NCBI GenBank assembly: GCA_007376185.1
Contig: VMFS01000003.1
Coordinates: 25,983 to 89,982 of the forward strand
Direction: 5' to 3'
DNA length: 64,000 nucleotides
From: Parcubacteria group bacterium Gr01-1014_30
GTDB lineage: Bacteria > Patescibacteriota > Minisyncoccia > Minisyncoccales > 2-12-FULL-40-12
In this document: in pieces, positions 1 to 64,000 of the stretch
How the letters are laid out: every line of letters begins with the position of its first letter
Numbering within the stretch: position 1 is the stretch's first letter
Translations under genes and position numbers: made by a program
The notes under the pieces: generated by a model
What the model saw: the letters and a program-made list of their open reading frames with translations, nothing else
Told to the model about the DNA's origin: nothing
Database searches by the model: none

Positions 1-2145
1 TATTTCCCATTTGTTTCGGGCAGGGTTTATCTTTTCAGATTATTGGTGGTTTTGGCTTTTTTCTTCTGGATATGGCATCTGACAAAAGTTACAAGTTACA
101 AGTTACAAGTTACAAGAAGTATACTGGTTGTCGCTTTGATTCTGTTCTTTCTGGCGCAGATTTTGGTTTCTTTTTTTGGGGTTGACCCTCTTTTTTCTTT
201 TTTCTCTTCCATATCAAGGTCTGACGGCGTTTTTCAGTATGGTTTTTGGATTTTATATCTTTTGATGCTGATTTTTGTGTTCAAAGAAGACAAGGACTGG
301 AAAATTCTTTTTTCCGTTTTTACAGTTGTCGCCTTTATTATGTCTCTTTTTGCCTGGCTGGGGTTTCCGCCAGAGCAAGAAATATACGGCAACCTTTTCG
401 GCAACCCAGCTTATTTTTCCGGATTTTTGATCTTTGCCATAGGTTTTTCTTTACTGACTTTCGAGAGGAAGTTTTTCAGTAACCCTCTTTTGAACAATTT
501 ATTTTTGGTCCTGTCTGTCTTTTTTGCCGTTACCTTGGTTTTTACTAAAATTAGGGGAGCTTTTATTGGTCTGGCCGGCGGAATTTTTCTTTTTTGCGCT
601 TTGTCAGCCGTATTTTTAAGAAGGGAGAGAGAAAACAGAAAATTAGCTCTTTTTTGCGGAATTGCTTTATTGGCAGGAGTTGTTTCCCTGCTACTTCTTT
701 TTTCTGCCAGAGAAACAGAGTTTGTTAAAAATAATGTTTATTTATCCCGCGTAGCAAGCATTGCCGAGTTTCGTGCCGCAGATTCTCCCATAGAGCGTTT
801 TTTGGTGTGGAACGTTGCGTTAAAGGCCTTTTTGGAAAAACCTCTGCTGGGCTGGGGTCCTGAAAACTTTGCTTCAGCTTTCAATAAATACTACGACCTG
901 CGAGTAGGCGAGCGAGAAACCTGGTTTGACAGGGCGCACAACGTTCCTCTAGACATTTTGGCAACAGGAGGAGTTTTCCTTTTTGCCTTTTACCTATTTT
1001 GGATTTTCGCCGTCCTTTTTTTGATTCTCAAGATAGCTTCAAAAGTAAAGATTCTGTCTTTTATTTTGGGTTCGGTATTTTTTGCCTATTTTCTGCAAGG
1101 GCTTTTCTTTTTTGACACTTTTGCCAACTCTCTGGGCCTTTTCCCGTTCTTGGCATATCTTGTGTACTTAAATCCGAAATCCGAAACTCTAAATCCTAAA
1201 CAAATTCAAAATTCAAAATTCAAAATTCAAAATTTTATTTTAGTTGTTGCGGCGGTTTTTTCTGCTTTTCTAATTTACGCAACAGTTATAATGCCTTGGA
1301 AAGCCAATGCCGCGGCGCTGAATTTTTACACTCACACCGAGGCAGAGCTCTATAAAGAATCTAAGCCCTTTTTGAAAAAGGCATTTGTCATAAAGTCGCC
1401 CTACACGTATTGGGAAGTGAGAAGAGAGTTGGCTTGGCAGTTCTTGAGAATTTTGGAAGATAGGGTCAAAGAGGGAATGCCGTCTGAAGACCTTCAGGCA
1501 ATAAAGGAAACTTATGATTTAATAACTCCGGAACTTGAAAGGTTTATTATAGCGAAACCACAGGAGCCCCAGATGTATTATGTTTTGGGGAGAATTTATC
1601 TGGCAGGTTTTGAAAAGTTACATAGAGATGACCTTGGCAAGGCAGAGACAATCCTTAAAAAGGCGCTTAACTATTCTGATTTAAGACAGGAATATTTTCA
1701 GGAACTAAAGCGGGCTTTAGTTTTGCAGGGCAAGTTTGACGAAGCCGAAATTTTATTACAAGGATATGTTCAAAGAGTGGATTTTTACGATTACTACCCT
1801 TTCTTGACTATGGGGCATTTTTACTTTGACGTTGAAAGATACCAGCAGGCACAGGAACAGTATGAGAAGGCAAGAGAAGTTGGCTACGATTTTTGCCGAG
1901 TTGGAGCCGAGTACAGTCGTTATATGTTTTCAGCGGAGCAGGCGGGAAATTACCAAAAAGTCGTTGAAATGGGGCAGGAATGTTTGCAAAAAAGGGGACC
2001 TGACGCAGCCACTTACTTTAACGTTGCCGTAGGTTTCTTTCATCTAGGAGAAAAAGAAAAAGCAAGGGAGTTTTTCTTGAAGGCATTTGAACTGGATCCC
2101 AAAGAGTACGAGCAGTATCGTGAAATCTTTGCCCCCACACCATAA
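1..2145 (+). CDS. O-antigen ligase/polymerase-like (Wzy_C-type) polytopic membrane protein with C-terminal TPR domain; 5' partial
   Basis: The frame is open from nt 1, so the TTG at 43 is not the true start. N-terminal YFPFVSGRVYLFRLL aligns to YFFPFVAPKTIFFRLI of the paralog at 48290-50461. Many TM helices. Ligase-type loop WGPENF...FDRAHNVPLDILATGG. C-terminal TPR-like repeats (GHFYFDVERYQQAQEQYEKA, AVGFFHLGEKEKAREFFLKAFELDP). Confidence 0.75.
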   Translation, partial: YFPFVSGRVYLFRLLVVLAFFFWIWHLTKVTSYKLQVTRSILVVALILFFLAQILVSFFGVDPLFSFFSSISRSDGVFQYGFWILYLLMLIFVFKEDKDWKILFSVFTVVAFIMSLFAWLGFPPEQEIYGNLFGNPAYFSGFLIFAIGFSLLTFERKFFSNPLLNNLFLVLSVFFAVTLVFTKIRGAFIGLAGGIFLFCALSAVFLRRERENRKLALFCGIALLAGVVSLLLLFSARETEFVKNNVYLSRVASIAEFRAADSPIERFLVWNVALKAFLEKPLLGWGPENFASAFNKYYDLRVGERETWFDRAHNVPLDILATGGVFLFAFYLFWIFAVLFLILKIASKVKILSFILGSVFFAYFLQGLFFFDTFANSLGLFPFLAYLVYLNPKSETLNPKQIQNSKFKIQNFILVVAAVFSAFLIYATVIMPWKANAAALNFYTHTEAELYKESKPFLKKAFVIKSPYTYWEVRRELAWQFLRILEDRVKEGMPSEDLQAIKETYDLITPELERFIIAKPQEPQMYYVLGRIYLAGFEKLHRDDLGKAETILKKALNYSDLRQEYFQELKRALVLQGKFDEAEILLQGYVQRVDFYDYYPFLTMGHFYFDVERYQQAQEQYEKAREVGYDFCRVGAEYSRYMFSAEQAGNYQKVVEMGQECLQKRGPDAATYFNVAVGFFHLGEKEKAREFFLKAFELDPKEYEQYREIFAPTP
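88..118 (+). repeat. Heptanucleotide tandem repeat (acaagtt x3 perfect plus partial units) inside a CDS
   Basis: Read directly: aaagtt acaagtt acaagtt acaagtt acaagaa. Encodes KVTSYKLQVTRS. Confidence 0.8.
1170..1232 (+). repeat. Array of nine 7-nt units (aaatccg x2, aaactct, aaatcct, aaacaaa, ttcaaaa x4) inside a CDS
   Basis: Read directly. 63 nt = 21 codons, encoding LNPKSETLNPKQIQNSKFKIQNF in a loop between TM helices. Confidence 0.8.
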
Positions 2146-2206
2146 CGAGCAGATACGCCACTAGGGTGGCGTAAACGGCAAAGCCGCTGCTCGTTTGGTG
2201 TGGGGG
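2132..2206 (+). repeat. Long nested hairpin (REP-like, possible terminator) overlapping the stop codon of the upstream gene
   Basis: Arms cccccacaccataacgagcag / ctgctcgtttggtgtggggg. Inner hairpin acgccac-tagg-gtggcgt. Followed by tttgttg. The TAA stop at 2143-2145 lies inside the left arm. Confidence 0.7.
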
Positions 2207-2245
2207 TTTGTTGAGTAGAAAAGCAGTTTGTTGTATATATAAATT

Positions 2246-3943
2246 ATGTTGGCCAAAACAGCCAAACTTGTATACTTTTTTGCAGTTTCAGCTTTTCTAT
2301 TGCTGCCGGTTTTTGGTTTTGCGCAAACGGTTTCTTTTAACGTTGACCCTGCCTACGATTTGTTGAGCAGGACGCAAATTGAAGCTGAACTCGTCAGGAC
2401 AACGCAAAATCTGTATTTCTACATTGAAAAGAGTTGGTGGAACAACCTCGCGTCTCAAGAACAGAATAACATAAGGATAGTTCTCTTTGAGTTGGGTGAA
2501 GAATTTACGGGGAGAATATATCCTGTTTTGACGACAACCTTTGGGCAAGAACCCAAGCCGGGAATTGACCGAGACGAGAAAATAACGATTTTAATACACC
2601 AAATGCGTCAAGACGCCGGCGGTTACTTTAATTCTGGCGATGCCTATTCGCGCCTTCAAGCGCCAAGGTCCAACGAAAGAGAAATGGTTTATTTGTCAGC
2701 CAACCGTGTTACCAGCCCCAACTTGAAAAGTTTTCTAGCTCACGAATTTGTCCATTTGATCACAATTAACCAAAAGGATTTGCTCCGCAGGGTAACTGAA
2801 GAAATATGGCTGAATGAAGCCAGAGCCGAGCTGGCTCCCACGTTGCTTGGTTATGACGAAATTTTCCAGGGGAGCAACCTTGAAGCAAGGATGATAGCTT
2901 TTTTGGAGAAACCTACTTTGTCTTTAACCGAATGGCTAAATTTAAAATATGACTACGGCGCCGTAAACTTATTTGCCCAGTACATAGTTGACCATTACGG
3001 CACCAAAATCTTGGTTGACTCTCTTCAATCTTCCAAAATCGGCATTGCTTCCTTGGAAGAGGCATTGTTGCGCCAGGGCGTATCAAAGACGTTTGCTCAA
3101 CTTTTTTCGGACTGGGCGATAACTCTCTTGCTTAACGATTGTTCTGTGGGTCAGAGATATTGTTATCTGAATCAGCATTTAAAAAACTTGAAAATTGTGC
3201 CAACCATTTATTTTCTCCCGAGGACGGAAACAACAATATCAACCGTTCACGGGAGCACCTTTTGGTCTTTGAACTGGCATAGGCTTGTGGGAGGGGAAGG
3301 TCAACTCTCTTTGGAATTTGAAGGCAACAGCGCAGTTTCATTTGAAGTTCCTTTGGCTCTCTGCGACAGACAAAACCTTTGTTCCATAACATTCTTGGCT
3401 TTGGACTCTCAAGAAAAGGGCCGGCTCCAGCTCGCTGACTTTAGCCAAAAATACAATTCTCTTACCATACTTCCTTTCGTTAAAAGCAAGACCGAAGGGT
3501 TTGACGGCGAGCAGAGAAGTTTTTCTTTTTCTTGGAAAACCAGCGTCGGGCAAGGAGCCCAGACAGAAGCAGAATTGAGAAACCAGCTTCTCTCGAGAGT
3601 CGCCCAACTCCGGGCGCAGCTTGCACAACTACAAGCTCAGTTATCGGCGCTCTTTAACGGCCAGCCCTTACCTGGCGCAGTTTCTTGTACTCAGCTTAAC
3701 AACAACTTATACTTTGGCGTAAGAAACAGCCAGGAAGTTCGTTGTCTTCAGGAATTCTTAAAAACTGAAGGCGTTTATCCGGAAGGCCTGGTTACGGGTA
3801 ACTTTCTTTCTTTGACGAGGACTGCTGTAATTCGCTTTCAAGAGAAATACGCTTCGGAAATTTTAACTCCGTTTGGTCTGCAACAGGGAACTGGATATGT
3901 AGGGCAGGCAACTAGAGCAAAGCTAAACCAGTTGCTTCAGTAA
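2246..3943 (+). CDS. Secreted HEXXH metallopeptidase-like protein with coiled coil and C-terminal peptidoglycan-binding-like domain
   Basis: Signal-peptide-like N-terminus (FFAVSAFLLLPVFGFAQT). LAHEFVHLI (HEXXH). AQLRAQLAQLQAQLSAL coiled coil. C-terminal VRCLQEFLKTEGVYPEGLVTGNFLSLTRTAVIRFQ resembles PG_binding_1. Confidence 0.55.
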   Translation: MLAKTAKLVYFFAVSAFLLLPVFGFAQTVSFNVDPAYDLLSRTQIEAELVRTTQNLYFYIEKSWWNNLASQEQNNIRIVLFELGEEFTGRIYPVLTTTFGQEPKPGIDRDEKITILIHQMRQDAGGYFNSGDAYSRLQAPRSNEREMVYLSANRVTSPNLKSFLAHEFVHLITINQKDLLRRVTEEIWLNEARAELAPTLLGYDEIFQGSNLEARMIAFLEKPTLSLTEWLNLKYDYGAVNLFAQYIVDHYGTKILVDSLQSSKIGIASLEEALLRQGVSKTFAQLFSDWAITLLLNDCSVGQRYCYLNQHLKNLKIVPTIYFLPRTETTISTVHGSTFWSLNWHRLVGGEGQLSLEFEGNSAVSFEVPLALCDRQNLCSITFLALDSQEKGRLQLADFSQKYNSLTILPFVKSKTEGFDGEQRSFSFSWKTSVGQGAQTEAELRNQLLSRVAQLRAQLAQLQAQLSALFNGQPLPGAVSCTQLNNNLYFGVRNSQEVRCLQEFLKTEGVYPEGLVTGNFLSLTRTAVIRFQEKYASEILTPFGLQQGTGYVGQATRAKLNQLLQ

Positions 3944-3948
3944 CCGTG

Positions 3949-4073
3949 AGGAATCTGGAATCTTGAATTTAGAGTCTTGAACGAGAATACAGCATAAAAG
4001 AATAAAGGATCTTCTTGTATTCTATATTCTAAATTCCAATTCTAGATTCAAGATTCTGTATTCTCCATTCTGG
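3949..4073. repeat. Imperfect palindrome built from 7-nt periodic units (NNNgaat... / attcNNN...)
   Basis: Left arm: gaggaat ctggaat cttgaat ttagagt cttgaac gagaata. Right arm: tattcta tattcta aattcca attctag attcaag attctgt attctcc attctgg. Lies downstream of the 2246-3943 stop, so it is a possible terminator. Confidence 0.7.
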
Positions 4074-4089
4074 CACTATTTGACCCCTC

Positions 4090-4118
4090 TTGACATCATC
4101 TGATGGTTGCTTTATTAT
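4090..4118 (+). promoter_or_regulatory. Sigma70-like promoter TTGACA-17-TATTAT
   Basis: TTGACA at 4090-4095, 17-nt spacer, TATTAT at 4113-4118. aaagg RBS-like and ATG at 4126 follow. Confidence 0.5.
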
Positions 4119-4125
4119 TAAAGGT

Positions 4126-4374
4126 ATGGATGGCATAAACCCAAAAGAGGTCTACACAACCAAAGAAACACAGGATTTTTTGAAGATAAGCTCCTCTACG
4201 ATGAAGAGGATGATAAAAAACGGGATTATCAAGGCCTACAGGGTAGGCGGGACTTATCGCATTTGGGGCTCTGAGATTTTAAAACTTATTTCTCCGGAAG
4301 TTGAAACAAAGGTCTACAGACGGTTTTACAAGCCCATAAAAGAAAAAGTAAGCAAAGTTATTGAAAAATGGTAG
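4126..4374 (+). CDS. Excisionase-family helix-turn-helix DNA-binding protein
   Basis: YTTKETQDFLKISSSTMKRMIKNGIIKAYRVGGTYRIWGSEI matches the HTH_17/excisionase pattern. The start was moved to the ATG at 4126 behind the promoter and RBS. Confidence 0.6.
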   Translation: MDGINPKEVYTTKETQDFLKISSSTMKRMIKNGIIKAYRVGGTYRIWGSEILKLISPEVETKVYRRFYKPIKEKVSKVIEKW

Positions 4375-4832
4375 GCAACAACAAACGCCAAAAGAAAATA
4401 GTTGTGGCGGTTTCTGGCGGTTTTGACCCGGTTCATGCCGGCCACATACAGCTGTTTGAAGAAGCAAAGAAGCTGGGTTCGGAGTTGGTCGTTATTCTAA
4501 ACAACGACAACTGGTTAAGGAAAAAGAAAGGGTACGTTTTTATAAACCAAGACGAGCGCAAAAAAATAGTTGAATCAGTAAAGTGGGTTGACAGAGTTGT
4601 GATTTCAGAGCACGCAGAGGGAGATGAAGACAAAAGCATAAACGGAGAACTTAAGAAAGTGCGTCCCGACATCTTTGCCAACGGCGGCGACAGAACCAAA
4701 GATAACATTCCGGAAGTGGCGGTTTGCAATGAAATAAATTGTAAGATGGTTTTCAACGTGGGCAGAGACGGGAAAGTGCAGTCAAGCTCGTGGCTGTTAA
4801 AAAAGTTTTTGGAAAATGTCAAAGAAGCCTAA
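4368..4832 (+). CDS. Cytidylyltransferase-fold nucleotidyltransferase (RfaE domain II / TagD-like)
   Basis: VAVSGGFDPVHAGHIQLFEEAKKLG carries the HxGH motif. Size is ~150 aa. Confidence 0.7.
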   Translation: MVGNNKRQKKIVVAVSGGFDPVHAGHIQLFEEAKKLGSELVVILNNDNWLRKKKGYVFINQDERKKIVESVKWVDRVVISEHAEGDEDKSINGELKKVRPDIFANGGDRTKDNIPEVAVCNEINCKMVFNVGRDGKVQSSSWLLKKFLENVKEA

Positions 4833-5559
4833 TAATAAAATTGGGATACTAGGTTATGGAGAAGTGGGGCGGGCGATTGCAAAGTTTTATAAAAATCCAA
4901 AAATCAAAGATCTAAATAGAAATGATGATTTGCAGGGAGTTGAGATTTTGCACATATGTATTCCCTGGAGCAAGAGGTTTGTTGAGATTGTTAAAAAAGA
5001 AATCAAAAAAATAAAGCCGCGCCTGACGATAATCCACTCCACGGTTGCGCCGGGGACCACTAAGAAAATCGGTGGCAGGATAGTTCACAGTCCGGTAAGA
5101 GGAGTGCACCCCAACTTATACGAGGGAATCAAGACATTCGTTAAATACATCGGAGCCGACAGCAAGAAAGCAGGTCTTGTGGCAAAGAAACACTTTGAAA
5201 GTTTGGGAATTAAAGCAAAAGTATTCTATCCTTCAGCAACAGCGGAACTTGGAAAGTTACTTGACACAACTTATTACGGCTTGGTTATTGCCTGGTATGG
5301 AGAAATGAAAAAATTGTGCGATAAATACGGCGTTAATTTTGACAACGCCGTAACAGATTTTAATAAAACCTACAACGAAGGGTATGCGAAATTGGGCAGA
5401 AAGAACGTGATAAGGCCAGTTCTTTTTCCGCCAAAAGGCGGAATAAAAGGACATTGTGTTGTGCAAAATACTGAGATCCTCAAAAAATATTTCAATAGCA
5501 AGGCATTAGATTTAATTTTAGAATACAGGCCCAACAAACAACATGGAACAAAAAACTGA
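4816..5559 (+). CDS. NAD(P)-binding Rossmann-fold protein, function unknown
   Basis: N-terminal IGILGYGEVGRAIAKFY (GxGxxG). No further family assignment is possible by eye. Confidence 0.35.
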   Translation: MSKKPNNKIGILGYGEVGRAIAKFYKNPKIKDLNRNDDLQGVEILHICIPWSKRFVEIVKKEIKKIKPRLTIIHSTVAPGTTKKIGGRIVHSPVRGVHPNLYEGIKTFVKYIGADSKKAGLVAKKHFESLGIKAKVFYPSATAELGKLLDTTYYGLVIAWYGEMKKLCDKYGVNFDNAVTDFNKTYNEGYAKLGRKNVIRPVLFPPKGGIKGHCVVQNTEILKKYFNSKALDLILEYRPNKQHGTKN

Positions 5560-6511
5560 AAAAATCCTAGTTACTGGTGCGGGGGGATTCATAGGGCATC
5601 ACCTTGTTCGCTATCTTAAGCGAAAAGGTTATTGGGTAAGAGGAGCGGACATTAAGTATCCCGAGTTTTCTCCGCGCGATGAAGCTGACGAATTTTTGCT
5701 TTTGGACTTGCGGGACTTTCGTAACTGTTTGGAAGCCGTAAAAGGAATGGACAAAGTTTATCAGTTGGCAGCCGACATGGGCGGTATAGGATTTATTACC
5801 AGGGTCAAAGCCGACGTGGTTAGAAACAATATTCTTATCAATACGAATATGGCTGAGGCCTCAATGTTCGCCGGCATCAAAAGGCTGTTTTTCAGCAGTT
5901 CAGCATGCATTTATCCGGCTTATAAGCAGAGAGACCCCAAGGTTGCTCCTTTGAAAGAAAGCGACGCTTATCCTGCCGAGTGCGAAGATGGTTATGGTTG
6001 GGAAAAACTGATTTCAGAAAGAATGTACACTAACTTTTACGAAGACCACGGTTTGGACGTTAGAATAGCTCGTTATCACAATATTTTTGGACCGGAAGGG
6101 ACTTATCAAGGCGGCAGGGAGAAAGCGCCCTCGGCCCTCTCCAGGAAAGTAGCTCAGGCCAAAAATCCCGGAGAAATTGAAATATGGGGAGACGGAAAAC
6201 AGACAAGGTCGTTTTTATATGTTGACGATTGCGTGGAAGGCAGCTGGAGATTAGTGGAATCTGATTTCAGAGAACCTTTAAACATTGGTTCAGACCGACT
6301 TGTGACGATTGACGAGCTCGCCGATATGATAATTAAAACTTCAGGGAAAGGGATTGTTAAAAGGTACAACCTTTCAGCTCCTCAAGGGGTAAGAGGCAGA
6401 AATTCCGATAACACTTTATGCAAGAAAATCCTTGGCTGGGAACCAAAGATTCCGTTGGAAGAGGGGATTGAGAAAACTTATAAATGGGTTGAAAAAGTAG
6501 CATGCCAATAA
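5543..6511 (+). CDS. SDR epimerase, GDP-mannose 3,5-epimerase-like
   Basis: GAGGFIGHHL. SSACIYPAYKQ...LKESDAYPAECEDGYGWEKL...ARYHNIFGPEGTYQGGREKAPSA closely parallels the GME signature SSACIYPEFKQ...AWPAEPQDAYGLEKL...FHNIYGPFGTWKGGREKAPAA. Confidence 0.7.
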   Translation: MEQKTEKILVTGAGGFIGHHLVRYLKRKGYWVRGADIKYPEFSPRDEADEFLLLDLRDFRNCLEAVKGMDKVYQLAADMGGIGFITRVKADVVRNNILINTNMAEASMFAGIKRLFFSSSACIYPAYKQRDPKVAPLKESDAYPAECEDGYGWEKLISERMYTNFYEDHGLDVRIARYHNIFGPEGTYQGGREKAPSALSRKVAQAKNPGEIEIWGDGKQTRSFLYVDDCVEGSWRLVESDFREPLNIGSDRLVTIDELADMIIKTSGKGIVKRYNLSAPQGVRGRNSDNTLCKKILGWEPKIPLEEGIEKTYKWVEKVACQ

Positions 6512-7977
6512 GCACCTTCAAAGATGTTAAATCGTTTTTGTTTGACAATCTAAGCACGAGACAAACGATCTTTAAAAACACTTTTTGGCTTGGCCTTGCC
6601 GAGGGCTTTGGCAAGCTCTCTAAACTGGTTTTACTTATTTATGTCGCCAAAATCTTGGGAGCGACTGAGTACGGAAAGTTCAGTTTTGCTTTGGCCTTTG
6701 TCGGTTTGTTCGGAGTTGTGGCGAGTTTGGGATTGTCAAGAATAGTTGTGAGAGAGTTGGCGAGCGGCCAAGAAAAGGAAAAAGAAATTTCCTCCCTACT
6801 GTTTTTAAGAATTCTTTTGAGTTTGGTGGCGCTGGCTTTAATTTTGTCTGGCTCTTTCTTTGTTACTCAAGAACCTTTAATTAGAAAAGTAATTTGGATT
6901 TTGGGCCTATACTTTTTACTGGACACCTTTGCTTCTTTCTTAAACTTTTTCTTTCAGGCGCGCCAGAAAATGGAGTACGAATCATGGACGAGGATACTGC
7001 GCGCGCTGGCGCTGACGGGTCTTGGACTTTTCGTGATTTTCAGCTTTCCTTCCTTGGTGAATTTGAGCTACGCTTATCTGGCTGCCAGCTTAATCGCCCT
7101 AATTTTGGTCTTGATTTTTTTTCACATTAAAGTTGCAGCTTTATCTTTAAGTTTTAATAAATCAATTTGGCGGGATTACTTGGCAATGTCTTGGCCCCTG
7201 GCTTTATCGGCATTTTTCGCGATGGTTTACGGCCAAATTGACTCCGTAATTATGGGGTACTTAAATCAACTGACCCAAACCGGCTGGTATAACGCGGCTT
7301 ACAGGGTTGTCGGAGGCGTTTTGATTCCAATAGGCTTGGTTTCCACCAGTTTTTACCCGGCTTTGAGCAGGGCTTTCAAAGAATCGCGGGAAAAATTGCA
7401 AAAGATTTGGAATTATCAGTCAGAACTTATGCTCTTTTTGGCTCTGCCTATGACGGTGGGCGGCATAATTTTGGCCCCAAAAATAATTGATTTTATTTAT
7501 GACCAAACGTACGTTTCTTCGGTTTTGGCGTTTCAAATTTTGATTGTTATGGCAGGCATTGCCTTTTTGCAAAGTCCTTTCAGCAGTATGCTGTTGATTT
7601 TTAACCAGCAAACAAAGTTTTTATGGTCGGGGTTGCTAGGGGCCGCAGTAAACATTGGGCTTAACCTGTTTTTGATTCCTCGTTACAGCTTATACGGAGC
7701 GGCTTTGGCGGCTGTAATTACCGCCGCGGTGGTATTATTTCTTTACGTCTGGTTGACTTTGCGTTTTACTTCGGCAAGAATTTTTAATTTAAGATTTTTG
7801 GGGACAGGACTTTTAGCCGCTCTCTCAACGCTGATAATGTATTTTGTCATTACAATTCCCGGAGTTTACAATCTTAACGTTGTTTTTTCAATAATCATCG
7901 GAGCCCTTATTTATTTTGCGGTATTTTTCGCCGCGAAGTTCACGCTGGGTTACACGAAACCGTTTTTTAGAATATGA
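6502..7977 (+). CDS. Wzx-type polysaccharide flippase (MOP superfamily)
   Basis: ~490 aa with ~12-14 TM helices. N-terminal FKNTFWLGLAEGFGKLSKLVLLIYVAKILG is typical of the polysaccharide biosynthesis protein family. Confidence 0.7.
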   Translation: MPISTFKDVKSFLFDNLSTRQTIFKNTFWLGLAEGFGKLSKLVLLIYVAKILGATEYGKFSFALAFVGLFGVVASLGLSRIVVRELASGQEKEKEISSLLFLRILLSLVALALILSGSFFVTQEPLIRKVIWILGLYFLLDTFASFLNFFFQARQKMEYESWTRILRALALTGLGLFVIFSFPSLVNLSYAYLAASLIALILVLIFFHIKVAALSLSFNKSIWRDYLAMSWPLALSAFFAMVYGQIDSVIMGYLNQLTQTGWYNAAYRVVGGVLIPIGLVSTSFYPALSRAFKESREKLQKIWNYQSELMLFLALPMTVGGIILAPKIIDFIYDQTYVSSVLAFQILIVMAGIAFLQSPFSSMLLIFNQQTKFLWSGLLGAAVNIGLNLFLIPRYSLYGAALAAVITAAVVLFLYVWLTLRFTSARIFNLRFLGTGLLAALSTLIMYFVITIPGVYNLNVVFSIIIGALIYFAVFFAAKFTLGYTKPFFRI

Positions 7978-8780
7978 GCCAAGCAAGTCAACAAAAAATT
8001 GGCGTAGCTGGAGTGGGTTATGTGGGAGGAGCGGTAAAGCATTGGTTTGAAACTCAAGGCCTGCCTTTGTTTTTATATGACAAAGGCAAGGGCGTTGGCT
8101 CTCTTGAGGAATTGAATAAAGCAGAAGTCGTGTTTTTGTGCCTGCCTACGCCTTTTGATGAAAAGAGCGGATTCAGCGACTCGGCTATTTGGGAAGTACT
8201 GAAAGGTCTTGAAGGAGAGAAGGTTGTAGTTGTTAAATCCACTGTTCTGCCCGGCTCCACCGATAAGTACCAGGCAAGCTTTCCCCAGCATAAAATTTTG
8301 TTCAACCCCGAGTTTTTGACCGAGAAAAACGCAAATCAGGACTTCATCAATCCCAAAAGACAACTGGTCGGCTACACAAAAGAGAGCACGCAAGAAGCTG
8401 AAAAAGTTATGGCCTTTTTGCCCAAAGCTCACTTTCAAAGAATTATGGAAGCAAAGGCGGCTGAAATGGTTAAGTATTTTGGGAACTTATTTTTGGCTAA
8501 CAGAGTTATTTTCGCTAACCAAATGTATGATGTATGCGAGAAATTAGGTATTGATTATGACGCGGTCAAAGAAGCAGCAGGCGAGGATTCAAGAGTTGGC
8601 AATAGCCATTTCGACGTGTTTTCAGACGGTTATCGCGGATACTCAAGATCATGCCTGCCAAAGGACACCAAGGCCTTTATACAATTAGCCGAAAGTTTGG
8701 GTTTGAATCCAAGATTGCTTAAAACAATTGACGAGGTTAACGAAAGATTTATTTTTGGCGACAAAAACTATGAATGGTAA
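7974..8780 (+). CDS. UDP-glucose/GDP-mannose dehydrogenase family protein (short form)
   Basis: IGVAGVGYVGGAV NAD motif. FNPEFLTEKNA central motif. No C-terminal UDP-binding domain. Confidence 0.55.
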   Translation: MSQASQQKIGVAGVGYVGGAVKHWFETQGLPLFLYDKGKGVGSLEELNKAEVVFLCLPTPFDEKSGFSDSAIWEVLKGLEGEKVVVVKSTVLPGSTDKYQASFPQHKILFNPEFLTEKNANQDFINPKRQLVGYTKESTQEAEKVMAFLPKAHFQRIMEAKAAEMVKYFGNLFLANRVIFANQMYDVCEKLGIDYDAVKEAAGEDSRVGNSHFDVFSDGYRGYSRSCLPKDTKAFIQLAESLGLNPRLLKTIDEVNERFIFGDKNYEW

Positions 8781-9759
8781 AAAAAATGTTATACTTGTTA
8801 CCGGCGGAGCGGGGTTCATTGGTTCACATTTGTGCGAACGTCTTTTGCAAGAGGGTTATTTTGTGATTTGTCTTGATAACTTCAATACTTTTTACGACCC
8901 GCGCTTGAAAGAAGACAATATTGGCGGGATTAAATCACACTCTCAATTCGTTTTGGTAAGGGGCGATATTTTGGATGCCAGAACTTTAGAAAGCATATTT
9001 GCCAATCACAAAATTGACGAAATTGTACATTTGGCCGCGTTACCAGGAGTTAGAACTTCTTTTTCAGGATCTGGCAGTTACATTAACGTTAATCTGCGAG
9101 GCACTTTGAATTTGCTTAATATGGCAAAAGAGCATAATGTTTCCCAATTCATTTTTTGCTCATCTTCTTCTGTATATGGGAAAGACAGTCAAGTACCTTT
9201 TGTTGAAACAGAAAATAATTTAGTGCCGATTTCACCTTACGGCGTGAGCAAGCTTTCTGCTGAAATTTTGTGCAAAAGTTATCACAAACTTTACGACATC
9301 CCCGTTACGATTTTGCGCATATTTTCAGCTTTCGGGCCGCGGCAAAGGCCTGAATTAGCACTTCACCAGTTTGTCAGGGCGATGAAAAAAGGCCAAGTGA
9401 TTTCAATGTTGGGGGACGGCAGTTCCTCGCGTGATTTCACTTTCGTTGACGACATCGTGGAAGGCATTGTTTTAGCGTTGCAAAAGCGATTCTCTTTTGA
9501 AATTTTCAATCTGGGCAATTCAAAGACCATTCAGTTAAAAGAGCTCATTGATTTGCTGGGAGAGAAACTTGGGATTGAGCCCAAAGTTAAGCAGCTTGCC
9601 GGACACATTGGGGATTTGGATATTACTTATGCCAGTATTGATAAAGCCAAAGAACTTTTAGGTTGGAGCCCTAAAGTTTCTTTTGAAGAAGGTCTTGACA
9701 AGTTTTTGGCGTGGCACAAGGAAAAAGAAGAATTTTTGATTACGTTAAAATATGATTAA
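8770..9759 (+). CDS. NAD-dependent sugar epimerase (UDP-glucuronate 4-epimerase-like)
   Basis: VILVTGGAGFIGSHL. YGVSKLSAE (YxxxK). FGPRQRP. The start was set at the ATG at 8770, overlapping the upstream stop. Confidence 0.7.
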   Translation: MNGKKNVILVTGGAGFIGSHLCERLLQEGYFVICLDNFNTFYDPRLKEDNIGGIKSHSQFVLVRGDILDARTLESIFANHKIDEIVHLAALPGVRTSFSGSGSYINVNLRGTLNLLNMAKEHNVSQFIFCSSSSVYGKDSQVPFVETENNLVPISPYGVSKLSAEILCKSYHKLYDIPVTILRIFSAFGPRQRPELALHQFVRAMKKGQVISMLGDGSSSRDFTFVDDIVEGIVLALQKRFSFEIFNLGNSKTIQLKELIDLLGEKLGIEPKVKQLAGHIGDLDITYASIDKAKELLGWSPKVSFEEGLDKFLAWHKEKEEFLITLKYD

Positions 9760-10657
9760 GCAAATTGCTAAAGAAACAGTTATAACTTGCCTTTTTGGCG
9801 ACCCTGTTGCTCAGAGCGTGTCTCCTTATATGTACGGATATTTTGCCAAAAGAACCGGCATTGAGTATTACAGCCATTTGAAAATTCGCGTGCCCAAAGA
9901 GAAAAAAGGTGAGCTTGGAGAAGCCATCTTGGCGGCAAAGACGTTGGGTTTTGCAGGAATCAACATTACCGTGCCTTACAAAATGGAGGTTATCAAAGAA
10001 CTTGATAAGGTGGATTCGAGAGCCAAAACCATCGGCGCGGTGAATGCCATTTTGGTTAAAGACGGAAAACTAACAGGATACAATACCGACGGCCTTGGAG
10101 CTTTGGCTGCCATGGAGAACAGGTTGCGCAAAATGACTCAAAAGGACAAGGTCGTTGTTTTTGGCGCAGGGGGAGCCTCGAGAGCAATTTTAGGCACGCT
10201 TTTGCCCATTACCAAAAATATTACGGTTCTGCAGAGAAAAGACGACTTTAACTTGGCACATTCTTTAAAAAAATCAATGAAAAAAGTGAATATTCTGCCC
10301 TTAAATTTTGAGAATATCAGCAAATCAGTTATAAGGGCAAACTTTGTGTTAAATGCAACCTCTGTAGGTATGATTCCCAATACAAGGGAGAGCGTTATTT
10401 TGGAAAAGTTGTTCTCGGAGATAAACCGGAAGGCTGCTCTGCGACAGAAATTTTTCTTTGATACTGTTTACAATCCCTATGAAACCAAGTTTTTGTCGCT
10501 TGCCAAAAAATACGGAGCCAAACTCTGCCAGGGGTTGTATATGATGGCGTATCAGGGAGCCGCTTCTTTTGAATTATGGACGGGAAAGAAGGTCGCAAAA
10601 AAAGATGTTGAAGTTGCCTTAAAAATCCTTAAACAAAAAATGGGAGTAAAAGGCTAA
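9752..10657 (+). CDS. Shikimate/quinate dehydrogenase family protein
   Basis: SVSPYMYGYF, GINITVPYK, GAVNAI, GYNTDG and VFGAGGASRAI follow the AroE family order. Confidence 0.75.
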   Translation: MIKQIAKETVITCLFGDPVAQSVSPYMYGYFAKRTGIEYYSHLKIRVPKEKKGELGEAILAAKTLGFAGINITVPYKMEVIKELDKVDSRAKTIGAVNAILVKDGKLTGYNTDGLGALAAMENRLRKMTQKDKVVVFGAGGASRAILGTLLPITKNITVLQRKDDFNLAHSLKKSMKKVNILPLNFENISKSVIRANFVLNATSVGMIPNTRESVILEKLFSEINRKAALRQKFFFDTVYNPYETKFLSLAKKYGAKLCQGLYMMAYQGAASFELWTGKKVAKKDVEVALKILKQKMGVKG

Positions 10658-10664
10658 AAATTGT

Positions 10665-11666
10665 ATGAACACAGAAAATAAAAAAGTAGGTTACGGGGTT
10701 GTGGGCTGCGGCAGAATTTTCCCAGCGCATTATGCGGCGATAAAAAAAGACAGAGATAGCCAACTTATTGCGGTATACGATATCAACTCAGACGCAGTAA
10801 GAGCTGTCAAGGAGAAATTCGGAGTAGAAGCAAAAAATAGTTTGCAAGAGCTGCTTTCTGATCCAAGAGTTGATGTGGTTACAGTATGCACTCCTCATCA
10901 CACACACAAAGATGTTATTTTGAAGGTTATTGAAACCGGGAAGTACTGTTTGTGTGAAAAGCCCATTTGTTTGACAACGAAAGAAGGCGAGGAAATTTTG
11001 ACAAGCCCTCACTACAAAGACAATGTGTTCGTATGCTACCAAAATAGGTTCAATCCGGCCGCGCAATTTTTAATGAAATTGCTTAAAAAAGGAATTTTAG
11101 GGCAAGTTAAGCTGTGTTCTGCGTCTTTAAGGTGGTGGAGAGATAACAGTTATTTTCAGGATTGGCATGGCGATGTGGAGAAAGTCGGTGGCATGGGCTT
11201 TAACCAGGGCGCGCATATTTTAGACATTATGAGACAGGTTTGTGGCATGCCTTTGAGAGTTGATAGGTTAGCTAAGCCAATGCGCGAGAATTCCAACGTG
11301 GACGACGTGCTTTTGGCAAATGTTGTTTTTGATTCAGGCTCGTACGGCAACATAGAGCTGACAACTTTCGCGCCCTACAAGGACTGGGAAGTGTCACTTT
11401 TGGTAGCTGGAGAAAAGGGCACGATAAAAATCGGCGGCGTGTCAGTGAATAAAGTTGAGTTTTTGGACGTCAAAGATGAAGAGTTGATGAAAACCTATCC
11501 CCAATATTCAGAAGAAATAGAAACCGGATACGGCAACAGCCACCCGAGAGTTATTTCAGCTTTAACTGAATTTGTCAAAACCGGCAAAAAGCATCCCAGT
11601 TTAGCTGACGCCAGAGATGGCGTTCAAACAACGGAATTCATTGAAAAAATTTATGAAAGACATTAA
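10665..11666 (+). CDS. Gfo/Idh/MocA family oxidoreductase
   Basis: [36 protein letters not shown] (EKP motif). Confidence 0.75.
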
Positions 11667-12579
11667 CCAACAAGATTTAGAAAAAAATATCCCCTTGGTA
11701 ACAAGGAAAGATTACCAAAGAGAGGTAAAAGCAGGACTCGTTGAGTTCGGAAAAGAAAAAATAGTGGTGATAGCCGGCCCCTGCACCATAGAAAGCAAGA
11801 CGCAAGTAATGGAAATTGCCAAAGCCGTGAAAGATGCGGGAGCTAAAATGCTGCGAGGCGGAGCTTTCAAGCCCTTAACTTTTCCTTATGGCGACCCTTT
11901 GGCTCAGCCAGATTCTAACAGCGGTCAGCCATCTGTTGACCGGCTGAAAGTGTTGACTAAAAAAGAGCAAATGGAGTCAGCCGAAAAAAGGTTGTCTTAT
12001 CTGGCTGAAGCCGGAGCAAAGTATGGGTTGCCAGTGGTGGCGGAAATCATTTACGCCGATTCTGTAGCGATGATGGAAAAGTACGTTGATATGTTTCAAG
12101 TAGGATACCGCCATATGTGGAATATGGATTTGATTGACGCTCTTTCAAAGACCAAAAAGCCATTGCTGCTGAAGCGTCATTACGGAGAAAGTTTGAGGTC
12201 GCTATTGGGCGTGGCAGAGCATTATGAGGCGAGAAACAAGCATAATTTTGCTTTTGTGGAAAGGGGCGTGGCGGTTCCTCACACGCACAATCCGCAATCA
12301 AGAGCAGTTATTGACATTCAGGCGATTCCTGCTTTGAAAGAATTCGCGCCTTCAGTTCCCGTGATTGTTGACCCGAGCCACTCAACTTTTAAGCGGATTT
12401 ATGTGAGTTCTGTGGCAAGGGCAGCCATTGCAGCCGGAGCTGACGGGCTTTTGATTGACATACATCCAGAACCCGAAAAGGCATGGGTTGACCCTTTGCA
12501 GGCGCTGGATTTTAAGGCCTTTGAAAAATTGATGACGGAAATTGAGGGGATAGCAAAAGTTTTGGGAAAGACAATATGA
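11653..12579 (+). CDS. Divergent class I-beta DAHP synthase / KDO8P synthase family aldolase
   Basis: [27 protein letters not shown] and [13 protein letters not shown] are conserved. Canonical KPRTSPY is KPLTFPY, and QIGARNMQN is QVGYRHMWN. There is an extra ~40-aa segment after [10 protein letters not shown]. Confidence 0.65.
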
Positions 12580-12590
12580 GTTTGATGGTA

Positions 12591-12778
12591 GCTCGGCGGT
12601 AAAGTTCCCGTTCGCCGTCCCTCAAAAATCGATCGTCAGCGAAGATGAAGAAGAGATTTATCTCTTCTGACTCCCAGCGAGATTTTGGGGTCTGCGCTCT
12701 CGCGCCGCCATTCCGCCCTCAAGCGGAAACCTTGCTGGCGGCGCTCCGAGAGCCGTCCGGAAACTTCACCGCCTCGCT
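12591..12778. mobile_element. MITE-like GC-rich element with ~20-nt imperfect terminal inverted repeats
   Basis: Ends are gctcggcggtaaagttcccg and ccggaaacttcaccgcctcgc (about 16/20 complementary). Central hairpin agaagaga-ttta-tctcttct. Fills the 12580-12784 intergenic gap. Confidence 0.55.
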
Positions 12779-12784
12779 TAAAAT

Positions 12785-13546
12785 ATGCCTAAAGTATCCA
12801 TCATAGTTAGAACAAAGAACGAAGAAAAGTGGATAGGCGAGTGTTTGAGAGCGGTTTTCGGCCAGAAGTTTAAGGGGTTCGCTGAAACTTCGTCTCCTTT
12901 CACTCCCGCAGGGGCGAGAAGAGAACGAAGTTCTCTGCGAGCGCCTCTCTCTGTTTCACAGAGTTCGGCTTTTGAAGTTGTTGTTGTTGATAACGGGAGC
13001 TTTGACAAAACGTTGGATATCGCGAAAAAATTTCCGGTGAAAATCGTTCATCACAAAGGTAAAGCTTGGTTTCCCGGAAGGTCAATTAACGCCGGAATCA
13101 GAAATTCGTCCGGAAAGTACATTGCTTTGCTTTCGGGACACTGCGTTCCTGTAAACAATAGTTGGCTTAGCGATTTAGTGAGGGAAGTAAAAGCTCCAAA
13201 AATTGCTGGAGTCTACGGCAGGCAACTCCCTTTGCCAGAAAGTTCACCCTTGGACAAGCAGGATTTATTGATGTTTTTCGGCAAAGACCCATTAATTCAA
13301 ACAAAAGGACACTTCTTTTATTTTGACAACGCAAATTGCGTTATCAAAAGGTCGGTTTGGGAGAAAATTCCCTTTGACGCAAAAATTAGGCACAAAGAAA
13401 ACATTATTTGGGGCAGAAAAGTTGTTCAAAGAGGATACAAAATTGTTTACACTCCCAAAGCAAAAGTTTATCACTGGCACGGAATAAATCACGCAGGAAA
13501 TATAAAAAGAGCCAAAGAAGTGGTTAAAGTGCTGGAAAAATTATGA
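12785..13546 (+). CDS. Family 2 glycosyltransferase carrying an in-frame palindromic insert
   Basis: VSIIVRTKNEEKWIGECLRAVFGQ...EVVVVDNGSFDKT is a GT2 N-terminus. A 30-aa foreign segment interrupts it. Confidence 0.75.
   Translation: MPKVSIIVRTKNEEKWIGECLRAVFGQKFKGFAETSSPFTPAGARRERSSLRAPLSVSQSSAFEVVVVDNGSFDKTLDIAKKFPVKIVHHKGKAWFPGRSINAGIRNSSGKYIALLSGHCVPVNNSWLSDLVREVKAPKIAGVYGRQLPLPESSPLDKQDLLMFFGKDPLIQTKGHFFYFDNANCVIKRSVWEKIPFDAKIRHKENIIWGRKVVQRGYKIVYTPKAKVYHWHGINHAGNIKRAKEVVKVLEKL
12881..12970 (+). repeat. In-frame GC-rich palindromic module (90 nt, 30 codons)
   Basis: Encodes AETSSPFTPAGARRERSSLRAPLSVSQSSA between KFKGF and EVVVVDNGS. Arms gaaacttcgtctc / gagaacgaagttctc. Hairpin ctctg-tttca-cagag. 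Confidence 0.7.
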
Positions 13547-14265
13547 ACAAAGAGAACCAAAAGGTGGTGGCAGTAATAATTGCAAGAGGCGGTTCAAAAG
13601 GCGTGCCAAGGAAAAATGTACGGCTTTTGGCAGGCAAACCTTTAATTGCTTACCCCATAATTGCGGCAAAAAATTGTGCTTTGATTAACAGGGTAATAGT
13701 TTCAACAGACAACGACGAGATTGCTTCAGTTGCCAAAGAATGGGGAGGGGAAGTTCCTTTTGTGAGACCTGCGGAATTGGCTGAAGATTTAACCGCGACA
13801 GAGCCGGTTTTGCAGCATGCCATAAAATGGCTTGATGAAAACGAAAAATATCATACGGACATTATGGTGTTTTTGACCGCCACATTTGTTCCGCGAAAGA
13901 AGGGAATTGTGGAAAAAGTCGTTAAACATTTAATTGAACATCCGGAACTGGATTCTGTATTTACAGCAACTCCTACGCACAAAAACTACTGGCGCTTCAA
14001 AGATGGGCAGTGGGTTAGATTGGCTTCAGATATCCCGCATTATGGTTCGCGGCAAACAAAAGAGCCCTTGTGGCGAGAAGATACTCCTTTGGTTTGCGCT
14101 ACAAGAGCTGACTGGATAAGACAGGGAAAAAGAATGGGAGAGAAAGTTTGGATTATTGAGAATGACGCCGAGTTTTCAGTTGACATTGACACTGAATTTG
14201 ATTTCTGGATGGCAGAGGAATACATCAAAAGAGTTAAAAATATTAAAGACTATGAAGGGTTCTAA
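13543..14265 (+). CDS. CMP-sugar (acylneuraminate/ulosonate) cytidylyltransferase family protein
   Basis: AVIIARGGSKGVPRKNVRLLAGKPLIAYPI is the NeuA/CTP_transf_3 N-terminal signature. Confidence 0.75.
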   Translation: MNKENQKVVAVIIARGGSKGVPRKNVRLLAGKPLIAYPIIAAKNCALINRVIVSTDNDEIASVAKEWGGEVPFVRPAELAEDLTATEPVLQHAIKWLDENEKYHTDIMVFLTATFVPRKKGIVEKVVKHLIEHPELDSVFTATPTHKNYWRFKDGQWVRLASDIPHYGSRQTKEPLWREDTPLVCATRADWIRQGKRMGEKVWIIENDAEFSVDIDTEFDFWMAEEYIKRVKNIKDYEGF

Positions 14266-14713
14266 CATTACAAATCAAAATACTTGTCCCGCTTGCGACA
14301 AGTTTCAGCATCCTGAAACGAGTCCGGGCGGAAGAATAAAAGATTACCAACACTGGTTTTTAGAGCATATACCAGAGCCAGTTCCGGTAAAAGGTTGGCT
14401 GGCGCTGAGATTAATAAGGCATGCTGAAGGACTTGTTGGCTTAGACAGCCAAGAAGCTAAAGAACTGGGAGAAATTTTGGAAAATCTGCCAAAGGTCTTA
14501 AAAGAAACAACCGGAGCCGCGCAAATTTATCTCTGTTGTTTTACAGAAGTTGTGCCGCATTTACATTTTCACTTTATTCCCAGATATCCGGAAGAAACCA
14601 AAAGAACCATTGAAGTTTTTGCTCTGCAAAATGAGGTGAAAGCAGGCAAACTGCCGGCGGGTGATCCAAAAGAAGCAGCAACTTTAGCGGAAAGCCTAAA
14701 AAAGAAATTATGA
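14252..14713 (+). CDS. HIT (histidine triad) family protein with N-terminal CxxC
   Basis: VPHLHFHFIPRY is the histidine triad. The start was set at the ATG at 14252, overlapping the upstream stop. Confidence 0.6.
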   Translation: MKGSNITNQNTCPACDKFQHPETSPGGRIKDYQHWFLEHIPEPVPVKGWLALRLIRHAEGLVGLDSQEAKELGEILENLPKVLKETTGAAQIYLCCFTEVVPHLHFHFIPRYPEETKRTIEVFALQNEVKAGKLPAGDPKEAATLAESLKKKL

Positions 14714-15537
14714 TCAACAAAAAGTATTGCCCAAATTGCGAATCGGGAAAGAGAAAACTTATTTTGGATGTGTCTGGAGAAAAGGACACCTATTTGGATT
14801 ATTTGAATTCCAAAGGGTATTTGGATATTGATTATAAAAATATTGTGAGGCAGTACTGGCAGTGCGAAGGTTGTGGTTTGGTTTATCGCAGCCCTGTTTT
14901 AGACAAAAACGAAAAGGAGATTTTGTATGAATATTTTAGGGACGTTGAGTTCAGGGGCGAAAACAGGCAAGAGTATTTCAATAGAATAACTTCTTACCCG
15001 CGACAAGAAAGCGAAAATTACGAAAAATGCAGGTTTTTGGAAAAGTATATTCCAGAGACGGGAACCTTGTTGGACGTTGGCTGCGGCGCAGGAGTGTTTA
15101 TTTATGCTTTCAAAAATTATTTTCAAAAATGGGAAGTGTTAGGTATTGAACCGACTGAAGGCTTTGCCGAGTTTGCCGAGAAAGAAGGCATAAAAGTTGA
15201 CTACGGCTACTTAACAGAAAATACGTATGATAAAACTTTCAACCTTATTAGCTTGATTCACGTTTTGGAGCACGTTGACAGCCCAAAGCCAATGCTGTCG
15301 CTTCTCAAAAAATATCTGGGCTCAAAAAGCTTGCTTTACATTGAAAGCCCTTCTGTGAAGGACATAGATTATTTACCGTCATCTCACGACAGATTTATGA
15401 GCCAGCACGACGTGATTTTTTCTGAAAGTTTTCTGCAAAATTGTTTGAGAGAGTCAGGTTACGAAATTGCGGCTTCTGAAGATTTTATTTCAGCCAGAAA
15501 AAGGAATAACGTCAGGATTTTAGCTAAACTTTTATGA
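14710..15537 (+). CDS. Class I SAM-dependent methyltransferase with N-terminal zinc ribbon
   Basis: CPNC...CEGC. LLDVGCGAGVF motif I. LIHVLEHV. Confidence 0.7.
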   Translation: MINKKYCPNCESGKRKLILDVSGEKDTYLDYLNSKGYLDIDYKNIVRQYWQCEGCGLVYRSPVLDKNEKEILYEYFRDVEFRGENRQEYFNRITSYPRQESENYEKCRFLEKYIPETGTLLDVGCGAGVFIYAFKNYFQKWEVLGIEPTEGFAEFAEKEGIKVDYGYLTENTYDKTFNLISLIHVLEHVDSPKPMLSLLKKYLGSKSLLYIESPSVKDIDYLPSSHDRFMSQHDVIFSESFLQNCLRESGYEIAASEDFISARKRNNVRILAKLL

Positions 15538-16505
15538 CAAAGAGAGTTCTTATAACAGGAGGAGCTGGGTTTATTGGTTCTTATCTAACTGAGCGGCTCT
15601 TAAATCTTGGCTATAATGTATGGGTTATTGATAATCTTTCAGCTGGTTCTGCCAAGAATATCCAGCATCTACTGAAAAGACGCAATTTCCGCTTCGTTAA
15701 AGGGGAAATTTCAAACAAGCAACTCATGAAAAATCTGATGAAGCATACTACGAGGATTTGGCATCTTGCCGCAACCATGGGAGTTAGGCGGATAATGGAG
15801 CAACCTTTGGAATCTTTTAAGAATAACATTGAGAGCACCCACACGATTCTATCTTTAGCTGCAAATAAAAAGATACCAGTATTGATTACTTCTTCCTCAG
15901 AGGTCTACGGGAAGAATCCATATCTTCCTTTTGAAGAAAGCGCAGACAGAATTTATGGAAATATACAAAGCGCGAGATGGGGATATGCTTTGGCAAAAGC
16001 AGTTAATGAATTTCTTGCTTTGGGTTATCTCTGGCAAAAAAAACTTCCATGTATTATAGTACGGCTTTTTAATGTCATTGGGCCGCGTCAAACATCGGCT
16101 TCTGGGATGGTTGTGCCAACTTTCGTGCAGCAAGCCCTGTCTAGAAAGCCCATCACGGTATACGGTGATGGAACACAAACAAGATGTTTTGTAGATGTTG
16201 AAGACATTGTGAGCTCTCTAATTACGCTCATGGAAACAAAGAAAGCTTTTGGTGAAACCTTCGATGTGGGGTCCGACGAAGAGATTAAAATGATAGAGCT
16301 AGCGAGATTAGTAAAAAAATTAACAAAAAGCAGTTCAGACATTCTTTTGATACCCTATAAGAAAGTTTATAATTCTCCTTTTGAGGATGTCATGCGCAGC
16401 AAACCTAGTCTTACTAAAATTAGAAAGTTCATCAACTTTAAACCAAATTTTACCCTTAAGGAAAGTTTAAAAAAAATTATTGATTATGCGAAAACAAATT
16501 TCTAG
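15534..16505 (+). CDS. SDR sugar epimerase/dehydratase (UDP-glucuronate decarboxylase-like)
   Basis: VLITGGAGFIGSYL. SSSEVYG. YALAKAVNE (YxxxK). Confidence 0.7.
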   Translation: MTKRVLITGGAGFIGSYLTERLLNLGYNVWVIDNLSAGSAKNIQHLLKRRNFRFVKGEISNKQLMKNLMKHTTRIWHLAATMGVRRIMEQPLESFKNNIESTHTILSLAANKKIPVLITSSSEVYGKNPYLPFEESADRIYGNIQSARWGYALAKAVNEFLALGYLWQKKLPCIIVRLFNVIGPRQTSASGMVVPTFVQQALSRKPITVYGDGTQTRCFVDVEDIVSSLITLMETKKAFGETFDVGSDEEIKMIELARLVKKLTKSSSDILLIPYKKVYNSPFEDVMRSKPSLTKIRKFINFKPNFTLKESLKKIIDYAKTNF

Positions 16506-17670
16506 AAAAAACTCCCCCTCATTTTTGTTCATAGATCACGTGTATCCGCCTGCTTTGGATTATTTCAACTTGAATGACGATACAAAGAGCAATTATGAAG
16601 CAACTAAAAGGAAAATCTCTCAGCAGATACTAAACAGAGGTTCTCTTCTTGCGGTGAATTTTCAAAAGCTCGGGTATAGGGCGGATTCGATTATATTAAG
16701 TTGCGAACCGCTCCAGAAAAAATGGGCCAGAGAGCACGGCATCGGAATAACCTCCCTTCCCGTTCCCCATATTGCCAGGAAATCGTATTTTGTAAGGTCT
16801 ATTTTTTCAAAATTCCCAAAAATGTACTATTTTCTTAAAGGGTTAGCTGAGAAAAAAAGTTTTAATTTCCAGATTCTGCTTGCCCAAATTCAGGATTTCA
16901 AACCCGCCGTTTTGTTCATTCTTGACTTTCACCAATTTACTCCAGACTTTTTGGAAACAGCAAGAAAATATGTTGGGAAAATAGCGGCTTTCGTCAACGC
17001 TCCAATATATGCGCCAGCTGAATTATTTAAAAGTTACGACATTCTTTTTTCGCCTTTTCCTCACTACGTGGAAATGTTTCAGAAAATGGGAATTTCGTCC
17101 GCTTATCTTCCATTTAGTTTTGAGCCGATTATTTTGGAGGAAATTGGCAAAAAAGAAAGAATTGAGGACTGCGTTTTCATTGGCGGATTAAGCAGGGGCA
17201 TGGATAAAATCTCCTTTCTTGAAGAGCTTTCCCGAAAAATCAATGTGAAGTTCTGGGGATATATGAATCCGACTCTTCCTTCTGATTCGCCAATCCTGTC
17301 AACTTATAAAGGTCAAGCTTGGGGAATTGACGTATTGAAGATTTTGGCAAAAAGCAAGATTGTCGTGAACCGCCACGTTCAGAAACATGAAAATTTCTCC
17401 AGTAAATACGCAGATAATGTTCGACTTTATGAGTCAACGGGCATGGGAGCACTATTAATTACCGACTGGAAAGAGAATCTGGGAGAGTTATTTGAAATTG
17501 GGAAAGAAGTGGAGACGTACCGCACGAGCGAAGAAGCCGCAGAGAAGGTTAAATATTACCTTTCTCACGAGCGAGAAAGAGAAAAAATCGCCAAAGCAGG
17601 GCAAGCGCGAACGCTGCAGGACCATACCTATGAACAGCGAGCGAAAAAGATAATGGAAATTTTATCATGA
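16486..17670 (+). CDS. CgeB-like glycosyltransferase (GT-B C-terminal domain)
   Basis: C-terminal YESTGMGALLITD...EVETYRTSEEAAEKVKYYLSHEREREKIAKAGQARTLQDHTYEQRAKKIMEIL matches the CgeB/Glyco_trans_1_2 pattern. First ATG at 16486. Confidence 0.55.
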   Translation: MRKQISRKNSPSFLFIDHVYPPALDYFNLNDDTKSNYEATKRKISQQILNRGSLLAVNFQKLGYRADSIILSCEPLQKKWAREHGIGITSLPVPHIARKSYFVRSIFSKFPKMYYFLKGLAEKKSFNFQILLAQIQDFKPAVLFILDFHQFTPDFLETARKYVGKIAAFVNAPIYAPAELFKSYDILFSPFPHYVEMFQKMGISSAYLPFSFEPIILEEIGKKERIEDCVFIGGLSRGMDKISFLEELSRKINVKFWGYMNPTLPSDSPILSTYKGQAWGIDVLKILAKSKIVVNRHVQKHENFSSKYADNVRLYESTGMGALLITDWKENLGELFEIGKEVETYRTSEEAAEKVKYYLSHEREREKIAKAGQARTLQDHTYEQRAKKIMEILS

Positions 17671-18341
17671 TAAACCTTTTTGATCATCCATTTACAATCA
17701 CTACCTACAATGCCTTTCGGCGAAGATTTTTAATTGGGAAGGCAAAACTGCAGCGTCGAAATTTTGACGATTATATTTTTGGTTTGTGGGCAAAGAACTT
17801 TGGTGTAGCCCTAGATATTAATTGTTTGAAAAGGTTGGATACTATCTTGCAAAAAATGAAACCACGATCGATTTTTGAATTTGGCTCATGAGTTTCCACG
17901 GCAGTGCTTGCAAAGTATGCAGAAAACAACGATTGCACTATTACCGTAGTCGAAGATAGTTCTACTTATTTGGAGATTATGAAAAAAAATATTTCAACAA
18001 AGTATAAAAGTGATCACTTCACTTTTGTTTATGCGCCGAATCACTACAAGGATTATCTGGAAGCGAGTATCAATCCAGGAACGATGGATTTGGTGGTTAT
18101 CGATGGTCCTGATGGAGAAGAACATCGGCTATACAATAAGTTTTTCTATGAAAAGATTATTGGACCTGAAACTACATGCATTATTGATGATACAGACTAT
18201 TCTGCGCTCGATAGACTTGCGGAGGAGATTGCGCGCAGAAATTCGCTAAAGAAAATTGATTTTCGGGATGCGTTTTATAGTAAAGCACATCAATACTCAA
18301 TTCTCTTCCCGCAAACAGCAAACACCAAAGAAATAATATGA
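17667..18341 (+). pseudogene. Class I methyltransferase-like gene interrupted by a single in-frame TGA (17889-17891)
   Basis: ORFs 17667-17891 and 17904-18341 share one frame. The continuous reading is ...RSIFEFGS-TGA-VSTAVLAKYAE...DLVVIDGPDG. The stop sits where a Gly of an E-x-G-x-G-type SAM motif is expected. Confidence 0.5.
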
Positions 18342-19564
18342 AGATCCTTTTCGTGGCCGGAACAAACTTTGAGTTGTATTACCTGAGTTCAGTTGTTTAT
18401 CTTCTGCGATCGTATGACAAGTCGCTTGAGTTTAAGCTGTTTTTGCGCCGCAATTTCGCCAACAATATTACGCCTGAAGTCAGAAGTTTGTATTCAGAAA
18501 TAGAGCTTTTTCAAATTCCTGCTTTAACTCCGCCTCTAACTTGGAATCCCGCAAAGATGCTTTACAATATTTTTGAAAACTTTTACGACTATTTGGTTTA
18601 CAGAAATCAAATGAAAGAAAATCTTTCCAAAGTTGAAATTGCTTGCATATGCGGCATAAAAGAGTTTTTCGCCAACGTGTTGGCAAAACACGCCCCAAAG
18701 AACTTGCGCATAGTTGCTTTAAGGCTCGCCAACCAGCGGCTTGAGGAGACAAAGGAGTTTCGCAAGCGTCCTTTTCTTTCATTTTTATTAAATATTAAAA
18801 ACAGAATTTTTGGATATTCGCCAGTTGAATATAAATGGAGCTTTAAAGGAGGATTAGATCCCTTAACTAAAAACTTCGTCAGCTACCCTTACCATCGCAC
18901 AATATCCATTACCGATCATAACATTGGCAGAGAAGATTCTTTCTTCAGACTGCCGCCGCCATTTGTCGCATTAAAAAAACTATACAAAGGGGGTAGTAGA
19001 AGTTCGGCCGGACTTCGTCCGACTGATTCGCATTCGGCGAATGCCGAACTTTCACTACCCCCCAAACTCCAAGATCAAACTCCTGCCATTTTGCTGGCTG
19101 GCGATAAAACCCCGTTTTATGAAGGATGGGCCGAAAAGGACGAAAAAACATACGAGAGCGTTCTTGATTTTTTGAGAGAAAATTTTCCCAAGCACAAACT
19201 TTACTTCAAACCTAAGATAGGCAGGACAGATCCTTCCAAATACAATTTAGCCGGTTTTGAGCTTTTGTCACCTGACATTTCTTTGGAAGAGATTTGCTTG
19301 AGATATAACATTCAAAAAGTAATTTCCATAAGGTCAACGAGTTCAAAAGTAGGATCTTATTTTGGTATTCCAAGTTATATGCTTTACCCTTTGTTTCCCA
19401 TTCCCGAGCGGTTCAAAGAAGGCATTGAAAATGAGCACTACGATATGCGGTCGGTCGTTAGAGTTTCAAAACTTGAAGATATACTCTTTAAATCCGATAC
19501 ATTCATACAACAATATAACCTTGAAAAATTAGCAGAGCTCTATTGGCAAGCAATAGTTGAGTAA
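18338..19564 (+). CDS. Hypothetical glycan-cluster protein carrying an in-frame palindromic insert
   Basis: Long ORF with ATGA coupling to both neighbours. No recognisable motif by eye. Confidence 0.4.
   Translation: MKILFVAGTNFELYYLSSVVYLLRSYDKSLEFKLFLRRNFANNITPEVRSLYSEIELFQIPALTPPLTWNPAKMLYNIFENFYDYLVYRNQMKENLSKVEIACICGIKEFFANVLAKHAPKNLRIVALRLANQRLEETKEFRKRPFLSFLLNIKNRIFGYSPVEYKWSFKGGLDPLTKNFVSYPYHRTISITDHNIGREDSFFRLPPPFVALKKLYKGGSRSSAGLRPTDSHSANAELSLPPKLQDQTPAILLAGDKTPFYEGWAEKDEKTYESVLDFLRENFPKHKLYFKPKIGRTDPSKYNLAGFELLSPDISLEEICLRYNIQKVISIRSTSSKVGSYFGIPSYMLYPLFPIPERFKEGIENEHYDMRSVVRVSKLEDILFKSDTFIQQYNLEKLAELYWQAIVE
18989..19063 (+). repeat. In-frame GC-rich palindromic module (75 nt, 25 codons)
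   Basis: Outer arms gggggtagtagaagttcggc / gccgaactttcactacccccc (18/20). Inner hairpins cgga-cttcg-tccg and attcgc...gcgaat. Encodes GGSRSSAGLRPTDSHSANAELSLPP. Confidence 0.75.
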
Positions 19565-19570
19565 ATAAAT

Positions 19571-20635
19571 ATGAAAATACTTTATGTTGCGATTAAATAT
19601 GATTACGGGAAGCCAGAAAAAGGTTACTCTTCCCATCATTATAATTTTTACAGCGCTTTGGCAAAAATGGGAGGCGGCGGAAACGATGTCATTTACTTTC
19701 CTTACGACGAAGTGATGCTGAAATTCGGAAGAGAAGAAATGAATAAGAATTTGCTGGATACGGTTTTTCAACAAAAGCCTGATTTAGTTTTCTGTTTAAT
19801 AGGTGATGATGCCATTAGAAAAGAAACAATGGGGGAAATCACCAAAGCTGGCATTACGACCATAAACTGGTGCGCCGACGACCACTGGAAGTTTTACAAC
19901 TACACCAAATACTGGCTGCCTTATTACACCTGGCAGGTGACAACAGACCCCGATATGCTGCCAGAATACGAAAAAGTCGGCTACAAAAACGTTATTTTGA
20001 GCCAGTGGGCTTGCGACCATTTTACTTACAAGCCGCAAAATTTGCCCAAAATTTATGACGTTACTTTTGTGGGAGCGGCTCACGGTACAAGAAAAAAAAT
20101 GGTGGAAAAACTGAAAAAGGCAGGCATTGAAGTTTTATGCTGGGGAGCCGGTTGGCCAAAAGGCAGGGTTTCGCAAGAAGATATGCTAAAGATTTGGGCA
20201 CAAAGCAAAATCAATCTTAACTTTGCCAAGAGTTCAGGAGTTTTGTGGAAAGAGCTTGCTTCAATATTTTTGCGCAGAAGATACGACGATAAAATTGTGC
20301 CTACTAATCCTAAATACTGGTCAGCTAACGCAAAAACCGCTTTTGCCTCCCTTACCAAAAACCAGATTAAAGGGAGAAACTTTGAGGTACCCGGCTGCAA
20401 AACTTTCTTTTTGACAGAATATGTCAGGCATTTAGAAGATTATTATGAGATTGGCAGAGAAATAGAATATTTTAGAAATATTCCAGAACTTATTGAAAAA
20501 ATAAAGTACTATTTGGTTAATGAAAAAGAAAGAGAATTTATCGCTCAGGCAGGTTATGAGAGGACAATAAAAGAGCATACTTTTGAAAAAAGATTTAATG
20601 AAATATTTAAAATTATGGGATTATCAAAACAATGA
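19571..20635 (+). CDS. CgeB-like glycosyltransferase
   Basis: C-terminal FEVPGCKTFFLTEY...IEYFRNIPELIEKIKYYLVNEKEREFIAQAGYERTIKEHTFEKRFNEIF is paralogous in style to 16486-17670. Confidence 0.55.
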   Translation: MKILYVAIKYDYGKPEKGYSSHHYNFYSALAKMGGGGNDVIYFPYDEVMLKFGREEMNKNLLDTVFQQKPDLVFCLIGDDAIRKETMGEITKAGITTINWCADDHWKFYNYTKYWLPYYTWQVTTDPDMLPEYEKVGYKNVILSQWACDHFTYKPQNLPKIYDVTFVGAAHGTRKKMVEKLKKAGIEVLCWGAGWPKGRVSQEDMLKIWAQSKINLNFAKSSGVLWKELASIFLRRRYDDKIVPTNPKYWSANAKTAFASLTKNQIKGRNFEVPGCKTFFLTEYVRHLEDYYEIGREIEYFRNIPELIEKIKYYLVNEKEREFIAQAGYERTIKEHTFEKRFNEIFKIMGLSKQ

Positions 20636-21396
20636 GTAGAAAATACCCGAAATTTATATATTTCCTATATAACTTCATAAACCCGATAATTAATCCTCAT
20701 CGGTTAGTAAAATTTATACCGGAATATCTTAATTTTTTTAAGAACTTGATTAAATATTTTAGAATGGGAGGGGCAGAAAAATTTAGTTTTTTTGATTTAA
20801 CCCCTTCTCTTTATGAGAGAACGCCAAGTTCGGGATTTGACCGCCATTATTTTTACCAAGACATCTGGGCTGCAAGAAGGATAATTAAAAGTCAGGTCAA
20901 ACGTCATATTGACGTTGGCTCTAGAGTGGATTTTGTGGGTTTTTTATCTGCGGTTTGCAAAGTAACTTTTGTTGACATTCGTCCTTTAGAAGTAAATTTA
21001 AAAAATTTTGAATCAGTGAAAGGCAATATTATATCTTTGCCTTTCAAAGATAATTCTATTCCATCACTTTCTTGCCTGCATGTAGCCGAACACATTGGAC
21101 TTGGCAGGTATGGAGACAAACTAGACCCCAAAGGGACAGAGAGGGCTTGCCGAGAACTTACCAGGGTTTTGGCGAAGGGAGGCAATTTATATTTTTCTTT
21201 GCCAGTTGGCAAACCAAAATTGTGTTTCAACGCGCACAGGATTCACTCGCCTGAACAAATTCTTCAGTATTTTAGCGGCTTAAAATTGGTTGAACTTTCA
21301 GGAGTTAATGACAAAGGCATATTCAGAGAAAAGATTGCCGTTGACCGGCTGAAAAATGAAAATTATGCCTGCGGCCTATTTTGGTTTAAAAAATGA
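20632..21396 (+). CDS. DUF268-like SAM-dependent methyltransferase
   Basis: LSCLHVAEHIGLGRYGDKLDPKGTERACRELTRVLAKGGNLYFSLPVG matches the DUF268 methyltransferase pattern. Confidence 0.55.
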   Translation: MSRKYPKFIYFLYNFINPIINPHRLVKFIPEYLNFFKNLIKYFRMGGAEKFSFFDLTPSLYERTPSSGFDRHYFYQDIWAARRIIKSQVKRHIDVGSRVDFVGFLSAVCKVTFVDIRPLEVNLKNFESVKGNIISLPFKDNSIPSLSCLHVAEHIGLGRYGDKLDPKGTERACRELTRVLAKGGNLYFSLPVGKPKLCFNAHRIHSPEQILQYFSGLKLVELSGVNDKGIFREKIAVDRLKNENYACGLFWFKK

Positions 21397-22883
21397 AGCA
21401 TCAGCTCAATGTTTTCAAAACGGAGTTAAGGGAAAGAGGTCTATTTTATGCTTTGAAAAAGGCAGTGCTTTATTTATTGCGGCCAATTACCGATTTAATG
21501 AAGACAAGCACATTTTTGGTAAACTTGCGGTATGGAGTTTTGCCTAATCTGTTATCAAAAATCACGTTTCATCAAGATAATCTGCTACTAAAACTCCCGC
21601 AAACCGATTTAGTTCGCGCCGTGCGGAACTTTTGGTATGGAAGTATTCTCGACAGGTTTGTTCTTGAAGGAGAGGAAATTAAAAAAGAAGAAATTTTTAC
21701 TTACGGAGGACCTAACCCCGAATTTAGTTGCCCAATTTGCCAAAAGGCAGAGTGGGTGTCAAGAATCAGACAAGAAAATTTATTTTTAGATCATTCTTGT
21801 CCAAGTTCTGAAAAATGCAGGAAATTGTGCGAAAAGCAAGGCAATGATTTATGGACTCACTTTCACCAGAATTTTGATTTTTCTTTGGGTTGCTCCGCTG
21901 ACTTGCCGGCTCCCAAAGGCGTTTACGTCCTTTTTGGGAAACTGGATATGTTTCACGCTCTTCGTTTGGAACCAATGGAGAGAATTTTTCATCGCCAATT
22001 TGCTTTTGCTTGTCAGCTTGATATAGCAGAAGGGCCTTTTGGCATTGACTGGAAAAAATATGATTTTATGTTTATGTATCTTCCGGGAGCCGTGCCCAAA
22101 TTTAAACGTCCACCAATTCCAGTAATTCTTTTCGCTCACGATTTTTGGCGAGAACCCAAAGCCAGTCAGTGGGTATTGGACTGGTTGGAGCCAGAGGTCT
22201 TTTTAACTACTTACCCAACTCAATTTAAAGAAAATTATCGTTTTCCAAAAAATACCAAAGTTGTATTTCACCCCATGTTTACGTCAAATTTCTTTACCAG
22301 ACCCAATCTTTCTCAAAAATCAATTGATTTGCTTTCAGTGGGGAACACCAAGGGGCCTCTTTATCAAGGAAGGAGAAACTTGAATATGCAATTGCAAAAA
22401 TTTAAAGAACAATACCCCTCATATAAACTTGAATTTTCGCACATTGTGGGCACTCTTAAGCCGAATGAGCAAGAGGGACTTGAATACACCGATTCTCAAG
22501 GCAACCAAATAAGATATTTAAATAAATGGTCAGAATACTTGGGAACTGCAAAATATGTTATTTTCGGCAAAATGAAATATCCTATTTTGGTCGGTAAATA
22601 TTACGAAACCTTGGGGTCTGGCGCCATACCCATTTTCCCTGAAGTGCCCGACTTGAAACTTTTGGGAGTAAAACCCTTTGAACACTATATTCCCTTAGCT
22701 GAAATTGAAGGAAATTCAGAAAGATTAAAATATTTTTTAGATAATTACGAAAAATTCAAGTATATTGGCAAAAATGCGGTAAAATGGTATAAAGATAATT
22801 CAGATAAGATGCTTTTTGCCGGTTTTGAGGGCTCAATTAGAGAAGTTACCAATTATAAATTTCCAAAAAGATTAGTTCGCTGA
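21393..22883 (+). CDS. Hypothetical protein with C-terminal GT-B-like (CgeB-type) region; its stop codon is supplied by a repeat module
   Basis: C-terminal KYYETLGSGAIPIFPEVPDL...FEHYIPL. The TGA at 22881-22883 lies inside gttcgctgaaacttcgtttcctctc. Confidence 0.4.
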   Translation: MKHQLNVFKTELRERGLFYALKKAVLYLLRPITDLMKTSTFLVNLRYGVLPNLLSKITFHQDNLLLKLPQTDLVRAVRNFWYGSILDRFVLEGEEIKKEEIFTYGGPNPEFSCPICQKAEWVSRIRQENLFLDHSCPSSEKCRKLCEKQGNDLWTHFHQNFDFSLGCSADLPAPKGVYVLFGKLDMFHALRLEPMERIFHRQFAFACQLDIAEGPFGIDWKKYDFMFMYLPGAVPKFKRPPIPVILFAHDFWREPKASQWVLDWLEPEVFLTTYPTQFKENYRFPKNTKVVFHPMFTSNFFTRPNLSQKSIDLLSVGNTKGPLYQGRRNLNMQLQKFKEQYPSYKLEFSHIVGTLKPNEQEGLEYTDSQGNQIRYLNKWSEYLGTAKYVIFGKMKYPILVGKYYETLGSGAIPIFPEVPDLKLLGVKPFEHYIPLAEIEGNSERLKYFLDNYEKFKYIGKNAVKWYKDNSDKMLFAGFEGSIREVTNYKFPKRLVR

Positions 22884-22921
22884 AACTTCGTTTCCTCTCA
22901 CGTTTAGTTTCGCTTAGCAAA
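22875..22921 (+). repeat. Copy of the GTTCGCTGAAACTTCGTYTCCT module at a gene end
   Basis: gttcgctgaaacttcgtttcctctc is nearly identical to 12877-12901, which is read through in frame there. Confidence 0.7.
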
Positions 22922-22930
22922 ACTCAACTT

Positions 22931-23860
22931 ATGAATACAAATAAAAAAATCCTTGTTACTGGGGTTTTGGGAACCATTGGCATGCCGCTTTGGGAAGAGC
23001 TTAGAAAAAGAGGATACCAGGTTTTTGGCTGTGACCTCCGTCATTATCATGACCCCGAGTATTTGAGATGCGATGTAAGTGAGTATCGGCAGCTGGACAG
23101 AATTTTCAGCGAGCATAAATTTGATTATGTTTACCATATGGCTGCTGAATTCGGCAGAAAAGGCGGTGAAGACTTTTATGAGTCCTTGTGGAAGACAAAT
23201 GCCGTTGGCACGAAAAACATACTAAGGGCGCAAGAGAAATACAAATTCAGGTTGATTTATCCGAGCAGTTCAGAGGTTTACGGCACCGCCTATTCAGGAG
23301 TTATGACCGAAGACGTGCCGCAAAAGGTTGCTGTTCGCTTGGGCAACGATTACGGCATGTCAAAGTGGGTCAATGAAATGCAGATTATGAATTCCATGGA
23401 AAAGTTTGGCACGGAAACAGTAAGAGTTCGCTTTTCCAATGTTTACGGACCCGGAGAATATTACAGCGATTACCGCAGCGTTATCTGTATTTTTATCTAC
23501 AGAACTCTGCACAATTTGCCTTATACCGTTTATAGTAACGACAAAAGGGCATTTCTTTACATAGATGACGCGGTGCGCACGTTCGCCAATATATGTGAAA
23601 GATTCAAATCAGGAGAAGTTTACAACATCAGCAACAGGGATTTGGTAGATATGAAGCAGGTTTCAGACATAATTATCAAAATACTTGGCAAAGATGACCG
23701 GCTTATTGAGTACAAAGAGATAGACGCTACGGCCACTTTGGTTAAAGACCTTGATAACTCAAAGGCCTTGCGCGATTTGGACCACAAAAAAACGATTTCT
23801 TTGGAAGAAGGATTGGACCAAACCATAGAATGGCAGAAAAAAGTTTATGGAATTAGTTGA
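22931..23860 (+). CDS. SDR sugar epimerase/dehydratase
   Basis: ILVTGVLGTIGMPL. SSSEVYG. YGMSKWVNE (YxxxK). Confidence 0.7.
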   Translation: MNTNKKILVTGVLGTIGMPLWEELRKRGYQVFGCDLRHYHDPEYLRCDVSEYRQLDRIFSEHKFDYVYHMAAEFGRKGGEDFYESLWKTNAVGTKNILRAQEKYKFRLIYPSSSEVYGTAYSGVMTEDVPQKVAVRLGNDYGMSKWVNEMQIMNSMEKFGTETVRVRFSNVYGPGEYYSDYRSVICIFIYRTLHNLPYTVYSNDKRAFLYIDDAVRTFANICERFKSGEVYNISNRDLVDMKQVSDIIIKILGKDDRLIEYKEIDATATLVKDLDNSKALRDLDHKKTISLEEGLDQTIEWQKKVYGIS

Positions 23861-25106
23861 ACTTTACAGCAATTTAGAAAAATACTTTAGGGAAAGTGAC
23901 CACAAAGAAAGGCATCCCGCAAAGTTCCGTGTTCCCATAGGCGGCAGTTTTTATGATGAAAAGGAAGTAAAGGCGGTTTTGGAATGCTATCTGAATGGAT
24001 GGCTATCAACGCAAATTAAAGTGGTTGAGTTTGAAAAAATCTTTTCCGATTATATTGGCGCTCGCCATGCCGTAGCAGTCAATTCAGGAACGTCGGCTAA
24101 TATTTTGGCGCTAAATGCGTTGATGGAAGCAGGGGACTTAAAAAAAGGAGATGAAGTCATTGTTCCTGCCACCACTTTTGTCACCGTTGTCAGCCCTGTG
24201 GTTCAACTTGGTATGGTTCCTGTATATGTGGACGTTGAAAAAAATAGCTTGAACATTGACCCAAAAGAAGTTGAAAGAGCGATTAATCGTGAAAAGACCA
24301 AAGCCATAATGGTGGTTCATACTTTGGGCAGGCCGGCCCAAATGGATAAAATTATGGAGATTGCCAAAAAATACAATCTTAAAGTTATTGAGGATTGTTG
24401 CGAAGCTCACGGCGCTGCTTTCAAAGATAAAAAGGTCGGCACATTTGGAGACTTGGCAACTTTCAGTTTTTATGTCGCCCACAACATAACTACAGGCGAG
24501 GGGGGCACTTTGCTTACAAATTCAGACAAATACCATCAAATTGCCGCAGAGTTAAGAGAGTTTGGTCGCTTTAAGTCCTACCAAGGAGAACGGTTCGGTT
24601 ATTCTGACGAAAAGCTCAAAGATTACGATGAAAGATATGTCTTTCACAGAATAGGTTATAACTTCCGCATGGCTGACGCGCCTGCTGCCTTTGGGATTGA
24701 ACAGGTAAAAAAATTGGATATGCTTAACGAAAAAAGAATCCAGAATGCCAAATTTTACACAGACAATTTTGACGACGAACTTAAAAAAGTTTTCCAATTT
24801 CCATCTCTTGATGACTCTGATTTTTTTCAGGTATTTTACGCTTTCCCTATTGTTATTAAGTCAGATGCGCAAATATCAAGGACAAAGGCAGTTAGATATC
24901 TTGAATCAAAAGGTATAGAAACCAGAGCTTTATTTTGCAGCAGCTTGCCAGACCAGCCATGTTTTAAAAATGCTCCTGGCAGAACAGCAGGTTTATTGCC
25001 AGTAAGTCGTTTCTTAAGAGACAACGCTTTTTTTATTGGCTGTCACCCAGGCATAAATGAAAATGATTTGTCTTATGTTATTGAAACGTTAAAAAAGAGC
25101 ATTTAG
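23847..25106 (+). CDS. RfbH/DdhC/ColD-like PLP/PMP-dependent NDP-4-keto-6-deoxyhexose 3-dehydratase
   Basis: DegT-family fold (AVNSGTSANILAL, IEDCCEAHGA). SFYVAHNITTGEGG has His where aminotransferases carry the Schiff-base Lys, as in FYPAHHITxGEGG of RfbH. Confidence 0.7.
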   Translation: MELVELYSNLEKYFRESDHKERHPAKFRVPIGGSFYDEKEVKAVLECYLNGWLSTQIKVVEFEKIFSDYIGARHAVAVNSGTSANILALNALMEAGDLKKGDEVIVPATTFVTVVSPVVQLGMVPVYVDVEKNSLNIDPKEVERAINREKTKAIMVVHTLGRPAQMDKIMEIAKKYNLKVIEDCCEAHGAAFKDKKVGTFGDLATFSFYVAHNITTGEGGTLLTNSDKYHQIAAELREFGRFKSYQGERFGYSDEKLKDYDERYVFHRIGYNFRMADAPAAFGIEQVKKLDMLNEKRIQNAKFYTDNFDDELKKVFQFPSLDDSDFFQVFYAFPIVIKSDAQISRTKAVRYLESKGIETRALFCSSLPDQPCFKNAPGRTAGLLPVSRFLRDNAFFIGCHPGINENDLSYVIETLKKSI

Positions 25107-25153
25107 CTTCGAAATAGTCAGAAGAGATAAATCTCTTCCTTATTTTCGCTAAC
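25106..25153 (-). repeat. Copy of the AGCGAAGATAAGGAAGAGATTTATCTCTTC hairpin core (reverse orientation)
   Basis: gcttcgaaatagtcagaagagataaatctcttccttattttcgctaac is the reverse complement of the cores at 12635-12681 and 44851-44900. Confidence 0.7.
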
Positions 25154-25162
25154 ACTTGATAA

Positions 25163-26284
25163 ATGAAATTCAAAAAAAAGAAAATTGCAATTGTCGCAGG
25201 CGCGAGACCAAACTTTGTGAAAATAGCGCAGCTAGTGTCTATTTTGCGAAAGCATAGGTTTTTTGACTATAAGCTTTTCCATACCGGCCAGCACTTTGAT
25301 TTTGAGATGTCGCAGGTTTTTTTTCAGGACTTAAAGATTCCAAAGCCGCATTTTAATCTTAATATTCGCTCAGGCAAGCATCCTTTTACCACGCAGATTG
25401 CCCTCATAAAGAAAAGACTCCAGGAGCATTTTAACAAAGAGCAGCCAGACCTTTGTTTAGTTTTTGGTGATGCAAACTCAGCAATCGGCGGAGCTCTGGC
25501 GGCTCATACTCTCGATATACCTGTTGGGCACATTGAAGCAGGTTTAAGGAGTTTTGACCGCACCATGTCAGAAGAATCAAATCGTTTAGTTACCGACCTT
25601 TTATCAAGATTTCTTTTTACGCATTCTGAAAGCGCCAACAAGAATCTTTCAAAAGAAGGACACTCAACTTCAAAAATGTTTTTTGTCGGCAATACTATGA
25701 TTGACGCTTTGGTGCGCCATAAAAAGGAAATTGCTAAGAGAAAGGTTGCTCAAAAGTTGGGATTTAAGCCAAAAGAATATGGAGTTCTTACCTTGCACCG
25801 CTATAACAACACAGATATCAAACCTGTATTAGATGATATTTTACAAGCAATCTTGATGATGCAAACAGAATTGCCTCTGGTATTCCCAATTCACCCTTCA
25901 ACCAAAGAAAGAATTTCTTTTTTCTCGCCTCACTTTTTTAAACAGTTAAAGTTTGCCAGAAATCTTCATATTTCAGAGCCCGTTGGGTATCTTGACTCCA
26001 TCTCGCTCTTAAAAGATGCAAAAATTGTCTTAACCGACTCTGGCGGCGTTCAAGAAGAAACAACTTTTCTTGGAGTTCCTTGTGTAACCCTGAGGCAAAA
26101 CACAGAGAGACCCATTACCGTGACAGCTGGCACCAACGTTATTGGAGGAATTACCAAAGACCAGATTCTTTCTGAATTCGGCGAGATGATGCAAAAGCCA
26201 AAAAAGAGGAAAAAAATTCCTCCTTTATGGGACGGTAAAGCTTCTCTAAGAATTGTAAGAGTTTTAGAGAAGAAGTTGTTATGA
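25163..26284 (+). CDS. wecB: UDP-N-acetylglucosamine 2-epimerase (non-hydrolysing)
   Basis: IVAGARPNFVKIA, GDANSAIGGALAA, HIEAGLRSFDRTMSEESNR, DSGGVQEE. Confidence 0.8.
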   Translation: MKFKKKKIAIVAGARPNFVKIAQLVSILRKHRFFDYKLFHTGQHFDFEMSQVFFQDLKIPKPHFNLNIRSGKHPFTTQIALIKKRLQEHFNKEQPDLCLVFGDANSAIGGALAAHTLDIPVGHIEAGLRSFDRTMSEESNRLVTDLLSRFLFTHSESANKNLSKEGHSTSKMFFVGNTMIDALVRHKKEIAKRKVAQKLGFKPKEYGVLTLHRYNNTDIKPVLDDILQAILMMQTELPLVFPIHPSTKERISFFSPHFFKQLKFARNLHISEPVGYLDSISLLKDAKIVLTDSGGVQEETTFLGVPCVTLRQNTERPITVTAGTNVIGGITKDQILSEFGEMMQKPKKRKKIPPLWDGKASLRIVRVLEKKLL

Positions 26285-27528
26285 AGAGGGTCTTAATCAT
26301 TTCTTATCATTTCCCTCCGGTGAACAATGTAAACGCGCGAAGATTTGGAGAGATGGCGCACCTTATGAGAGATTTTGGCTGGGAACCTTTTGTGGTTACT
26401 ACAAACAGCAAGGGGACTTTACCGCTGAAAATTTCAGAAAAGAATGTTATTAGAGTTGGCAAGAACTATTATAGCGAAGATGAATTAGTCGCAAAAGAAG
26501 GTTACAAAGGTGTTCCTTTATTTTTAAAGCTCCCATATTTTTTATACAGGGTTTTAAGAATGGAAATTTGGAGCTTAGATAGATTTATTTTTAGCTGGGG
26601 TAAAGAAGTTCGCAAGAAAAATGAGTTTATAAAGTTGCAAAGCCCAGATTTAATAATCGGAACTGGTTATCCTCCTGTTGGCATCTGGCTGGCAAAATTT
26701 TTTTCCAAAGAACTGAAAAAACCTTGGATCGCAGATCTTCATGATCCGCTTTCTCTTTGGAACAACTCCAAATTCTTACTTTGGCAACTTATTGATAGAA
26801 TAATTGACAAGAATCTTTTACAAAGCGCATCAGCGATAACAACACTTGGCAGAAAGTTAGCCAATCAAATGGGAAAACTTTACAAAAGAGATGTGAAGGT
26901 TATATATAACGGCTTCGAGGAAATAGATCAGGAAGATGAAGCGATAGAGGAAAATCCAAGGAAAGAAAAAATTTTATACTATGCCGGCCGTTTTCATGAA
27001 CACCGCATGAAAGCTGCTCGTTTGTTTATTGGATGGTTGTCGCAAAATAAGGAAGAGAATGTAAAGTTTACGTTAAGGTCGCTTGGGCCAAAAGAAGCAA
27101 ATGAGGAATTGCTTGAGTATGCTAAAGAAAAAAAGGTTTTAGACAAGATTGAGCTTTTACCTCCGGCTGACTTGAAAACCGTTTCACAAGAGGAAAGAAA
27201 AGCCGACGTCCTTTTGCTCTTTGAAGATTTAAAAAAAACTAGAAGGAATTTTGAAAGTACGCTACCTGCTAAACTTATGGAATATCTTGCCAAAGAAGCG
27301 CAAATTGTGGCCATTGCCAGGGGAGATTCTGAAATAGGCGAGATTTTAGCTGAGACAAAAAGGGGGTATCTTGTTTCAGATTTTTCACAACTTGGAGCGG
27401 TATTAAAAAAAATCTTTTCTGGAAACTTTCACCCTTTTCAAAAAAATCTTGTTGAAAAATATTCAAGGCGGAAGCAGTGCGAAATTTTATGTAAAATCTT
27501 TGATGATGTTTATGCAAGACACCATTGA
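26281..27528 (+). CDS. GT-B glycosyltransferase (GT4-like)
   Basis: N-terminal VLIISYHFPPVNNVNARRFGEMAHLM is typical of Glyco_trans_4-type N domains. ~415 aa. Confidence 0.55.
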   Translation: MKRVLIISYHFPPVNNVNARRFGEMAHLMRDFGWEPFVVTTNSKGTLPLKISEKNVIRVGKNYYSEDELVAKEGYKGVPLFLKLPYFLYRVLRMEIWSLDRFIFSWGKEVRKKNEFIKLQSPDLIIGTGYPPVGIWLAKFFSKELKKPWIADLHDPLSLWNNSKFLLWQLIDRIIDKNLLQSASAITTLGRKLANQMGKLYKRDVKVIYNGFEEIDQEDEAIEENPRKEKILYYAGRFHEHRMKAARLFIGWLSQNKEENVKFTLRSLGPKEANEELLEYAKEKKVLDKIELLPPADLKTVSQEERKADVLLLFEDLKKTRRNFESTLPAKLMEYLAKEAQIVAIARGDSEIGEILAETKRGYLVSDFSQLGAVLKKIFSGNFHPFQKNLVEKYSRRKQCEILCKIFDDVYARHH

Positions 27529-28333
27529 AAAAGTTAAAGAGTACTGGAACTCAAGGCCCTGCAATATAAAACATTCGCCAAGTCCCATTGGGACTAAGCA
27601 GTATTTTGACGAGGTGGAAGCCAGAAAATATTTTGTGGAGCCTCATATTCCCATTTTTACCGATTTTTCCAGGTGGCGAGGCAAAAAAGTTTTAGAAATC
27701 GGATGCGGTATAGGAACAGACACCATTAGCTTTGCTCGTGAGGGCGCTGAAGTTACCGCTGTTGAACTTTCTGAAAAATCTTTGGCTTTGGCTAAAACAA
27801 GAGCCAAAGTTTACAATTTAGAAAGCAAAATAAAATTTTATTTGGGCAATGCCGAACAACTATCCAAGTTTGTTCCGGTTGAGCCTTACGACTTGATTTA
27901 TTCTTTTGGAGTAATACATCATACTCCGAATCCGGAAAAGATTATGGAAGAAATAAAAAAATACGCTAAAGCAGGCACAGTCGTTAAAATAATGGTATAT
28001 CATAAGTACTCTTTTAAGGTTCTTTGGATTTTGTTTAGTTTTGGCAAAGGAGCTTTTTGGAAAATAAACGGATTGGTGGTTCGCTATTCAGAAGCAAAAG
28101 AACACAGCCCGGTTACTTACACCTACTCCAAAAAAGAGGCAAAAGAATTGATGAAAGGTTTCAAAATAACAGATATGTCTGTAGAACACATCTTCCCTTA
28201 TAAAATTTCAGACTATATTAAATATAAATACACAAAGGTCTGGTATTTTCGTTTTCTCCCAAAAAGTTTTTTCCGCCAGCTGGAAAGACATTTCGGCTGG
28301 CATCTTTTAATAACGGCAGTCGGAAGAGAATAG
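27503..28333 (+). CDS. Class I SAM-dependent methyltransferase
   Basis: VLEIGCGIGTD motif I. The start is uncertain: ATGs at 27503, 27506 and 27512 all overlap the upstream gene end. Confidence 0.65.
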   Translation: MMFMQDTIEKVKEYWNSRPCNIKHSPSPIGTKQYFDEVEARKYFVEPHIPIFTDFSRWRGKKVLEIGCGIGTDTISFAREGAEVTAVELSEKSLALAKTRAKVYNLESKIKFYLGNAEQLSKFVPVEPYDLIYSFGVIHHTPNPEKIMEEIKKYAKAGTVVKIMVYHKYSFKVLWILFSFGKGAFWKINGLVVRYSEAKEHSPVTYTYSKKEAKELMKGFKITDMSVEHIFPYKISDYIKYKYTKVWYFRFLPKSFFRQLERHFGWHLLITAVGRE

Positions 28334-28377
28334 AATTCTCTTCCTCGCCTTCGCTTCCATAGCTGGAAGTTTGGTAA

Positions 28378-29265
28378 ATGTTGACCATTTTTACAACAAC
28401 AAAGCCATCAATAGGAGAAATTGGCTTCATTCAGAGAAATGCGATTAATAGCTGGCGGTTGTTGAGGCCCAAGCCACAGATACTTTTATTTGACAACGAA
28501 AAGGGCGCAAAAAAACTGGCAAAAGACCTTAAAATAACTCACGTTCCGGAGGTTCGAAAAAACGAATACGGCACGCCGCTGGTTAGAGATATTTTTGAGA
28601 AGGCTCAAAGTTTGGCCAAGAACAGGATTTTGGCGTATGTTAACGCCGACATTATTTTAATGCAGGATTTTATGGAGGCGATTTCAAGGATAAAGTTTGA
28701 TAAATTTGTTCTTGTCGGCCAGAGAAGGGACATTGACATCAAAAAGAATATAAGATTTCAGAAAGGCTGGCGGGAAAAGTTACGCAAGATTGTTGCCAAA
28801 GAAAGCAAGCTTCACGGGCCTTCAGGCATAGATTATTTTGTTTTCCCAAAAGGTTTTTTTTCAAACATACCTAATTTTGCTTTGGGGAGAACTCTTTGGG
28901 ACAACTGGTTTTTGTACAAAGCTTGGATTTCGGGCGCTACTTTGATAGACGCGACCGAAGTTATAACGGCCATTCACCAAAATCACAAAGTTCACCTGCC
29001 CCGAGGGCATAAAAAAAACGTCTGGAAGGGACCTGAAGCTAAAATGAATCAAACGTTAGCCGGCGGGCTATCTCGCGCTTTCACAATCAGGGACTGCTCC
29101 AAACTTTTGACAAAAGAAGGTTTAGAAAATCCCAAGGTCGATTTTTACAGAATCTTTTCCGCGCCTTTCCGTTACTACGACAAGCTGCCAGCTTTAAAGC
29201 CGTTTTTGTTCTTTGGCTGGCTAGTTTTCTTAATATGGCGAAAAATAAAGATAATCAAAACTTAA
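28378..29265 (+). CDS. Hypothetical, possible GT-A-like glycosyltransferase with C-terminal TM helix
   Basis: TIFTTTKPSIGEIGFIQRNAINSW...AYVNADIIL pattern. C-terminal hydrophobic LFFGWLVFLIW. Confidence 0.35.
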   Translation: MLTIFTTTKPSIGEIGFIQRNAINSWRLLRPKPQILLFDNEKGAKKLAKDLKITHVPEVRKNEYGTPLVRDIFEKAQSLAKNRILAYVNADIILMQDFMEAISRIKFDKFVLVGQRRDIDIKKNIRFQKGWREKLRKIVAKESKLHGPSGIDYFVFPKGFFSNIPNFALGRTLWDNWFLYKAWISGATLIDATEVITAIHQNHKVHLPRGHKKNVWKGPEAKMNQTLAGGLSRAFTIRDCSKLLTKEGLENPKVDFYRIFSAPFRYYDKLPALKPFLFFGWLVFLIWRKIKIIKT

Positions 29266-30926
29266 TCAGGATAGGTTTGGCTCAAATAAACTGCACTGTC
29301 GGCGACTTGGAAGGAAATTTCCAAAAAATTAAAGCGTGGATAAAAAAAGCCGAGGATCTTAACCTTGACGTTATCGCTTTTCCTGAGCTTGCAATAACCG
29401 GTTACCCGCCAGAAGACCTTTTGCTCAAACCCAGATTTATCCAAGACAACTTGAAAAAAATAAGAGAGCTAGCACCTTTTGTTAAAAAAACAGCGGCCAT
29501 TGTGGGATTTGTTGATAAAGAAGGAAGTCACATATATAACTCCGCCGCCTTAATCAAAGGAGGAAAAATAGTTGGAGTTTATCGTAAAATGTGTTTGCCA
29601 AACTACGGCGTATTTGACGAAAAGCGTTATTTTCTGCCGGGGCAGAAGCTTTTGGTTTTCAAAATAGGGAAAATTACAGCTGGAATAAATATCTGTGAGG
29701 ACATCTGGGAAGAATCTGGCCCCACAAGGGCGCTGGGCAAAAGGGGGACAAAAATAGTGTTTACCATCAATGGGTCCCCATACCACCAAGGTAAAATTAG
29801 ACAAAGAGAAGAAATAGTTAAAGATCAAGCTAAAGCAAACAAAATTGCAGTAGTTTACATCAATTTGGTAGGTGGCCAAGATGAGTTGGTTTTTGACGGT
29901 CAGAGCATGGTAGTGGATAGTAAGGGTTTAGTGGTCTCGAGAGCCAAAGCGTTTGTGGAAGAGTTGCTGGTGGTGGAAATAGATGCAACGGGTTCTAAAT
30001 TAAAATTTAAAAGTTCAAAATTGGAATCTCTTTTTTTGGAAGAAGAAGTATATAAAGCGTTATTGCTCGGCTTGGGAGATTATGTGAGGAAAAACGGTTT
30101 CAAAAAAGTGGTAGTTGGGCTTTCTGGCGGGATTGATTCATCTTTGGTAGCAACTTTGGCTGTTGACGCTTTGGGCAAAGATAACGTCACTGGAGTAGTT
30201 ATGCCTTCAAGGTTTTCTTCTCTTTTATCAAAAGAAGACGCAGAAAGTTTAGCTAAAAATTTGAGAATTAAATTAATGATAGTTTCTATTGAACCAATTT
30301 TCAAAGCTTACTTGGAAACCTTAAATCCACAAATTCAAGATTTGGAGCAGGATATAGCTATGGAGAACATTCAAGCTAGGATCCGCGGCAACATTTTAAT
30401 GGCTTTTTCCAATAAATTTAACTGGCTGGTTTTGACCACCGGGAACAAATCAGAGATGAGTGTGGGTTATGCCACCCTTTATGGAGATATGGCTGGAGGT
30501 TTCGCGCCCATCAAAGATATTCCCAAAACTTTGGTCTACAAGCTTGCAAGATACAGAAACTCGCTTGCCGAGCCCGTGACGGCGAGGCGGGAGAGGTTAG
30601 CAGAACATTCAGCGACCTCAAGAGTCATACCGGAAAGTGTGCTAGTAAAGGAACCATCGGCCGAGCTGAGGTTAAACCAAAAAGACAGAGATTCTCTGCC
30701 GCCTTACGAAATCTTAGACCCTATCTTGAAGTTATACGTTGAACAGGATTTAGGCGTTGATCGGATTTTGAAGTTGGGTTTTGAGAAAGAGGTTGTTTCA
30801 AAGGTTGCAGGAATGGTTGACAAATCAGAATATAAGAGAAGGCAGTCGCCTCCTGGCATCAAAATCACTCCCAAGGCTTTTGGCAAAGACCGAAGAGTGC
30901 CAATTACCAACAAGTATGGAAAATAA
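29235..30926 (+). CDS. nadE: Glutamine-dependent NAD+ synthetase carrying an in-frame insert
   Basis: N-terminal CN-hydrolase domain (IGLAQINCTVGD, FPELAITGYPPEDL). PP-loop VVGLSGGIDSS. KEPSAEL. Confidence 0.85.
   Translation: MAKNKDNQNLIRIGLAQINCTVGDLEGNFQKIKAWIKKAEDLNLDVIAFPELAITGYPPEDLLLKPRFIQDNLKKIRELAPFVKKTAAIVGFVDKEGSHIYNSAALIKGGKIVGVYRKMCLPNYGVFDEKRYFLPGQKLLVFKIGKITAGINICEDIWEESGPTRALGKRGTKIVFTINGSPYHQGKIRQREEIVKDQAKANKIAVVYINLVGGQDELVFDGQSMVVDSKGLVVSRAKAFVEELLVVEIDATGSKLKFKSSKLESLFLEEEVYKALLLGLGDYVRKNGFKKVVVGLSGGIDSSLVATLAVDALGKDNVTGVVMPSRFSSLLSKEDAESLAKNLRIKLMIVSIEPIFKAYLETLNPQIQDLEQDIAMENIQARIRGNILMAFSNKFNWLVLTTGNKSEMSVGYATLYGDMAGGFAPIKDIPKTLVYKLARYRNSLAEPVTARRERLAEHSATSRVIPESVLVKEPSAELRLNQKDRDSLPPYEILDPILKLYVEQDLGVDRILKLGFEKEVVSKVAGMVDKSEYKRRQSPPGIKITPKAFGKDRRVPITNKYGK
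30561..30620 (+). repeat. In-frame GC-rich palindromic module (~60 nt)
   Basis: Encodes SLAEPVTARRERLAEHSATS between LARYRN and RVIPESV. Stem cgcttgccg / cggcgaggcg. Boundaries are approximate. Confidence 0.5.
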
Positions 30927-32232
30927 ACCTAAACTTTCAATTCTCGGTCTGGGAAAACTAGGAGCACCCATGGTGGCCGCTTTTGCGGCGCGTGGTTTTA
31001 GAGTTATTGGAGTTGACGTAAATGCCGATTTTGTAAGGTTGATAAATGAGGGCAGGTCGTCTGTTTTTGAGCCGCACCTGGAAGATTATTTAAGAGCCAA
31101 TAAATCAATGATATCAGCCACTCAAAATTACGAAGAAGCTGTTTTAAATTCGGATATTACTTTTATTATTGTGCCAACGCCGAGCGACAATAACAATGAT
31201 TTTTCAATGAAGTATGTGGTTGAAGTCGGCAAAAAAATAGGCGAGGCAATTAAGAAAAAGAAAACTTTTCATTTGGTTGTTTTAACAAGTACGGTAACGC
31301 CTTCTTCTACTCAAAGAGAACTTCTACCGGTTTTGGCGAGGAGCTCTCAAAAGCAGTTGGGTCGGGACTTTGGCTTGTGTTACAATCCTGAGTTCATTGC
31401 TTTGGGCGAGGTAATTGAGGACATACTAAACCCAGATTTTGTTTTGATAGGAGAATCCGATAAAAGAAGCGGCGACATTTTGGAAGAATTTTACAAAAAT
31501 GTTTGCCAAAACAACCCTCCGATTAAAAAAATGAGCATTATCAATGCCGAAATCACCAAAATAGCCTTAAACACATACGTGACCACCAAAATTTCTTATG
31601 CCAATATGCTGGCTGAATTGTGCGAAGCAATTCCAGGGGGCAATGTCGACGTTGTCACAGATGCTTTGGGATGCGACACCAGAATCGGGCAAAAGTATTT
31701 AAAAGGCGCCCTTGGCTATATGGGCCCGTGCTTTCCGAGAGACGGACGAGCGTTTATGTATACGGCAAAGAAGTTCGGTATTTCACTTCCCATTACCCAA
31801 GCCACGGATGAGATTAACAGACGGCAGGTGCCGCGGCTGCAAGAAAAAGTTTTAAGGTTGGTGCCAAAAAAAGGAAAAATCGCAGTTTTGGGCGTTGCTT
31901 ACAAGCCCAATACAAACATTATTGAAGAGTCGCAAGGTTTGGAGTTTGCCAAAGTTTTTTCTGAAAAGGAATTCCAAGTTAAAGTTTACGACCCCAAAGC
32001 TATGGCAGAAGCAAAAAAAAGCTTGAATAATGCCTTATTTTCAGCTTCCCTTAAAGAAGCTGTTGGAGAGGCCGACCTTATATTTATTGCCACTCCCTGG
32101 GAAGAATTTAAAAATATGAAGCCAGCCTGGCTAAAACACGGAGTAGTTTTATTCGACTGCTGGCGGATTTTAGACCCCAGAAAGTATGAAGGTATAGCCA
32201 AGTATATTCCTTTGGGCGTTAATGTTCGTTGA
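30916..32232 (+). CDS. UDP-glucose/GDP-mannose (nucleotide-sugar) 6-dehydrogenase family protein
   Basis: LSILGLGKLGAPMV. YNPEFIALGE. CFPRD. C-terminal UDP-binding domain VAVLGVAYKPNT. The start was set at the ATG at 30916. Confidence 0.75.
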   Translation: MENKPKLSILGLGKLGAPMVAAFAARGFRVIGVDVNADFVRLINEGRSSVFEPHLEDYLRANKSMISATQNYEEAVLNSDITFIIVPTPSDNNNDFSMKYVVEVGKKIGEAIKKKKTFHLVVLTSTVTPSSTQRELLPVLARSSQKQLGRDFGLCYNPEFIALGEVIEDILNPDFVLIGESDKRSGDILEEFYKNVCQNNPPIKKMSIINAEITKIALNTYVTTKISYANMLAELCEAIPGGNVDVVTDALGCDTRIGQKYLKGALGYMGPCFPRDGRAFMYTAKKFGISLPITQATDEINRRQVPRLQEKVLRLVPKKGKIAVLGVAYKPNTNIIEESQGLEFAKVFSEKEFQVKVYDPKAMAEAKKSLNNALFSASLKEAVGEADLIFIATPWEEFKNMKPAWLKHGVVLFDCWRILDPRKYEGIAKYIPLGVNVR

Positions 32233-32268
32233 GCTGCGCTCGTTTCGCATCTCGGCTAAGGCTAAATC

Positions 32269-33363
32269 ATGAAGACGGCCATTGTTACCACCACCATAAA
32301 TATACCCGAAGCTCTGGCAGGTTATGCAGAGTCGGCAAAGCAATACGGCCACCGCGACGTGGCTTTCATTATAATTGGCGACTTAAAAACCCCTCAAGGC
32401 GCAAAAGATTTTTGCGAGAAACTGGCAAAAGAAAGCTCTCTTGAGGTTTTGTTTCTTGACGTTGAAAGCCAGAAAAGTTATCTGAAAAAGTATCCGGAAC
32501 TTTTGGATTTCCTGCCTTATAACTCCGACAAGAGGAGAAACATTGGTTTTTTACTAGCTTACGAGCAAGGGGCTGAGAAAATAATCACAATTGACGACGA
32601 CAATTTTTGTTTGGAAGGCGATTTCATTGGTCAGCACGGTATAGTCGGCGAGATAAAGAGCTTCGACTCTATTTACTCAGAAAGCGGGTGGTTTAACGTT
32701 TGCTCTTTTTTGAAAGAGGCAAGGGGGCAGGCATTTTTTCACCGCGGCTATCCGGTACAGAAAAGAGTCAAAGAACACAAAATTGAGCAGTCAATCGCGC
32801 AGGGAAAAGTGGCGGCAAACGCCGGCCTCTGGTTGGGCGATCCAGACGTTGACGCAGTTACCAGAATAGCTATTAGTCCGGAGGCAGTGGGATATAAAAG
32901 GCAGGATAACTTCTTTTTGGCCAAGGGAACTTGGTCGCCTTTTGACTCGCAAAACGTGGCGTTTGCCAGAGAGGTTATTCCAGCCTATTTTCTGAGCCAC
33001 CATATTGGCAGAGATTCCGACATCTGGGCAAGCTACATTGTGCGCAAAATTACAGATCATATGGGGGAATTAGTAAGCTACGGCAGACCGTTGGTGAAGC
33101 AGTTGCGTAACGAGCACGATTTAGTCAGCGATTTGGAACAAGAACTAGATAGCATGCGCTTAATAGACAGGTTCTGCGAGCATTTGAGAAACATAAACCT
33201 GAAAGGGCAAAGCTACAAAGAATGTTTTACCGTTTTGGTTGGCAAACTGGGAGAATCCTTCAGGCAGGATGAAAGTTTTTCAGAAAGGGATGCGGTTTTG
33301 CTGAACAATTTCTGCCAAGGCCTTAGAGTATGGGCGGAAACAATAGACAAAGTCGGCTCTTAA
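32269..33363 (+). CDS. Hypothetical, possibly GT75/STELLO (DUF288)-like glycosyltransferase
   Basis: AIVTTTINIPEAL...VAFIIIGDLKTP...ITIDDDNF resembles the DUF288/RGP arrangement. Weak, by eye. Confidence 0.3.
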   Translation: MKTAIVTTTINIPEALAGYAESAKQYGHRDVAFIIIGDLKTPQGAKDFCEKLAKESSLEVLFLDVESQKSYLKKYPELLDFLPYNSDKRRNIGFLLAYEQGAEKIITIDDDNFCLEGDFIGQHGIVGEIKSFDSIYSESGWFNVCSFLKEARGQAFFHRGYPVQKRVKEHKIEQSIAQGKVAANAGLWLGDPDVDAVTRIAISPEAVGYKRQDNFFLAKGTWSPFDSQNVAFAREVIPAYFLSHHIGRDSDIWASYIVRKITDHMGELVSYGRPLVKQLRNEHDLVSDLEQELDSMRLIDRFCEHLRNINLKGQSYKECFTVLVGKLGESFRQDESFSERDAVLLNNFCQGLRVWAETIDKVGS

Positions 33364-34305
33364 ATGGCTAGTATCTTACCCAAGTTAAGAGAACTGCAAA
33401 GAGCGAAAGGCGTCTTGCCCAAAAAACCCGCGAAAAAAGACAGGGTTGGTTTCGTTTTCAGCACCAAAGAGAGAACGGACTTCACCAAGAGGACGCTCGC
33501 ATCTTTGGACAGGGACAAAGGATACGATATTTTATGGATGGATGGCAGTGATACGGAAACAGCCAGACGTTTGCCCAAAATATACCGTTTTAAGAACGTC
33601 AAACTCAAAGAATATCATTTAGATATCAGGGGAGGGCCGGATAAAACTATACAGTTCGGCTTGGAAAGATTGCTGGAGTTAGGCTACGACTGGTGCGGTC
33701 TTATTGAAAACGACATTTTGTTCAAAAAGGGCTGGTTTGCGAAATTGATGAACTTGTTCCGACTTTCCGCCAAAGAAGGAATCGCGGCGGGAGCCGGTAC
33801 GGTCAGAAATTTGGAGAGCAGGGTTTTGGAATACAGAAAGGGTTACACCGTAAACTGGAACATCGGAGCAGGCATGATTCTTTTCACCAGAGAAGCCGCG
33901 CAGCTATTGGTTAAAAATTATCCTCCAATAGCCACGGCTTTTGGTTTATACAAGTTTTGGGCAGAGCATTTTGGTTTGGATTTGAGTCAAGCTAAGGAGC
34001 TTTGGTTTGGAAAGCCCAATAGAGCGCTTTCTTCTGACTTCAACTACGAAACCGTGCTTTATTCCAATGGTTTCTCGGCGATAGGGTCAATGCCGGCTTT
34101 TGTGGCTGGAGAGTTGGAGCAGGGAGTCAATCCGCAAGAGAGAGGCACAAAGTACGTTTCTGGCAAAAAACAAGGGCTTTTATACCCCACCATTACTTCC
34201 AAAAAATTGTTGCGGATTCGTTTGGTCTCGCCGTTTTTAACCTTCATGTTGATACTTTTCAGGAATGCGCCTTGGCTTAAAAGATTGGTACGCCGCTTTC
34301 TATGA
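33364..34305 (+). CDS. Hypothetical glycan-cluster protein (possible GT-A fold)
   Basis: Tight spacing with neighbours. VGFVFSTKERTDFTKRTLASL resembles a GT-A N-terminus. Confidence 0.3.
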   Translation: MASILPKLRELQRAKGVLPKKPAKKDRVGFVFSTKERTDFTKRTLASLDRDKGYDILWMDGSDTETARRLPKIYRFKNVKLKEYHLDIRGGPDKTIQFGLERLLELGYDWCGLIENDILFKKGWFAKLMNLFRLSAKEGIAAGAGTVRNLESRVLEYRKGYTVNWNIGAGMILFTREAAQLLVKNYPPIATAFGLYKFWAEHFGLDLSQAKELWFGKPNRALSSDFNYETVLYSNGFSAIGSMPAFVAGELEQGVNPQERGTKYVSGKKQGLLYPTITSKKLLRIRLVSPFLTFMLILFRNAPWLKRLVRRFL

Positions 34306-35189
34306 GAAAGGAAAAAGGATTTTATGCCGCAAAAATATATCAAGCTTTTCGCAGAAACTTGTTGAGAGGGCGGTATTTGGGAAACAGTTCCTTGCCGGTA
34401 AAAATTTTTGCAGAACCTTTAATCAAGTTGCTTTCTTGGCGAAAACGGATGAAAGTTTTTCCGGCAGATCCCTGGGGCACCAGAATGCGGTTTCTTCTAG
34501 GGTGGTGGGAGCCAGAGACGGTTAAAGTATGCGAGGAAATTATTAAACCCGGGATGACAATAGTTGACGTTGGAGCCCACGTTGGATACTACACAAGGAT
34601 TTTTTCAGAGCTAGTTGGTAAAAAGGGCAAGGTGCTAGCATTTGAGCCGCATCCTGCTACTTTTAATTTTCTTTCTTTTAATATTCCTCCCTTTTCATAT
34701 CCTAATGTCAAGCTCTTCCCTTTAGCCCTATCTGATAGAAAAGAAACACTTGCACTCTTTGAAGTTAAGGGGTCAGGCAAACATAGTTTTTACGACGTTT
34801 CATCTTTAGCTGAAAGAGACCCTCAGGCATATGAATTTAAGAAAAAATGGAAAGTCAAAGCAGAGATTTTAGACGAAATTTTAGATGAACACGAAATTCA
34901 GAATGTGGACTTTATGAAAGTAGATGTTGAGGGAGCTGAACTCAGAGTTTTAAAAGGAGCTGAAAAAACAATCAGACAGTCAGCCAACATACAGCTTATT
35001 GTAGAGTTCAACATTGGAACGCTATCTTTGGCAGGGGTTTTGCCAGAGGAATTTATAAAACAGCTTAAAAATCTGGGCTTTAGAAAAATTTTGGGGGTGG
35101 ACGATGTTGAACGAAAGTTGCGACCAGTTAAAGAGCTTTGGGAGCGTGCCCAAGCAGGTTACATTGATCTTTTATGCAGCAAGAGTTAA
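34302..35189 (+). CDS. FkbM-family methyltransferase
   Basis: IVDVGAHVGYYT. FMKVDVEGAELRVLKGA. Confidence 0.7.
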   Translation: MRKEKGFYAAKIYQAFRRNLLRGRYLGNSSLPVKIFAEPLIKLLSWRKRMKVFPADPWGTRMRFLLGWWEPETVKVCEEIIKPGMTIVDVGAHVGYYTRIFSELVGKKGKVLAFEPHPATFNFLSFNIPPFSYPNVKLFPLALSDRKETLALFEVKGSGKHSFYDVSSLAERDPQAYEFKKKWKVKAEILDEILDEHEIQNVDFMKVDVEGAELRVLKGAEKTIRQSANIQLIVEFNIGTLSLAGVLPEEFIKQLKNLGFRKILGVDDVERKLRPVKELWERAQAGYIDLLCSKS

Positions 35190-36190
35190 AGAAAATTCTT
35201 ATTTCAACATACAAACCGACTAAAGGCAGAGGGGGCTTTACCTATGCAACAACGCTTAAAGAGGCCCTATCTCAGCATTTTCAGGTAGACAGCTTAAATT
35301 TATCTCCCGAGAATAAATTACCCCTGTATTTCAAAATCCCGAAAATACTGACGAATCTTTGGGAATCGAGCAGCGTAAAATCCTACGATATCGTGATTCG
35401 AGATTTAGATTCTTGCCTACTTTTAAATAAAAAACCTACAAAGACTATCGCCATTATTCATCACATTGATTATTCTTTTGCCTCGCTATTGGTGAAGTTT
35501 GTATTCTTCTTTTTGACTCCTCTGATTTTGCGAAATTTAAGAGAAGTTGATGCTATCGTTGTAGTTTCTAAATACTGGCAGCGGTATTTTGAAAAAAGAG
35601 GTTATCGCAATGTCCACCTTATTTATAACGGCTTTGAGCCGTCGTTTTATAATTTGGATTTAGATGAAATTGAGCAGTTTAAGAAAAATTATGGACTCCT
35701 GGGAAAACCAATTGTCTACTTGGGGGATTGCCAAAAAGCAAAGGGCGTGACGAAGAGCTATGAGGCCTTAAAGGGCATTGATGTGTATCTGGTTACCTCG
35801 GGAAAGCAGGGGGTGAAAATCCCTGCGAAAAATTTAGAATTAGGTTACGAAGATTACCTAAAGCTTTTGTCAGCTTCTTTCTTGGTGGTTACTATGTCTC
35901 AATTTCCGGAAGGGTGGTGCCGCACTACCCATGAGGCAATGCTTTTGAAAAAACCTGTTGTGGGTTCAGGCAGAGGCGGCATGAGAGAGCTCTTGGAAGG
36001 AGGGCATCAAATAATTTGCGATGACTTTAATTCTTTAAAAGAAAAGGTTAAATACTTGTTAGACCATCCGCAAGAGCAAAAAAGAGTGGGCGAAGCTGGT
36101 TTTAATTTTGCCAAAAACTTTACCGCTGAAAAATTTAAAAATGACTGGCTGAAACTCTTATTTAGAGTTTGCGGAAATAAAATAGAGTAA
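35174..36190 (+). CDS. GT-B glycosyltransferase (GT1/GT4 family)
   Basis: EGWCRTTHEAMLLKKPVVGSGRGGMRELLEGG is an E-x7-E-type C-terminal motif region. Confidence 0.65.
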   Translation: MQQELKKILISTYKPTKGRGGFTYATTLKEALSQHFQVDSLNLSPENKLPLYFKIPKILTNLWESSSVKSYDIVIRDLDSCLLLNKKPTKTIAIIHHIDYSFASLLVKFVFFFLTPLILRNLREVDAIVVVSKYWQRYFEKRGYRNVHLIYNGFEPSFYNLDLDEIEQFKKNYGLLGKPIVYLGDCQKAKGVTKSYEALKGIDVYLVTSGKQGVKIPAKNLELGYEDYLKLLSASFLVVTMSQFPEGWCRTTHEAMLLKKPVVGSGRGGMRELLEGGHQIICDDFNSLKEKVKYLLDHPQEQKRVGEAGFNFAKNFTAEKFKNDWLKLLFRVCGNKIE

Positions 36191-37424
36191 GGCAGCTGAT
36201 AAAAATTTGGCTGATAAGAAGTGATGCTGTTACGCCCCAGATTCCAAAAAAAGGTATAAGGGCAAAAAAAAGCGCTATTTTCAAAAAAGGGGAGGCTGTG
36301 TTGATAACATATAAATCCTTTTGGCGCATGTCAGCTATCAAGGCAGCATTGAGAAAGGAAAAGGGTGCTAAAGCAATCATTAGAGAGAGTGCCTGGAAAT
36401 AGATAACTGATTCTAAGTATTGTGGAAGCAAAATTTTATATATGAGTGGAGCGGCTAAAGCCAAAAGTAAAGCCAAAGGCAAGAAAACAAAGAACAATTT
36501 ATAGAATTTTTTCATAATATCCGGTTTTTTTTCTTTGATATTCTGTTTTCCCAATTTTGGAAGAGCCAAAGATGTGATGGGAATTGCGGTAACTATTCTA
36601 TGAATAGGCAGTTGAGCAAAGGCATAAATAGCAACTTCAGCCGCTCCCAGGAATTTCCACAGCAATAATTTGTCTATGTGGGTTGCCGCCACAGAAAGAA
36701 CTCCCATAACGGTTAAGTGCTTTCCAAAAGATATTGCCCGTTGGTCTTGCTCATCATTGGCGACGTGCTTTAGAGTTTTTCTGTAAAGCAGCCAGTCAAC
36801 GAAAGTGTGGCTCAACAAAAAGGCAGAGACAATTATCAGCAGGTCGTTGCTTATATAAAGCGCAATCAAAAGAGCCAGGGCCACCATTGCCGCAGAAAAC
36901 ACTTCGTACTTTGTTTGCACGTCAAATCTTTTCCTACCGTTCCAAAAGTAAAGGTAAATCTGAAACGACTCAAGAAGGGGTAAAAAGAAGGCACCCAGCA
37001 AGAAAACAGCACCCAAAGCTTGGTTGCCTCTTAAAGAGTACCAAATAGCAAGTAGGAGCGCAAAAAAAGAACCAAGCAAGCCCCATTTTAATTTCTCTCG
37101 CATGGCCAAGCTCATAGTTCCTTCTTTTCCTTGAGCTATGCTTTTTACCATGGATGTGTGAATGCCGGGTAGGGTGAATATTGAAAGAACCGAGATTATG
37201 GCTATTAAGTACTGATATTTGCCGTAGGTTTCCCGGGGAAGCAAGTTGGCAAAACCGACCATCAAGACAAAAGAAATCAAAAGCAGGGCGATTTTGCCTG
37301 CTATCAACCAAAATCCTCCGCCCACCACATAGCTCATATTTGTGCCGGTGTATTTTTCAGACCAGACAATGAGTTCCTGAAATTTATGCTTGAGTTTATG
37401 CATATATTCATCTATTATAAGCAA
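36162..37424 (-). CDS. Second Wzx/MOP-type flippase, the only minus-strand gene of the first 43 kb
   Basis: 420 aa and polytopic. N-terminal GGGFWLIAGKIALLLISFVLMVGFANLLPRETYGKYQYL resembles the polysaccharide biosynthesis protein family. Confidence 0.6.
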   Translation of the reverse strand: MLIIDEYMHKLKHKFQELIVWSEKYTGTNMSYVVGGGFWLIAGKIALLLISFVLMVGFANLLPRETYGKYQYLIAIISVLSIFTLPGIHTSMVKSIAQGKEGTMSLAMREKLKWGLLGSFFALLLAIWYSLRGNQALGAVFLLGAFFLPLLESFQIYLYFWNGRKRFDVQTKYEVFSAAMVALALLIALYISNDLLIIVSAFLLSHTFVDWLLYRKTLKHVANDEQDQRAISFGKHLTVMGVLSVAATHIDKLLLWKFLGAAEVAIYAFAQLPIHRIVTAIPITSLALPKLGKQNIKEKKPDIMKKFYKLFFVFLPLALLLALAAPLIYKILLPQYLESVIYFQALSLMIALAPFSFLNAALIADMRQKDLYVINTASPFLKIALFFALIPFFGIWGVTASLLISQIFISCLTLFYFRKL

Positions 37425-37441
37425 TTCAGAGGAAATTTAAA

Positions 37442-38782
37442 ATGGCGGACTTGAAAAAGATAATTTCACCAACTGCTTTATTAATTATTTTGGCGCTTAG
37501 CATAGGGCTGACTCCCAGTATTCCAGTTGGCACTCTGGAAGGCTTGGAACGGACAATTGACATTCGGGGAGAAGACATTTGGATTCTTGTCTTGTTTTTT
37601 TTCTGGCTGTCTGTTTTTCTCAAATCAAGGCAAGAGCAAATTGAAAAACCTCCTCTTTTTTTACCAATACTTTTCTGGTTAGGCGCAGGCCTGGTGAGTT
37701 TGTTAATTAACTTGTTTTTGGGGAATATTAATGTGCCGCGAGGAGTTTTTTACTTTGCCAAAGAGCTGCAGTTCTTTTTCGTTTACTTTTTCACTTTTTT
37801 CCATGTCAGAAGTTTAACCACCACGAATAAGCTTTTTCGCATTTGGCTTTTTGTGGCGTTGTTAAACATCGTTTGGGTGTTTTGGCAGATTTTCTTCATT
37901 GGCAGAAGGGGCGAATACGGCACTGCTGCTCTCAATGAATGGGGAGTTTTTCCAACCGGAGCTTTCTTTTTGATTTTGTTTATCTTCATCTTCAACTGGT
38001 GGCTACATGTTTACTGGAAGGCAGGTTTTCCGTTCAAGAAAAAGTACTTGTATCTTGGAGCGATTTTAATAATTATTGTGGGGATTCTTGGCGCTCTTTC
38101 CAAAACGGTTTTTATTGCTTTTTGGGTTGCTCTTTTGATAAGTATGATTTTGTACGTATTAAAGACGAAAACATTAAAAGATGCGTGGGCCTCTTTTTTG
38201 CTTTTTTTGACCGTGGGATTGTTTACCTTCGCCGCTTATCTTTCAGTAATACTGCCAAATCTCCCTGCCGCTGAGCGTTTAATGAAGATTTTTTCTTCTT
38301 CGGATTTGGCCGGGGACGTTCAACGAACACGTTTTGACGTTTCAGCGTTACAGCTTCAAGAAGCGCTTGAGCGGCCTTTAGAAATTTTGGGGCCTAAAGA
38401 AAGCATAGGGCCACTGGCAAACTTTTTGTTGGAAGTTTCAAAGTACGCTTTTGGCCGGGGCAAAGGAGCAATTTTGTTGGGTCCTGAGAGTCACAATCAC
38501 TATTTGCGAAATTTCATAGAAACCGGCATTATGGGGAGTTTGCTTTTTTTGACGCTCATGGTAGCTGTTCTGTATTTTGCGTGGAAAGGATTTAAAGACG
38601 CAAAAAACGCAGTTTCTGTCGGGCTTGCAGCTGGGCTCCTTGTAGCTACTCTGACAGTGCTTTTTATGTCAATCGTGGTTGACGCTTTCATAGTTGTTAA
38701 ACCCAACATGACCTATTGGTTTTTTGCGGGTTTGACAATGGCAACATTATACTATGGAAGAGCGCAAACAAAAGGAAATTGA
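37442..38782 (+). CDS. O-antigen polymerase/ligase-like (Wzy-type) membrane protein
   Basis: About 10 or more TM helices with a large late loop (GPESHNHYLRNFIETGIMG, ligase-type H..Y/N motif). Confidence 0.55.
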   Translation: MADLKKIISPTALLIILALSIGLTPSIPVGTLEGLERTIDIRGEDIWILVLFFFWLSVFLKSRQEQIEKPPLFLPILFWLGAGLVSLLINLFLGNINVPRGVFYFAKELQFFFVYFFTFFHVRSLTTTNKLFRIWLFVALLNIVWVFWQIFFIGRRGEYGTAALNEWGVFPTGAFFLILFIFIFNWWLHVYWKAGFPFKKKYLYLGAILIIIVGILGALSKTVFIAFWVALLISMILYVLKTKTLKDAWASFLLFLTVGLFTFAAYLSVILPNLPAAERLMKIFSSSDLAGDVQRTRFDVSALQLQEALERPLEILGPKESIGPLANFLLEVSKYAFGRGKGAILLGPESHNHYLRNFIETGIMGSLLFLTLMVAVLYFAWKGFKDAKNAVSVGLAAGLLVATLTVLFMSIVVDAFIVVKPNMTYWFFAGLTMATLYYGRAQTKGN

Positions 38783-39509
38783 ATACTATGACAAGAAAGT
38801 TGGCGACTTTCAAAGGTTTAAGCCTTCTTTTTTAAGCAGTTATAAATTTCTTTATCAGCTGCTGAAAAACAGGTGCAGAGATAAAGTTGTTTTAGATTTT
38901 GGCTGCGGCGCAGGATTGCACAGCGTACAATTAGCGAAAATGGGAGCAAAAAAAGTTATAGGCATTGATTTGTCGGAGGCTTCTTTGAAGGCGGCAAGAC
39001 TAAGACATGAAATGCAAGATACGAAACACAATATACAATTTATCAACATGGATTGCGAGAACCTGGATTTTGCGGATAGTTATTTTGATGTTATCTTTGA
39101 TGGCGGAACTTTTTCCTCAATTGATTTGGAAACAACTTGGCCGGAACTGATCAGGGTTTTAAAACCGGATGGAGTTTTAATAGGCATTGAAACGTTTGGG
39201 CATAATCCCTTGACCAACTTGAAGCGGAAATTTAACAAACTGACCGGCAATAGAACTGCGTGGGCGGCAAAGCATATTTTTAGAATGCCAGATTTGGCCA
39301 AAGCCAAAGTATATTTCGGCAGCACTGAAGCTTATTACTTTCACTTAGTTTCCTGGCTGGCATTTCCTTTTTTGCGTCTTCCCGGAGGAAAGTTACTGTT
39401 AAAGATACTTGAACTTACTGATAGAATACTCTTGGAGCTGCCTTTTTTGAGAAAATACTCGTTTAAGGTTGTGTTCATTTTTAGCGAACCGAAAAAGAGC
39501 AATAAATGA
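38754..39509 (+). CDS. Class I SAM-dependent methyltransferase (type 11)
   Basis: VLDFGCGAGLHS. VIFDGGTFSS. LKPDGVLIGIE. Confidence 0.7.
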   Translation: MEERKQKEIEYYDKKVGDFQRFKPSFLSSYKFLYQLLKNRCRDKVVLDFGCGAGLHSVQLAKMGAKKVIGIDLSEASLKAARLRHEMQDTKHNIQFINMDCENLDFADSYFDVIFDGGTFSSIDLETTWPELIRVLKPDGVLIGIETFGHNPLTNLKRKFNKLTGNRTAWAAKHIFRMPDLAKAKVYFGSTEAYYFHLVSWLAFPFLRLPGGKLLLKILELTDRILLELPFLRKYSFKVVFIFSEPKKSNK

Positions 39510-39543
39510 TTAAGCCTTTTGTTTCAGTAATAATTCCTTGTAG

Positions 39544-39605
39544 GCTCGCTGAGACTTCGTCTCCTCTCGCACACTGCGCTCGCTTGCGTGAGCGAAGATA
39601 AGAAC
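39544..39605 (+). repeat. 62-nt palindromic module flanked by a ~43-47-bp duplication of the GT2 gene start
   Basis: gctcgctgagacttcgtctcctctcgcacactgcgctcgcttgcgtgagcgaagataagaac. Flanks 39515-39543 and 39624-39652 are a 29-nt direct repeat with 1 mismatch. Confidence 0.75.
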
Positions 39606-39614
39606 AATAAATAA

Positions 39615-40598
39615 ATGACGACCCCTTTTGTTTCAATAATAATTCCTTGTAGAAACGAGGAGAGATATATAAGTAAGTGTTTGGAAACGATTTTGGCTCA
39701 GGATTACCCCAAAGACAAAATGGAAATTTTAGTTGTTGACGGTATGTCTGAAGATAAAACCAGAGAGATAATTAAAAATTGGAAATTAAAAATTGGAAAT
39801 TTAAGATTATTGGATAATCCCAAAAAAATTGCGCCTTCAGCTCTCAATATAGGCGTAAAAAACAGCACAGGGGAAATAATAATGAGAATGGACGCTCATG
39901 CCCGCTACGAACGAGATTATCTTTCAAAATGCGTGAAGTACTTGAAAGAATACGGCGCTGACAATATCGGAGGAACGATGAAAACCCTGCCCCAAAAAAG
40001 TACCATTGTCGCCAAAGCAATCGCGCTGTCTTTGTCTCACATATTCGGAGCCGCTTCCCGATTTAGAATAGGGGAAAGTCAACCGGTCGCTGAACTTCGT
40101 TCATCTCCTACCCTTCGCTCCGCTCGGGTCAAAGAGGTAGACACTGTTTTTGGCGGATGCTACAAAAGAGAGGTTTTTGACAGAATAGGGTTTTTTAACG
40201 AAAACTTAATTCGTTCCCAGGATTTGGAGTTTAATTTGCGCTTGAAAAGAGCCGGCGGCAAAATAATCTTACATCCTGATATTGTCAGCTATTATTATCC
40301 CAAGCCGACTCTGGGCGAATTTTTCTGGCACAACTTTCAAGACGGCATTTGGTCAATCCTGCCATTGAAGTTTGTCAAAGTTCCTTTTAAGTTAAGGCAT
40401 TATATTCCCTTGATTTTTGTTTTGACTCTGCCCTTGAGCTTTTGGCCGTATATTTTGCTTTCTCTGTTTTTTTCTCTGCAGATTGCCGCTCGAGAGAAAG
40501 ATTTAAGGTTGTTTTTCGCAATGCCCTTGGCTTTTGCGACAAGACATTTTGGTTACGGTTTGGGTTCAATTTGGGGATTAGTTAAGTTAATTTTATGA
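39615..40598 (+). CDS. Family 2 glycosyltransferase carrying an in-frame insert and a 14-nt tandem duplication
   Basis: VSIIIPCRNEERYISKCLETILAQDYP...ILVVDGMSEDKT...RMDAHA. C-terminal TM helices. Confidence 0.75.
   Translation: MTTPFVSIIIPCRNEERYISKCLETILAQDYPKDKMEILVVDGMSEDKTREIIKNWKLKIGNLRLLDNPKKIAPSALNIGVKNSTGEIIMRMDAHARYERDYLSKCVKYLKEYGADNIGGTMKTLPQKSTIVAKAIALSLSHIFGAASRFRIGESQPVAELRSSPTLRSARVKEVDTVFGGCYKREVFDRIGFFNENLIRSQDLEFNLRLKRAGGKIILHPDIVSYYYPKPTLGEFFWHNFQDGIWSILPLKFVKVPFKLRHYIPLIFVLTLPLSFWPYILLSLFFSLQIAAREKDLRLFFAMPLAFATRHFGYGLGSIWGLVKLIL
39770..39806 (+). repeat. 14-nt (2 x 7) tandem repeat aaattaaaaattgg x ~2.5 inside a CDS
   Basis: Read directly. Encodes IIKNWKLKIGNLRLL. Confidence 0.7.
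40083..40130 (+). repeat. In-frame GC-rich module (~48 nt) related to the GCTGAAACTTCG family
   Basis: Encodes PVAELRSSPTLRSARV between RIGESQ and KEVDTVFGGCY. The gctgaacttcgttcatctcct core resembles gctgaaacttcgtctcct. Confidence 0.55.
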
Positions 40599-41236
40599 AA
40601 CGATTTTTTGACTTTACAGCAGCTTTGTTTGGGCTGGTTTTGCTTTCGCCCTTGCTCTTACTTTGCGCAATTTTAATTAAAAGAGAATCGCCGGGACCCG
40701 CTTTTTACAGAGGAATCAGAATCGGCAAAGAGGGCAAACCTTTTAGGATTTTTAAGTTCAGGACAATGGTGCCAGATGCAGAAAATCTGGGCGGCCCTTC
40801 AACAGCGGGCGACGACCCGCGGCTTTTGAAAATCGGCAATTTTCTCAAAAAATACCAACTGGACGAGCTGCCGCAACTGATTAACGTTTTGAAAGGCGGT
40901 ATGAGTTTGGTGGGTCCCAGGCCAGACGTGATAGGAATGGTTGAGCTACTAATAGCGGAGGAAAAAAAAATGATTTTGAGTCAGATACCAGGGATGGTTG
41001 ATTTGTCATCCCTTTGGAATTTTAATGAAGGAGAAAGATTGGCTGGTAAAATAGATCCTCATAAAGTATACTTAGAAGAAATATGGCCAACTAAAAAAAG
41101 GTTACAAATATATTATATCCAAAATCGAAGTACTTGGCTTGATATTAGAATTATTTTTAGAGCAGTATTTAAAATATTTGGTCTTAACTGGTTTGCAATA
41201 AAAATTCATGTTGGAGAAGAAGTGTTTAATTTGTAA
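40595..41236 (+). CDS. Initiating polyprenyl-phosphate sugar phosphotransferase (WbaP/PglC bacterial sugar transferase family)
   Basis: RFFDFTAALFGLVLLSPLLLL...ESPGPAFYRGIRIGKEGKPFRIFKFRTM...DELPQLINVLKGGMSLVGPRP. Confidence 0.8.
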   Translation: MKRFFDFTAALFGLVLLSPLLLLCAILIKRESPGPAFYRGIRIGKEGKPFRIFKFRTMVPDAENLGGPSTAGDDPRLLKIGNFLKKYQLDELPQLINVLKGGMSLVGPRPDVIGMVELLIAEEKKMILSQIPGMVDLSSLWNFNEGERLAGKIDPHKVYLEEIWPTKKRLQIYYIQNRSTWLDIRIIFRAVFKIFGLNWFAIKIHVGEEVFNL

Positions 41237-41633
41237 AAAACAATTTTTGGTGAAACCATATCGGTATATAATTGGAAAGTTTTGTTCGCGCGTGTGTTAC
41301 GGTGCTTTTTTAAAGAGTTATATGAAGGGGCTCCGAAATCCATGGTGGAAAGGCGGTAAGAATAAGAGTACGTGGAGATTAAGAGTGTTAGAAAGAGATA
41401 ACTATACCTGCCAAGGATGTGGAATAAATGATTCTAGGGTTCTTACAGTAGACCATATTAGGAATAAGTCATTGCATAAAGATGTGATATATGAAATTAG
41501 TAATGGTGTCACTTTATGCGCTAATTGCCACTTGATCAAAACTAAAGAAGATAAAGAGCTTAGTGCAGTATTCAGTAAAACTTCAAGTAAAACTGTGCGT
41601 AAAACGCTTTTAGGAAGATATGCCAAACTATAA
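41208..41633 (+). CDS. Free-standing HNH endonuclease with N-terminal zinc ribbon
   Basis: RVLERDNYTCQGCG...LTVDHIRNKS...NGVTLCANCH. N-terminal CLICKK...FCSRVC. The region is AT-rich. Confidence 0.7.
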   Translation: MLEKKCLICKKQFLVKPYRYIIGKFCSRVCYGAFLKSYMKGLRNPWWKGGKNKSTWRLRVLERDNYTCQGCGINDSRVLTVDHIRNKSLHKDVIYEISNGVTLCANCHLIKTKEDKELSAVFSKTSSKTVRKTLLGRYAKL

Positions 41634-41910
41634 AGAAACAGCGAAAGATGCAAGGAAAACAGTCCTCCGCTTAATTTACAACGCCCAGACAAGCCACATA
41701 GGTTCAAATTTTTCGGTAGTGGATATTTTGACAGTTCTTTTTGATAAGGCGGATTTAGACAGAGACAAAATAATCTTGAGCAAGGGATGGGCCGCGGCTG
41801 CTCTTTATTACTTTTTGTGGCGCAAAGGCAGAATTACGGAAAAAGAGCTGAACAGTTATTGTCAACATGTAATGTGCGATGAATGTAAAGGGACGGGCAA
41901 AAAGGCTTAA
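41620..41910 (+). CDS. Transketolase N-terminal (TPP-binding) subunit, 5' fragment, with a foreign CxxCxGxG tail
   Basis: TSHIGSNFSVVDILTVLF...DKIILSKGWAAAALYYFLWRKGRITEKEL is the transketolase N-terminal pattern. Ends with HVMCDECKGTGKKA-stop. Confidence 0.7.
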   Translation: MPNYKETAKDARKTVLRLIYNAQTSHIGSNFSVVDILTVLFDKADLDRDKIILSKGWAAAALYYFLWRKGRITEKELNSYCQHVMCDECKGTGKKA

Positions 41911-41941
41911 CTTTTGCAACTGGATTTGCTATAGTTAATAT

Positions 41942-42757
41942 GTGCCAACAGGAGTTTATAAAAGAACAAAATCAGCTTGGAATAAGGGCCATAAAACGGT
42001 TCACTCTTTTATTTGCCAAACATGTAATCAAGAATTCTTTTCTGAAAGGACAAAAGCAAAATTTTGCAAACGCTCTTGTATAAGAACAGATACACAATTT
42101 AAAAAAGGGCAAAAACCTTTGTATGCATTCTCCAAGGGCATCATTCCATGGAATAAAGGCAAGCGAGAACTTGTTAGAAGGATTTGCCCAACCTGCAAGA
42201 AAGAGTTTTCTTTCGTATTAACAGGTAAGGGAAGCAAAAAAAGAGGTCAGAAATTTTGTTCTGTGGCGTGTAACAGAAGTGATACACAATTTAAAAAAGG
42301 GCATACTTTGAAGCTAAGAATCCTTCATTCTGAAGTAACGAAGAAAAAGTTAAGCGAACTCGTTAAAGAAAGAACTGCTGCAGGAAAACATAATTTTGTT
42401 AAAGGCCATCAATTTGGATTTAAAAAAGGATCTGTCCCTTGGAATAAAGATAAAGATTTCGGCAGCACAGAATATCTTGCAAAAAGAATTTCGTGGTTAA
42501 CACTATATCGTGAATGGCGCCTATCAGTTAAAGAGAAAGATGGATTTAAATGTACAAACTGTGGGGGTAAAAATAATTTAAACGTTGATCATTATCCAGT
42601 TTCTTTAGCAGAGCTTATACGGAAATATAAAATTAAGAATCCACAGGAAACAAAAAAGCGTAGAGAATTTTGGGATATTAAGAATGGTAGAATGCTTTGC
42701 GTTTCGTGTCATAAACAGACACCAACATATGGGAAAAACTTTGTGCGAAAAGTGTAA
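41942..42757 (+). CDS. HNH-type homing endonuclease-like protein (GTG start) inserted within the transketolase gene
   Basis: Repeated zinc-ribbon/NUMOD-like units (FCKRSCIRTDTQFKKGQKP, FCSVACNRSDTQFKKGHT, PWNKGK). C-terminal KCTNCGG...NLNVDHYPVS...MLCVSCH. Confidence 0.6.
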   Translation: MPTGVYKRTKSAWNKGHKTVHSFICQTCNQEFFSERTKAKFCKRSCIRTDTQFKKGQKPLYAFSKGIIPWNKGKRELVRRICPTCKKEFSFVLTGKGSKKRGQKFCSVACNRSDTQFKKGHTLKLRILHSEVTKKKLSELVKERTAAGKHNFVKGHQFGFKKGSVPWNKDKDFGSTEYLAKRISWLTLYREWRLSVKEKDGFKCTNCGGKNNLNVDHYPVSLAELIRKYKIKNPQETKKRREFWDIKNGRMLCVSCHKQTPTYGKNFVRKV

Positions 42758-43289
42758 AGGTAGTGGGAAAATATGGAGTAAATGGATTGGCCTTATAGAA
42801 CCTGTCCACCCCGATCTTGTATTTGCAACAGGGTCTATGGGCGGCGGGCTTCCAGCCGGAGTAGGTTTTGCTTTGGCAAAAAAATTAAAGAAAGAAAAAG
42901 GGACTATTTATGTAGTCGAGTCAGACGGAGGAATGCAAGTAGGTACAACGTGGGAAGCAATCCAAATCGCGGCGCAGTACAAGCTCAACAATTTGGTTTT
43001 GATAGTTGATGACAACTCTTTACAGGCAATGGGCGAGACGAAAAAAATCTTAAACATACATCCTTTGGATAGAAAATTAAAGTCATTTGGCTGGGACGTT
43101 CGAAAAATAAACGGACATAATTTTGCGCAAATTGAAAGGACGATTTCCTTCAGAACAAAAAAGCCTTTGGCCATAATCGCCAAAACAATAAAGGGTTATC
43201 CGATTTCCTTTATGCGTGGAAATAACATTTTTCACTACAAGAACTTGAGCAAACAAGAGTATCTAAAGGCCCTAAAGGAGCTAAATTAA
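42729..43289 (+). CDS. Transketolase N-terminal subunit, 3' fragment, with a foreign CxxCxGxG head
   Basis: Starts MGKTLCEKCKGSGKIWSKW, then ATGSMGGGLPAGVGFALA...VVESDGGMQVGTTWEAIQIAAQYKLNNLVLIVDDNSLQ (TPP-binding motif region). Confidence 0.7.
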   Translation: MGKTLCEKCKGSGKIWSKWIGLIEPVHPDLVFATGSMGGGLPAGVGFALAKKLKKEKGTIYVVESDGGMQVGTTWEAIQIAAQYKLNNLVLIVDDNSLQAMGETKKILNIHPLDRKLKSFGWDVRKINGHNFAQIERTISFRTKKPLAIIAKTIKGYPISFMRGNNIFHYKNLSKQEYLKALKELN

Positions 43290-43331
43290 GGACTTGCGAT
43301 GTCGATAAGATTAAAGTCGATAGATTAAAAA

Positions 43332-43832
43332 ATGGGGAAAATAATAAAAAAACAGGATTCAAGAAGGGTTTTTGTGGAAACGTTGGATAAACTTGCGAGA
43401 AAAAACAAAAAAATAATAGTCGTAATTTGCGATGTGGGCTTTAACTATTTGGATAATCCGAAGTTGAAATTTAAAGTCATAAATTTCGGGGTTACCGAGC
43501 CCACCGCGGCAATAATTTCGGCAGCCCTTGCCTTGGAAGGTTACTCCGTCTGGTTTTATTCAATGCTTAACTTCGTAACTTTCAGGGTTCACGAGCAAAT
43601 AAGGAACGCAATCTGTATGCACAAAGCTCCGGTGAAAATTATTGGAGTGAAGGGTTCAGAGAAATACAAATTTTTGGGTTTTTCGCATAACCTGCTATGG
43701 GAAACAGAAGAAATAGAATGGCTCAAAAAACTTCCCGGAATGAAAACTTATTTGCCAAAAAACAACAAAGCCGTTAAAAAAGCGGTTTTGGAAGCCTACA
43801 AATCAAAAAATCCCTGTTACATAAGGTTGTAG
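43332..43832 (+). CDS. Transketolase C-terminal subunit homolog, short (pyrimidine-binding domain only)
   Basis: RRVFVETLDKLARKNKKIIVVICDVG...INFGVTEPTAAIISAALALEG. Only 166 aa. Confidence 0.6.
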   Translation: MGKIIKKQDSRRVFVETLDKLARKNKKIIVVICDVGFNYLDNPKLKFKVINFGVTEPTAAIISAALALEGYSVWFYSMLNFVTFRVHEQIRNAICMHKAPVKIIGVKGSEKYKFLGFSHNLLWETEEIEWLKKLPGMKTYLPKNNKAVKKAVLEAYKSKNPCYIRL

Positions 43833-43842
43833 AAATAATAAA

Positions 43843-43874
43843 CCCCGGCAGGTCAAAAGACTAGCCGGGGTTTT
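43843..43874. terminator. Bidirectional intrinsic terminator
   Basis: aaa-ccccggc-aggtcaaaagacta-gccgggg-tttt lies between convergent genes 43332-43832 (+) and 44007-44666 (-). Confidence 0.7.
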
Positions 43875-44006
43875 CTCTAATATAGGCCGACTCAAATCGG
43901 CTTCTTCTCAATGTCGTACAGTTCAAGATAATCTTGGTAAGATGAGAGGGCCGGCCCCGCGGAAACGCTTTCCACACCTTCCACCAAAGGAAGACGCTTG
44001 GCTTCG

Positions 44007-44666
44007 TCAAAGCCGTAAGCTAGGAAAAACTTCTGGCAGAACCCTGTCGTTCCCGAAAGCGGTCTTGGTGCCGCTTTCTATCATCTCGTCAAGAGAGGTG
44101 ATGAGAGTAATGGACTCGTTGGAAAGGTTGCCGTAATTCGTCTGCAAACGATGCAACGTTGCCCAGCGATTTTTATCAAGGGGCATGCACCAATAAGCGG
44201 AAAGAAAGATGAACCCCTCCCGTTTGTTGTCGGGATCGGCCGCGTCAAGGGCGGCCTTGCTAACCGTGTTCAAGAACGTGCCAAAGGGAACGCAGTTTGC
44301 GCAAATGATGCGTTTAATCTCTTTAAGCATCACCCGGTGTCTATGAGATACGGGTCGGTTCAAAGCCGGCGTCATGGAAAAGATTTCCTGGGGCGCGTGT
44401 CCCAAAGCCGCAAGTTCCGCAGTTGAGACCGCGGTCTTCTCCAACGAAAGCTCTTCTTGAAGCTCTCGGCGGAAGGTGTTAAGGGGTCCGCTGTCGGTTC
44501 TGGCCGACTCCCCAATCCAGTTTCCTCCAATAAAGTTGAGTTGATGTCTGAATAACTTGATGGGGAAATCACCAGTTTTGCGTTCAAGGAAGATGCGATT
44601 AGGGTTAATTCTGGGATAAATGATTCCAACACTGCCAATGTGCGAAATCCGAGGTCTTTTTTCCAT
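44007..44666 (-). CDS. Hypothetical protein, possible divergent Nudix fold
   Basis: GGNWIGE...FRRELQEEL loosely resembles an expanded Nudix box. Weak. Confidence 0.3.
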   Translation of the reverse strand: MEKRPRISHIGSVGIIYPRINPNRIFLERKTGDFPIKLFRHQLNFIGGNWIGESARTDSGPLNTFRRELQEELSLEKTAVSTAELAALGHAPQEIFSMTPALNRPVSHRHRVMLKEIKRIICANCVPFGTFLNTVSKAALDAADPDNKREGFIFLSAYWCMPLDKNRWATLHRLQTNYGNLSNESITLITSLDEMIESGTKTAFGNDRVLPEVFPSLRL

Positions 44667-44719
44667 TTCTCCTCCTTCCGTTTCTGGAATTCCTGAATAT
44701 TCACCTAATAAGAGCTTTA

Positions 44720-45091
44720 GGGGACAGGACTCAAACTAGAGTCACCTTGAGAAGCGAAAAAAATGAGATGATTTCAAGGCGCAACGACGCAGGCGCACTA
44801 GCGAAAGCGGATGCGTCAAGGAGGAGCAACGCAGAAATCAGCCATCGAGCGTTAGCGAAGATAAGGAAGAGATTTATCTCTTCCGACATTTTTTCGCTTC
44901 CCCCAAGGGCGGGCAAATTAGGACAATCTTCTTCGTTGTTCCGATTCCTTCGGAATCGAGAATCCTCGACAGCTTCGCTGTCGGGACTCGTCGTTAGCGT
45001 ATCTCGTTCCGCAGATACGCTCAGCTCCTCGCGCCTATAATCTTGCCCTAATTCGCTCCGCTCAAGTGATTCTATCTTGAGTCCTATCCCC
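44720..45091. mobile_element. 372-bp non-coding MITE-like element with ~31-nt terminal inverted repeats
   Basis: Left end ggggacaggactcaaactagagtcaccttgag. Right end ctcaagtgattctatcttgagtcctatcccc. The interior is a chain of short hairpins (gattccttcggaatc, cgacagcttcgctgtcg, agcgtatctcgttccgcagatacgct) plus the gaagagatttatctcttc core. Confidence 0.6.
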
Positions 45092-45138
45092 TTGGGATAT
45101 TACTTGATTTTTGGACTAAGTCAAGATATGCTTTATAT

Positions 45139-46344
45139 ATGGAATACCGCATAAATTTTATAAACAACAGCTACCGCCGGTTTGCAAAGGCGCACAAAGA
45201 AGAGCTGATTTCGGCTTTTTGGGACTGTTTAGAAAGAGGGGCTTTGACCTTAAGAGAGGAGGTTTCTAAGTTTGAAGACAACTTGGCAAACTTTGTGGGC
45301 ACCAAATACGCAATAGGCGTTAACTCGGGCACAGACGCCTTGTTTTTATCTTGCAAGGCATTGGGAATAAAAGGAAACTGGAATTATCTCTTGGAAAGAG
45401 TGTATGCCGGAGAAATCACAATAGATGAGGCCAACAAATTGTTTGAGGGTGACGAACTAATTACGGTATCACACACTTTCATTGCCTCAATACAATGCAT
45501 TGTTAACTGTGGCGCCAAACCGGTGTTGGTTGATGTTGGCGAGAACGAATTGATGAATCCTGAACTCATTGAGCCGGCAATAACCGAGCGGACAAAAGCC
45601 ATTTTGCCAGTGCACTTTCACGGAAAGGTGTGCGATATGGACGCCATTTTGGACATAGCCGCTAAACATAATTTACACATTATTGAGGACGCGGCCCAGG
45701 CACTGGGTTCCTCTTATAAAGGTAAAATGGCAGGCAGTTTTGGAGACGCGGGGTGTTTCAGTTTTAACACGGCAAAGCTTTTGGGCGGTTTTGGCGATGG
45801 AGGAGGTATCGTTACAAACAGTAGAGATTTGTGCGAAAAACTTTATCTTTTGAGAAACCACTGGAATATGGCGCAAACGTCCGTAAGAATGTCCGATTTC
45901 CCCACGCCTGAAATTGTGCAGTGGGCGTGGAAGTCGCGGCTGGATAACGTGCAGGCCGCTTTGCTCAACGTCAAGTTCAAATACTACAGAGACCTTCTGG
46001 TCAGGCGCAAGCAGATTGCGGATATGTATTGCGAAGGATTGAAGGGCTTGCCTTTGAAACTGCCAAAGTATGGGGAAGGCGACGTGATTCAGGAATTTAT
46101 CGTGCGTATAGGAAATGAGGAGGAGCGGGAAAAGTTCAAGAAATTTATGGATGAAAAAGGCATTGAGGTTTTGATTCGCGAAACAACGCCAAATCACAAG
46201 GTGAAAAATTTGTACTTGGACCATTTTTCTTTGCCCGTGACCGAAAGCATTTCCAAGGACGCGGTAAGATTACCTACTTACCCTGAGCTTGAAGACAGCG
46301 AAGTGGATGAGATTATAGGGGCTATTAGAGAGTTCTATAAATAA
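45139..46344 (+). CDS. DegT/DnrJ/EryC1/StrS-family sugar aminotransferase
   Basis: GVNSGTDALFL. IIEDAAQALGS. SFNTAKLLGGFGDGGG (the Lys is present). Carries a ~35-aa insert (GNWNYLLERVYAGEITIDEANKLFEGDE). Confidence 0.8.
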   Translation: MEYRINFINNSYRRFAKAHKEELISAFWDCLERGALTLREEVSKFEDNLANFVGTKYAIGVNSGTDALFLSCKALGIKGNWNYLLERVYAGEITIDEANKLFEGDELITVSHTFIASIQCIVNCGAKPVLVDVGENELMNPELIEPAITERTKAILPVHFHGKVCDMDAILDIAAKHNLHIIEDAAQALGSSYKGKMAGSFGDAGCFSFNTAKLLGGFGDGGGIVTNSRDLCEKLYLLRNHWNMAQTSVRMSDFPTPEIVQWAWKSRLDNVQAALLNVKFKYYRDLLVRRKQIADMYCEGLKGLPLKLPKYGEGDVIQEFIVRIGNEEEREKFKKFMDEKGIEVLIRETTPNHKVKNLYLDHFSLPVTESISKDAVRLPTYPELEDSEVDEIIGAIREFYK

Positions 46345-46417
46345 ACCCCGTAATACAACTTCCAGCACGCTTCGCGTGCAAAATCGCTGAAAGCGACTGG
46401 AAGATGATATACGGGGT
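46345..46417 (+). repeat. Y-shaped structured repeat, copy 1 (candidate ncRNA / REP-like element)
   Basis: accccgta-atacaa-cttccag-[cacgc ttc gcgtg]-caaaa-[tcgct gaa agcga]-ctggaag-atgata-tacggggt. Confidence 0.7.
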
Positions 46418-46425
46418 AAATAAAC

Positions 46426-48309
46426 TTGTTTTCCGTTTCTAAAAAAATTTTCTTTGAAAATAGACCTTTAACAAAGTTGGCGTTTTTTACTTTGGCCGAC
46501 GCGGTCCTACTTGCTTTTTCGGTTCTCTTGGCTTTTTTGGTTAGATTTGAAGGCCAGATTCCACAAAGATATTATTTGAACATTTTGGGCATAATGCTTT
46601 TTGGCTGGGTTATTACTTTGCCTGTTTTTTATTTTTTTCGACTTTACCGTTTTACTTGGCGGTACGTCTCAACCCAGGAGCTGGTTCAGCTCGTTAAGGG
46701 CACAGCTCTCAGCTTTTTGTTGCTGACCGGAGTTTTTTTCGTTTTAAGAGACCTGACAATTTTTTCGGGATTTCCCAGATCAGCCCTTTTTATCACTTAC
46801 TTTTTTGTCTTCGTTTTGACGGGCGGCCTACGTTTTGCCAAGCGGCTTTGGCTGCAGCTTTCTCCTCTTGCTAAAATGGGATCTAAAGAGAGAATCTTGA
46901 TTGCGGGAGCTGGCGACGCAGGAGAGCTGATTTTGAGAAATATTTTAAACACAAAAAATCCCTACCAGGTTATCGGTTTTGTAGACGACTCGCATGCAAG
47001 ACAGGGAGTGTCTATACACGGCGTTGAGGTTTTTGGCAAAATCGCGGATATTCCGCGGATTGTAGTGAAAAAGAATATTGAAGGCTTGATTGTGGCTATG
47101 CCATCGGCCGACTCTAGAGCCATTCAAGAAGCCGTTCAAAAAGCAAGGGAAGCGGGGCTAAAAAAAATTAAGATAATTCCGCCGATTGAAGACGTATTTG
47201 CCGGCAAAGTTACTCTGGCGCAGCTGAGAGAAGTTCAAATGGAAGATTTGCTTTCCAGAGACGTTGTTTTGACCGACAGAAGGCCTATTGCAGAGTTCCT
47301 GAAAAACAAAGTTGTTCTGGTCACGGGAGCTGCCGGTTCCATAGGATCTGAACTATGTCGCCAGATAGCCCTTTTTGTTCCTTCTGCGTTAATTATGTTG
47401 GACCAGGACGAGACGGGTATTTTTAATATCGCAGAGGAACTAAAAGACCGTTTCCCCGACCTGAAAAGAGTCCCGCGGATTTGCGACATTGGCGATGAGG
47501 CAAAAATTGAAAGTATATTCTTGGAGTTTCGCCCTGCCGTTTTGTTTCACGCGGCGGCTTACAAGCACGTTCCTTTAATGGAGGAAAACTCAGACGAAGC
47601 CGTGAAAAACAACGTTTTTGGCACAAGAGTTGTGGCAGAGGCGGCTTTGAGAAACGGCGTGGACACCTTTGTGTACATAAGCACCGACAAAGCCGTAAAT
47701 CCGACGTCGGTGATGGGTGCGACAAAAAGGGTTGGCGAGATGATTTGTCAATCGTTGCAGGGACAAGGTAAAACAAAGTTTGCCTCGGTCAGATTCGGCA
47801 ACGTTTTGGACAGTCGGGGGAGCGTTATACCTGTTTTCCGTGAGAAAATCAAAAAGAGAGAACCGATCCAAGTAACCCATCCTGAAATGAAGCGTTATTT
47901 TATGATGACGTCGGAGGCATGCTTGCTGGTTTTGCAGGCAGGCGCCATGGGCAAAGGGGGTGAGGTTTTCGTTCTGGACATGGGTAATCCCATAAAAATT
48001 TTGGAACTGGCAAAAGAAATGATTAAATTGTCGGGCTTGGAACCCGACCGCGACATACCCATTGTTTTCACTGAGCCAAGACCCGGAGAAAAACTTTTTG
48101 AAGAGATAATGTCGGCTGAAGAGGGGACAATAGCTACTCAAAACCAAAAGATTTTCATAGCAAAACTGTCAGAAATTAACGGAAGTCAGTTAGAGCAAGG
48201 ACTGGAAAATTTAAAAAAAGAGGTATATAATGGCAAAAAAGAAGAGATAATCCAGGTTTTAAAAGAAGTTGTTCATAGTTACAAACCAAATGCCGTTTTC
48301 GCCGACTAA
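46426..48309 (+). CDS. Membrane-anchored nucleotide-sugar 4,6-dehydratase (CapD/PglF/WbpM family)
   Basis: Four N-terminal TM helices. VLVTGAAGSIGSELCRQI. YISTDKAVNPTSVMGATKR. Confidence 0.8.
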   Translation: MFSVSKKIFFENRPLTKLAFFTLADAVLLAFSVLLAFLVRFEGQIPQRYYLNILGIMLFGWVITLPVFYFFRLYRFTWRYVSTQELVQLVKGTALSFLLLTGVFFVLRDLTIFSGFPRSALFITYFFVFVLTGGLRFAKRLWLQLSPLAKMGSKERILIAGAGDAGELILRNILNTKNPYQVIGFVDDSHARQGVSIHGVEVFGKIADIPRIVVKKNIEGLIVAMPSADSRAIQEAVQKAREAGLKKIKIIPPIEDVFAGKVTLAQLREVQMEDLLSRDVVLTDRRPIAEFLKNKVVLVTGAAGSIGSELCRQIALFVPSALIMLDQDETGIFNIAEELKDRFPDLKRVPRICDIGDEAKIESIFLEFRPAVLFHAAAYKHVPLMEENSDEAVKNNVFGTRVVAEAALRNGVDTFVYISTDKAVNPTSVMGATKRVGEMICQSLQGQGKTKFASVRFGNVLDSRGSVIPVFREKIKKREPIQVTHPEMKRYFMMTSEACLLVLQAGAMGKGGEVFVLDMGNPIKILELAKEMIKLSGLEPDRDIPIVFTEPRPGEKLFEEIMSAEEGTIATQNQKIFIAKLSEINGSQLEQGLENLKKEVYNGKKEEIIQVLKEVVHSYKPNAVFAD

Positions 48310-50461
48310 AGAAAAATTAGAGAGAATATGTCTTACCATTATTGAGTGGGGTGTTTATTTGGCCTTGTTTTCGCCTTTGATTTTTATCAGGAATTATTTT
48401 TTCCCTTTTGTTGCCCCCAAGACGATTTTTTTCCGTCTCATTATTGACGTTGTTTTCATTGCCTACCTGATATTGGCGGTTTCAATTCCAAAATATCGCC
48501 CTAAAATAACTCCCTTGTCTTTGGCAATCGCCGCCTTTTTAGCGATATTCTTTTTAACCGCAATTTTCGGAGTGAGCTTTCAGAGGAGTTTTTGGAGCGT
48601 TTTTGAAAGAATGACCGGACTTTTAACCTTCTTGCACCTTTTCGCTTTTTACGTTGTTTTGACGGCAGTTTTTACAGAAAGAAAGCAGTGGGAAAAGATT
48701 TTATTTGTTTCAATCGTAGCAGCCCTTGTTATTTGTTTTTACGCTTTGCTCGCAAAAGACCCTTTGACTCGCGGCGGAGGGACTTTGGGCAACTCGTCTT
48801 TTCTTTCCTCTTACCTTCTTTTTAACATCTTCTTTGCCGCAATTTTGATGGTGTCAAAAGCCGGCCTCTGGAGAGTTGTTTCAGGGGTGGCTCTGGCTAT
48901 TTTCTTGTTTGTTTTGTTCTTTAACCCGGTTACCGTTACCAAGGGAGTTGTTTCTGCCCTTCTCATAGGAGCGGTTTTGCTTGGAACAGGATATATGTTT
49001 TTTTCGCAAAACAGACTTCTGAAAAAACTGGCTGCACCCTTTTTTATTTTGATGGTTGTCGCGGGAGTACTTATCGTCAAGAGTTACCATTTTCAAGACA
49101 GACCTTTTAATTTATTGCAAATTCCCGACAGGTCACGGCAAATTGTCTGGAGTGTTGGTTGGCAGGCCTGGCAGGAAAGGTTTTGGTTTGGCTGGGGTTG
49201 GGAAAACTTCAACGTTCCCTTCGCCAAACACTACGACCCCGAACTTCCCCGGACCGCCGACATCTGGTACGACCGAGTTCACAACGTTGTCTTGGACATG
49301 GGTGTAAGTTCTGGAGTTGTTGGACTGTTAAGTTATTTATCAATCTTTTTCTTTGCTGCTTTAGGGTTGTTAAGACGCGCCAAAGCTGATGCCAGAGGCA
49401 ACTTTGTTCCGTTGGCTCTGGTTGCCTTACTTATTGCTTATTTTCTGCAAAACCTTTGGGTTTTTGACATGATTTCAAGCTACCTAATGTTTTTCTTAGC
49501 GCTGGCTTTCATAGGTTTTATGATTTCTTCTCAGGAAACAGACCAAACCAAGCTCAAAACTGTTCCGCTGTCGCCGTTTGTCGCGGCTGTTCTAATAATT
49601 TTGACTGTATTTGTTTTTTTTATCGGGAATATTCAGCCAGCCAGAGCTTCAAAAGCAATTCTAAGGGGGCTTGCCTTGCCTTTGGAGCAGTCCCTGCCCG
49701 CTTTTCAGAGCGCGTTTAAATTATCTCCGATGGTGAAGTTTGAAGGGCCCGAACAACTATCTTTTAGAATTACTGGCTTACTTTCTCAAGACAATCTAAA
49801 TAAAGAGCTGCTTCGCCAAGGGCTCCAGCTGGCAGAGCAAGAATTTAAAAAAGCTATTGAAAGGAACCCTTCAGACTTCAGAATGTATTTATTTTTGGGC
49901 AGGCATTACAATTATTTTTACTCTTTTGACAACGACCAAAAAAAGTTGGACAAAGCCGATGAATCTTTGATGAGAGCTATGGAGTTGAGCCCCGCAAACC
50001 AGCAGGTCTATCTTAACTTCGCGCAATTGCGGTTTTTGCAGGGCAGGGATGAGGAAGCCCTTGATTTTTTGAAAAAAGCAAGGGATTTAGAACCCCTATT
50101 TTTCGGAGTCAGATGGCACTTGCTTCGCGGTTACAAACTGGCCGGAAAATACGACTTGGCCTTAGCCGAGTTAAAAGAATTAGAGTTAGCTGGCCTTGAT
50201 TGGTGGGAGATCTTGGAAACTTTGAGAGAAGGCATAGAAATTCTTGAAAAAACTGGAGAGGAGCTTTCAGTTTTGGTTCCGCTTTACGAAAAAGGCGTCC
50301 AACTGAACCCTCAAGACATCGCTTTGTGGGAGAAGTTGGTTAATGGCTATATTGGTCTGGGCGAAGTAGAAAAGGCGAAAACAGCTGCGGAAAAATTGCG
50401 CGAGATAAGACCGGAATTTGCGCCTCAAGTTGAACAGCTCTTGAAACAGATGGGGTTTTAG
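48290..50461 (+). CDS. O-antigen ligase/polymerase-like membrane protein with C-terminal TPR domain (paralog of 1-2145)
   Basis: WGWENFNVPFAKHYDP...YDRVHNVVLDMGVSSG. TPR-like C-terminus (FLGRHYNYFYSFDNDQKKLDKADESLMRAMELSP etc.). ATG at 48290. Confidence 0.75.
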   Translation: MPFSPTKEKLERICLTIIEWGVYLALFSPLIFIRNYFFPFVAPKTIFFRLIIDVVFIAYLILAVSIPKYRPKITPLSLAIAAFLAIFFLTAIFGVSFQRSFWSVFERMTGLLTFLHLFAFYVVLTAVFTERKQWEKILFVSIVAALVICFYALLAKDPLTRGGGTLGNSSFLSSYLLFNIFFAAILMVSKAGLWRVVSGVALAIFLFVLFFNPVTVTKGVVSALLIGAVLLGTGYMFFSQNRLLKKLAAPFFILMVVAGVLIVKSYHFQDRPFNLLQIPDRSRQIVWSVGWQAWQERFWFGWGWENFNVPFAKHYDPELPRTADIWYDRVHNVVLDMGVSSGVVGLLSYLSIFFFAALGLLRRAKADARGNFVPLALVALLIAYFLQNLWVFDMISSYLMFFLALAFIGFMISSQETDQTKLKTVPLSPFVAAVLIILTVFVFFIGNIQPARASKAILRGLALPLEQSLPAFQSAFKLSPMVKFEGPEQLSFRITGLLSQDNLNKELLRQGLQLAEQEFKKAIERNPSDFRMYLFLGRHYNYFYSFDNDQKKLDKADESLMRAMELSPANQQVYLNFAQLRFLQGRDEEALDFLKKARDLEPLFFGVRWHLLRGYKLAGKYDLALAELKELELAGLDWWEILETLREGIEILEKTGEELSVLVPLYEKGVQLNPQDIALWEKLVNGYIGLGEVEKAKTAAEKLREIRPEFAPQVEQLLKQMGF

Positions 50462-50471
50462 AAAATACTTG

Positions 50472-50779
50472 ACCCCGCCCTTGAAAAGCTCCTCTTCTTT
50501 CTGTATGCACTACGTCTATGTTTTGAGAATGAACAACAAAAGAGCATATATTGGTTTCACCACTGACCTTAGAAAAAGAGTTCAAGAACATAAAACAGGC
50601 AAAGTATTTACAACTAGCAAATATCTCCCAGTTCGTCTTGTCTACTACGAATGCTACCTATCTAGGGATGATGCAGAAAGAAGAGAAAGAATGCTCAAAC
50701 GATATGGCAGCACGTGGTCTCATTTGATGCGGAGAATAACAAAAAGTTTCAGAGTATAAGAGCTTTTCAAGGGCGGGGT
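50472..50779. mobile_element. GIY-YIG gene cassette bracketed by a perfect 20-bp inverted repeat
   Basis: accccgcccttgaaaagctc at 50472-50491. Its exact reverse complement gagcttttcaagggcggggt is at 50760-50779. Confidence 0.65.
50505..50759 (+). CDS. Small GIY-YIG nuclease family protein (COG2827/UPF0213-like)
   Basis: MHYVYVLRMNNKRAYIGFTTDLRKRVQEHKTGK...LVYYECYLSRDDAERRERMLK. Confidence 0.75.
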   Translation: MHYVYVLRMNNKRAYIGFTTDLRKRVQEHKTGKVFTTSKYLPVRLVYYECYLSRDDAERRERMLKRYGSTWSHLMRRITKSFRV

Positions 50780-50807
50780 TGACAAATTCATTTCTTTTTG
50801 CTAAGCT
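50779..50807 (+). promoter_or_regulatory. Sigma70-like promoter TTGACA-17-TAAGCT
   Basis: TTGACA at 50779-50784 overlaps the outer edge of the right inverted repeat. TAAGCT at 50802-50807. Confidence 0.35.
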
Positions 50808-50813
50808 ACTATA

Positions 50814-50971
50814 GTGAGTGCCCCCGTCCTCTAGGCTGTTTATTATCTTTTTTAGACAATCAGTCACTCAGAAACAAGAATGATTTATGAGGACATTATA
50901 TACGGCATAGAGGGCGGGGAACTTCGCTAAGTCGACGACAGGCTTTCCTCGAGCAAAGCCTGTCGTTTTTT
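50814..50971 (+). ncRNA. Candidate ~160-nt non-coding transcript (promoter to intrinsic terminator, no real ORF)
   Basis: Long-range stem ccccgtcctcta (50822-50833) with tagagggcgggg (50908-50919), with one G-U pair. Ends in terminator cgacaggcttt-cctcgagc-aaagcctgtcg-tttttt (50935-50971). The only ORF is a 16-codon micro-ORF. Confidence 0.35.
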
Positions 50972-51105
50972 ATTGAGATATGAGGACTTCATATTTTGAG
51001 AGGCAAAATGAGTATATTTACATCCCTGATTTAAGAACCTATGCCAACGCATAAACTCACCCCACTCTGCTACTCACTATATTTATACCCACTGCCCACT
51101 GGCTA

Positions 51106-51185
51106 TTGACAGCTTATGAGGGTTTGCTATACTGACAATGTGATGACACTCTGGAGTATCCGCAAGGATAGCTCCAGATTTTTTA
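51106..51185 (+). promoter_or_regulatory. Near-consensus promoter (TTGACA-16-TATACT) followed within ~20 nt by a terminator hairpin
   Basis: TTGACA at 51106-51111. TATACT at 51128-51133. Hairpin ctggagtatcc-gcaa-ggatagctccag at 51151-51177, then tttttt. Confidence 0.4.
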
Positions 51186-51219
51186 TTTCTGGCTTATTTC
51201 AGCTTTGAGCTTGCGTAAA

Positions 51220-51654
51220 TCAATGAATTTGGCTCATAATCCGCTTGCCTGCTTTCTTTATTCGGTCAATCGGCACAGCAAAATCACTGTCTCCTGACGA
51301 AAGTACTGCTGTATCATATTTCTCTTTTGTGTCATCCATTTCAAAAGCAAGCTCCATATCCAAATTACCTTTCCACTCCTCTTTGCCGCTTTTTCGGTCT
51401 TTAATCCTTTTTACTACTTTTGTCCTCAAGATATAGCCGTTTATCTCAAGCATATCTAAAAATTTCCTCTGTCCCGTATTGAATTCGTCCACGCCTTTGT
51501 AGATAAAACACTTCGTCTCATCGCCACACTCTTTTTTAAGGTAGCTCATCAGTTTTTGATACGATATTTTCCAACCCAAAGTTCGCTGGGAATAAAATAC
51601 ATTTTCGGCGTCTATAAAAACATAAACCCTGTCTTTCACAAATTGGTGTAGCAT
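51220..51654 (-). CDS. NYN/LabA-like (PIN-related) domain protein
   Basis: VYVFIDAENVFYS...KGNLDMELAFEM...AVLSSGDSDFAVPIDRIKKAGKR. Confidence 0.7.
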   Translation of the reverse strand: MLHQFVKDRVYVFIDAENVFYSQRTLGWKISYQKLMSYLKKECGDETKCFIYKGVDEFNTGQRKFLDMLEINGYILRTKVVKRIKDRKSGKEEWKGNLDMELAFEMDDTKEKYDTAVLSSGDSDFAVPIDRIKKAGKRIMSQIH

Positions 51655-51690
51655 AGAACTATTTTTTACTTTATCAGATTTTCGTAATTT

Positions 51691-51948
51691 TTGTCACCTA
51701 TTTTCTTGCAAGACAGATTAAAGTTATCAATCCACCCCGACAAAATCTTCATTAAAACTTTAGCTTCCGGCGTTGACTTCTTGGGCTGGGTTCATTTCCC
51801 GGACCACAGAGTTTTAAGAACAACGACAAAGAGGAGGATGTTCAGAAGAATACAGAAATCACCAGCTCAAGAAACTATAAACTCATACCTTGGCTTAATT
51901 AGATGGGGTAATGCTTGCAAGCTGCGAAATAGAATCTTAGCCGATTAA
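51691..51948 (+). pseudogene. C-terminal remnant of a reverse transcriptase (DGR/retron/group II-like thumb region)
   Basis: FLQDRLKLSIHPDKIFIKTLASGVDFLGWVHF...RRMFRRI...INSYLGLIRWGNACKLRNRIL. No palm (YxDD) region is encoded upstream. Confidence 0.55.
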
Positions 51949-52039
51949 ACCCATTTATTTTTCCCAAGTTTCTGATATAGTATGGTTGGGCGACAGGCAG
52001 CACTCACTAAAGACTTAGTATTGGAGTTAACTCTGTCGC

Positions 52040-52205
52040 CCATTTGTGGTAATACAACTTTCAGAAGACGAAGCCAACTTTCGTCTCCGGAAGTGGTACA
52101 ACCACGTTCCTTGTAAAGATTGGTGCGGGGCAAGCGGGGAAACCTGTGGGTTTCTAGGTCGGGAGTTTCCGCTCCGCGGAAAACTCTCGCGACCCGACCG
52201 ACCCC
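52040..52205 (+). repeat. Cluster of degenerate palindromic modules in the murB leader
   Basis: ggtaatacaactttcag...ccggaagtggtacaacc resembles the Y-repeat. Also gaaacc-tgtg-ggtttc. Nested hairpin ggtcggg-[agtttccgc tcc gcggaaaact]-ctcgcga-cccgacc. Confidence 0.45.
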
Positions 52206-52213
52206 CTTCCGAT

Positions 52214-53173
52214 ATGGCGCTTTTGTTCAAAAAGAAAGTTTTACTAAAAAACCACACCACTTTTCGCATCGGCGGGCCGGCCAAGTGTTTTTACGAAGCG
52301 AAAACGGCAAAACATTTGATTGCCGCCTTGAGAAAAGCCAGAGAGTTGAAGTTGCCTTTTTTTGTTTTGGGTGAAGGCAGCAACCTTTTGGTTTCCGACA
52401 AGGGCTTTAACGGTTTGGTTGTTAAGATTCAAGATTCAAGATTCAAGATTCAAGATTCTTATCTTTGGGCGGCATCGGGCGTTTCTCTTTCAACTTTGGT
52501 GAGAGAAACCGGAAAACGAGGCCTTTCCGGCCTTGAGTGGGCTGGCGGTTTGCCAGGAACCTTTGGCGGAGCTGTTTTTGGGAACGCCGGCGCTTTTGGC
52601 GGAGAAACCAAAGACAATATTATTTGGGTTGAGGCCTTGGACCCCCACACCAATTTTGGTATGGGGGCGAGCAAAAACCTTAAAGTGAAGCGGTTTACTA
52701 AAGCGCAGTGCAAGTTTGGGTACAGAACTTCAATTTTTAAGGAGCGGGGATGGCTTGTGCTGTCTGCGTTGCTTTCGCTCAAAAGAGGAGACAAAAAGGC
52801 AATTCAAGGCGTAGCTTTAGCTCACATAAAACAGCGGAAAGAAAGGGGCCCTCTGGAATATCCCAACGCAGGCAGTATTTTTAAGAACTGCAAGGTGACT
52901 GGCGTGCCAAAAAAAGTTGCGGGAATGTTTAAAGGAGTTATAAAAGAAGACCCGTTTCCGGTTATTCCAACGGCCGCCATTATAGCCAAAACTCCGGGCC
53001 TAATGGGAATTAAAATAGGCGGAGCCCAAGTTTCCAAGAAGCATCCAAATTTCATCATAAACACTGGCGGAGCTAAAGCGATTGACGTGTTGTCGCTGAT
53101 AAACTTGGTGAAAAGAAAAGTGAAAAAAAGTTTCGGGGTGGACATAGCAGAAGAAATACGCTATATTGAGTAA
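52214..53173 (+). CDS. murB: UDP-N-acetylenolpyruvoylglucosamine reductase
   Basis: LLKNHTTFRIGGPAKCFYEAKT...LPFFVLGEGSNLLVSDKGFNG...FGYRTSIF...GSIFKN. The start was set at the ATG at 52214; the upstream extension is non-coding repeat DNA. Confidence 0.85.
   Translation: MALLFKKKVLLKNHTTFRIGGPAKCFYEAKTAKHLIAALRKARELKLPFFVLGEGSNLLVSDKGFNGLVVKIQDSRFKIQDSYLWAASGVSLSTLVRETGKRGLSGLEWAGGLPGTFGGAVFGNAGAFGGETKDNIIWVEALDPHTNFGMGASKNLKVKRFTKAQCKFGYRTSIFKERGWLVLSALLSLKRGDKKAIQGVALAHIKQRKERGPLEYPNAGSIFKNCKVTGVPKKVAGMFKGVIKEDPFPVIPTAAIIAKTPGLMGIKIGGAQVSKKHPNFIINTGGAKAIDVLSLINLVKRKVKKSFGVDIAEEIRYIE
52424..52458 (+). repeat. Perfect heptanucleotide tandem repeat (aagattc x5) inside murB
   Basis: Read directly. 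Encodes KIQDSRFKIQDS. Confidence 0.85.
52642..52667 (+). repeat. 26-nt palindrome inside murB sharing the cccccacacca arm with the 2132-2206 hairpin
   Basis: cccccacacc-aatttt-ggtatggggg. Encodes DPHTNFGMGA. Confidence 0.55.
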
Positions 53174-53176
53174 TCA

Positions 53177-53668
53177 ATGAAGGAAGGAAAAAGAAAGCCG
53201 AAAAAATCTAAGAAACGCGCCGCCAAACCGGCAGGGGCGCTTGAAAAGCGCGCCCAAAAAGCTGTTGCGCAAAAGGCGGCCAAATACTTTCAGGCGTTGG
53301 GACGCAGGAAAACATCTGTGGCAAGGGTGCGGCTTTGGACTCGAGGAGATGGGAAGTTTCTTATCAACGGGAAGCCGCTTGAAGCTTATTTTCCGTTAAG
53401 CGAGTTAAGGCAACAGGTTTTAGCGCCTTTGACAGAGATGGGTTCCGAGGACAAATTTACGATTTCCGCGCTGGTCAAAGGGGGTGGTTTTAGAGGGCAG
53501 GCAGAGGCCTTGCGCCATGGCTTGGCCAGAGCTCTTGTTTTTTTCAACGCCGATTTCAGAAAACGTTTGAAAAAGGCAGGATTTTTGACTCGCGACCCAA
53601 GGATGCGCGAAAGGAAAAAGTTCGGATTGAAAAGGGCAAGGAGGGCCCCGCAGTGGGCAAAACGTTAA
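53177..53668 (+). CDS. rpsI: 30S ribosomal protein S9 with a Lys/Ala-rich N-terminal extension
   Basis: GRRKTSVARVRL...GGGFRGQAEALRHGLARAL...LTRDPRMRERKKFGLKRARRAPQWAKR. Confidence 0.9.
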   Translation: MKEGKRKPKKSKKRAAKPAGALEKRAQKAVAQKAAKYFQALGRRKTSVARVRLWTRGDGKFLINGKPLEAYFPLSELRQQVLAPLTEMGSEDKFTISALVKGGGFRGQAEALRHGLARALVFFNADFRKRLKKAGFLTRDPRMRERKKFGLKRARRAPQWAKR

Positions 53669-53677
53669 ATTGCGTTC

Positions 53678-53738
53678 GGCAACGAACCCCGCCCTCTAAG
53701 CAGCGAAAATATAAAGCATAGAGGGCGGGGTTGTTGCC
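53678..53738. repeat. Long GC-rich hairpin of the CCCCGCCCT family (no T-tract)
   Basis: ggcaacgaaccccgccctcta-[20-nt loop]-tagagggcggggttgttgcc. Confidence 0.7.
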
Positions 53739-53753
53739 TCACTTAAACTTAAC

Positions 53754-54443
53754 ATGTTGAAGGAACTCATAGACAAATTTTATTTGGACAGGCAAAAGGA
53801 TAGAGAACAGAAGCATTTTTACATTACCGACGCCGGAAAGTGCGGCCGGGCCGTGTTTTTCAAGTTCAAAAACGCGCCGCGCAGAGAACTTGACGCCAAC
53901 ATTCTGCGTCTTTTTGACCACGGCGACCATATACATCAGCTCATTATGAAGCCGCTTTTGAGTACGAGGGACATTCACGTGGTGGCTTCAGAAGTCAACA
54001 TTCCTCCTCAAGAACTGATATCTGGAAGAGCGGACGCCATCTTGTCAGACGGCTCCGACTTGTACGTGCTGGATATTAAAAGCATGAACAGCATGGTTTT
54101 CAGAAACCTGCAAACTCCCAAGGAAGAAAACGTTGACCAGATCCAACTTTACCTGCACTACTTCAAAATACCCAAAGGCATTTTGCTTTATGTTAACAAA
54201 GACAATCAGGACTTAAAAGAGTTCTTGGTGAACTATGACAAAGCCCGGGCGTTAAAGTTGCTGAACGCTCTGGCCGAACTCAAGAAAAAAATTGACTCAA
54301 ACCTGATTCCCGACCGCCTTGAAGACTACCCCAATAACTGGCAGTGTCAGTACTGCCCTTTTAGGACTGTCTGCGACCAAGCCGGTCCCGGGGAGGTTTC
54401 TTGGGAAGAGTTTAAAGCAAAAGTTCAGGGCTCAGGGGATTAG
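53754..54443 (+). CDS. Stand-alone Cas4/RecB-like PD-(D/E)XK nuclease with Fe-S cysteine set
   Basis: N-terminal DAGKCGR. GRADAIL...LYVLDIKS (D...DxK). QIQLYLHY (QxxxY). C-terminal WQCQYCPFRTVC. Confidence 0.65.
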   Translation: MLKELIDKFYLDRQKDREQKHFYITDAGKCGRAVFFKFKNAPRRELDANILRLFDHGDHIHQLIMKPLLSTRDIHVVASEVNIPPQELISGRADAILSDGSDLYVLDIKSMNSMVFRNLQTPKEENVDQIQLYLHYFKIPKGILLYVNKDNQDLKEFLVNYDKARALKLLNALAELKKKIDSNLIPDRLEDYPNNWQCQYCPFRTVCDQAGPGEVSWEEFKAKVQGSGD

Positions 54444-55307
54444 GGCCGAGGATGCGTATAGGTTTCCTTCACTCAGGACGTAGAGACGTTTGTTTTCGTG
54501 GCTGAAGAATATTTTTGGCTCTGCGAACTCGGCCAAGTCAACGATGTTTAGCCCTTCACGGTCGTCAATTTCGGCGACTTTTATTTTTTCTCCGACCGAA
54601 AAAACCAAATAGTAATCGTCCATCCAAAAAACGTCAGAGACCTTTTGGGCAAAACGAGCCACAAGTACTTTATCTCCAGGGTACCTGCGCGGTTGTCCCA
54701 GTTCTTCTTTCAGGAACAGCACCCATATTTCAGAGTTTGAAAAGTAGAGCAGTTTTTTGGCATCTGGAGAGAGTTTAGCGCCTTTTGCTTCTTCAAATAA
54801 ATTTTCAAAGGAGCCGGCGGCCTCATCAAATAAGTACAGAACTTGCGTTTCTTCGTCAATGTAATAATCTATTTTGACCGAGTTTTCGGACGATGTTACT
54901 GCCGAAGGCGGCATTTTTGCAGCGTTTTGGGCCAGTTCCTCAAAAGCTGGATTTTTAGGCAGTAAAATGACGTTTTTGGCGTCGGTTACCTGTTTTTGGA
55001 CAACCTGTAAAGTTTTTTTCCAGGAGTGATAGTCATCTTTGCGGATTTCCACGTCGTAGTTTTTGGGAATTAAGTTGTAAATGTAGGCGGCTCCGAAAAA
55101 AGGGTCGGTTCTTTTAACAAGCTTGCCGTCCAAAAAAATCTGCGCGTTTCTTGGCCAACCTTTAAAGTAAAAACCGCCGGTTTGGGTTATTTTTTTGTTT
55201 TCAAGATCAATGCGGTATCCCAAAGAGTAGCCAATGACCAGGGGAGTTATTACTGTGAAAATAATTGCGAGGGACATTATTAAGATTACGCGAGTTTTTT
55301 TGGCCAT
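54432..55307 (-). CDS. Membrane-anchored PEGA-domain protein
   Basis: N-terminal TM helix. PRNAQIFLDGKLV...YDVEIRKDDYHSWKKTLQV is PEGA-like. Confidence 0.5.
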   Translation of the reverse strand: MAKKTRVILIMSLAIIFTVITPLVIGYSLGYRIDLENKKITQTGGFYFKGWPRNAQIFLDGKLVKRTDPFFGAAYIYNLIPKNYDVEIRKDDYHSWKKTLQVVQKQVTDAKNVILLPKNPAFEELAQNAAKMPPSAVTSSENSVKIDYYIDEETQVLYLFDEAAGSFENLFEEAKGAKLSPDAKKLLYFSNSEIWVLFLKEELGQPRRYPGDKVLVARFAQKVSDVFWMDDYYLVFSVGEKIKVAEIDDREGLNIVDLAEFAEPKIFFSHENKRLYVLSEGNLYASSALIP

Positions 55308-55439
55308 AACAATGTGATTTTACCCCGTTAGAAAGGTATTTTTCAAGTCCGCAGTGATAATTCGTTTTATGGCGAAGCCGACTTGCGTCTCTGAAAGAGG
55401 CATTACCACTTTGTTGAAAAGGAAAGGTGCGGTGTATTG

Positions 55440-55511
55440 ACCCCGTAATACAACTTTCGGCGCGCTAAAGCGCAAAATCGCCGAAGGCGACCGAAAGATG
55501 ATATACGAGGT
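55440..55511 (+). repeat. Y-shaped structured repeat, copy 2
   Basis: accccgta-atacaa-ctttcgg-[gcgc...gcgc]-aaaa-[tcgcc gaa ggcga]-ccgaaag-atgata-tacgaggt. Confidence 0.7.
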
Positions 55512-55527
55512 ATTGACTTAAATTTTG

Positions 55528-55536
55528 TGGTATAAT
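55528..55536 (+). promoter_or_regulatory. Extended -10 promoter element TGgTATAAT
   Basis: tggtataat lies ~40 nt upstream of the DUF378 gene start. Confidence 0.4.
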
Positions 55537-55574
55537 AAGACAAAGGTCGAGTTTTTAAACCGGAATAAACTAAG

Positions 55575-55811
55575 ATGAACGCTTTACACATAGTTGCTTT
55601 TACCCTTTTAGTGGTTGGCGGTTTGAACTGGCTGCTGGTTGGGTTGGTTGGTTGGGATGTGGGCGCGTTATTTGGCGGCCAAGGGGCAGCAGTTTCAAGA
55701 GTCATTTACATATTAGTGGGACTTGCAGCCATCTTTGAGGCCGCAACTCATGGTTCAACGTGCAAGGCCTGTTCAGGTATGATGAAAGGGCAAAGTCAGC
55801 CCATGGCTTGA
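55575..55811 (+). CDS. DUF378-family small membrane protein
   Basis: IVAFTLLVVGGLNWLLVGLVGWDVGALFGG...RVIYILVGLAAI. Confidence 0.6.
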   Translation: MNALHIVAFTLLVVGGLNWLLVGLVGWDVGALFGGQGAAVSRVIYILVGLAAIFEAATHGSTCKACSGMMKGQSQPMA

Positions 55812-55837
55812 GTTTGTTGATAAGCAAGTGAATGATG

Positions 55838-55868
55838 GCCCCGTATACCGTTTATACGGGGCTTTGAT
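55838..55868 (+). terminator. Hairpin with a weak T-tract; shares its stem with the outer stem of the Y-repeat
   Basis: g-ccccgtata-ccgtt-tatacgggg-c then tttgatt. Confidence 0.5.
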
Positions 55869-55886
55869 TAAAGGTATACAAAAGAT

Positions 55887-57125
55887 ATGAAAAAGTATTT
55901 TTTACTTTTGTTGATTTTAGCCATATTTTTGGTTCTTTATTTTTGGCCTTTTCCTGGAGTTCAAAAGCCAGCAGAGCCAGCCTTGGAGACGGAAGTTACG
56001 GACCAAATAACCGTTGATGAAGTTGAAGAACCAGATGAAGGTGAAGAGTCGGAAGGTCTTGAGGTGGTCGCCCGAGAACTGCAAATTCCTTGGGAAATAG
56101 CTTTCCTGCCTGCGCCTGACCGCCTGTCTGCGCAGGCAGGCGCAGGCAGGCAGGAAGGTTTGCCTGATGGCACTTTACTGGCAACCGAAAGGCCGGGAAA
56201 CTTGGCAGTTATTCGTGACGGAAAGGTCGTTAGTCGCATTGCGGTTTCCGGCGTTTACCACAGCGGCGAAGGGGGCTTGCTAGGCATGGCTTTGCATCCA
56301 GATTTCAGGGAGAACAAATTTTTGTATCTCTATTTCACATACAGGGAAGGCAGCCAAACCAAAAACAAAGTGGAGAGATATATTTTTGACGGCGACATTT
56401 TGTCAGACAGAAAAATTATTATTGACAACATTCCGGGAGCTGCAAATCACAACGGCGGCAGAATCGCTTTCGGGCCAGACAGCTACTTATATATAACTAC
56501 TGGAGACGCGCAGGCGCCTAATTTGGCGCAGAACATCAATTCGCTTGCCGGAAAGGTTTTGCGTTTAAGAGACGATGGTTCCATTCCCGAGGACAACCCC
56601 TTTGCTTCGGCCGGCTCAGCACAAGCTGACGCGGTTTGGTCTTTTGGCTATCGCAATCCGCAAGGCCTGGCGTGGGACCAAGCAGGGAGGTTATGGAGCA
56701 CAGAGCACGGCCCTTCTTCTTTGGTGTTGCCGAATTGCTGCCAGGACGAGGTTAATTTGATTGAGAAAGGAGCTAACTACGGCTGGCCAGATAGTGTTGG
56801 AGGTAAAGTAAAAGCAGGAACTATGGCGTCAAAACTGCATTCAGGCGGCGACACTTGGGCGCCATCTGGCGCGGCATACTATAACGGCTCTTTGTTTTTT
56901 GGCGGCCTAAGAGGCCAGAGTTTATATGAGGTGGTTTTACAGGGAGAGGAAGTTGTTGAATTAAAGAGACACTTTAAAGGAGAGTTCGGGCGGATCCGGG
57001 GGGTTTCTCTGGAGCCTGACGGTTTTTTGTACATTATCACTTCCAACAAAGACGGCAGAGGCGTTCCCCAAGCCGACGACGACAAGATAATTCGACTGAA
57101 CCCCAAACTCATCTTTAGTTATTAA
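55887..57125 (+). CDS. PQQ-dependent soluble sugar (glucose/sorbosone) dehydrogenase-like beta-propeller, membrane anchored, with an in-frame insert
   Basis: LGMALHPDF...YLYFTY, NHNGGRIAFGPDSYLYITTGD, GYRNPQGLAWD, GANYGWP. N-terminal TM helix plus an acidic linker. Confidence 0.75.
   Translation: MKKYFLLLLILAIFLVLYFWPFPGVQKPAEPALETEVTDQITVDEVEEPDEGEESEGLEVVARELQIPWEIAFLPAPDRLSAQAGAGRQEGLPDGTLLATERPGNLAVIRDGKVVSRIAVSGVYHSGEGGLLGMALHPDFRENKFLYLYFTYREGSQTKNKVERYIFDGDILSDRKIIIDNIPGAANHNGGRIAFGPDSYLYITTGDAQAPNLAQNINSLAGKVLRLRDDGSIPEDNPFASAGSAQADAVWSFGYRNPQGLAWDQAGRLWSTEHGPSSLVLPNCCQDEVNLIEKGANYGWPDSVGGKVKAGTMASKLHSGGDTWAPSGAAYYNGSLFFGGLRGQSLYEVVLQGEEVVELKRHFKGEFGRIRGVSLEPDGFLYIITSNKDGRGVPQADDDKIIRLNPKLIFSY
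56109..56162 (+). repeat. In-frame GC-rich palindromic module (54 nt, 18 codons)
   Basis: Encodes PAPDRLSAQAGAGRQEGL between IAFL and PDGTLLATER. Arms cctgcctgcgc / gcgcaggcagg. Confidence 0.75.
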
Positions 57126-57196
57126 ACAACCTTAAACAGCACTTTCAACAACTGTACAGTTTTAATTTTGGTCAAATTTGGTAGAATGATAAAATT

Positions 57197-57565
57197 ATGT
57201 CAATTTGGATGGTGACAATCATTTTACTCGCAGCCGCGCTTTCGGGCTGGCTGCTTTTGAAAAGAAACCCTGACCGTTATATTCACGAGAAAACATCGCC
57301 AATGAACATTTTCTTCAAGTGGGGTCACGCTTGGCACCATATTTTTAAGGTCGCGATAATCATTTTGGTTATGATTGTCGTTTTTTCTCTTTACAAGTAT
57401 CTTTTGGCGGCTTCTAGGGTTTTTGCGTTAACAGTAGCGGTCTTGGCCGGAGTTATTCTTTCTGGCGGAAAGGAATTGCTGGATAAATATATTACCTTGG
57501 ACGATGTCATCTCCTCTGCCTTAGCTATAATTGCGGGCTTTTTGTTGCTGTTTTTTCTTTTTTAA
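57197..57565 (+). CDS. Small membrane protein, unknown function
   Basis: Four predicted hydrophobic helices. No motif. Confidence 0.35.
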   Translation: MSIWMVTIILLAAALSGWLLLKRNPDRYIHEKTSPMNIFFKWGHAWHHIFKVAIIILVMIVVFSLYKYLLAASRVFALTVAVLAGVILSGGKELLDKYITLDDVISSALAIIAGFLLLFFLF

Positions 57566-57592
57566 TAGCGTGTTATATAAAAAGTATAGCTT

Positions 57593-58177
57593 ATGGTTTT
57601 AACCGAGTCGGTTCAAAAATTAAAGAAGGGAGACAAGGCGCCGGATTTTTCTTTGAAAGGCGTTGACGACAAAATATACTCTTTGAAGGACTTTGAAGGC
57701 CTGCCTGCCCCCCTGCGCGGTCAGGCGCAGGCAGGCAAACAAGGCCTTTTGGTTATATTTATGTGTAACCACTGCCCTTACGTGAGAGCGAAACTGCCGG
57801 TCATTGCCGAGCTTTACAAAAAGTGGGGTACTAGGATTTCTTTTTGCGGCATCAACAGCAATGACTCTGGATACGAAGGCGAAGGCATGGACAATATGAA
57901 GGTTTTTGCCAAAGAGAGAGCAATTGCTTTTCCTTACTTGTTTGACACACTTCAAGATGTTGCCAAGGCCTATGGAGCAACTTGTACTCCCGACCCGTTT
58001 TTATTCAATAAAAATTCTGAACTGGTTTTCCACGGACGAATTGACGACGCCACGGGCCCGGGCGAGACGGCCAAAGAGAAGACCATGGACGAGAATATCT
58101 CAAAAATGCTTTCAGGCCAAGAAATTTCTGACGAGTTCAAACCGTCAATGGGATGCTCCATTAAGTGGACCCCGTAA
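57593..58177 (+). CDS. Thioredoxin-fold (redoxin-like) protein with an in-frame insert; its stop codon lies inside a repeat
   Basis: KAPDFSLKGVDDKIYSLKDFEG...LLVIFMCNHCPYV (CxxC). The TAA at 58175-58177 lies within ccccgTAAtac of Y-repeat copy 3. Confidence 0.65.
   Translation: MVLTESVQKLKKGDKAPDFSLKGVDDKIYSLKDFEGLPAPLRGQAQAGKQGLLVIFMCNHCPYVRAKLPVIAELYKKWGTRISFCGINSNDSGYEGEGMDNMKVFAKERAIAFPYLFDTLQDVAKAYGATCTPDPFLFNKNSELVFHGRIDDATGPGETAKEKTMDENISKMLSGQEISDEFKPSMGCSIKWTP
57701..57745 (-). repeat. In-frame palindromic module (45 nt, 15 codons), same family as 56109-56162 but in opposite orientation
   Basis: The reverse complement tgcctgcctgcgcctgaccgcgcag matches tcctgcctgcgcctgaccgcctgtctgcgcag of the other copy. 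Encodes LPAPLRGQAQAGKQG. Confidence 0.7.
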
Positions 58178-58248
58178 TACAACTTTCGGTGTGTTCTTGA
58201 AAAGAACACAATTATCGCCGCAGGCGACCGAAAGATGATATACGGGGT
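58169..58248 (+). repeat. Y-shaped structured repeat, copy 3
   Basis: accccgta-atacaa-ctttcgg-[tgtgttctt gaaa agaacaca]-attat-[tcgcc gca ggcga]-ccgaaag-atgata-tacggggt. It exactly fills the gap between two convergent genes. Confidence 0.7.
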
Positions 58249-58251
58249 GGA

Positions 58252-59373
58252 TTACCCGAAAGTAAAAGCGTAAAAACGCGCGCCTCCGCTTTTAATGCGC
58301 AATTCCAAAAAGTGTTCGCCGGTTTTCTCGTTGTTTATTATTTTGTAAAGGCGGCTTTCTTGAATAATCATTTTGCCCTCTAAGTCAACGTCGGCTCCCT
58401 TTGAGCTGTCGGCAAGAGGTTTGCCGTCCTGCCATATTTCGACTTCGACTGGTCCTTGAGCGTCAGCAACTATAAAAACCTCTTTGGCAGAGTAGATATA
58501 ACCGATTTTAGTGTCGCCTGAAAGGGCTTTTGCTGCTTCCGGCGAGATTTCCCACTGGCCTTGAAGGTAGAGAGTGTTTCTAGAGAAGGTTTCCGGAAAC
58601 TCAAGCTGGTAAGTTCCTGCTTTTCCTTTTATGTTTTGCGCTGTTCGCTCGTTGCGTAAAGACCCGAAATAAGTTTCGGGGCTAAGGGCGAAATTTTTTC
58701 CCCTTTCTATTTCCTCTGACGAAAGTGAACTTTCGATGGCGATTTTTTCGCTAACTCTTTCCGCTCTTTCTTGCAGCAGTTTTTGGATTAGCTTTTCAGT
58801 TTCCTCGTAAGCGTCTTCTCCTATGTGGTCGTAGACGATAAAGCCGTCAATGTCTATTAAGTATTTTCTCGGCCAGTAGCGGTTTTGGTAAGCTGACCAG
58901 GTGCCGTAATCATTGTCTAAAACCACGGGATATTTAATGCCCGATCTTATCACAGCTTCAAGGACATTTTCATAGTCCTTTTCAAACGTGAACTCGGGCG
59001 TGTGAATGCCCACTATCAAAAGGCCGTCTTTTGCGTATCTTTCGTACCAGGCGTTCAGATATGGCTGGGTCCGCTGGCAGTTGATGCAGCTGTAGGTCCA
59101 AAAGTCAATAAGAATAACCTTCTTGCCGATGTTTTCAGCAATGGTTATGGACTCGCCTTCGGTATTAATGAAGCCAGCAGGATTCACAATTTCCCGCGCT
59201 CTGGGGTAAATCTTTTCCTTTTGCGTACTGGTCGGAGTTTCCTCACTAATCCTAATTTCGGCTTCTTCGGAAAGACCGGTTCTGCCCCCGGCCCCCAAGA
59301 AATAAATTGCGCTTACAATGATAGCGGTGGCAATGAGCAAAAGAGAAGCTCGCTTTAGCATAGGTTTATTCAT
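58252..59373 (-). CDS. Membrane-anchored thioredoxin-like protein with a DipZ-type C-terminal domain
   Basis: VILIDFWTYSCINCQRTQPYLNAWYERY (CxxC redoxin) plus a ~170-aa C-terminal beta-rich domain, as in the DipZ C-terminus. Confidence 0.65.
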   Translation of the reverse strand: MNKPMLKRASLLLIATAIIVSAIYFLGAGGRTGLSEEAEIRISEETPTSTQKEKIYPRAREIVNPAGFINTEGESITIAENIGKKVILIDFWTYSCINCQRTQPYLNAWYERYAKDGLLIVGIHTPEFTFEKDYENVLEAVIRSGIKYPVVLDNDYGTWSAYQNRYWPRKYLIDIDGFIVYDHIGEDAYEETEKLIQKLLQERAERVSEKIAIESSLSSEEIERGKNFALSPETYFGSLRNERTAQNIKGKAGTYQLEFPETFSRNTLYLQGQWEISPEAAKALSGDTKIGYIYSAKEVFIVADAQGPVEVEIWQDGKPLADSSKGADVDLEGKMIIQESRLYKIINNEKTGEHFLELRIKSGGARFYAFTFG

Positions 59374-60098
59374 TGACCGAGCAGTTTCTCCAGCAGCCCA
59401 AAGTTGGCAAGGACTGCAAGTTTTTGCGTGAAAACAAGCACTCCAAGGATAATAAGGATTACGCCAAAGACAACCGTAATGTACTTGGCCGCCCGATTAA
59501 ACTTAGCAAGGTATTTTTGCACTTGTGCGGTAAAAGCTCCAATTACTAAAAAAGGTACGCCCAAACCGAGAGAGTAGCTCAACAGAAGCCAGAAAGCAGC
59601 GGAGGGTGCAGAGGCCGCCAGCCCCAGTATTGCTCCCAGAGCCGCCCCAACACAAGGAGTCCAGCCCGCCGCGAAAGCGGCTCCGAATAAAAGAGAAGTT
59701 ACATTGCGCCCGAATTGGCCCTTGAGGCGCGATGATAACTTCTCGCTGACACCAAACGTGTGCGCTCTTTCCAAATACGGAATGCTAAAGAGTCGGGTTA
59801 AATACAAGCCGAAAAAAATGATAATAGTGCCCCCGATTCTTGCCAGCCAGATTTGGGCGTCATAAGCTACCCTGGAAAGCAGTGTGTTCAAAAGAACTCC
59901 CAGCGCCGCGAAAACCAACGTGAAGCCGAGCACGAACAACAAGGCGGCGCCAAAGACTCTGCCGCGACTTTTTTCGCCAGTAGTCACGCCGCCTGAAAGA
60001 TAAGCCAAAAAACCCGGAATTATTGGCAGGACGCAAGGCGAGATGAAAGACACAAGGCCTGCAATGAAAGCTATGCCGATTGATATTTGCGTTGCCAT
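59370..60098 (-). CDS. ccdA: Cytochrome c biogenesis-type thiol:disulfide electron transporter CcdA (DsbD core)
   Basis: FIAGLVSFISPCVLPIIPGFLAYL and AAGWTPCVGAALGAIL are the two conserved Cys-containing helices. Six TM helices. Confidence 0.8.
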   Translation of the reverse strand: MATQISIGIAFIAGLVSFISPCVLPIIPGFLAYLSGGVTTGEKSRGRVFGAALLFVLGFTLVFAALGVLLNTLLSRVAYDAQIWLARIGGTIIIFFGLYLTRLFSIPYLERAHTFGVSEKLSSRLKGQFGRNVTSLLFGAAFAAGWTPCVGAALGAILGLAASAPSAAFWLLLSYSLGLGVPFLVIGAFTAQVQKYLAKFNRAAKYITVVFGVILIILGVLVFTQKLAVLANFGLLEKLLGQ

Positions 60099-60100
60099 AA

Positions 60101-60643
60101 CTATTGAGATAGCCGCGTCATCTCTGCAAGGTAACGTTCCTTTTCCCAGGTTTCGAGCGACTTTAACGCTTGTTGACCGTTTTTAATGAACACCTTGGTG
60201 TGCTGATAAGCTATGCCAAACTGTCTGGCCAAAGCCACCTCCTGTTCGTCCGTGTCACTGTCTTGGTAGTTGACTCTAAAACCGATAACAGTGTCTTTTG
60301 GGAATTCGTTGAATGAGGCCTGCATTTTCGGAAATTCAGCTCTGCAAATCGGACACCAGTTGGCGTAAAAGTAAAGCACAACCAGTTTGTCAGAAGCCAA
60401 AGCCGTTTCATAGTCGGCTTGATTGAACTCCAAAAGAAGCGAACTTGAACCTGCCAGAACCTGGCCCTCTTTTTCCGTCATTACGCCGTCGTCTTGGCGC
60501 ATCATTGCATCTTCTTCCATCATTTTTTCTTCGCCTGAACGTTGAGTGAAGTACCATGTTCCTCCCAAAACCGCCAAAATCGCCACAGTTACAAGCAGAA
60601 CTACAACGCCAAACCCGTTTTTAGTTTTTTGCATGGATACCAT
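60101..60643 (-). CDS. Membrane-anchored thioredoxin-like protein (TlpA/ResA-like)
   Basis: N-terminal TM helix. VVLYFYANWCPICRAEFP (WCxxC). Confidence 0.65.
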   Translation of the reverse strand: MVSMQKTKNGFGVVVLLVTVAILAVLGGTWYFTQRSGEEKMMEEDAMMRQDDGVMTEKEGQVLAGSSSLLLEFNQADYETALASDKLVVLYFYANWCPICRAEFPKMQASFNEFPKDTVIGFRVNYQDSDTDEQEVALARQFGIAYQHTKVFIKNGQQALKSLETWEKERYLAEMTRLSQ

Positions 60644-60778
60644 TAGTGATTAATTCCTATTTTCATAATATATTCCTGGTCGACCGTTGCTAACACCATT
60701 TTAAACTTTGCGCAAGGATATTGCAAGAAGATTTATGTTAAGTCCTTTGCCTCCCCGTTTTAATTTTGGTAAAGTAAG

Positions 60779-61992
60779 ATGATGGCGAAAAAGTCGCCAA
60801 ATATTTCAAAAATAATTCTTGCCGTAGTCGCCGCCGGCTTGATTGGTTGGCTTGTTTTTTATTATTCGGCCAGAAAGGACGCTGGAAACTTGGATGACCC
60901 GATTCAAAATCTTGGGAGTTATCGTCTATCGGAATTGCTTGAAAACTTGGAAAATGCTTGCGGAAGAGAAATCGGGTGTCTACTTGACGGACTGCAAGGA
61001 ATCACCGAAAAATACGGCCCGGAGGCGACCTTGGTTCTGCTGGAGAACCTCCAGCTAAGCGGCTATATTCCCCCGCGGTTGACGACCACCAGGTCGCTCA
61101 CGGAGCGGGTAGGCAAACGGCAAAAGTTTTCGGCATTAACATGGAGGCCTTCCTGTTGTGCCCGCTGGAGGCCTACAACGGTGGCTGTCAGCACGGATAT
61201 TTTGAATACGTCTTGGGCAGGACGGGCTCTGAGACGGAAGCTGCTGACCTTATATGCAGTTCTCTTGATGAGTCATTTTCTTCAAAGTTCAGGTTTTACT
61301 GCTATCACGGAGTAGGGCATGGGGTGATGATGGCCCAGGCCTACGATCTGGAAGGTTCTTTGTCCGTGTGCGACTCTTTTTCCGAAAAATACCGCATAGA
61401 GGGATGCTGGCAGGGCGTTTTTATGGAAAACGTTAACGCGGCAATGAGAGGCCAAGCGAGGGCTGGCATATTTTCCGAGGAAAATCCCTTAAAGCCGTGC
61501 GACAAGACGGAAGACAAATACCGCTATCAGTGTTTTATAAATCACGCAGGTTGGTTGATGAAAGTTTTTAAAAATGATATAGGAAAAGCTTCTTTGTCGT
61601 GCCTTGCTGCCCCAGCGGCCTACGTTAATTCCTGCCTTCAAAGCTTAGGTCTTATGGTTTCAAATCCGAGCTGGCAAGGCCAGATTCTAAAAAGACCCTT
61701 GGACAAGGGCACAAACGAACTGGCCGCGGAAATATGTCTAAAGTTTCCCCCAGCTTATGTTGACCAGTGCGTGATCGGAGCTGTTGACAACATTATGAAT
61801 TTCAACGAACTTTACGCACAAGAAGCGGCTGGCTTCTGCACCCTTGTTGATGAAAAGTACCGGCATTTGTGCTATGAAAAGATCGGTTCTAATCTGCGTA
61901 ATCAAACCAACGATAGTTTGTTGGTGGCGAGAGAATGCGATATTTTGGGAAAACCAGGAAAGGATTTTTGTTTGAAGGGCGCAGGATTATGA
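60779..61992 (+). pseudogene. Cys-pair repeat secreted protein, paralog 1, needing a -1 frameshift at a C5 run (61070-61074)
   Basis: ORFs 60779-61315 and 61141-61992 overlap. The second frame stays open back to ~61021 and reads DDHQVAHGAGRQTAKVFG, homologous to CHDQAHKAGRITYELGG of paralog 2. Confidence 0.5.
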
Positions 61993-63464
61993 AAGTTATG
62001 TCTGATAAAATCAAAAAATCAGTCAAAATTTCGGCAGTGCTTTTTTGTCTGTTTTTCGTGTTGGTTTGGGTTAATGCTCATGAAGTCGCGGTAATACGGA
62101 TGGATGACAACGCTTACTATTCAAAGAGCGTAGAAATTCATGAAGGCGATACGGTTTCGTTTAAGAATACCGGAAAAAACGACAAATGGCCGGCTTCCAA
62201 CATCCACCCGACCCATGAAATATATACGGAGTTTGACGCCGGAAAACCGGTCACACCTAACCAAAGCTGGAGTTTTGTTTTCGGCAAACCAGGGGTATGG
62301 CAGTATCACGACCACCTCTACCCCAAAATTACGGGAACGATAACGGTGCTTGCCAGCGGTGAAAATGAGTTACAAGACGCTTCTCAAACTAATTTTTTCA
62401 AAAATCTGGCGCAAAAACTAAAAGCGTTTTTTAAGAAACTGTTAGCGATGTTCGACAGAAAGGCAGAAAGCAGAAATCCTAAAGTAGAATTTATAAGCCG
62501 AGATTCCACGGAAATATTTACAGATACAACAGCTCTGAAGTTTTACATTCAAAACTATGGCGCCGCTGCAACGGTTCAGCAGTTAAACGCTTTGAGTAGC
62601 AGTTTCGGAAGCTGTCATGACCAGGCCCACAAGGCGGGCAGAATAACTTATGAGCTTGGAGGCGACAGGGCGTTTCGGGAATGCGGCGCCGAGTGCCACT
62701 CGGGCTGTTACCACGGAGCCACAGAGGCCTACTTTAGAGAAAAAGGAACCGCGAATCTTGCCGCCGGCTTAAAAACTCTTTGTAGCTCTGAGCTTAACCC
62801 GTTTTTCAGCCACCAGTGCATACACGGGATAGGCCACGGCTTAATGGCTTGGGCCAATTACGAAATTTTTGACGCTCTTTTAGCCTGCGATCTTTTGCCG
62901 GAACGCCAAGATTCATGCTGGACCGGCGTTTTTATGGAAAATATCGTGGGCGGTCTGGGAAAAGAGAGCGGCCACTACACGAGTTATTTGTCCGACGACC
63001 CACATCACCCTTGCGATATTGTTGACGAAAAGTACAAAGGGTCTTGTTACTTTTTGCAAACCTCGCGAATGGTTCAGCTGTTTAACGGCGATTTTAAGAA
63101 AGTCGCCACTTCCTGTTTGGAGGCTCCCGTCCGATATCAGCGCGATTGTTTTCAGAGCATGGGACGGGACGTCGGCGGCTCTGCAAGAAAAAATCCGTCT
63201 AGGGCCATAGAACTTTGTCGCTTAGCGCCCAAGGGAAGCCTAAGGAATGACTGTCTTGGGGGGGCAGTTCAGGATTCTTTCTGGGACCCGACAGGCCAGG
63301 ACGACGCTCTTTCCTTCTGCCGACTTTTGACGGAAAAGGATGAAAAGGATTTGTGTTACGGAGTCATATTCCAGCGGGCGCCAGAAGTCTTAACGTCAAA
63401 AGAAGAATTGGAAAAGTTCTGCTCAAAGGCGGAAAGCGACTATCAAACCCTGTGCCTTCAGTAA
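61989..63464 (+). CDS. Secreted fusion of a cupredoxin-like domain and the Cys-pair repeat domain (paralog 2)
   Basis: Signal anchor. VEIHEGDTVSFKNTGKNDKWPASNIHPTH...GVWQYHDHLYPKITGTITV is cupredoxin-like without the Cys ligand. About 8 C-x(9-13)-C units follow (CHSGCYHG, QCIHGIGHG, SCWTGVFMEN...). Confidence 0.55.
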   Translation: MKVMSDKIKKSVKISAVLFCLFFVLVWVNAHEVAVIRMDDNAYYSKSVEIHEGDTVSFKNTGKNDKWPASNIHPTHEIYTEFDAGKPVTPNQSWSFVFGKPGVWQYHDHLYPKITGTITVLASGENELQDASQTNFFKNLAQKLKAFFKKLLAMFDRKAESRNPKVEFISRDSTEIFTDTTALKFYIQNYGAAATVQQLNALSSSFGSCHDQAHKAGRITYELGGDRAFRECGAECHSGCYHGATEAYFREKGTANLAAGLKTLCSSELNPFFSHQCIHGIGHGLMAWANYEIFDALLACDLLPERQDSCWTGVFMENIVGGLGKESGHYTSYLSDDPHHPCDIVDEKYKGSCYFLQTSRMVQLFNGDFKKVATSCLEAPVRYQRDCFQSMGRDVGGSARKNPSRAIELCRLAPKGSLRNDCLGGAVQDSFWDPTGQDDALSFCRLLTEKDEKDLCYGVIFQRAPEVLTSKEELEKFCSKAESDYQTLCLQ

Positions 63465-63480
63465 TTTTTGCCGAAGATAA

Positions 63481-64000
63481 ATGAAGGACTTTTGGCAATT
63501 AACAATACCTACACTGTTTCTTGTTGCTTTAGCATCTTTCTTTTTTGCAAAAGAGAGTTTTTTAGACGCACGCCTCCACAATATGATTGGTGTTGGGGTA
63601 CGTACTAACACCGACACCGAGATTGCTCTGGAGGCTCAAGGCGACCAACCGCTGAAAGAAACAGTTTCTATTAGCGCTGAAGAACTTAAGATTTGTTTGG
63701 CAAGACCAGGTAGCGAGATAAACAATTGTCTGGATTCGCTTTTTCGCAAGTATCTTGAAAAGAAAACTCCAGTTGAGGCCTTGGCTCTTGTTGAGGAGCT
63801 TGGAAACTACGACTCGAAAATTCGTTTTTCCTGCCATCCAATAGTCCACGCCATTGGCCGAGAAACGTTCAAAAAAGAAGGGACAATACCTGACTCTTTT
63901 GCGGCTTGCGACCAAACTTGCCACTCTGGCTGTTATCATGGCGCCATTGAAAGATTTTTACGCGGCGAGGAACAGAACTCAGACGGCGTAGGGCACTTGA
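63481..64000 (+). CDS. Cys-pair repeat secreted protein, paralog 3; 3' partial (runs off the window)
   Basis: ATG at 63481 and no stop to nt 64000. Signal anchor TIPTLFLVALASFFFA. SCHPIVHAIGRETFKKEG...CDQTCHSGCYHGAIERFL is homologous to paralogs 1 and 2. Absent from the ORF track. Confidence 0.6.
   Translation, partial: MKDFWQLTIPTLFLVALASFFFAKESFLDARLHNMIGVGVRTNTDTEIALEAQGDQPLKETVSISAEELKICLARPGSEINNCLDSLFRKYLEKKTPVEALALVEELGNYDSKIRFSCHPIVHAIGRETFKKEGTIPDSFAACDQTCHSGCYHGAIERFLRGEEQNSDGVGHL

Follow-up and report, generated by a model that had tools for sequence, protein, structure and literature searches.

Rickettsia palindromic elements (RPE) are in-frame palindromic repeats of ~100–150 nt (PMC10969869; PMC3733652). 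REP sequences are palindromes of 20–40 nt with a GTAG or CGTC tag at one end, and intragenic REPs are also known (PMC3733652). The locus described here carries a member of another short repeat, element E, which is a ~54-nt double-hairpin family widespread in Patescibacteria and often located in frame within genes. It lies in the window (the whole 64-kb stretch of DNA that was analysed), between a methyltransferase gene and a family-2 glycosyltransferase (GT2) gene. At this locus ~10 nt of leader and GT2 codons 1–18, a unit of ~60 nt, occur twice head to tail, and E is nested in the upstream one of the two. The features are listed in Table 1, where c1 and c2 are the upstream and the downstream copy.

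Table 1. Features of the duplicated GT2 start and other E copies in the window
Feature	Position	Strand	Basis or remark
SAM-dependent methyltransferase gene	38754..39509	+	ORF; Pfam Methyltransf_25/11/31; syntenic in L002, L005, L007, L153
c1-left: upstream copy, GT2 leader (CAATAAA) and codons 1–13	39500..39543	+	38/43 to 39610–39652
31-codon upstream ORF, from the spare start through E	39506..39601	+	ORF list
Element E, 46-nt member of the ~54-nt family	39544..39589	+	covariance-model match 39543–39597, 34.8 bits, E-value 6e-10
c1-right: remnant of GT2 codon 13 third base to codon 18 (R/NEEKY)	39590..39604	+	match to L007 codons via L002
c2: intact downstream unit, leader CAATAAATAA and codons 1–18	39605..39667	+	functional start at 39615
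Family-2 glycosyltransferase (GT2), 327 aa	39615..40598	+	ORF; homologue alignment; Pfam
Second E copy, decayed, in frame in the same GT2	40084..40137	+	adds VAELRSSPTLRSARV; absent from 17/18 homologues
Composite E (5' half, inverted 5' half, hairpin 2)	12876..12968	+	in frame in another GT2-family gene, 12785–13546; fold z = -3.65
Full-length intergenic E	22874..22936	+	61.9 bits; decayed towards AT, hairpins kept
Antisense E, in frame in the NAD synthetase gene 29235–30926	30559..30618	-	covariance model

The stop codon (TGA) of the methyltransferase gene and the ATG of the spare, upstream GT2 start overlap. As stated in the initial annotation, this ATG opens a 31-codon ORF, and the downstream ATG starts the intact GT2. 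The product of the upstream ORF is MIKPFVSVIIPCRLAETSSPLAHCARLRERR (31 aa), and its equivalents have 25 codons in the related lineage L002 and 26 codons in L153. The downstream ATG is the true GT2 start, with an N-terminus that can be aligned with 18 homologues. In this alignment the residues S7, I10, P11, C12, R13, N14, E15 and E16 are invariant, and the Pfam domain PF00535 begins at GT2 residue 7, which is its profile position 1. The left part of c1 is MIKPFVSVIIPCR and ends at the second base of the Arg codon; its right part, which also belongs to the upstream copy, sits between E and c2. Compared with L002 and L153, E at this site has lost 10 internal nt, and it has a 27-nt motif in common with 12877 and 22875 (repeat pair listing D10).

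The long repeat around the gene start, the regeneration of that start by the duplicated copy and the insertion of a repeat-family module at this site had all been annotated before; the first was confirmed, and the other two are supported. The sequences 39501–39543 (AATAAATGATTAAGCCTTTTGTTTCAGTAATAATTCCTTGTAG) and 39610–39652 (AATAAATGACGACCCCTTTTGTTTCAATAATAATTCCTTGTAG) are 38/43 identical in a gapless alignment, and the pair also appears in the repeat listing (D11). Its local score was 30.5, which is far above the scores of 3000 unrelated flank pairs (mean 8.3, 99th percentile 12.5, maximum 24). The similarity between the copies reaches left to CAATAAA (39500 and 39605), and it reaches right to codon 18 once E is removed. 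Consistently, c1 without E (39500–39543 joined to 39590–39604) can be aligned with c2 over the entire unit. The right part of c1 in the window matches at 11/15 positions, versus 15/15 for its L002 counterpart GAACGAAGAAAAATA, which was compared with L007 GT2 codons (from the third base of codon 13 to codon 18). The 15-mer after E in L002 is the only one with at least 13/15 matches in 8.8 kb. The L153 counterpart begins with 11 nt, AATGAGGAAAA, that are identical to codons 14–17 in the c2 of that lineage. In the window as in L002 and L153, E is followed by 15–16 nt from GT2 codons 14–18 before the downstream copy starts. This remnant indicates that a ~60-nt unit was duplicated head to tail with E nested upstream, and that there is no target-site duplication.

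The geometry thus differs from the one first proposed, in which the duplication flanks the module: the module is inside the upstream copy, 15 nt before the end of that copy. Nor are the 62 nt one palindromic module. Only 39544–39589 are the repeat element, 39590–39604 are the GT2 codon remnant, and the DNA fold of 39535–39615 gave z = -0.7, so this copy forms no significant palindrome. For the sequence AGCGAAGATAAG after E, derivation from the methyltransferase tail or membership of another repeat family (D19) was also considered; both readings were overruled by the 15/15 match of L002 to GT2 codons 14–18. The head-to-tail units share one common junction, AAA(T)A/(G)CAMTAAATAAAT (a slash marks the join), as found in tandem duplications. 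Judged from the single-copy junctions of L005 and L007, the microhomology at this junction would be only 1–3 nt.

The same architecture was found in two further lineages, L002 and L153, whose neutral sites are saturated, and the L002 junction is identical in two independent Logan assemblies, L003 and L004. Five relatives (L005, L007, L008, L154 and L155) have a plain single start, which is the empty site, and no E upstream of GT2 was detected in them by the covariance model. The presence in three lineages with saturated neutral sites, together with the single start in five others, indicates that the architecture is old and is no assembly artefact. The left junction CCTTGYRG/GCTCGCTGAG is identical in the window, L002 and L153; the three also share a locus-specific E variant (CGCACRCTGCGCT...GCTTGCGYG) and the duplication junction. 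The same insertion point, junction and E variant indicate that the three structures descend from a single origin. The distribution is patchy in a star-like phylogeny. An uninterrupted methyltransferase–GT2 junction was expected in relatives, and this is what L005 and L007 have; the expected ATGA coupling is not seen there, and a 13–18-nt spacer is present instead. The ancestral junction accordingly has a spacer of this length, and the ATGA overlap of the window is derived.

E contains two CTTCG-looped hairpins. Hairpin 2 covaries, with 93% of cells paired and 57 double-change cells versus 16.6 in shuffles; the outer stem (TCGCTGAG with CTCRGCGA), a candidate terminal inverted repeat, pairs in a minority of copies only, the structure string tested having been one column out of register. 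About 24 of the 53 matches in the genome collection were in Patescibacteria-type MAGs, a 23-mer matched 90 metagenome stretches, and about 5 copies lie within the window. Among 82 E copies, 59 (72%) are in frames that are open for at least 90 nt on both sides. The in-frame sense copies are all in the AETSSHL frame (39/39), nearly all antisense ones are in the GDETKSQRP frame (19/20), and E in c1 is also in the usual sense frame (xAETSS). The intergenic copy 22874–22936 provides the stop codon of 21393–22883 and adjoins an ATG at 22931. At the internal GT2 site (40084–40137), L005 carries a canonical 54-nt E. Rfam gave no match at gathering score in the whole window, with only chance-level matches (E-value > 5) in 39400–39750, and no E copy was found in the viral contigs searched. 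No such element was found in the literature on Patescibacteria, CPR and Parcubacteria, an absence that is no proof of novelty.

If the long duplication came from the insertion of the module, similar duplications would be expected at other copies. Among 83 non-redundant E copies, however, only this locus and its L002 ortholog had a long flank repeat above the null. A short duplication is absent as well, since the longest shared flank word was 3.64 versus a null of 3.59 for 59 canonical copies. Together with the nested geometry, this agrees with the earlier observation that no transposase-type target-site duplication is present. The right flank of E has G at +6 in 50/59 copies and A at +7 in 53/59 copies, with the 3' consensus WWTGAWG. 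At the internal GT2 site the flank AAAGAAG is already in the empty alleles, which shows that the flank motif is the target sequence there, and the 3' flank motif at two further sites is consistent with a target origin. E normally inserts without target duplication, directly 5' of a WWTGAAG-like motif, and GT2 AG/AAYGAAGAA is such an insertion site.

The spare start and its E are strongly conserved. E is 86–93% identical between the window, L002 and L153, versus 39–49% at the 4-fold sites of GT2. The 8-codon core of c1 has 9 changes, of which 7 are synonymous (7/9 versus 26% expected) and 2 are Val/Ile, and none is at a second codon position. The changes inside E are not coding-like (3/4 at second positions). 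Elsewhere, the 3' halves of E are 93% identical versus 76% for the coding flanks, a pattern found in 67/68 orthologous pairs. The spare start evolves like coding sequence, and both it and E are conserved far above the neutral level. A recent recombination tract as the cause of the conserved junction is not supported, as identity at third positions is 0.47 over GT2 codons 1–31.

Our preferred explanation, to which we give a probability of about 0.6, is that the tandem duplication came first; an ordinary E then inserted and persisted in the upstream copy alone, which was dispensable. Slippage or illegitimate recombination would have produced two GT2 starts. E could then have entered either copy, but in the working one it would have split IIPCR/NEE, a motif without variation in 19 homologues, so that only the upstream insertion would have survived. 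The structure could later be lost precisely by recombination of one copy with the other, which would explain the patchy distribution. From the nested geometry, the junctions of three lineages and the lack of flank duplications elsewhere, which are observed, we infer the order of events; the order itself was not observed, and a search for genomes that have the duplication yet lack E gave none. Several points stand against duplication first. The microhomology at the duplication junction is minimal, and the spare copy lacks the decay expected of a dispensable relic. An insertion made while c1 was still the working start would also agree with the canonical frame of E in this copy. Finally, the patchy distribution in a star-like phylogeny needs several losses or lateral transfer.

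The initial annotation proposed that a replication, repair or template-switch event inserted the module and itself produced the ~45-nt flanking target duplication in one step. The two 43-nt copies do stand either side of the module, their length is far above that of usual transposase duplications, and a review of MITEs describes flanking direct repeats only as target-sequence duplication. We nevertheless consider this very improbable: the module is nested, with GT2 codons 14–18 standing before the downstream copy in all three lineages, 0/81 other copies have a long flank repeat, and a short duplication is not seen either. Replication slippage or template switching may still plausibly account for the tandem duplication, though not for the insertion of the module. 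The original interpretation is partly supported. The reverse order, in which E entered a single working GT2 start and impaired it, is unlikely but deserves more weight. Two routes could then have restored function: unequal recombination with a population allele that has no E, or duplication and precise excision of E from the downstream copy. It would account for E in c1 being in the frame used by all surviving sense in-frame copies, and for the differences between c1 and c2, which are mainly in the variable codons 2–5 and are allele-like; the c1 Arg of L153 is CGG as in L007, while its c2 has AGA. The internal E, which is present in the window and L005 and absent in L002, also hints at precise loss or repeated gain. 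This order, however, requires more steps and a rare illegitimate exchange, and the common junction implies a single event, so the allele-like differences arose afterwards anyway. A GT2 designed to contain E at PCR/NEE was used as a protein query and gave no such protein; the only hits were six truncated normal GT2s, and with so few candidates scored the test is weak.

Two further possibilities concern how the structure was kept or spread. The spare start and E may form a translated uORF coupled to the preceding stop, or a DNA/RNA control element for GT2, or both, kept by selection. We regard this as doubtful, though less so than the order with E first; it addresses maintenance and is compatible with any origin. 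The ATG beside the upstream stop and an open frame of 25–31 codons are kept in three lineages, and the coding-like changes in the c1 core, like the identity of E here and at other sites, fit such a role. On the other hand, promoter and terminator scans at the junction of the window and L002 gave nothing above shuffles, and the junction RNA folds were no better than shuffles (z = -0.24 and -1.25), leaving a stable leader structure unsupported. The uORF stop also varies in position (13 versus ~40–45 nt before the GT2 ATG), the substitutions in E are not coding-like, and five related lineages manage without the structure; the sample is small. Allele or cassette replacement is quite improbable. 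A resident GT2 would have been displaced through homologous recombination and have left its 5' end as the upstream fragment, the structure spreading laterally with a foreign GT2 allele or with the duplication join-point alone. It would suit the patchy distribution, the much greater likeness between lineages of E and the spacer than of neutral sites, and the c1 codons 2–5, which differ by lineage, in contrast to the similar c2 N-termini (MTTPF, MTPI, MMTPF). Over GT2 codons 1–31, however, synonymous identity shows no increase. L153 shows no left/right mosaic relative to the other lineages (GT2 all 74–78%; methyltransferase 74–77% except 65% with the window), and MTP-type N-termini also occur at empty sites (P0015; L154). 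Two explanations that had been named as possible refutations, an error of assembly and a pair of genuine tandem starts of GT2 paralogues, can practically be dismissed. Nothing beyond the repeat itself favours them; the same architecture is in four assemblies from other samples (L002, L003, L004 and L153), the copies differ at 5/43 positions and are no collapsed repeat, and the upstream fragment has 18 codons only, with the element inside, so it is no paralogue.

These results indicate that the long "flanking duplication" is no evidence for a new insertion mechanism and no footprint of E insertion. The locus shows selection filtering where such repeats can persist. Its wider value is in the repeat family, which behaves in frame like the palindromic repeats of Rickettsia, but across the small-genome Patescibacteria, with covarying hairpins and unusual conservation. 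In three lineages the gene start that contains E here is a spare, non-GT2 one, so the constraint on E is not attributable to the host protein, and the locus would help to test whether E elements are selfish, structural or regulatory. Tentatively, the data could be read jointly: E may be an undescribed class of small Patescibacteria DNA-hairpin elements, with two CTTCG-looped hairpins, no target duplication, a WWTGAAG-adjacent position and one frame per orientation, kept tighter than the surrounding coding DNA, and the spare GT2 start with E may have been co-opted as a conserved translated leader. Within this joint reading, the tighter conservation of E would imply a function or an active maintenance process.

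Several known systems resemble the locus in part. In programmed translational bypassing, known from T4 gene 60 and the mitochondrial byp elements, a GC-rich hairpin likewise interrupts AT-rich coding sequence, and the codons that precede the insert recur unchanged at a landing copy further downstream. The present locus differs: its downstream copy is equipped with a separate ATG and with a conserved leader, the N-terminus of that copy is coding-like, and the gap measures 109 nt. Most other E copies are open, multiples of three and evidently translated. The target-site duplication of a transposon or MITE is similar at first sight, with direct repeats either side of an inserted repeat, but the repeat does not abut the 3' end of E, is ~60 nt long and is absent from the other family copies. 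A tandem duplication of a gene 5' end by slippage or illegitimate recombination agrees in having two head-to-tail units (once E is left out) and an intact downstream gene, and in being revertible; what differs is that the spare copy has a nested repeat, has been kept very long in at least three lineages and evolves like coding sequence.

For the element itself, REP/RAYT and IS200/IS605 systems share small GC-rich hairpins, the lack of a target-site duplication and a short conserved motif on one flank only. In contrast to REP/RAYT, most E copies are intragenic and the copy number is low. E also appears to have no GTAG or CGTC end tag: CGTC is inside hairpin 1 (GAGACTTCGTCTC), and the GTAG beside E at this locus is GT2 coding sequence (TGT AG). 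E resembles RPE in being a short palindromic repeat found in frame in many unrelated genes, with a hydrophilic peptide that the proteins tolerate. The likeness is one of behaviour, and E is shorter and belongs to Patescibacteria, not Rickettsia. Unlike RPE, E is almost exclusively in one frame per orientation, with covariation in hairpin 2 and a rate of evolution below that of the coding flanks.

The start of the family-2 glycosyltransferase gene (GT2) is duplicated within a polysaccharide-synthesis cluster. Positions 39501-39543 align without gaps to 39610-39652 (38/43 identical), and the local score of this flank pair, 30.5, exceeds that of all 3000 unrelated flank pairs (99th percentile 12.5, maximum 24). 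A 31-codon ORF starts at the upstream ATG (39506), continues into the sequence between the copies and ends with a stop codon at 39599-39601. Read from the downstream ATG (39615), the GT2 N-terminus aligns with 18 homologues; residues S7 to E16 (VSIIIPCRNEE) are mostly unchanged among them, and profile position 1 of the Pfam GT2 domain coincides with residue 7. The downstream ATG is the true start of GT2. The repeat, the truncated upstream copy and the intact downstream gene described in the initial annotation are therefore all real. The public GT2 protein P0001 (301 aa) starts 26 residues later, by arithmetic at the TTG at 39693, and therefore lacks the invariant IIPCRNEE motif. The homologue in the relative L153 is likewise annotated short; gene-calling programs are apparently misled by the duplicated start.

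Between the two starts lies a copy of E, a repeat element of about 54 nt with two hairpins. The sequence following E reveals the structure of the locus. E is followed in the relative L002 by the 15-mer GAACGAAGAAAAATA, which reproduces without mismatch codons 13.3-18 (R|NEEKY) of GT2 in L007, a relative with a single start; no other 15-mer in the 8.8-kb locus matches at 13/15 or better. In L153 the stretch following E, AATGAGGAAAA, is the same as codons 14-17 of that genome's downstream copy, and in the window GAGCGAAGATAAGAA (39590-39604) is a decayed version of codons 13.3-18 (11/15 matched). With E removed, the upstream copy (39500-39543 plus 39590-39604) can be aligned with the downstream copy (39605-39667) over the entire unit. 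The locus thus consists of two tandem units, each of about 10 nt of leader plus 18 codons, and at AG|AAYGAAGAA the upstream unit is interrupted by E. Both the flank preference of the E family and its usual reading frame are respected at this position. Rather than a target-site duplication or an insertion footprint, the long repeat is a gene start that was duplicated in tandem long ago. It had been taken to flank the module and to mark a replication/repair-based or template-switch insertion; both readings fail, since in the window, L002 and L153 alike codons 14-18 intervene and E lies within the upstream copy.

The nearest GT2 homologues are 76-77% identical by BLAST in a collection of 5.8 billion proteins, and 80% and 76.5% in global alignments. 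L002 (GCA_964372865.1) is syntenic and has the same structure, in which the spare start ATGGTATTTGAATACGTTTCAATTATTATTCCTTGCAG is followed by the same E variant and the real start; the identical junction was found in two independent Logan assemblies (L003 and L004). L153, a third lineage with spare start and E, was detected because its GT2 is annotated N-terminally short, like that of the window. All three have in common the E variant, its left junction and the junction between the duplicated units, AAA(T)A|(G)CAMTAAATAAAT, which points to a single origin. E is 56 nt in L002, 57 nt in L153 and 46 nt in the window, where 10 nt are missing. Uninterrupted single starts were found in L005, L007, L008, L154 and L155, and the covariance model of E detected no copy upstream of GT2 in these relatives. 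The uninterrupted junction predicted for relatives thus exists in L005 and L007, but not its ATGA coupling: methyltransferase and GT2 are separated there by a 13-18-nt spacer. The window methyltransferase runs on through the stretch that is spacer in L005, and its ATGA overlap is derived. L157 (GT2 lineage P0009) has a good E copy (1431-1493, 49 bits) between an unrelated AAA-ATPase gene and GT2, 18 nt before the GT2 ATG, and no spare start can be recognised there. E may have entered this lineage independently, or the insertion may be the shared one, the upstream copy having since been lost.

Long flanking duplication is not a trait of E insertion. For 83 non-redundant E copies, the 100 nt on the left were aligned with the sequence on the right; only the window copy (30.5) and its L002 ortholog (15.5) stood out, and the next-best score was a microsatellite. 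The longest word shared by the 14-nt flanks of 59 canonical copies averaged 3.64, versus 3.59 for mismatched pairs; E copies therefore lack short target duplications as well. The sequence to the right of E is conserved, with the consensus WWTGAWG (G at +6 in 50/59, A at +7 in 53/59). At the site inside GT2, the flank AAAGAAG belongs to the target, being present in the empty alleles (L007, L002, L008), and the insertion is exactly 54 nt without duplication.

Most likely the duplication came first and E entered the spare copy later. A tandem duplication would have produced two GT2 starts, E would have inserted by its usual route, and only an insertion in the dispensable upstream copy would have persisted, because the same insertion downstream would break up the invariant IIPCR|NEE. 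If the two copies recombined, the structure would be removed exactly, which fits its absence in L005, a genome closer to L002 than the window is. It is also possible that E first entered the working start, which was then rescued either by an intact allele through unequal exchange or by E leaving the downstream copy precisely. No GT2 with E at the PCR|NEE site turned up in a protein search, although this was a weak test.

The conservation of the spare start was unexpected. Window and L002 are saturated at 4-fold sites (139/284 identical, 49%), whereas E is identical at 51/55 and the upstream core at 19/23 positions; among window, L002 and L153, E is 86-93% identical versus 39-49% for GT2 4-fold sites. 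To relate the three lineages, the 8-codon core requires nine or more substitutions (third positions 6, first 3, second 0); seven are synonymous, where 26% would be expected under neutrality, and two exchange Val and Ile. The spare start therefore changes in the manner of coding DNA. An ATG adjoining the upstream stop codon and an open frame of 25-31 codons are kept in all three. Substitutions within E are few and not coding-like. Across 68 orthologous, non-independent pairs, the 3' half of E, which lies outside the search pattern, is 93% identical versus 76% for coding flanks, a comparison that may be biased because both members were selected for an intact 5' motif. Promoter scans, terminator scans and RNA folds at the junction gave no functional hint. 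A translated leader, DNA-level constraint on E, repeated conversion from functional alleles and lateral spread of the join point are all possible sources of the conservation. A recent recombination tract is unlikely, since synonymous identity is not raised in the first 31 GT2 codons.

Several other features were found in the window (table). The gene for the transketolase N-terminal subunit is split (41620-41910 and 42684-43289; Transketolase_N profile positions 109-268) by a 271-aa Cys-rich ORF with HNH-like motifs (41942-42757); another HNH ORF (41208-41633, PF01844) lies just upstream, and a weak 30-nt repeat (24/30) encoding C-x-x-C-K-G-x-G-K occurs at both break points. The gene is unsplit in L002 and L153. 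The AGCGAAGATAAG stretch of the second repeat family resembles the post-E sequence 39591-39602.

Genes and repeats in the window
Feature	Position	Strand	Note
SAM-dependent methyltransferase gene	38754-39509		first in order, then GT2
Family-2 glycosyltransferase gene (GT2)	39615-40598		then sugar transferase gene
Composite E copy	12876-12968		covariance-model match
E copy	22874-22936		covariance-model match
E copy	30559-30618	-	covariance-model match
E copy at GT2 start	39543-39597		covariance-model match
E copy inside GT2	40084-40137		covariance-model match, decayed
Second repeat family ATCGAKCGTYAGCGAAGATRAGGAAGAGATTTATCTCTTCYGAC	12628-12671, 44844-44887, 25116-25160(-)		hairpin GGAAGAGAT/ATCTCTTCC
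Third repeat family, three copies of ~75-nt unit	46345-46418, 55440-55512, 58169-58249		bounds ACCCCGTAATA...TATACGGGGT
Near-perfect 77-nt palindrome	2131-2207		separate from third repeat family

Together with the conserved spare start, the E family is the more interesting lead. The first 27 nt of E at this locus recur at 12877 and 22875, and a covariance model built from 38 copies found five copies in the window, including a decayed one within the same GT2. A scan of one genome per species gave 53 matches to TCGCTGARACTTCGTYTC, versus about 69 predicted by chance (our own arithmetic); about 24 of the 53 were in Patescibacteria-type MAGs, a small share of the scanned collection. A 23-mer of E matched 90 metagenome stretches and no viral contigs. 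Family copies outside the window (loci L010-L152) include four in a MAG labelled Candidatus Humimicrobiaceae (Actinomycetota; L012, L016, L037, L046). The E flanks of L016, compared with L017, closely resemble Parcubacteria bacterium DG_74_1, which suggests a mislabelled or mixed bin.

The copies align to a consensus of about 54 nt, (G)GTCGCTGAGACTTCGTCTCATCTCCCGCCTCGCCCCGCTTCGCGGGGCTCGGC, with no Rfam family match. Hairpin 1 reads GAGAC-TTC-GTCTC, and in hairpin 2 the stem is variable and strongly covarying: 93% of cells are paired versus 29-45% with the partner slid, and double-change cells number 57 versus 16.6 in shuffles (0/500 as high). The module at the GT2 start, earlier called palindromic, is thus a member of a repeat family, but folding of this copy gave no significant palindrome (z = -0.7). 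Both hairpin loops are CTTCG (family alignment A2), and the opposite strand therefore carries GCGAAGC-type GAA mini-hairpins, which are unusually stable in single-stranded DNA; the L137 copy has an inverted loop with GCGAAGC on the top strand. The loops may reflect a stage as single-stranded DNA.

In 59/82 non-redundant copies (72%) the reading frame is open to the left and right of E, with the frame xAETSSHL in 39/39 sense and GDETKSQRP in 19/20 antisense copies. No description of E in Patescibacteria was found in the literature searched. Rickettsia palindromic elements are in-frame and REPs can be intragenic (PMC10969869; PMC3733652). E behaves like both, and is a member of a widespread RPE/REP-like family for which descriptions in Patescibacteria are apparently lacking.

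Follow-up and report, generated by a model that had tools for sequence, protein, structure and literature searches.

A small double-hairpin repeat found in frame within genes of a Parcubacteria genome is probably a non-autonomous mobile element

The window examined in this study, a stretch of 64,000 nucleotides from a Parcubacteria genome, contains a family-2 glycosyltransferase (GT2) gene with an in-frame insertion of 45 nt. The insertion belongs to a family of dispersed repeats consisting of two side-by-side hairpins. The family is best explained as a non-autonomous mobile double-hairpin element that persists only as an in-frame loop insertion, a reading to which a probability of about 80% is assigned. 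By analogy, it appears to be much like the Rickettsia palindromic elements (RPEs), being found in frame in ordinary, often essential CPR genes.

The canonical unit is a 54-nt core made of two adjacent 27-nt hairpins, H1 and H2. H1 is almost invariant (G-N-TCGC-TGAGAC-TTC-GTCTCA-TCTC-N'-C, in which N pairs with N'), with the canonical sequence GNTCGCTGARACTTCGTYTCAYCT. H2 has the base RCC(C)...(G)GGY, and its upper stem varies widely while staying paired. Core length was a multiple of three: 35 of 44 copies measured 54 nt, and 45-nt and 39-nt forms were also present. Both hairpins are supported by covariation: across 18 pairs, 91.7% of cells were paired, compared with 35-47% in slid controls, double changes were present at 11 pairs, and the observed covariation score was attained in none of 500 shuffles. 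Both were also recovered independently by RNAalifold. No terminal inverted repeats were found in the element; GGTCGC... at one end does not complement ...CTCGGC at the other, and pairing occurs only within each hairpin. Solo copies, inverted doublets and clusters all occur (12877-12969 in the window; loci L053, L122, L034 and L064).

The insertion in the GT2 gene represents a short subfamily. Its features are as follows, with all coordinates referring to the window.

39615..40598, plus strand: GT2 gene (327 aa), host of the insertion
40085..40129, plus strand: element core of the short subfamily, 45 nt, read as V158-V172 of the GT2
40085-40109: H1, with stem TGAAC at 40091-40095, loop TTC and stem GTTCA at 40099-40103
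40110-40113 and 40126-40129: H2 remnant, in which ACCC pairs with GGGT
40130..40135, plus strand: NNNNGA flank CAAAGA, native target sequence

The annotated product of the 327-aa ORF begins at Met27. The segment 40083-40130 reads as quoted in a preliminary description of this DNA and encodes PVAELRSSPTLRSARV in ORF 39615..40598. In an alignment of the GT2 with 19 homologues, the 15-aa insertion V158-V172 (40086-40130) was absent in 16. The DNA junctions were set against the empty orthologue in L129, and the CAAAGA flank corresponds to Lys-Glu codons that are found too in GT2 homologues without the insertion. A scan of the full window, with filters off, was performed with a covariance model built from metagenome copies only, with no window sequence. 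The model matched 40082-40138 with 30.9 bits (E 1.9e-6), which places the relatedness of this copy beyond chance. Positions 40085-40109 read GG-TCGC-TGAAC-TTC-GTTCA-TCTC-CT, an H1 with a stem one pair short of the canonical one, as in L084, L064 and L054; the H2 base (ACCC/GGGT) and then CAAAGA follow, as expected of the family. By hand count, the copy is about 84% identical to short-subfamily copies in unrelated genes. The preliminary description had regarded it as an indel variant of the canonical sequence, but this form is not private to the GT2 gene: the short subfamily (45-nt core, TGAAC-TTC-GTTCA) recurs in the unrelated genes of L084, L064 and L054. Compensatory deletions in situ (two 1-nt gaps compared with L003) were considered as an origin of the short stem and dropped, as the identical short stem occurs in unrelated genes.

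The orthologous copy in L003 bears the canonical H1. Different subfamilies are present at this one GT2 site in sister lineages, which calls for a hot spot or for conversion among the copies. The folding of the window copy was no better than that of its own shuffles (z = -0.10), and the copy has probably decayed; the case for the structure accordingly comes from the covariation among copies and not from folding energy. In the predicted structure, the inserted peptide falls in a low-confidence non-regular stretch (pLDDT <50, residues 147-170), flanked by helix 131-141 and strand 173-175.

At least five loci of the repeat family were found within the window by the covariance-model scan. The features of the other loci are listed below.

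12877..12969, plus strand: composite element of 93 nt, equal to 31 codons, within the first GT2 gene (12785..13546)
12903..12941, minus strand: nested solo-H1 unit, 39 nt, antisense, absent from the otherwise identical L131 element
12970..12975, plus strand: flank TTTTGA of the composite element, native target sequence
22875..22928, plus strand: full-length 54-nt core, forming the entire spacer between ORF 21393..22883 and ORF 22931..23860 (63.2 bits)
22929..22934, plus strand: flank TTATGA of the preceding element, deduced by in-frame removal of the 54 nt
30558..30620, minus strand: antisense copy whose H1 is a variant, lying in frame within the NAD synthase ORF 29235..30926
39544..39600, plus strand: copy with a divergent H2, between a methyltransferase gene and the GT2 gene

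The composite element consists of a canonical-type 54-nt core (12877-12902 plus 12942-12969) and the nested unit, which reads GCTCGC-AGAGAAC-TTC-GTTCTCT-TCTC-GC plus CCC-TGC-GGG. Its TTTTGA flank corresponds to Phe-Glu codons and is also present in the empty orthologue in L132. Relatives show the first GT2 gene in three states: the site is empty in L132, holds 54 nt in L131, and in the window holds 54 nt with a further 39 nt nested inside. The difference between empty and filled sites was exactly 54 nt. The upstream ORF 21393..22883 takes its stop codon from CGC-TGA in the 22875..22928 element, whose H2 is AT-rich but still paired (base GTT..AAC). The TTATGA at 22929..22934 is presumed to be the original ATGA stop/start overlap of both genes. 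Upstream of the 39544..39600 copy lies a relic of the GT2 5' end (39507-39543); this arrangement is common to the window and L129, and L003 and L004 are without it. The copy at 30558..30620 was matched with 28.7 bits (E 7.6e-6) and encodes the peptide SLAEPVTARRERLAEHSATS. H2 differed in every window copy, and no recent identical copies were seen in one genome, a pattern that fits poorly with plain copy-and-paste of a master element.

The 18-mer GCTGAAACTTCGTCTCCT, which had been reported at 12881, 22879 and 39548, was confirmed at these positions with at most one mismatch (3 occurrences compared with 0.05 expected; none of 100 shuffles reached 3). The associated claim that frame and peptide are preserved across copies held for the total length, which is in frame, but not for the internal frame and peptide. 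At 22879 the AET frame is not used: the upstream ORF reads GTT CGC TGA and stops within the element. The 39548 copy sits in a 31-codon relic ORF and not in a live gene. The 'SSP' that the GT2 copy shares with AETSSP arises in the 40085-40129 copy from another DNA register, and no peptide conservation was found across subfamilies.

The reading frame was examined on 75 distinct sites, defined as matches of model R1 in metagenome loci plus the window. The canonical element has four open frames, used 31 (xAETSSHLPPR), 2, 10 (antisense, PSEAKPSEAGDETKSQRP) and 3 times (chi-square p = 2.9e-10), and a nine-residue peptide (xAETSSHL) was kept in 23 sense copies. This bias may be due in part to a target preference for NNNN-GAx (Glu/Asp codons), beyond selection alone. 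The boundaries of the element were sharp: conservation began abruptly at the 5' G, and GA was fixed at +5/+6 past the core. The information content at these two right-flank positions was 1.5 and 1.3 bits, whereas the left flank did not exceed 0.3 bit per position, and in three cases the NNNNGA flank was native target sequence. No target-site duplication (TSD) was detected, as the mean longest shared flank word was 3.02, compared with 3.06 in permuted pairs. A duplication suggested by eye from the similar flanks ATTGAGGA and ATCGAGGA was rejected, the permutation test giving no excess. The proposal of a related module with frame-constrained intragenic copies was thus borne out; the lack of any frame bias and of shared boundaries, named in the preliminary description as marks of chance similarity, was contradicted on both points by the 31:2:10:3 skew and the sharp common boundaries.

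In public metagenomes, at least 120 stretches with the repeat were found, compared with roughly 20 expected by chance according to our own estimate of the collection size. The contigs bearing the repeat were low in GC and are therefore probably CPR; the taxonomic range was deduced from GC content together with the name that NCBI gives to the source of the window (Parcubacteria bacterium Gr01-1014_30). The model gave 140 matches in 726 kb of metagenome loci, often several per contig. For 53 of the 75 distinct sites (about 70%), the element lay within an ORF of at least 100 codons, in sense orientation relative to the host gene in 33 cases and antisense in 20, and copies between genes were also found. 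The element is not limited to GT2 genes: the host genes included EF-Ts, YchF, GatB, Tmk, GlmS, LeuRS, Mfd, ClpB and PPDK, and antisense copies were hosted by Pth, UvrC, Def, PRPP synthetase, FtsA and GyrA. Rfam 15 gave no match at gathering score in the window, and none at E ≤1 on loci with canonical copies. A profile of the doubled 42-aa peptide, searched against 5.8 billion sequences, returned 1489 word-sharing candidates, none at E ≤10. No exact match to the element was found in viral contigs, nor any blastn match in plasmid and phage collections. Reference genomes were scanned with the window-only variant …GTYTCCT and gave just two unrelated chance matches; the canonical form is …GTCTCAT, so this pattern was too specific and the scan was uninformative. 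A full-text literature search retrieved no description of such elements in CPR/Patescibacteria.

These observations are consistent with small GC-rich double-hairpin repeats that would spread by transposition through the AT-rich, gene-dense genomes of Parcubacteria/CPR. H1 is conserved in sequence, presumably as a recognition site, H2 is kept only in structure, and the structure would be read as single-stranded DNA by an enzyme acting in trans. The unit would land directly 5' of NNNNGA, with no target duplication, and most landings would be intragenic because CPR genomes have almost no spacer DNA. Persisting copies would be those with a whole number of codons and no stop in the frame used, placed in tolerant loops or linkers, the frames being filtered by selection and not by the mechanism, and surviving inserts would be translated as a short polar, proline-rich peptide. 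An enzyme of the HUH/Y1 type is our leading guess for the mobiliser, and a tentative one, held at less than even odds. In tblastn searches of the window and of loci totalling about 0.8 Mb, IS200 and IS608 TnpA queries gave no match, and no RAYT/Y1 gene was found in this sampled DNA. It is also conceivable, though we think it rather unlikely, that the repeats form a CPR-wide class of mobile element, not yet described, specialised for intragenic life. The 54-nt length and open frames would then be tuned to coding sequence, H1 would be a handle for the enzyme, and the arms of H2 would always match because this hairpin is rewritten on insertion or maintained afterwards.

The hairpins might alternatively be functional RNA structures in mRNAs, held by selection at each locus and not selfish DNA; they might be bound or processed by an RNA-binding protein or RNase of CPR, or might cause translation to pause. 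The pairing of H2 is indeed kept though its sequence differs in nearly every copy, including all those of the genome examined here, hairpins are still recognisable in insertions common to lineages with 62-77% identical host proteins, and the 39544 copies of the window and L129 are more alike than neutral spacers would be expected to be. However, copies occur in both orientations and between genes, the host genes have no common function, and neither an Rfam match nor a strong fold of the window copy was obtained. On the element strand, G-U pairs (11) were not commoner than C-A pairs (at least 13), so neither strand looks like an RNA strand, and a role in RNA is considered improbable. Recombination or gene conversion between existing copies, together with segmental duplication and no dedicated transposition, would account for the different subfamilies at one site in sister lineages and for the long duplications of a gene's 5' end that flank two elements, and would agree with the failure of the tblastn searches to find a transposase. 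New sites in dozens of unrelated genes cannot arise by conversion, however, and the precise insertion boundaries, with a conserved motif on one flank only, also speak against it, making this explanation quite improbable.

A selected peptide (AETSSHLPPR...), gained by many proteins as a linker, sorting or modification motif, might be suggested by the one dominant frame and by the nine conserved residues of the sense copies. This is very improbable, as the conserved peptide only reflects the conserved H1 DNA, antisense copies give unrelated peptides, the short subfamily uses another register (AELRSSP), some copies lie between genes, one of them as a stop-codon donor, and the GT2 insert is in a low-confidence loop. 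The idea that the copies resemble each other by chance or through low complexity, or that the loops of GT2 paralogues have simply diverged, deserves mention because the 11-mer core taken by itself shows no significant excess (3 matches when one mismatch is allowed, compared with 1.04 expected) and the window copy departs from the canonical 18-mer by indels. It was refuted by the E-value of about 2e-6 from a model trained only on other genomes, by the identity to short-subfamily copies in unrelated genes, by the canonical H1 of the orthologous L003 copy and by the excess of the 18-mer, and its probability is negligible.

The mobile double-hairpin element has features of several known systems. 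RPEs, reportedly described by Ogata et al. in Science in 2000, have inserts translated as surface peptides, and to our knowledge no transposase is associated with them. Like the CPR element, they are dispersed palindromic repeats of a small AT-rich genome, many of them in frame in unrelated and essential genes, and are also intergenic; in-frame insertions of this kind into genes for unrelated proteins were found here as well. In contrast, RPEs are about 100-150 bp long and known only from Rickettsia and relatives, whereas the core of the CPR element is 39-54 nt and comes from a Parcubacteria MAG. The two side-by-side hairpins, an apparently unrelated sequence and the one-sided flank motif also set it apart from RPEs. 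Papers on Rickettsia genomes in which RPEs are described include PMC1166351 and PMC1458961. The CPR element shares with REP/BIME/REPIN elements the short imperfect palindromes, the conserved sequence beside the stem, the occurrence as singles, inverted doublets and clusters, and a structure kept via compensatory change. REPs, however, are extragenic by definition, unlike the largely intragenic CPR copies. REP/BIME/REPIN elements and their RAYT transposases are said to be treated by Nunvar (2010), Bertels and Rainey (2011) and Ton-Hoang (2012), and the RAYT (Y1 HUH) gene is typically flanked by REP repeats.

Miniature elements derived from IS200/IS605 ('PATEs'), with the single-strand transposition of IS608/ISDra2, are a further comparison. 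Shared traits are a hairpin close to each end, the lack of terminal inverted repeats and of target duplication, and insertion beside a short one-sided motif; subterminal hairpins, the lack of a TSD and conservation of one flank were all found here. In contrast, no tnpA or autonomous partner of the CPR element was found in the sampled DNA, and 45-54 nt is far below the described PATEs. Mitochondrial double-hairpin elements (DHEs) of Allomyces, reportedly described by Paquin et al. in 2000, and the GC clusters of yeast mitochondria are also GC-rich two-hairpin units in an AT-rich compact genome, sometimes in coding sequence, but they belong to organelle genomes, are unrelated in sequence and are mostly intergenic. 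Hairpin elements of sponge mitochondria are the subject of PMC2800124, and bacterial MITEs are reviewed in PMC10969869. Classical bacterial MITEs (Correia, Nezha, Chunjie and others) are likewise small non-autonomous repeats that can end in frame within genes, but MITEs have terminal inverted repeats and a TSD, neither of which was found in the CPR element.

Extra segments of unexplained origin are a known feature of CPR/Patescibacteria proteins, and the genomes of these bacteria are regarded as poor in mobile DNA. The repeat family provides one specific origin for such segments, namely a very small repeat in housekeeping genes (translation factors, a tRNA synthetase, gyrase and a chaperone among them) that is tolerated as a loop. 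The presence, absence and nesting of the element can serve as a marker of strain and lineage history, and annotators and structure predictors are warned that these inserted stretches of 15-31 residues are not native. The family is also a tractable case for the co-adaptation of selfish DNA and reading frames outside Rickettsia, and the one-sided flank motif together with the lack of a TSD makes the search for the enzyme well posed. If a class specialised for intragenic life did exist, it would be a steady source of new loops in the essential proteins of ultra-small genomes, and would point to a mobilisation mechanism new to science.

The ORF at 39615..40598 encoded a family-2 glycosyltransferase (GT2; Pfam PF00535, E 1e-27). 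When its product was aligned with 19 homologues (62-79% identity), 15 extra residues (V158-V172) were observed in the window protein; in the 16 homologues without the insertion, ...FRxGxxKP joined KEVDTVFGG directly. The junction in L129, a metagenome locus with an empty site in a GT2 orthologue of 77% identity, was GCAAAAGTC followed immediately by AAAGAAGTAGAT, and the window (40083-40130, ccggtcgctgaacttcgttcatctcctacccttcgctccgctcgggtc) carried 45 added bases, at 40085-40129, ahead of AAAGAGGTAGAC. In an AlphaFold model the inserted residues were placed in a non-regular stretch between a helix (131-141) and a strand (173-175), with pLDDT <50 for residues 147-170, a low confidence that is partly expected because most of the aligned sequences are gapped there.

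The preliminary description had related this insertion to sites at 12881, 22879 and 39548. The 18-mer GCTGAAACTTCGTCTCCT was present at those three positions with at most one mismatch (3 observed versus 0.05 expected), and the block common to the three copies was 27 nt (family D10). As the short core GCTGAACTTCG alone showed no significant excess in the window, independent evidence of relatedness was needed. Public metagenome contigs were scanned with the pattern GNTCGCTGARACTTCGTYTC, which gave at least 120 stretches, nearly all of them, among the matches listed, on contigs of 33-44% GC, with two to four copies on many contigs, at times clustered (L034, L064, L053). About a dozen matches on high-GC or otherwise unrelated contigs lacked the rest of the element and were rejected as probably due to chance. 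An alignment (A4) was made from 34 distinct 60-nt copies, all located outside the window, and a covariance model (R1) was built from it; the whole window was then scanned with R1 with filters off.

Matches of the covariance model R1 in the window (H1 and H2, first and second hairpin of the repeat)
22872-22937, + strand, 63.2 bits: full-length copy
39541-39598, + strand, 35.1 bits: copy with divergent H2
12874-12978, + and - strands, 23.7-32 bits: three overlapping matches
40082-40138, + strand, 30.9 bits, E 1.9e-6: the insertion under study
30558-30620, - strand, 28.7 bits: antisense copy with variant H1, absent from the preliminary description

The proposed relationship was borne out: because R1, built without window sequence, found the site, 40082-40138 is a true member of the repeat family. 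The copy at 30558-30620 (-) kept the frame of the NAD synthase gene (29235..30926), and its peptide, SLAEPVTARRERLAEHSATS, stood directly ahead of the conserved VIPE..KEPSAELR motif.

Conservation set in sharply at a G (position 0), and 35 of the 44 distinct copies had a core of 54 nt, which consisted of two adjacent 27-nt hairpins. H1, G-N-TCGC-TGAGAC-TTC-GTCTCA-TCTC-N'-C, was nearly invariant in sequence, which is partly a matter of ascertainment because the search pattern fixed H1; variant stems among the R1 matches (AGAGAAC/GTTCTCT, TGAAC/GTTCA, GAAGAAAG/CTTTCTTC) retained the flanking TCGC and TCTC. The upper stem of H2, RCC-TC-G(stem)-TTC-(stem')C-TC-GGY, varied in almost all copies (CCCCGC/GCGGGG, GTTCGAC/GTCGAAC, CTCGGC/GCCGAG). 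On A4, pairing held in 91.7% of cells, compared with 35-47% when partners were slid by 1-3 columns; both sides had changed in 11 of 18 pairs, and the covariation score was reached by none of 500 shuffles. Covarying pairs included N/N' of H1 (GC 25, CG 3, UA 2, AU 1), an H1 stem pair (GC/AU) and an H2 base pair (G-C 24, A-U 8), and RNAalifold, unaided, gave both hairpins. G-U pairs (11) did not outnumber C-A pairs (at least 13), and therefore neither strand was singled out as RNA. In L080 (3746-3826), L039, L052 and L056, copies located in peptidyl-tRNA hydrolase and other genes had two or three 15-nt units (GCCTCGCTYGGCTTC) in tandem instead of H2, so in-frame tandem duplication is a further way in which the element grows. 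Relative to L063, the copies in L035, L073 and L074 lacked 18 nt of the H2 stem, with the frame kept.

H1 of the window copy, GG-TCGC-TGAAC-TTC-GTTCA-TCTC-CT, was followed by ACCC-TTCGCTCCGCTC-GGGT. This 45-nt short form was also found in unrelated ORFs on other contigs (L084, approximately 84% identical to the window copy by our own count, L064 and L054), and L097 was intermediate between it and the canonical core. Each stem arm of the short-form H1 was one base shorter, with the hairpin retained. The difference previously described as a '-1, +4' indel was real, but is explained as a difference between subfamilies, as the short form recurs. After the first missing base the register differed: GCT GAG ACT TCG TCT CAT CTC (AETSSHL) in canonical copies versus GCT GAA CTT CGT TCA TCT CCT (AELRSSP) in the window copy, AELRS(S/P) recurring in the other three short-form copies. 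Since the registers differ, the 'SSP' peptide that had been regarded as preserved is partly a coincidence; what survives between short and canonical forms, as read from the DNA, is that the total length remains a multiple of three.

The canonical element was open in four of six frames. The frame census covered 75 distinct sites, made up of the window copies and of R1 matches in the loci after duplicates had been removed on the basis of their flanks; 53 of them fell within stretches of 100 or more codons free of stops.

Reading frames taken by the element
Sense +1, xAETSSHLPPR...AIE: 31 sites
Sense +2: 2 sites, both doubtful
Antisense, PSEAKPSEAGDETKSQRP: 10 sites
Antisense, basic: 3 sites
Antisense, opened only by variant H1: 7 sites

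The distribution of intragenic copies over the four canonical frames was non-random (chi-square p = 2.9e-10), as was that between frames +1 and +2 (p = 1.3e-7), and the orientation skew was mild (33 versus 20, p = 0.10). Both the original observation of a related in-frame module and its main inference, frame-constrained survival, stand. Favoured-frame peptides were polar and Pro/Ser-rich and avoided-frame peptides Arg/Leu-rich, a pattern that fits selection. Part of the bias could arise from a preference for GA targets in AT-rich coding DNA, because the flanking GA opens a GAx codon (Glu/Asp) in frame +1; by our own rough estimate this would give approximately 68%, versus 94% observed. The ORFs carrying copies are real genes, with sense copies in EF-Ts, YchF, GatB, thymidylate kinase (Tmk), GlmS, LeuRS, Mfd, ClpB and PPDK, and antisense copies in peptidyl-tRNA hydrolase, UvrC, deformylase, PRPP synthetase, FtsA and GyrA. 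In all cases compared with domain coordinates the position was a linker or loop, either between Pfam domains (GatB, LeuRS, Mfd, GlmS) or as additional residues inside a domain match (Tmk, EF-Ts).

The 12 bases of the left flank carried at most 0.3 bit each, and the right flank had GA at +5/+6 (1.5 and 1.3 bits) after a weak A/T preference. The longest word common to both flanks was 3.02, versus 3.06 in permuted pairs, and therefore there was no target duplication. CAAAGA corresponded to Lys-Glu codons of empty GT2 homologues and TTTTGA to Phe-Glu codons of the empty locus L132; at TTATGA (22929-22934), in-frame removal of the 54-nt core restored ...R L L stop, its TGA sharing bases with the ATG start of the following gene. 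Since NNNNGA was thus demonstrably, or for TTATGA very probably, native at three sites, the element lands immediately 5' of NNNNGA. The element at 22875 now provides the stop codon of the upstream ORF (GTT CGC TGA).

A canonical 54-nt core was present at the same GT2 codon boundary as the window copy in L003/L004 (GT2 76% identical, same methyltransferase neighbour), and variant-H1 units in the more distant orthologues L126 and L127. Together with the empty L129, this may indicate that a hot spot was hit repeatedly, that copies converted one another, or that a single old insertion was followed by precise losses. For the first GT2 gene (12785..13546), the orthologue in L132 (74% identical) was empty (...AAGGATTTTG joined to AAG...), and that in L131 (75% identical) had exactly 54 added bases, canonical H1 plus H2 (AETSSHLTPLSVSQSSAF). 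The window had the same element as L131 and, nested between its H1 and H2, another 39 bases (12903-12941) that form a solo H1 unit in reverse orientation, for a total of 31 codons. These three states make up a clean series and speak for mobility of the element. Upstream of this gene, a 117-nt block (12667-12783) exceeded 60% GC in a window otherwise of approximately 40%, and the orthologous spacer in L132 (1880-1960) was GC-rich as well; the block is possibly a structured leader or another repeat. Directly ahead of the copy at 39544 stood a relic of the GT2 5' end, an arrangement shared by L129, while L003/L004 had just an 18-nt spacer at this position. Two elements in 5' coding ends were flanked by a duplication spanning the start codon through the site of insertion, yielding a short relic ORF and then the intact gene: the GT2 arms (39501-39554 and 39610-39663, common to L129) were 81% identical, and the rplC-start duplication in L010 (3487-3528 and 3603-3644) was a perfect 42 nt, its relic ORF ending in an ATGA overlap with the true rplC start.

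Other repeats were observed in the window. A 74-nt GC-rich palindromic stretch (18989-19062), in frame in ORF 18338..19564, had outer arms GGGGGTAGTAGAAGTTCGGC and GCCGAACTTTCACTACCCCC and inner hairpins CGGAC-TTC-GTCCG and ATTCGC-ATTCG-GCGAAT; it scored just 7.9 bits with R1 and looks like a second, distinct in-frame hairpin element. An intergenic family forming a perfect hairpin (GTTAGCGAAGATAAGGAAGAGATTTATCTCTTCC) was located at 12628-12672 (+), 44844-44892 (+) and 25112-25160 (-), and its GCGAAGATAAG motif also at the end of element 39544-39600. A palindromic repeat of approximately 75 nt (ACCCCGTAATACAACTT ... AAGATGATATACGGGGT), unrelated to the double hairpin, had three copies at gene ends (46345-46418, 55440-55512, 58169-58249). 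GC-rich palindromes GCCTGCCTGC and GCAGGCAGGC (56102-56156 and 57686-57749) formed an inverted pair on either side of ORFs 55887..57565, with 40-nt arms that were 80% complementary. An AT-rich palindrome with 52-nt arms, and ATTCAAG/ATTCAAA heptamer runs at three places, were noted at 3951-4063, 1203-1236 and 52424-52459. Block 41208-42757, between the sugar-transferase (Bac_transf) and transketolase genes, looks inserted because these neighbours are adjacent in syntenic L129; with an HNH endonuclease (41208..41633, per the gene table of the source contig) and an ORF with repeated FKKGH/Cys motifs read by eye (41942..42757), it looks like a homing-endonuclease cassette.

We consider the element to be a non-autonomous mobile (selfish) double hairpin, with a probability of about 80%. 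Intragenic copies would then be the remainder after selection had purged insertions breaking a frame or a fold. The main alternative, an RNA or DNA structure retained in place for a function, would account for H2 differing in each copy yet staying paired, a behaviour otherwise unexplained, but we consider it improbable. No Rfam family matched, the window contained no tRNAs, and the element had no match in viral contigs or in phage and plasmid records. A classical MITE was ruled out because terminal inverted repeats and target site duplications (TSD) were both absent, and a REP in the defined sense because the element is not extragenic. The mobile double hairpin might have spread by single-strand transposition (HUH/Y1; IS200/IS605- or RAYT-type), which would leave hairpins near the ends, no TSD and a one-sided flank motif, all found here; this specific mechanism is proposed tentatively, at less than even odds, because no enzyme was found. 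The search for a Y1 transposase, negative in the window and approximately 0.8 Mb of loci, is a weak test, as such enzymes act in trans and the search covered part of the genome. Literature searches revealed no description of this type of repeat in CPR bacteria; the closest known phenomena are the Rickettsia palindromic elements and mitochondrial hairpin elements. The double hairpin represents a new family within a known class of elements, in a lineage from which, to our knowledge, it had not previously been described.

Follow-up and report, generated by a model that had tools for sequence, protein, structure and literature searches.

The window, that is, the whole 64-kb stretch of DNA that was analysed, comes from an uncultured Parcubacteria bacterium, on whose chromosome a two-subunit transketolase-like enzyme has its thiamine-binding subunit coded in two pieces on the + strand (41620–41910 and 42729–43289). 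The pieces are separated by HNH2 (41942–42757), a free-standing HNH homing-endonuclease gene of 271 aa that splits the host gene, and a second free-standing HNH gene, HNH1 (41208–41633, 141 aa), lies just 5' of the first piece. Fragment A (96 aa), an ORF recognized by its identity to orthologs, follows the host protein up to ...ELNSYCQ and then ends in HVMCDECKGTGKKA and a stop codon; this tail, here called knuckle 1 (41866–41910), contains a CxxCxGxG motif at 41875–41898. Fragment B (186 aa from a conserved ATG) opens with MGKTLCEKCKGSGKIWSKW before resuming the host sequence IGLIEPVHPD..., and its head, knuckle 2 (MGKTLCEKCKGSGKIW, 42729–42776), contains the same motif at 42744–42767. Next come host-type codons (SKWIGLIEPVHPDLVFATGSMGGGLPAGVGFALAKKLKKEKG, 42777–42902), which, as the mosaic of identities described below shows, move with the insert as a co-conversion tract. 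The partner, pyrimidine-binding subunit (43332–43832, 166 aa) is uninterrupted, and the split gene sits within a polysaccharide-synthesis cluster, with a sugar-transferase gene 5' of HNH1. The earlier note on this DNA had described a transketolase-like gene split by one free-standing HNH gene, with another just upstream and the break just before the GHP region, all of which is borne out; its description of the locus as AT-rich holds chiefly for HNH1 and HNH2, whose GC is 0.35; that of the fragments, 0.40–0.41, is near the window's 0.42.

The identity of the host gene is supported by both pieces: over their N-terminal 82 residues, uninterrupted orthologs are 75–84% identical to fragment A, and the Pfam Transketolase_N profile gives 64.5 bits for fragment B, 17.7 bits for fragment A alone (under the 22-bit cut-off) and 102.5 bits for a fused ortholog. 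The best solved relative of an uninterrupted ortholog is the N-terminal component of the split-chain transketolase 6YAK (E=2e-35), which has the same two-gene layout of thiamine-binding and pyrimidine-binding subunits, and the break falls five residues ahead of the position equivalent to its GHP motif. The family nevertheless differs from 6YAK in lacking the conserved histidines of SxGH and GHP, reading SKGW for SKGH and GLAEP for GHPD in uninterrupted orthologs as well, and in having a partner that matches Transket_pyr (56.7 bits), in which the Pfam search found no Transketolase_C domain. Because of these substitutions, the 166-aa partner without a C-terminal domain and the polysaccharide gene cluster, the reaction of this family is probably other than that of classical transketolase.

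Uninterrupted orthologs read ...NSYCQPGSKFIGL... at the break site, and both tails are therefore foreign to transketolases, as the earlier note had held; about 100 such orthologs have ...NSYCQPGSKFIGLAEP... with no Cys motif, and the knuckle 1 tail stands in place of the host residues PG. Across the window (six frames, ORFs of at least 40 aa) the pattern C..C.G.G occurs exactly twice, both times at the break, three residues before fragment A ends and five residues after fragment B begins, which agrees with the proposal of one motif per half. The imperfect direct repeat of ~33 nt that had been noticed there is real (41873–41902 versus 42742–42771; 30 nt, 77% identity), yet is best read, from its codons, as largely a by-product of coding the motif twice. 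A target-site duplication was considered as its source and rejected: six of its ten codons specify the same motif residues, and the knuckle pairs of other lineages are far less similar in DNA.

The layout invites comparison with intron-borne and intein-associated endonuclease genes, and above all with the fractured genes of Dassa et al. (2009, PMC2677866), in which a free-standing homing-endonuclease gene lies between the halves of a split intein. The order of parts is the same (host N-part and adaptor half, endonuclease gene, adaptor half and host C-part), and in both systems related alleles carry a contiguous adaptor from which the endonuclease is absent. If a group I or II intron or a split intein removed the interruption here, the mature protein would be continuous. 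A permissive Rfam 15 search of 40500–44500 on both strands returned no group I or II intron match at E<=1, however, and Pfam detected no intein or Hint domain in HNH2 or in the two fragments; the tails, at 14 and 16 aa, are far smaller than any intein half (about 100 and 35 aa in the fractured genes), and in fused alleles the knuckle codons stay in frame within the protein. Splicing is thus highly improbable, in keeping with the earlier claim of an intron- and intein-free split. In contrast to that of the fractured genes, the adaptor here has no Hint-domain motifs, is incapable of splicing and is kept in the mature protein, so that the association would be non-covalent and metal-mediated.

The two endonuclease genes are placed with precision. 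HNH1 (Pfam HNH, E=1e-8, 35.5 bits where the cut-off is 21.4) lies precisely where the sugar-transferase gene gives way to fragment A, overlapping the 3' end of the former by 29 nt and the start of the latter by 14 nt; in a related locus (L001) a gap of 1 nt that holds no endonuclease separates the sugar-transferase and thiamine-subunit genes. HNH2 matches Pfam HNH weakly (18.4 bits), but its family alignment shows C204, C207, H217, N248, C253, C256 and H257 to be invariant or nearly so, and its N-terminal zinc-finger/TQFKKG module is internally duplicated (42011–42111 versus 42182–42303). As expected of an HNH homing endonuclease, it is present or absent at a precise site: one gene neighbourhood contains, in different alleles, an uninterrupted, a split or a fused gene. 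Its 3' end (...T-Y-G-K-N-F-V-R-K-V-stop) overlaps the start of fragment B at 42729–42757, the ATG of fragment B falling within the conserved TAT-GGN (Tyr-Gly) codons of HNH2, and the same overlap is found in L004, L086, L107, L109 and L191. The inserted unit is larger than the endonuclease gene, comprising the knuckle 1 codons and a stop, the endonuclease gene, and an embedded start codon with the knuckle 2 codons.

Among protein clusters, this split design turns up again in about 38 of fragment A and 16 of fragment B. The site-1 knuckle ends 30 fragment-A clusters, with a perfect CxxCxGxG in 29 and a G to S change in one (P0181); in five further clusters the terminal knuckle lies at a second site, 11 codons downstream, and the 16 fragment-B clusters open with a knuckle. 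Every locus that can be read on both sides (the window, L004/5, L006, L008, L086, L107/8, L109, L190, L191, L192 and L194) has Cys motifs on both, including a degenerate CxC tail in L190 and L192, which belong to one lineage (with P0207, P0222 and P0224) whose first half is reduced to CNC without GxG. The head MEKTLCKKCNGTGKI is common to site 1 (P0007/L087) and to site 2 of a divergent paralog (L008). Some alleles retain a mere 56-aa endonuclease remnant, and in others (L001–L003/P0005 and P0008) the endonuclease is gone and both motifs are contiguous, 12 residues apart, within a single ORF of 293 aa in the same neighbourhood (...CQ-RVICDRCRGTGKKL-MGKTLCKKCNGSGKVW-SKWIGL...), with the Met codon of fragment B kept at the junction. 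The earlier note had named a single CxxCxGxG loop in intact orthologs as an observation that would count against it; no such loop exists at this site, and the contiguous double motif found instead is what would be expected if the two motifs make one unit. The alleles of related genomes (uninterrupted, invaded and split, split with a degenerate endonuclease, and fused in frame after endonuclease loss) show all stages of the homing-endonuclease life cycle, and the family offers a compact natural record of that cycle on a candidate phyla radiation chromosome. By the recurrent insert, the two sites, the co-conversion tracts, and the replacement and loss of the endonuclease, the locus is not a one-off.

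An interrupted gene with two canonical histidines missing and a short partner might also be a dying pseudogene. The uninterrupted orthologs share the histidine substitutions and the 166-aa (165–167 aa) partner, however, and intact ORFs persist at dozens of diverged loci; the partner also measures 166 aa in L001 and L004, and 165–167 aa in L086, L109 and L190. For fragments A and B, the partner and the endonuclease dS is saturated and dN is 0.1–0.75, with dN/dS of 0.05–0.28 where it can be computed; HNH2 against its relatives gives 0.10–0.28. Judged by these ratios all parts of the locus are under purifying selection and the fragments are not decaying (their decay was the second outcome that the earlier note had set against its own reading), and we give the pseudogene explanation almost no credence. 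Among 18 knuckles from ten loci the two cysteines and two glycines are constant, although they are spelled by different codons (TGT/TGC, GGN) and the x positions are variable.

The history of the insert is recorded in the sequence beside it. Along the 42-codon tract, insert-bearing alleles are 88–95% identical to one another, whereas their next 62 residues are just 58–64% identical; measured against uninterrupted alleles, the tract has 59–75% identity, compared with 80–88% over the remainder of fragment B. The backbones nearest to that of the window lack the insert altogether. Endonuclease and host trees disagree: between the window and L004 the host proteins are 66–82% identical and the endonuclease 39%, and between the window and L008 the corresponding values are 45–63% and 52–62%. 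A tract that travels with its insert across diverged backbones is the signature of homing, and this mosaic shows the insert unit spreading among alleles by gene conversion and dragging along about 42 downstream codons.

Whether the knuckles are cargo of the element is a separate matter, since the double knuckle could instead be an older in-frame zinc-finger decoration of the loop whose linker was later hit by endonucleases, a landing pad, with any help in reassembly incidental. Such an order of events would accommodate the fused alleles without an endonuclease, the other in-frame four-Cys inserts of different sequence at site 1 (P0112, P0219, P0222), and the unrelated endonuclease family (Endonuclease_7 with NUMOD3) that in L190 and L192 separates the knuckle halves. 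It sits poorly with the physical interlocking of the two, knuckle 2 beginning in the last conserved codons of the endonuclease, and with the much alike knuckles and homologous endonucleases at two sites and in a divergent paralog. Knuckles, endonuclease and 42-codon flank also shift together across backbones, the insert being wholly absent from those closest to the window's, and the Met codon at the fused junction is as expected after deletion of the endonuclease. We regard the landing-pad order as unlikely, and favour a unit in which the knuckles are carried by the element.

What the knuckles might do is suggested by their resemblances. In Anti-TRAP a single zinc is bound by two neighbouring CxxCxGxG motifs spaced by about 10 residues, and the DnaJ Cys-rich domain has the same motif (PF15777 and PF00684; PDB 3LCZ and 1EXK); the 12-residue spacing in the fused insert is close to that of Anti-TRAP, whereas DnaJ has four repeats to the two found here, and only here do the two repeats lie on different polypeptides. 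The best solved match of the fused insert is 1EXK (E=5.6e-5), and the Pfam scores lie below the curated thresholds (20.4–21.5 bits against 32.7 for PF00684, DnaJ_CXXCXGXG, and 9–16 bits against 32 for PF15777, Anti-TRAP); the two motifs supply enough cysteines for four ligands. Since the fused insert resembles these zinc motifs, the proposal of a zinc-mediated clasp joining the two fragments is well motivated. In the reading that we prefer, and consider rather probable, an HNH element splits the subunit gene and spreads by conversion, and zinc-bound knuckle halves clasp the fragments, restoring the enzyme. The four cysteines of the two halves would jointly hold one zinc ion, as in Anti-TRAP with its adjacent motifs, and the break would be at the tip of the loop joining the two knuckles; the fragment A tail and fragment B head, separately translated, would co-fold round the metal and clasp the domain halves, and a working enzyme would be regained without RNA or protein splicing. 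A wider proposition, plausible but held more tentatively, is that these homing endonucleases carry, within their mobile DNA, both halves of a miniature zinc-binding domain that re-joins the broken protein non-covalently once the element has landed in a gene.

The clasp is not strictly required, because other endonuclease-split enzymes, such as Aeh1 NrdA, work without one. The Cys-rich tails might accordingly be tolerated by-products of insertion, the fragments reassociating through the native domain fold alone, a view that draws on the adaptor-free fragment complementation of other endonuclease-split genes cited in PMC2677866, on the degenerate first halves (the CNC tails and P0181), and on the AlphaFold2 model of the natural fused protein P0005, in which the enzyme core is good (mean pLDDT 82.5) and the insert, modelled without metal, has a pLDDT of 43–56. 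Neutral tails would be expected to differ in length and composition, however, whereas in more than 45 protein clusters the same four motif residues are kept without exception on both sides, even though synonymous change is saturated, and the motif outlives both decay (L194) and loss (L001) of the endonuclease. These observations make a mere by-product quite improbable.

On the usual view, an endonuclease gene within a coding sequence persists by sheltering in an intron or intein, or by inserting at a spot that happens to tolerate splitting. T4 gene 39/60 and split gp43 are intein-free genes in pieces, and, like Aeh1 nrdA, they have a free-standing endonuclease inserted in a coding region and two separately translated fragments that need reassembly; those cases are from phage, whereas the present one is on a bacterial chromosome (Patescibacteria). 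We know of no complementary metal-binding tails in any of the three. The phage Aeh1 nrdA gene is split by the HNH gene mobE and is intein-free, and its product works without an added clasp, according to the account cited in PMC2677866 (Friedrich et al. 2007, PMC1851037). As to the proposed clasp itself, the CD4/CD8–Lck zinc clasp is an intermolecular zinc site with two cysteines per partner, one tetrahedral zinc and a very stable hold on two chains. The Rad50 zinc hook is another (PMC5093744), and the zinc binding inferred here would be of the same kind, although the two known sites hold together homodimers or proteins of separate evolutionary origin and are unconnected with mobile DNA or the repair of broken genes.

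A flank scan of the best 80 of about 500 endonuclease relatives per collection, some 180 loci in all (~100 from metagenomes and genomes, and 79 viral), extended the search for paired tails beyond this gene, as the earlier note had suggested; no credible Cys-motif tails or heads were seen beside relatives in other host genes, the credible cases being confined to the transketolase-like subunit, and the insert may therefore be no general-purpose module. The searched literature (full text) yielded no description of Cys-motif-flanked endonuclease splits, and a split with paired Cys-motif tails is new among endonuclease-fractured genes and so far known in this gene family only. It suggests a further strategy, in which the element comes with its own stop codon, start codon and very small metal clasp in two parts, making the host protein rebuildable from two chains. 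If this is true, it would give selfish endonuclease genes a third way of residing in essential coding sequence, beside inteins and self-splicing introns, and would provide a natural metal-dependent tag pair of 14–16 residues for reassembling split proteins. A working clasp would also account for the repeated invasion of a conserved cofactor-binding loop, and the few intermolecular zinc sites now known would be joined by one through which a mobile element takes part in assembly.

Six ORFs lie on the plus strand within positions 40595-43832 of the window: a sugar transferase gene, identified by its Bac_transf Pfam domain (40595-41236), the endonuclease gene HNH1 (41208-41633; Pfam HNH, E=1e-8), fragment A, which encodes the first 96-aa piece of the thiamine-binding subunit of a transketolase-like enzyme (41620-41910), the 271-aa endonuclease HNH2 (41942-42757), fragment B, the second piece of the same subunit (42729-43289; 186 aa, Transketolase_N 64.5 bits), and the 166-aa pyrimidine-binding partner (43332-43832; Transket_pyr). 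Fragment A ends in ...ELNSYCQ-HVMCDECKGTGKKA-stop and fragment B begins with MGKTLCEKCKGSGKIW-SKWIGLIEPVHPD..., and the two extensions, termed knuckle 1 and knuckle 2, hold the only two occurrences of C..C.G.G in the six frames of the 64-kb window. The imperfect direct repeat reported by the earlier note was recovered at 41873-41902 and 42742-42771 (30 nt, 77% identity), while its description of an AT-rich locus applies to both HNH genes (GC 0.35) but hardly to the fragments, at 0.40-0.41 versus 0.42 for the window. A protein with 100% identity is on record from Parcubacteria group bacterium Gr01-1014_30. Directly past the stop codon of the pyrimidine subunit, between it and a convergent gene (44007-44666), CCCCGGC...GCCGGGG forms a GC-rich hairpin that runs into TTTT (43838-43878); it is likely a bidirectional terminator, and it escaped the consensus scan, probably on account of its long loop.

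Of the top 120 relatives found for fragment B, about 100 are uninterrupted proteins of 255-280 aa (or partial) that read ...NSYCQPGSKFIGLAEPIIPEIPAAGGSM... and have no Cys motif, and on this comparison the knuckle tails are foreign to the transketolase-like subunit. A further 16 clusters of this set are themselves fragment-B proteins with a knuckle at the start, for example MGKTLCKKCKGSGKIW-, MENGNKKKICKSCGGSGKIQ-, MQICKKCNGTGRYLDRF- and MENKICKKCGGKGEYSEQL-. The corresponding search with fragment A returned three types of tail: a knuckle directly after ...SYCQ (site 1) in 30 clusters, with a perfect CxxCxGxG in 29 and CxxCxGxS in one; a knuckle after ...GSKFIGLxEP (site 2, 11 codons downstream of site 1) in five; and a degenerate ...KCNCNAK... 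tail in three. Every locus that is readable on both sides of the endonuclease gene (the window, L004/5, L006, L008, L086, L107/8, L109, L190, L191, L192 and L194) carries a Cys motif on both sides, including L107, whose knuckle 2 was overlooked by the gene caller because the endonuclease ORF crosses it in another frame.

The reading of the locus as an endonuclease-split gene, invaded by a composite mobile insert that carries both knuckle halves and homes with co-conversion through a full life cycle, is well supported. Alleles without an endonuclease are found in loci L001-L003, which share with the window the order of sugar transferase, thiamine subunit and 166-aa partner, with an aminotransferase and a dehydratase further on, and in which the thiamine subunit (cluster P0005) is a single 293-aa protein, ...NSYCQ-RVICDRCRGTGKKL-MGKTLCKKCNGSGKVW-SKWIGL...; a second cluster, P0008, likewise has both knuckles fused. 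At the fused junction the DNA consists of the left end of the window's insert joined to its right end, with the Met codon of fragment B retained. Other in-frame four-Cys inserts occur at site 1 (P0112, P0219 and P0222), in P0219 and P0222 together with a split at site 2, and at L194, split at site 2, a 56-aa endonuclease remnant alone separates the knuckles. Across the alleles, all stages of the homing cycle are thus present: uninterrupted, invaded, with a degenerate endonuclease and with the endonuclease lost. The fragment A proteins at L191 778-1203 and L190 579-1034 combine the site 2 split with unrelated in-frame four-Cys inserts at site 1 (KNKTCERCEKLIVTELQFGSTHSHAGCPCECHKA and IIGAECNEHGNNCTGYNCGGGVAFVQ), which suggests that this loop was invaded more than once in succession.

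The start codon of fragment B sits within the conserved ...T-Y-G... codons of HNH2 (acaTATGGg), so that knuckle 2 overlaps the endonuclease gene, an arrangement repeated in L004, L086, L107, L109 and L191. Over the 42 residues past knuckle 2, identity is 88-95% among insert-bearing alleles that match the window at only 58-64% in the 62 residues beyond; uninterrupted alleles are only 59-75% identical to the window over this 42-residue tract, though 80-88% over the rest of fragment B; between the window and L001, dN is 0.43 upstream of the insert and 0.11 downstream. Such a mosaic is the pattern of endonuclease-driven gene conversion with a co-converted flank. Endonuclease and host trees are also discordant, the window and L004 being 66-82% identical in their hosts and 39% in their endonucleases, and the window and L008 45-63% and 52-62%, respectively. 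L008 is a divergent paralog that adjoins a predicted glucosamine-6-phosphate synthase (GlmS-like) gene, its function being judged from protein sequence, and it bears at site 2 the head MEKTLCKKCNGTGKI, which P0007/L087 carries at site 1. The knuckle halves of L190 and L192 enclose an unrelated endonuclease (Endonuclease_7 + NUMOD3), and the endonucleases are therefore swappable, with the knuckle pair staying.

Both Cys and both Gly residues are invariant in all 18 knuckles from 10 loci, although their codons differ (TGT/TGC; GGA/C/G/T), as do the residues at the x positions. Synonymous sites are saturated in both fragments, in the partner subunit and in the endonuclease, for which dN is 0.1-0.75 and omega, where computable, 0.05-0.28; these are functioning genes and not decaying ones. 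The earlier proposal that the split is free of introns and inteins stands: there were no Rfam matches at E<=1 across 40500-44500 and no intein or Hint domains in either fragment or in HNH2, the tails measure 14 and 16 aa, and in the fused alleles the knuckles are translated within the protein.

An uninterrupted ortholog aligns with 6YAK, a split-chain transketolase of solved structure (E=2e-35), on which site 1 precedes the GHP-equivalent motif by 5 residues and site 2 comes directly after it, bearing out the placement of the break in the surface-loop region of the thiamine-binding domain that adjoins GS(L/M)G. Throughout the family, interrupted or not, SKGW replaces SKGH and GLAEP replaces GHPD (window 41620-43832; orthologs P0009-P0120), the pyrimidine subunit of 166 aa (165-167 aa in other lineages) has no Transketolase_C domain, and the locus lies between genes for a sugar transferase and for a DegT-type aminotransferase and a dehydratase; the family is probably a sugar-modifying thiamine enzyme, not a classical transketolase.

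Among solved structures, the fused insert best matches the DnaJ Cys-rich domain 1EXK (E=5.6e-5), then yeast Ydj1 and, weakly, Anti-TRAP 3LCZ; in Pfam, DnaJ_CXXCXGXG reaches 20-21 bits, below its cut-off of 32.7, and Anti-TRAP is also sub-threshold. Anti-TRAP binds one zinc through a pair of neighbouring CxxCxGxG motifs that lie about 10 residues apart; the spacing here is 12 residues, with the endonuclease placed mid-linker. An intermolecular four-Cys zinc site joins two chains in the CD4-Lck clasp. The Rad50 hook is another such site (PMC5093744). AlphaFold2 models the enzyme core of the natural fused protein well (mean pLDDT 82.5), with pLDDT of only 43-56 for the insert. Judged from sequence, a zinc clasp would be the most economical reading of the motif conservation together with the fused alleles.

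A scan of loci with endonuclease relatives, about 100 from metagenomes and genomes and 79 from viruses (the best 80 of about 500 relatives per collection), yielded no paired Cys-motif arrangement outside the transketolase-like subunit; it flagged isolated, unpaired motifs in L083 and L098, as well as a Cys motif in L011 that belongs to the HNH itself, and many of the endonuclease relatives sit between genes of one operon or in phage-like contexts. Full-text literature searches gave no description of a Cys-motif-flanked, endonuclease-split design, the nearest being the split-intein "fractured genes" (PMC2677866) and genes-in-pieces that lack inteins, for example Aeh1 nrdA, as cited there. The knuckle-flanked split is a variation on endonuclease-fractured genes, seen to date in a single gene family of Patescibacteria.

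Both endonuclease genes of the window end in a Tyr codon plus G (TAT-G) that forms the ATG of the downstream host gene: the end of HNH1, ...RYAKL-stop, overlaps the MPNYKE start of fragment A (41620-41633), and that of HNH2, ...TYGK..., the MGKT start of fragment B (42729-42757). An intergenic relative at L105 2934-2983 similarly ends in ...TYGRNTR-stop, overlapping the Met (ATG) codon of ...MVETHAK... within an intact subunit's ORF. It thus seems that whatever gene lies downstream receives its start codon, and probably its translational coupling as well, from the element. Upstream, the sugar transferase of the window ends in ...FKIFGLNWFAIKIHVGEEVFNL (41190-41236), while orthologs without HNH1 end in ...LKIFQ or ...FKIFK (L001 3890-3903, L004 1360-1375), and the HNH1 insertion therefore lengthened this protein by about 17 read-through residues. 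HNH2 is longer than its relatives (271 versus 180-210 aa) because its N-terminal CxxC...CxxxC/TQFKKG module is tandemly duplicated within the gene (42011-42111 versus 42182-42303; identity of 89% over 35 nt and of 74% over 31 nt). The Endonuclease_7-type gene at L192 1600-2141 is apparently frameshifted, its N-terminal NUMOD3 part and its nuclease part lying in different frames, which may reflect decay or an assembly error. The thiamine/pyrimidine-subunit operon is a hotspot for endonuclease genes (L004 2856-3494, L190 2103-2579, L105 4233-4766, L041, L044, L089), with up to three per operon, which lie upstream of the thiamine subunit, at two sites within it, between the two subunits or downstream of the second. 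At L009 2950-4068 an endonuclease relative and the pyrimidine subunit apparently form one in-frame 372-aa ORF ending in ...SPCYIRI, which could be a natural fusion or the product of a lost stop codon.
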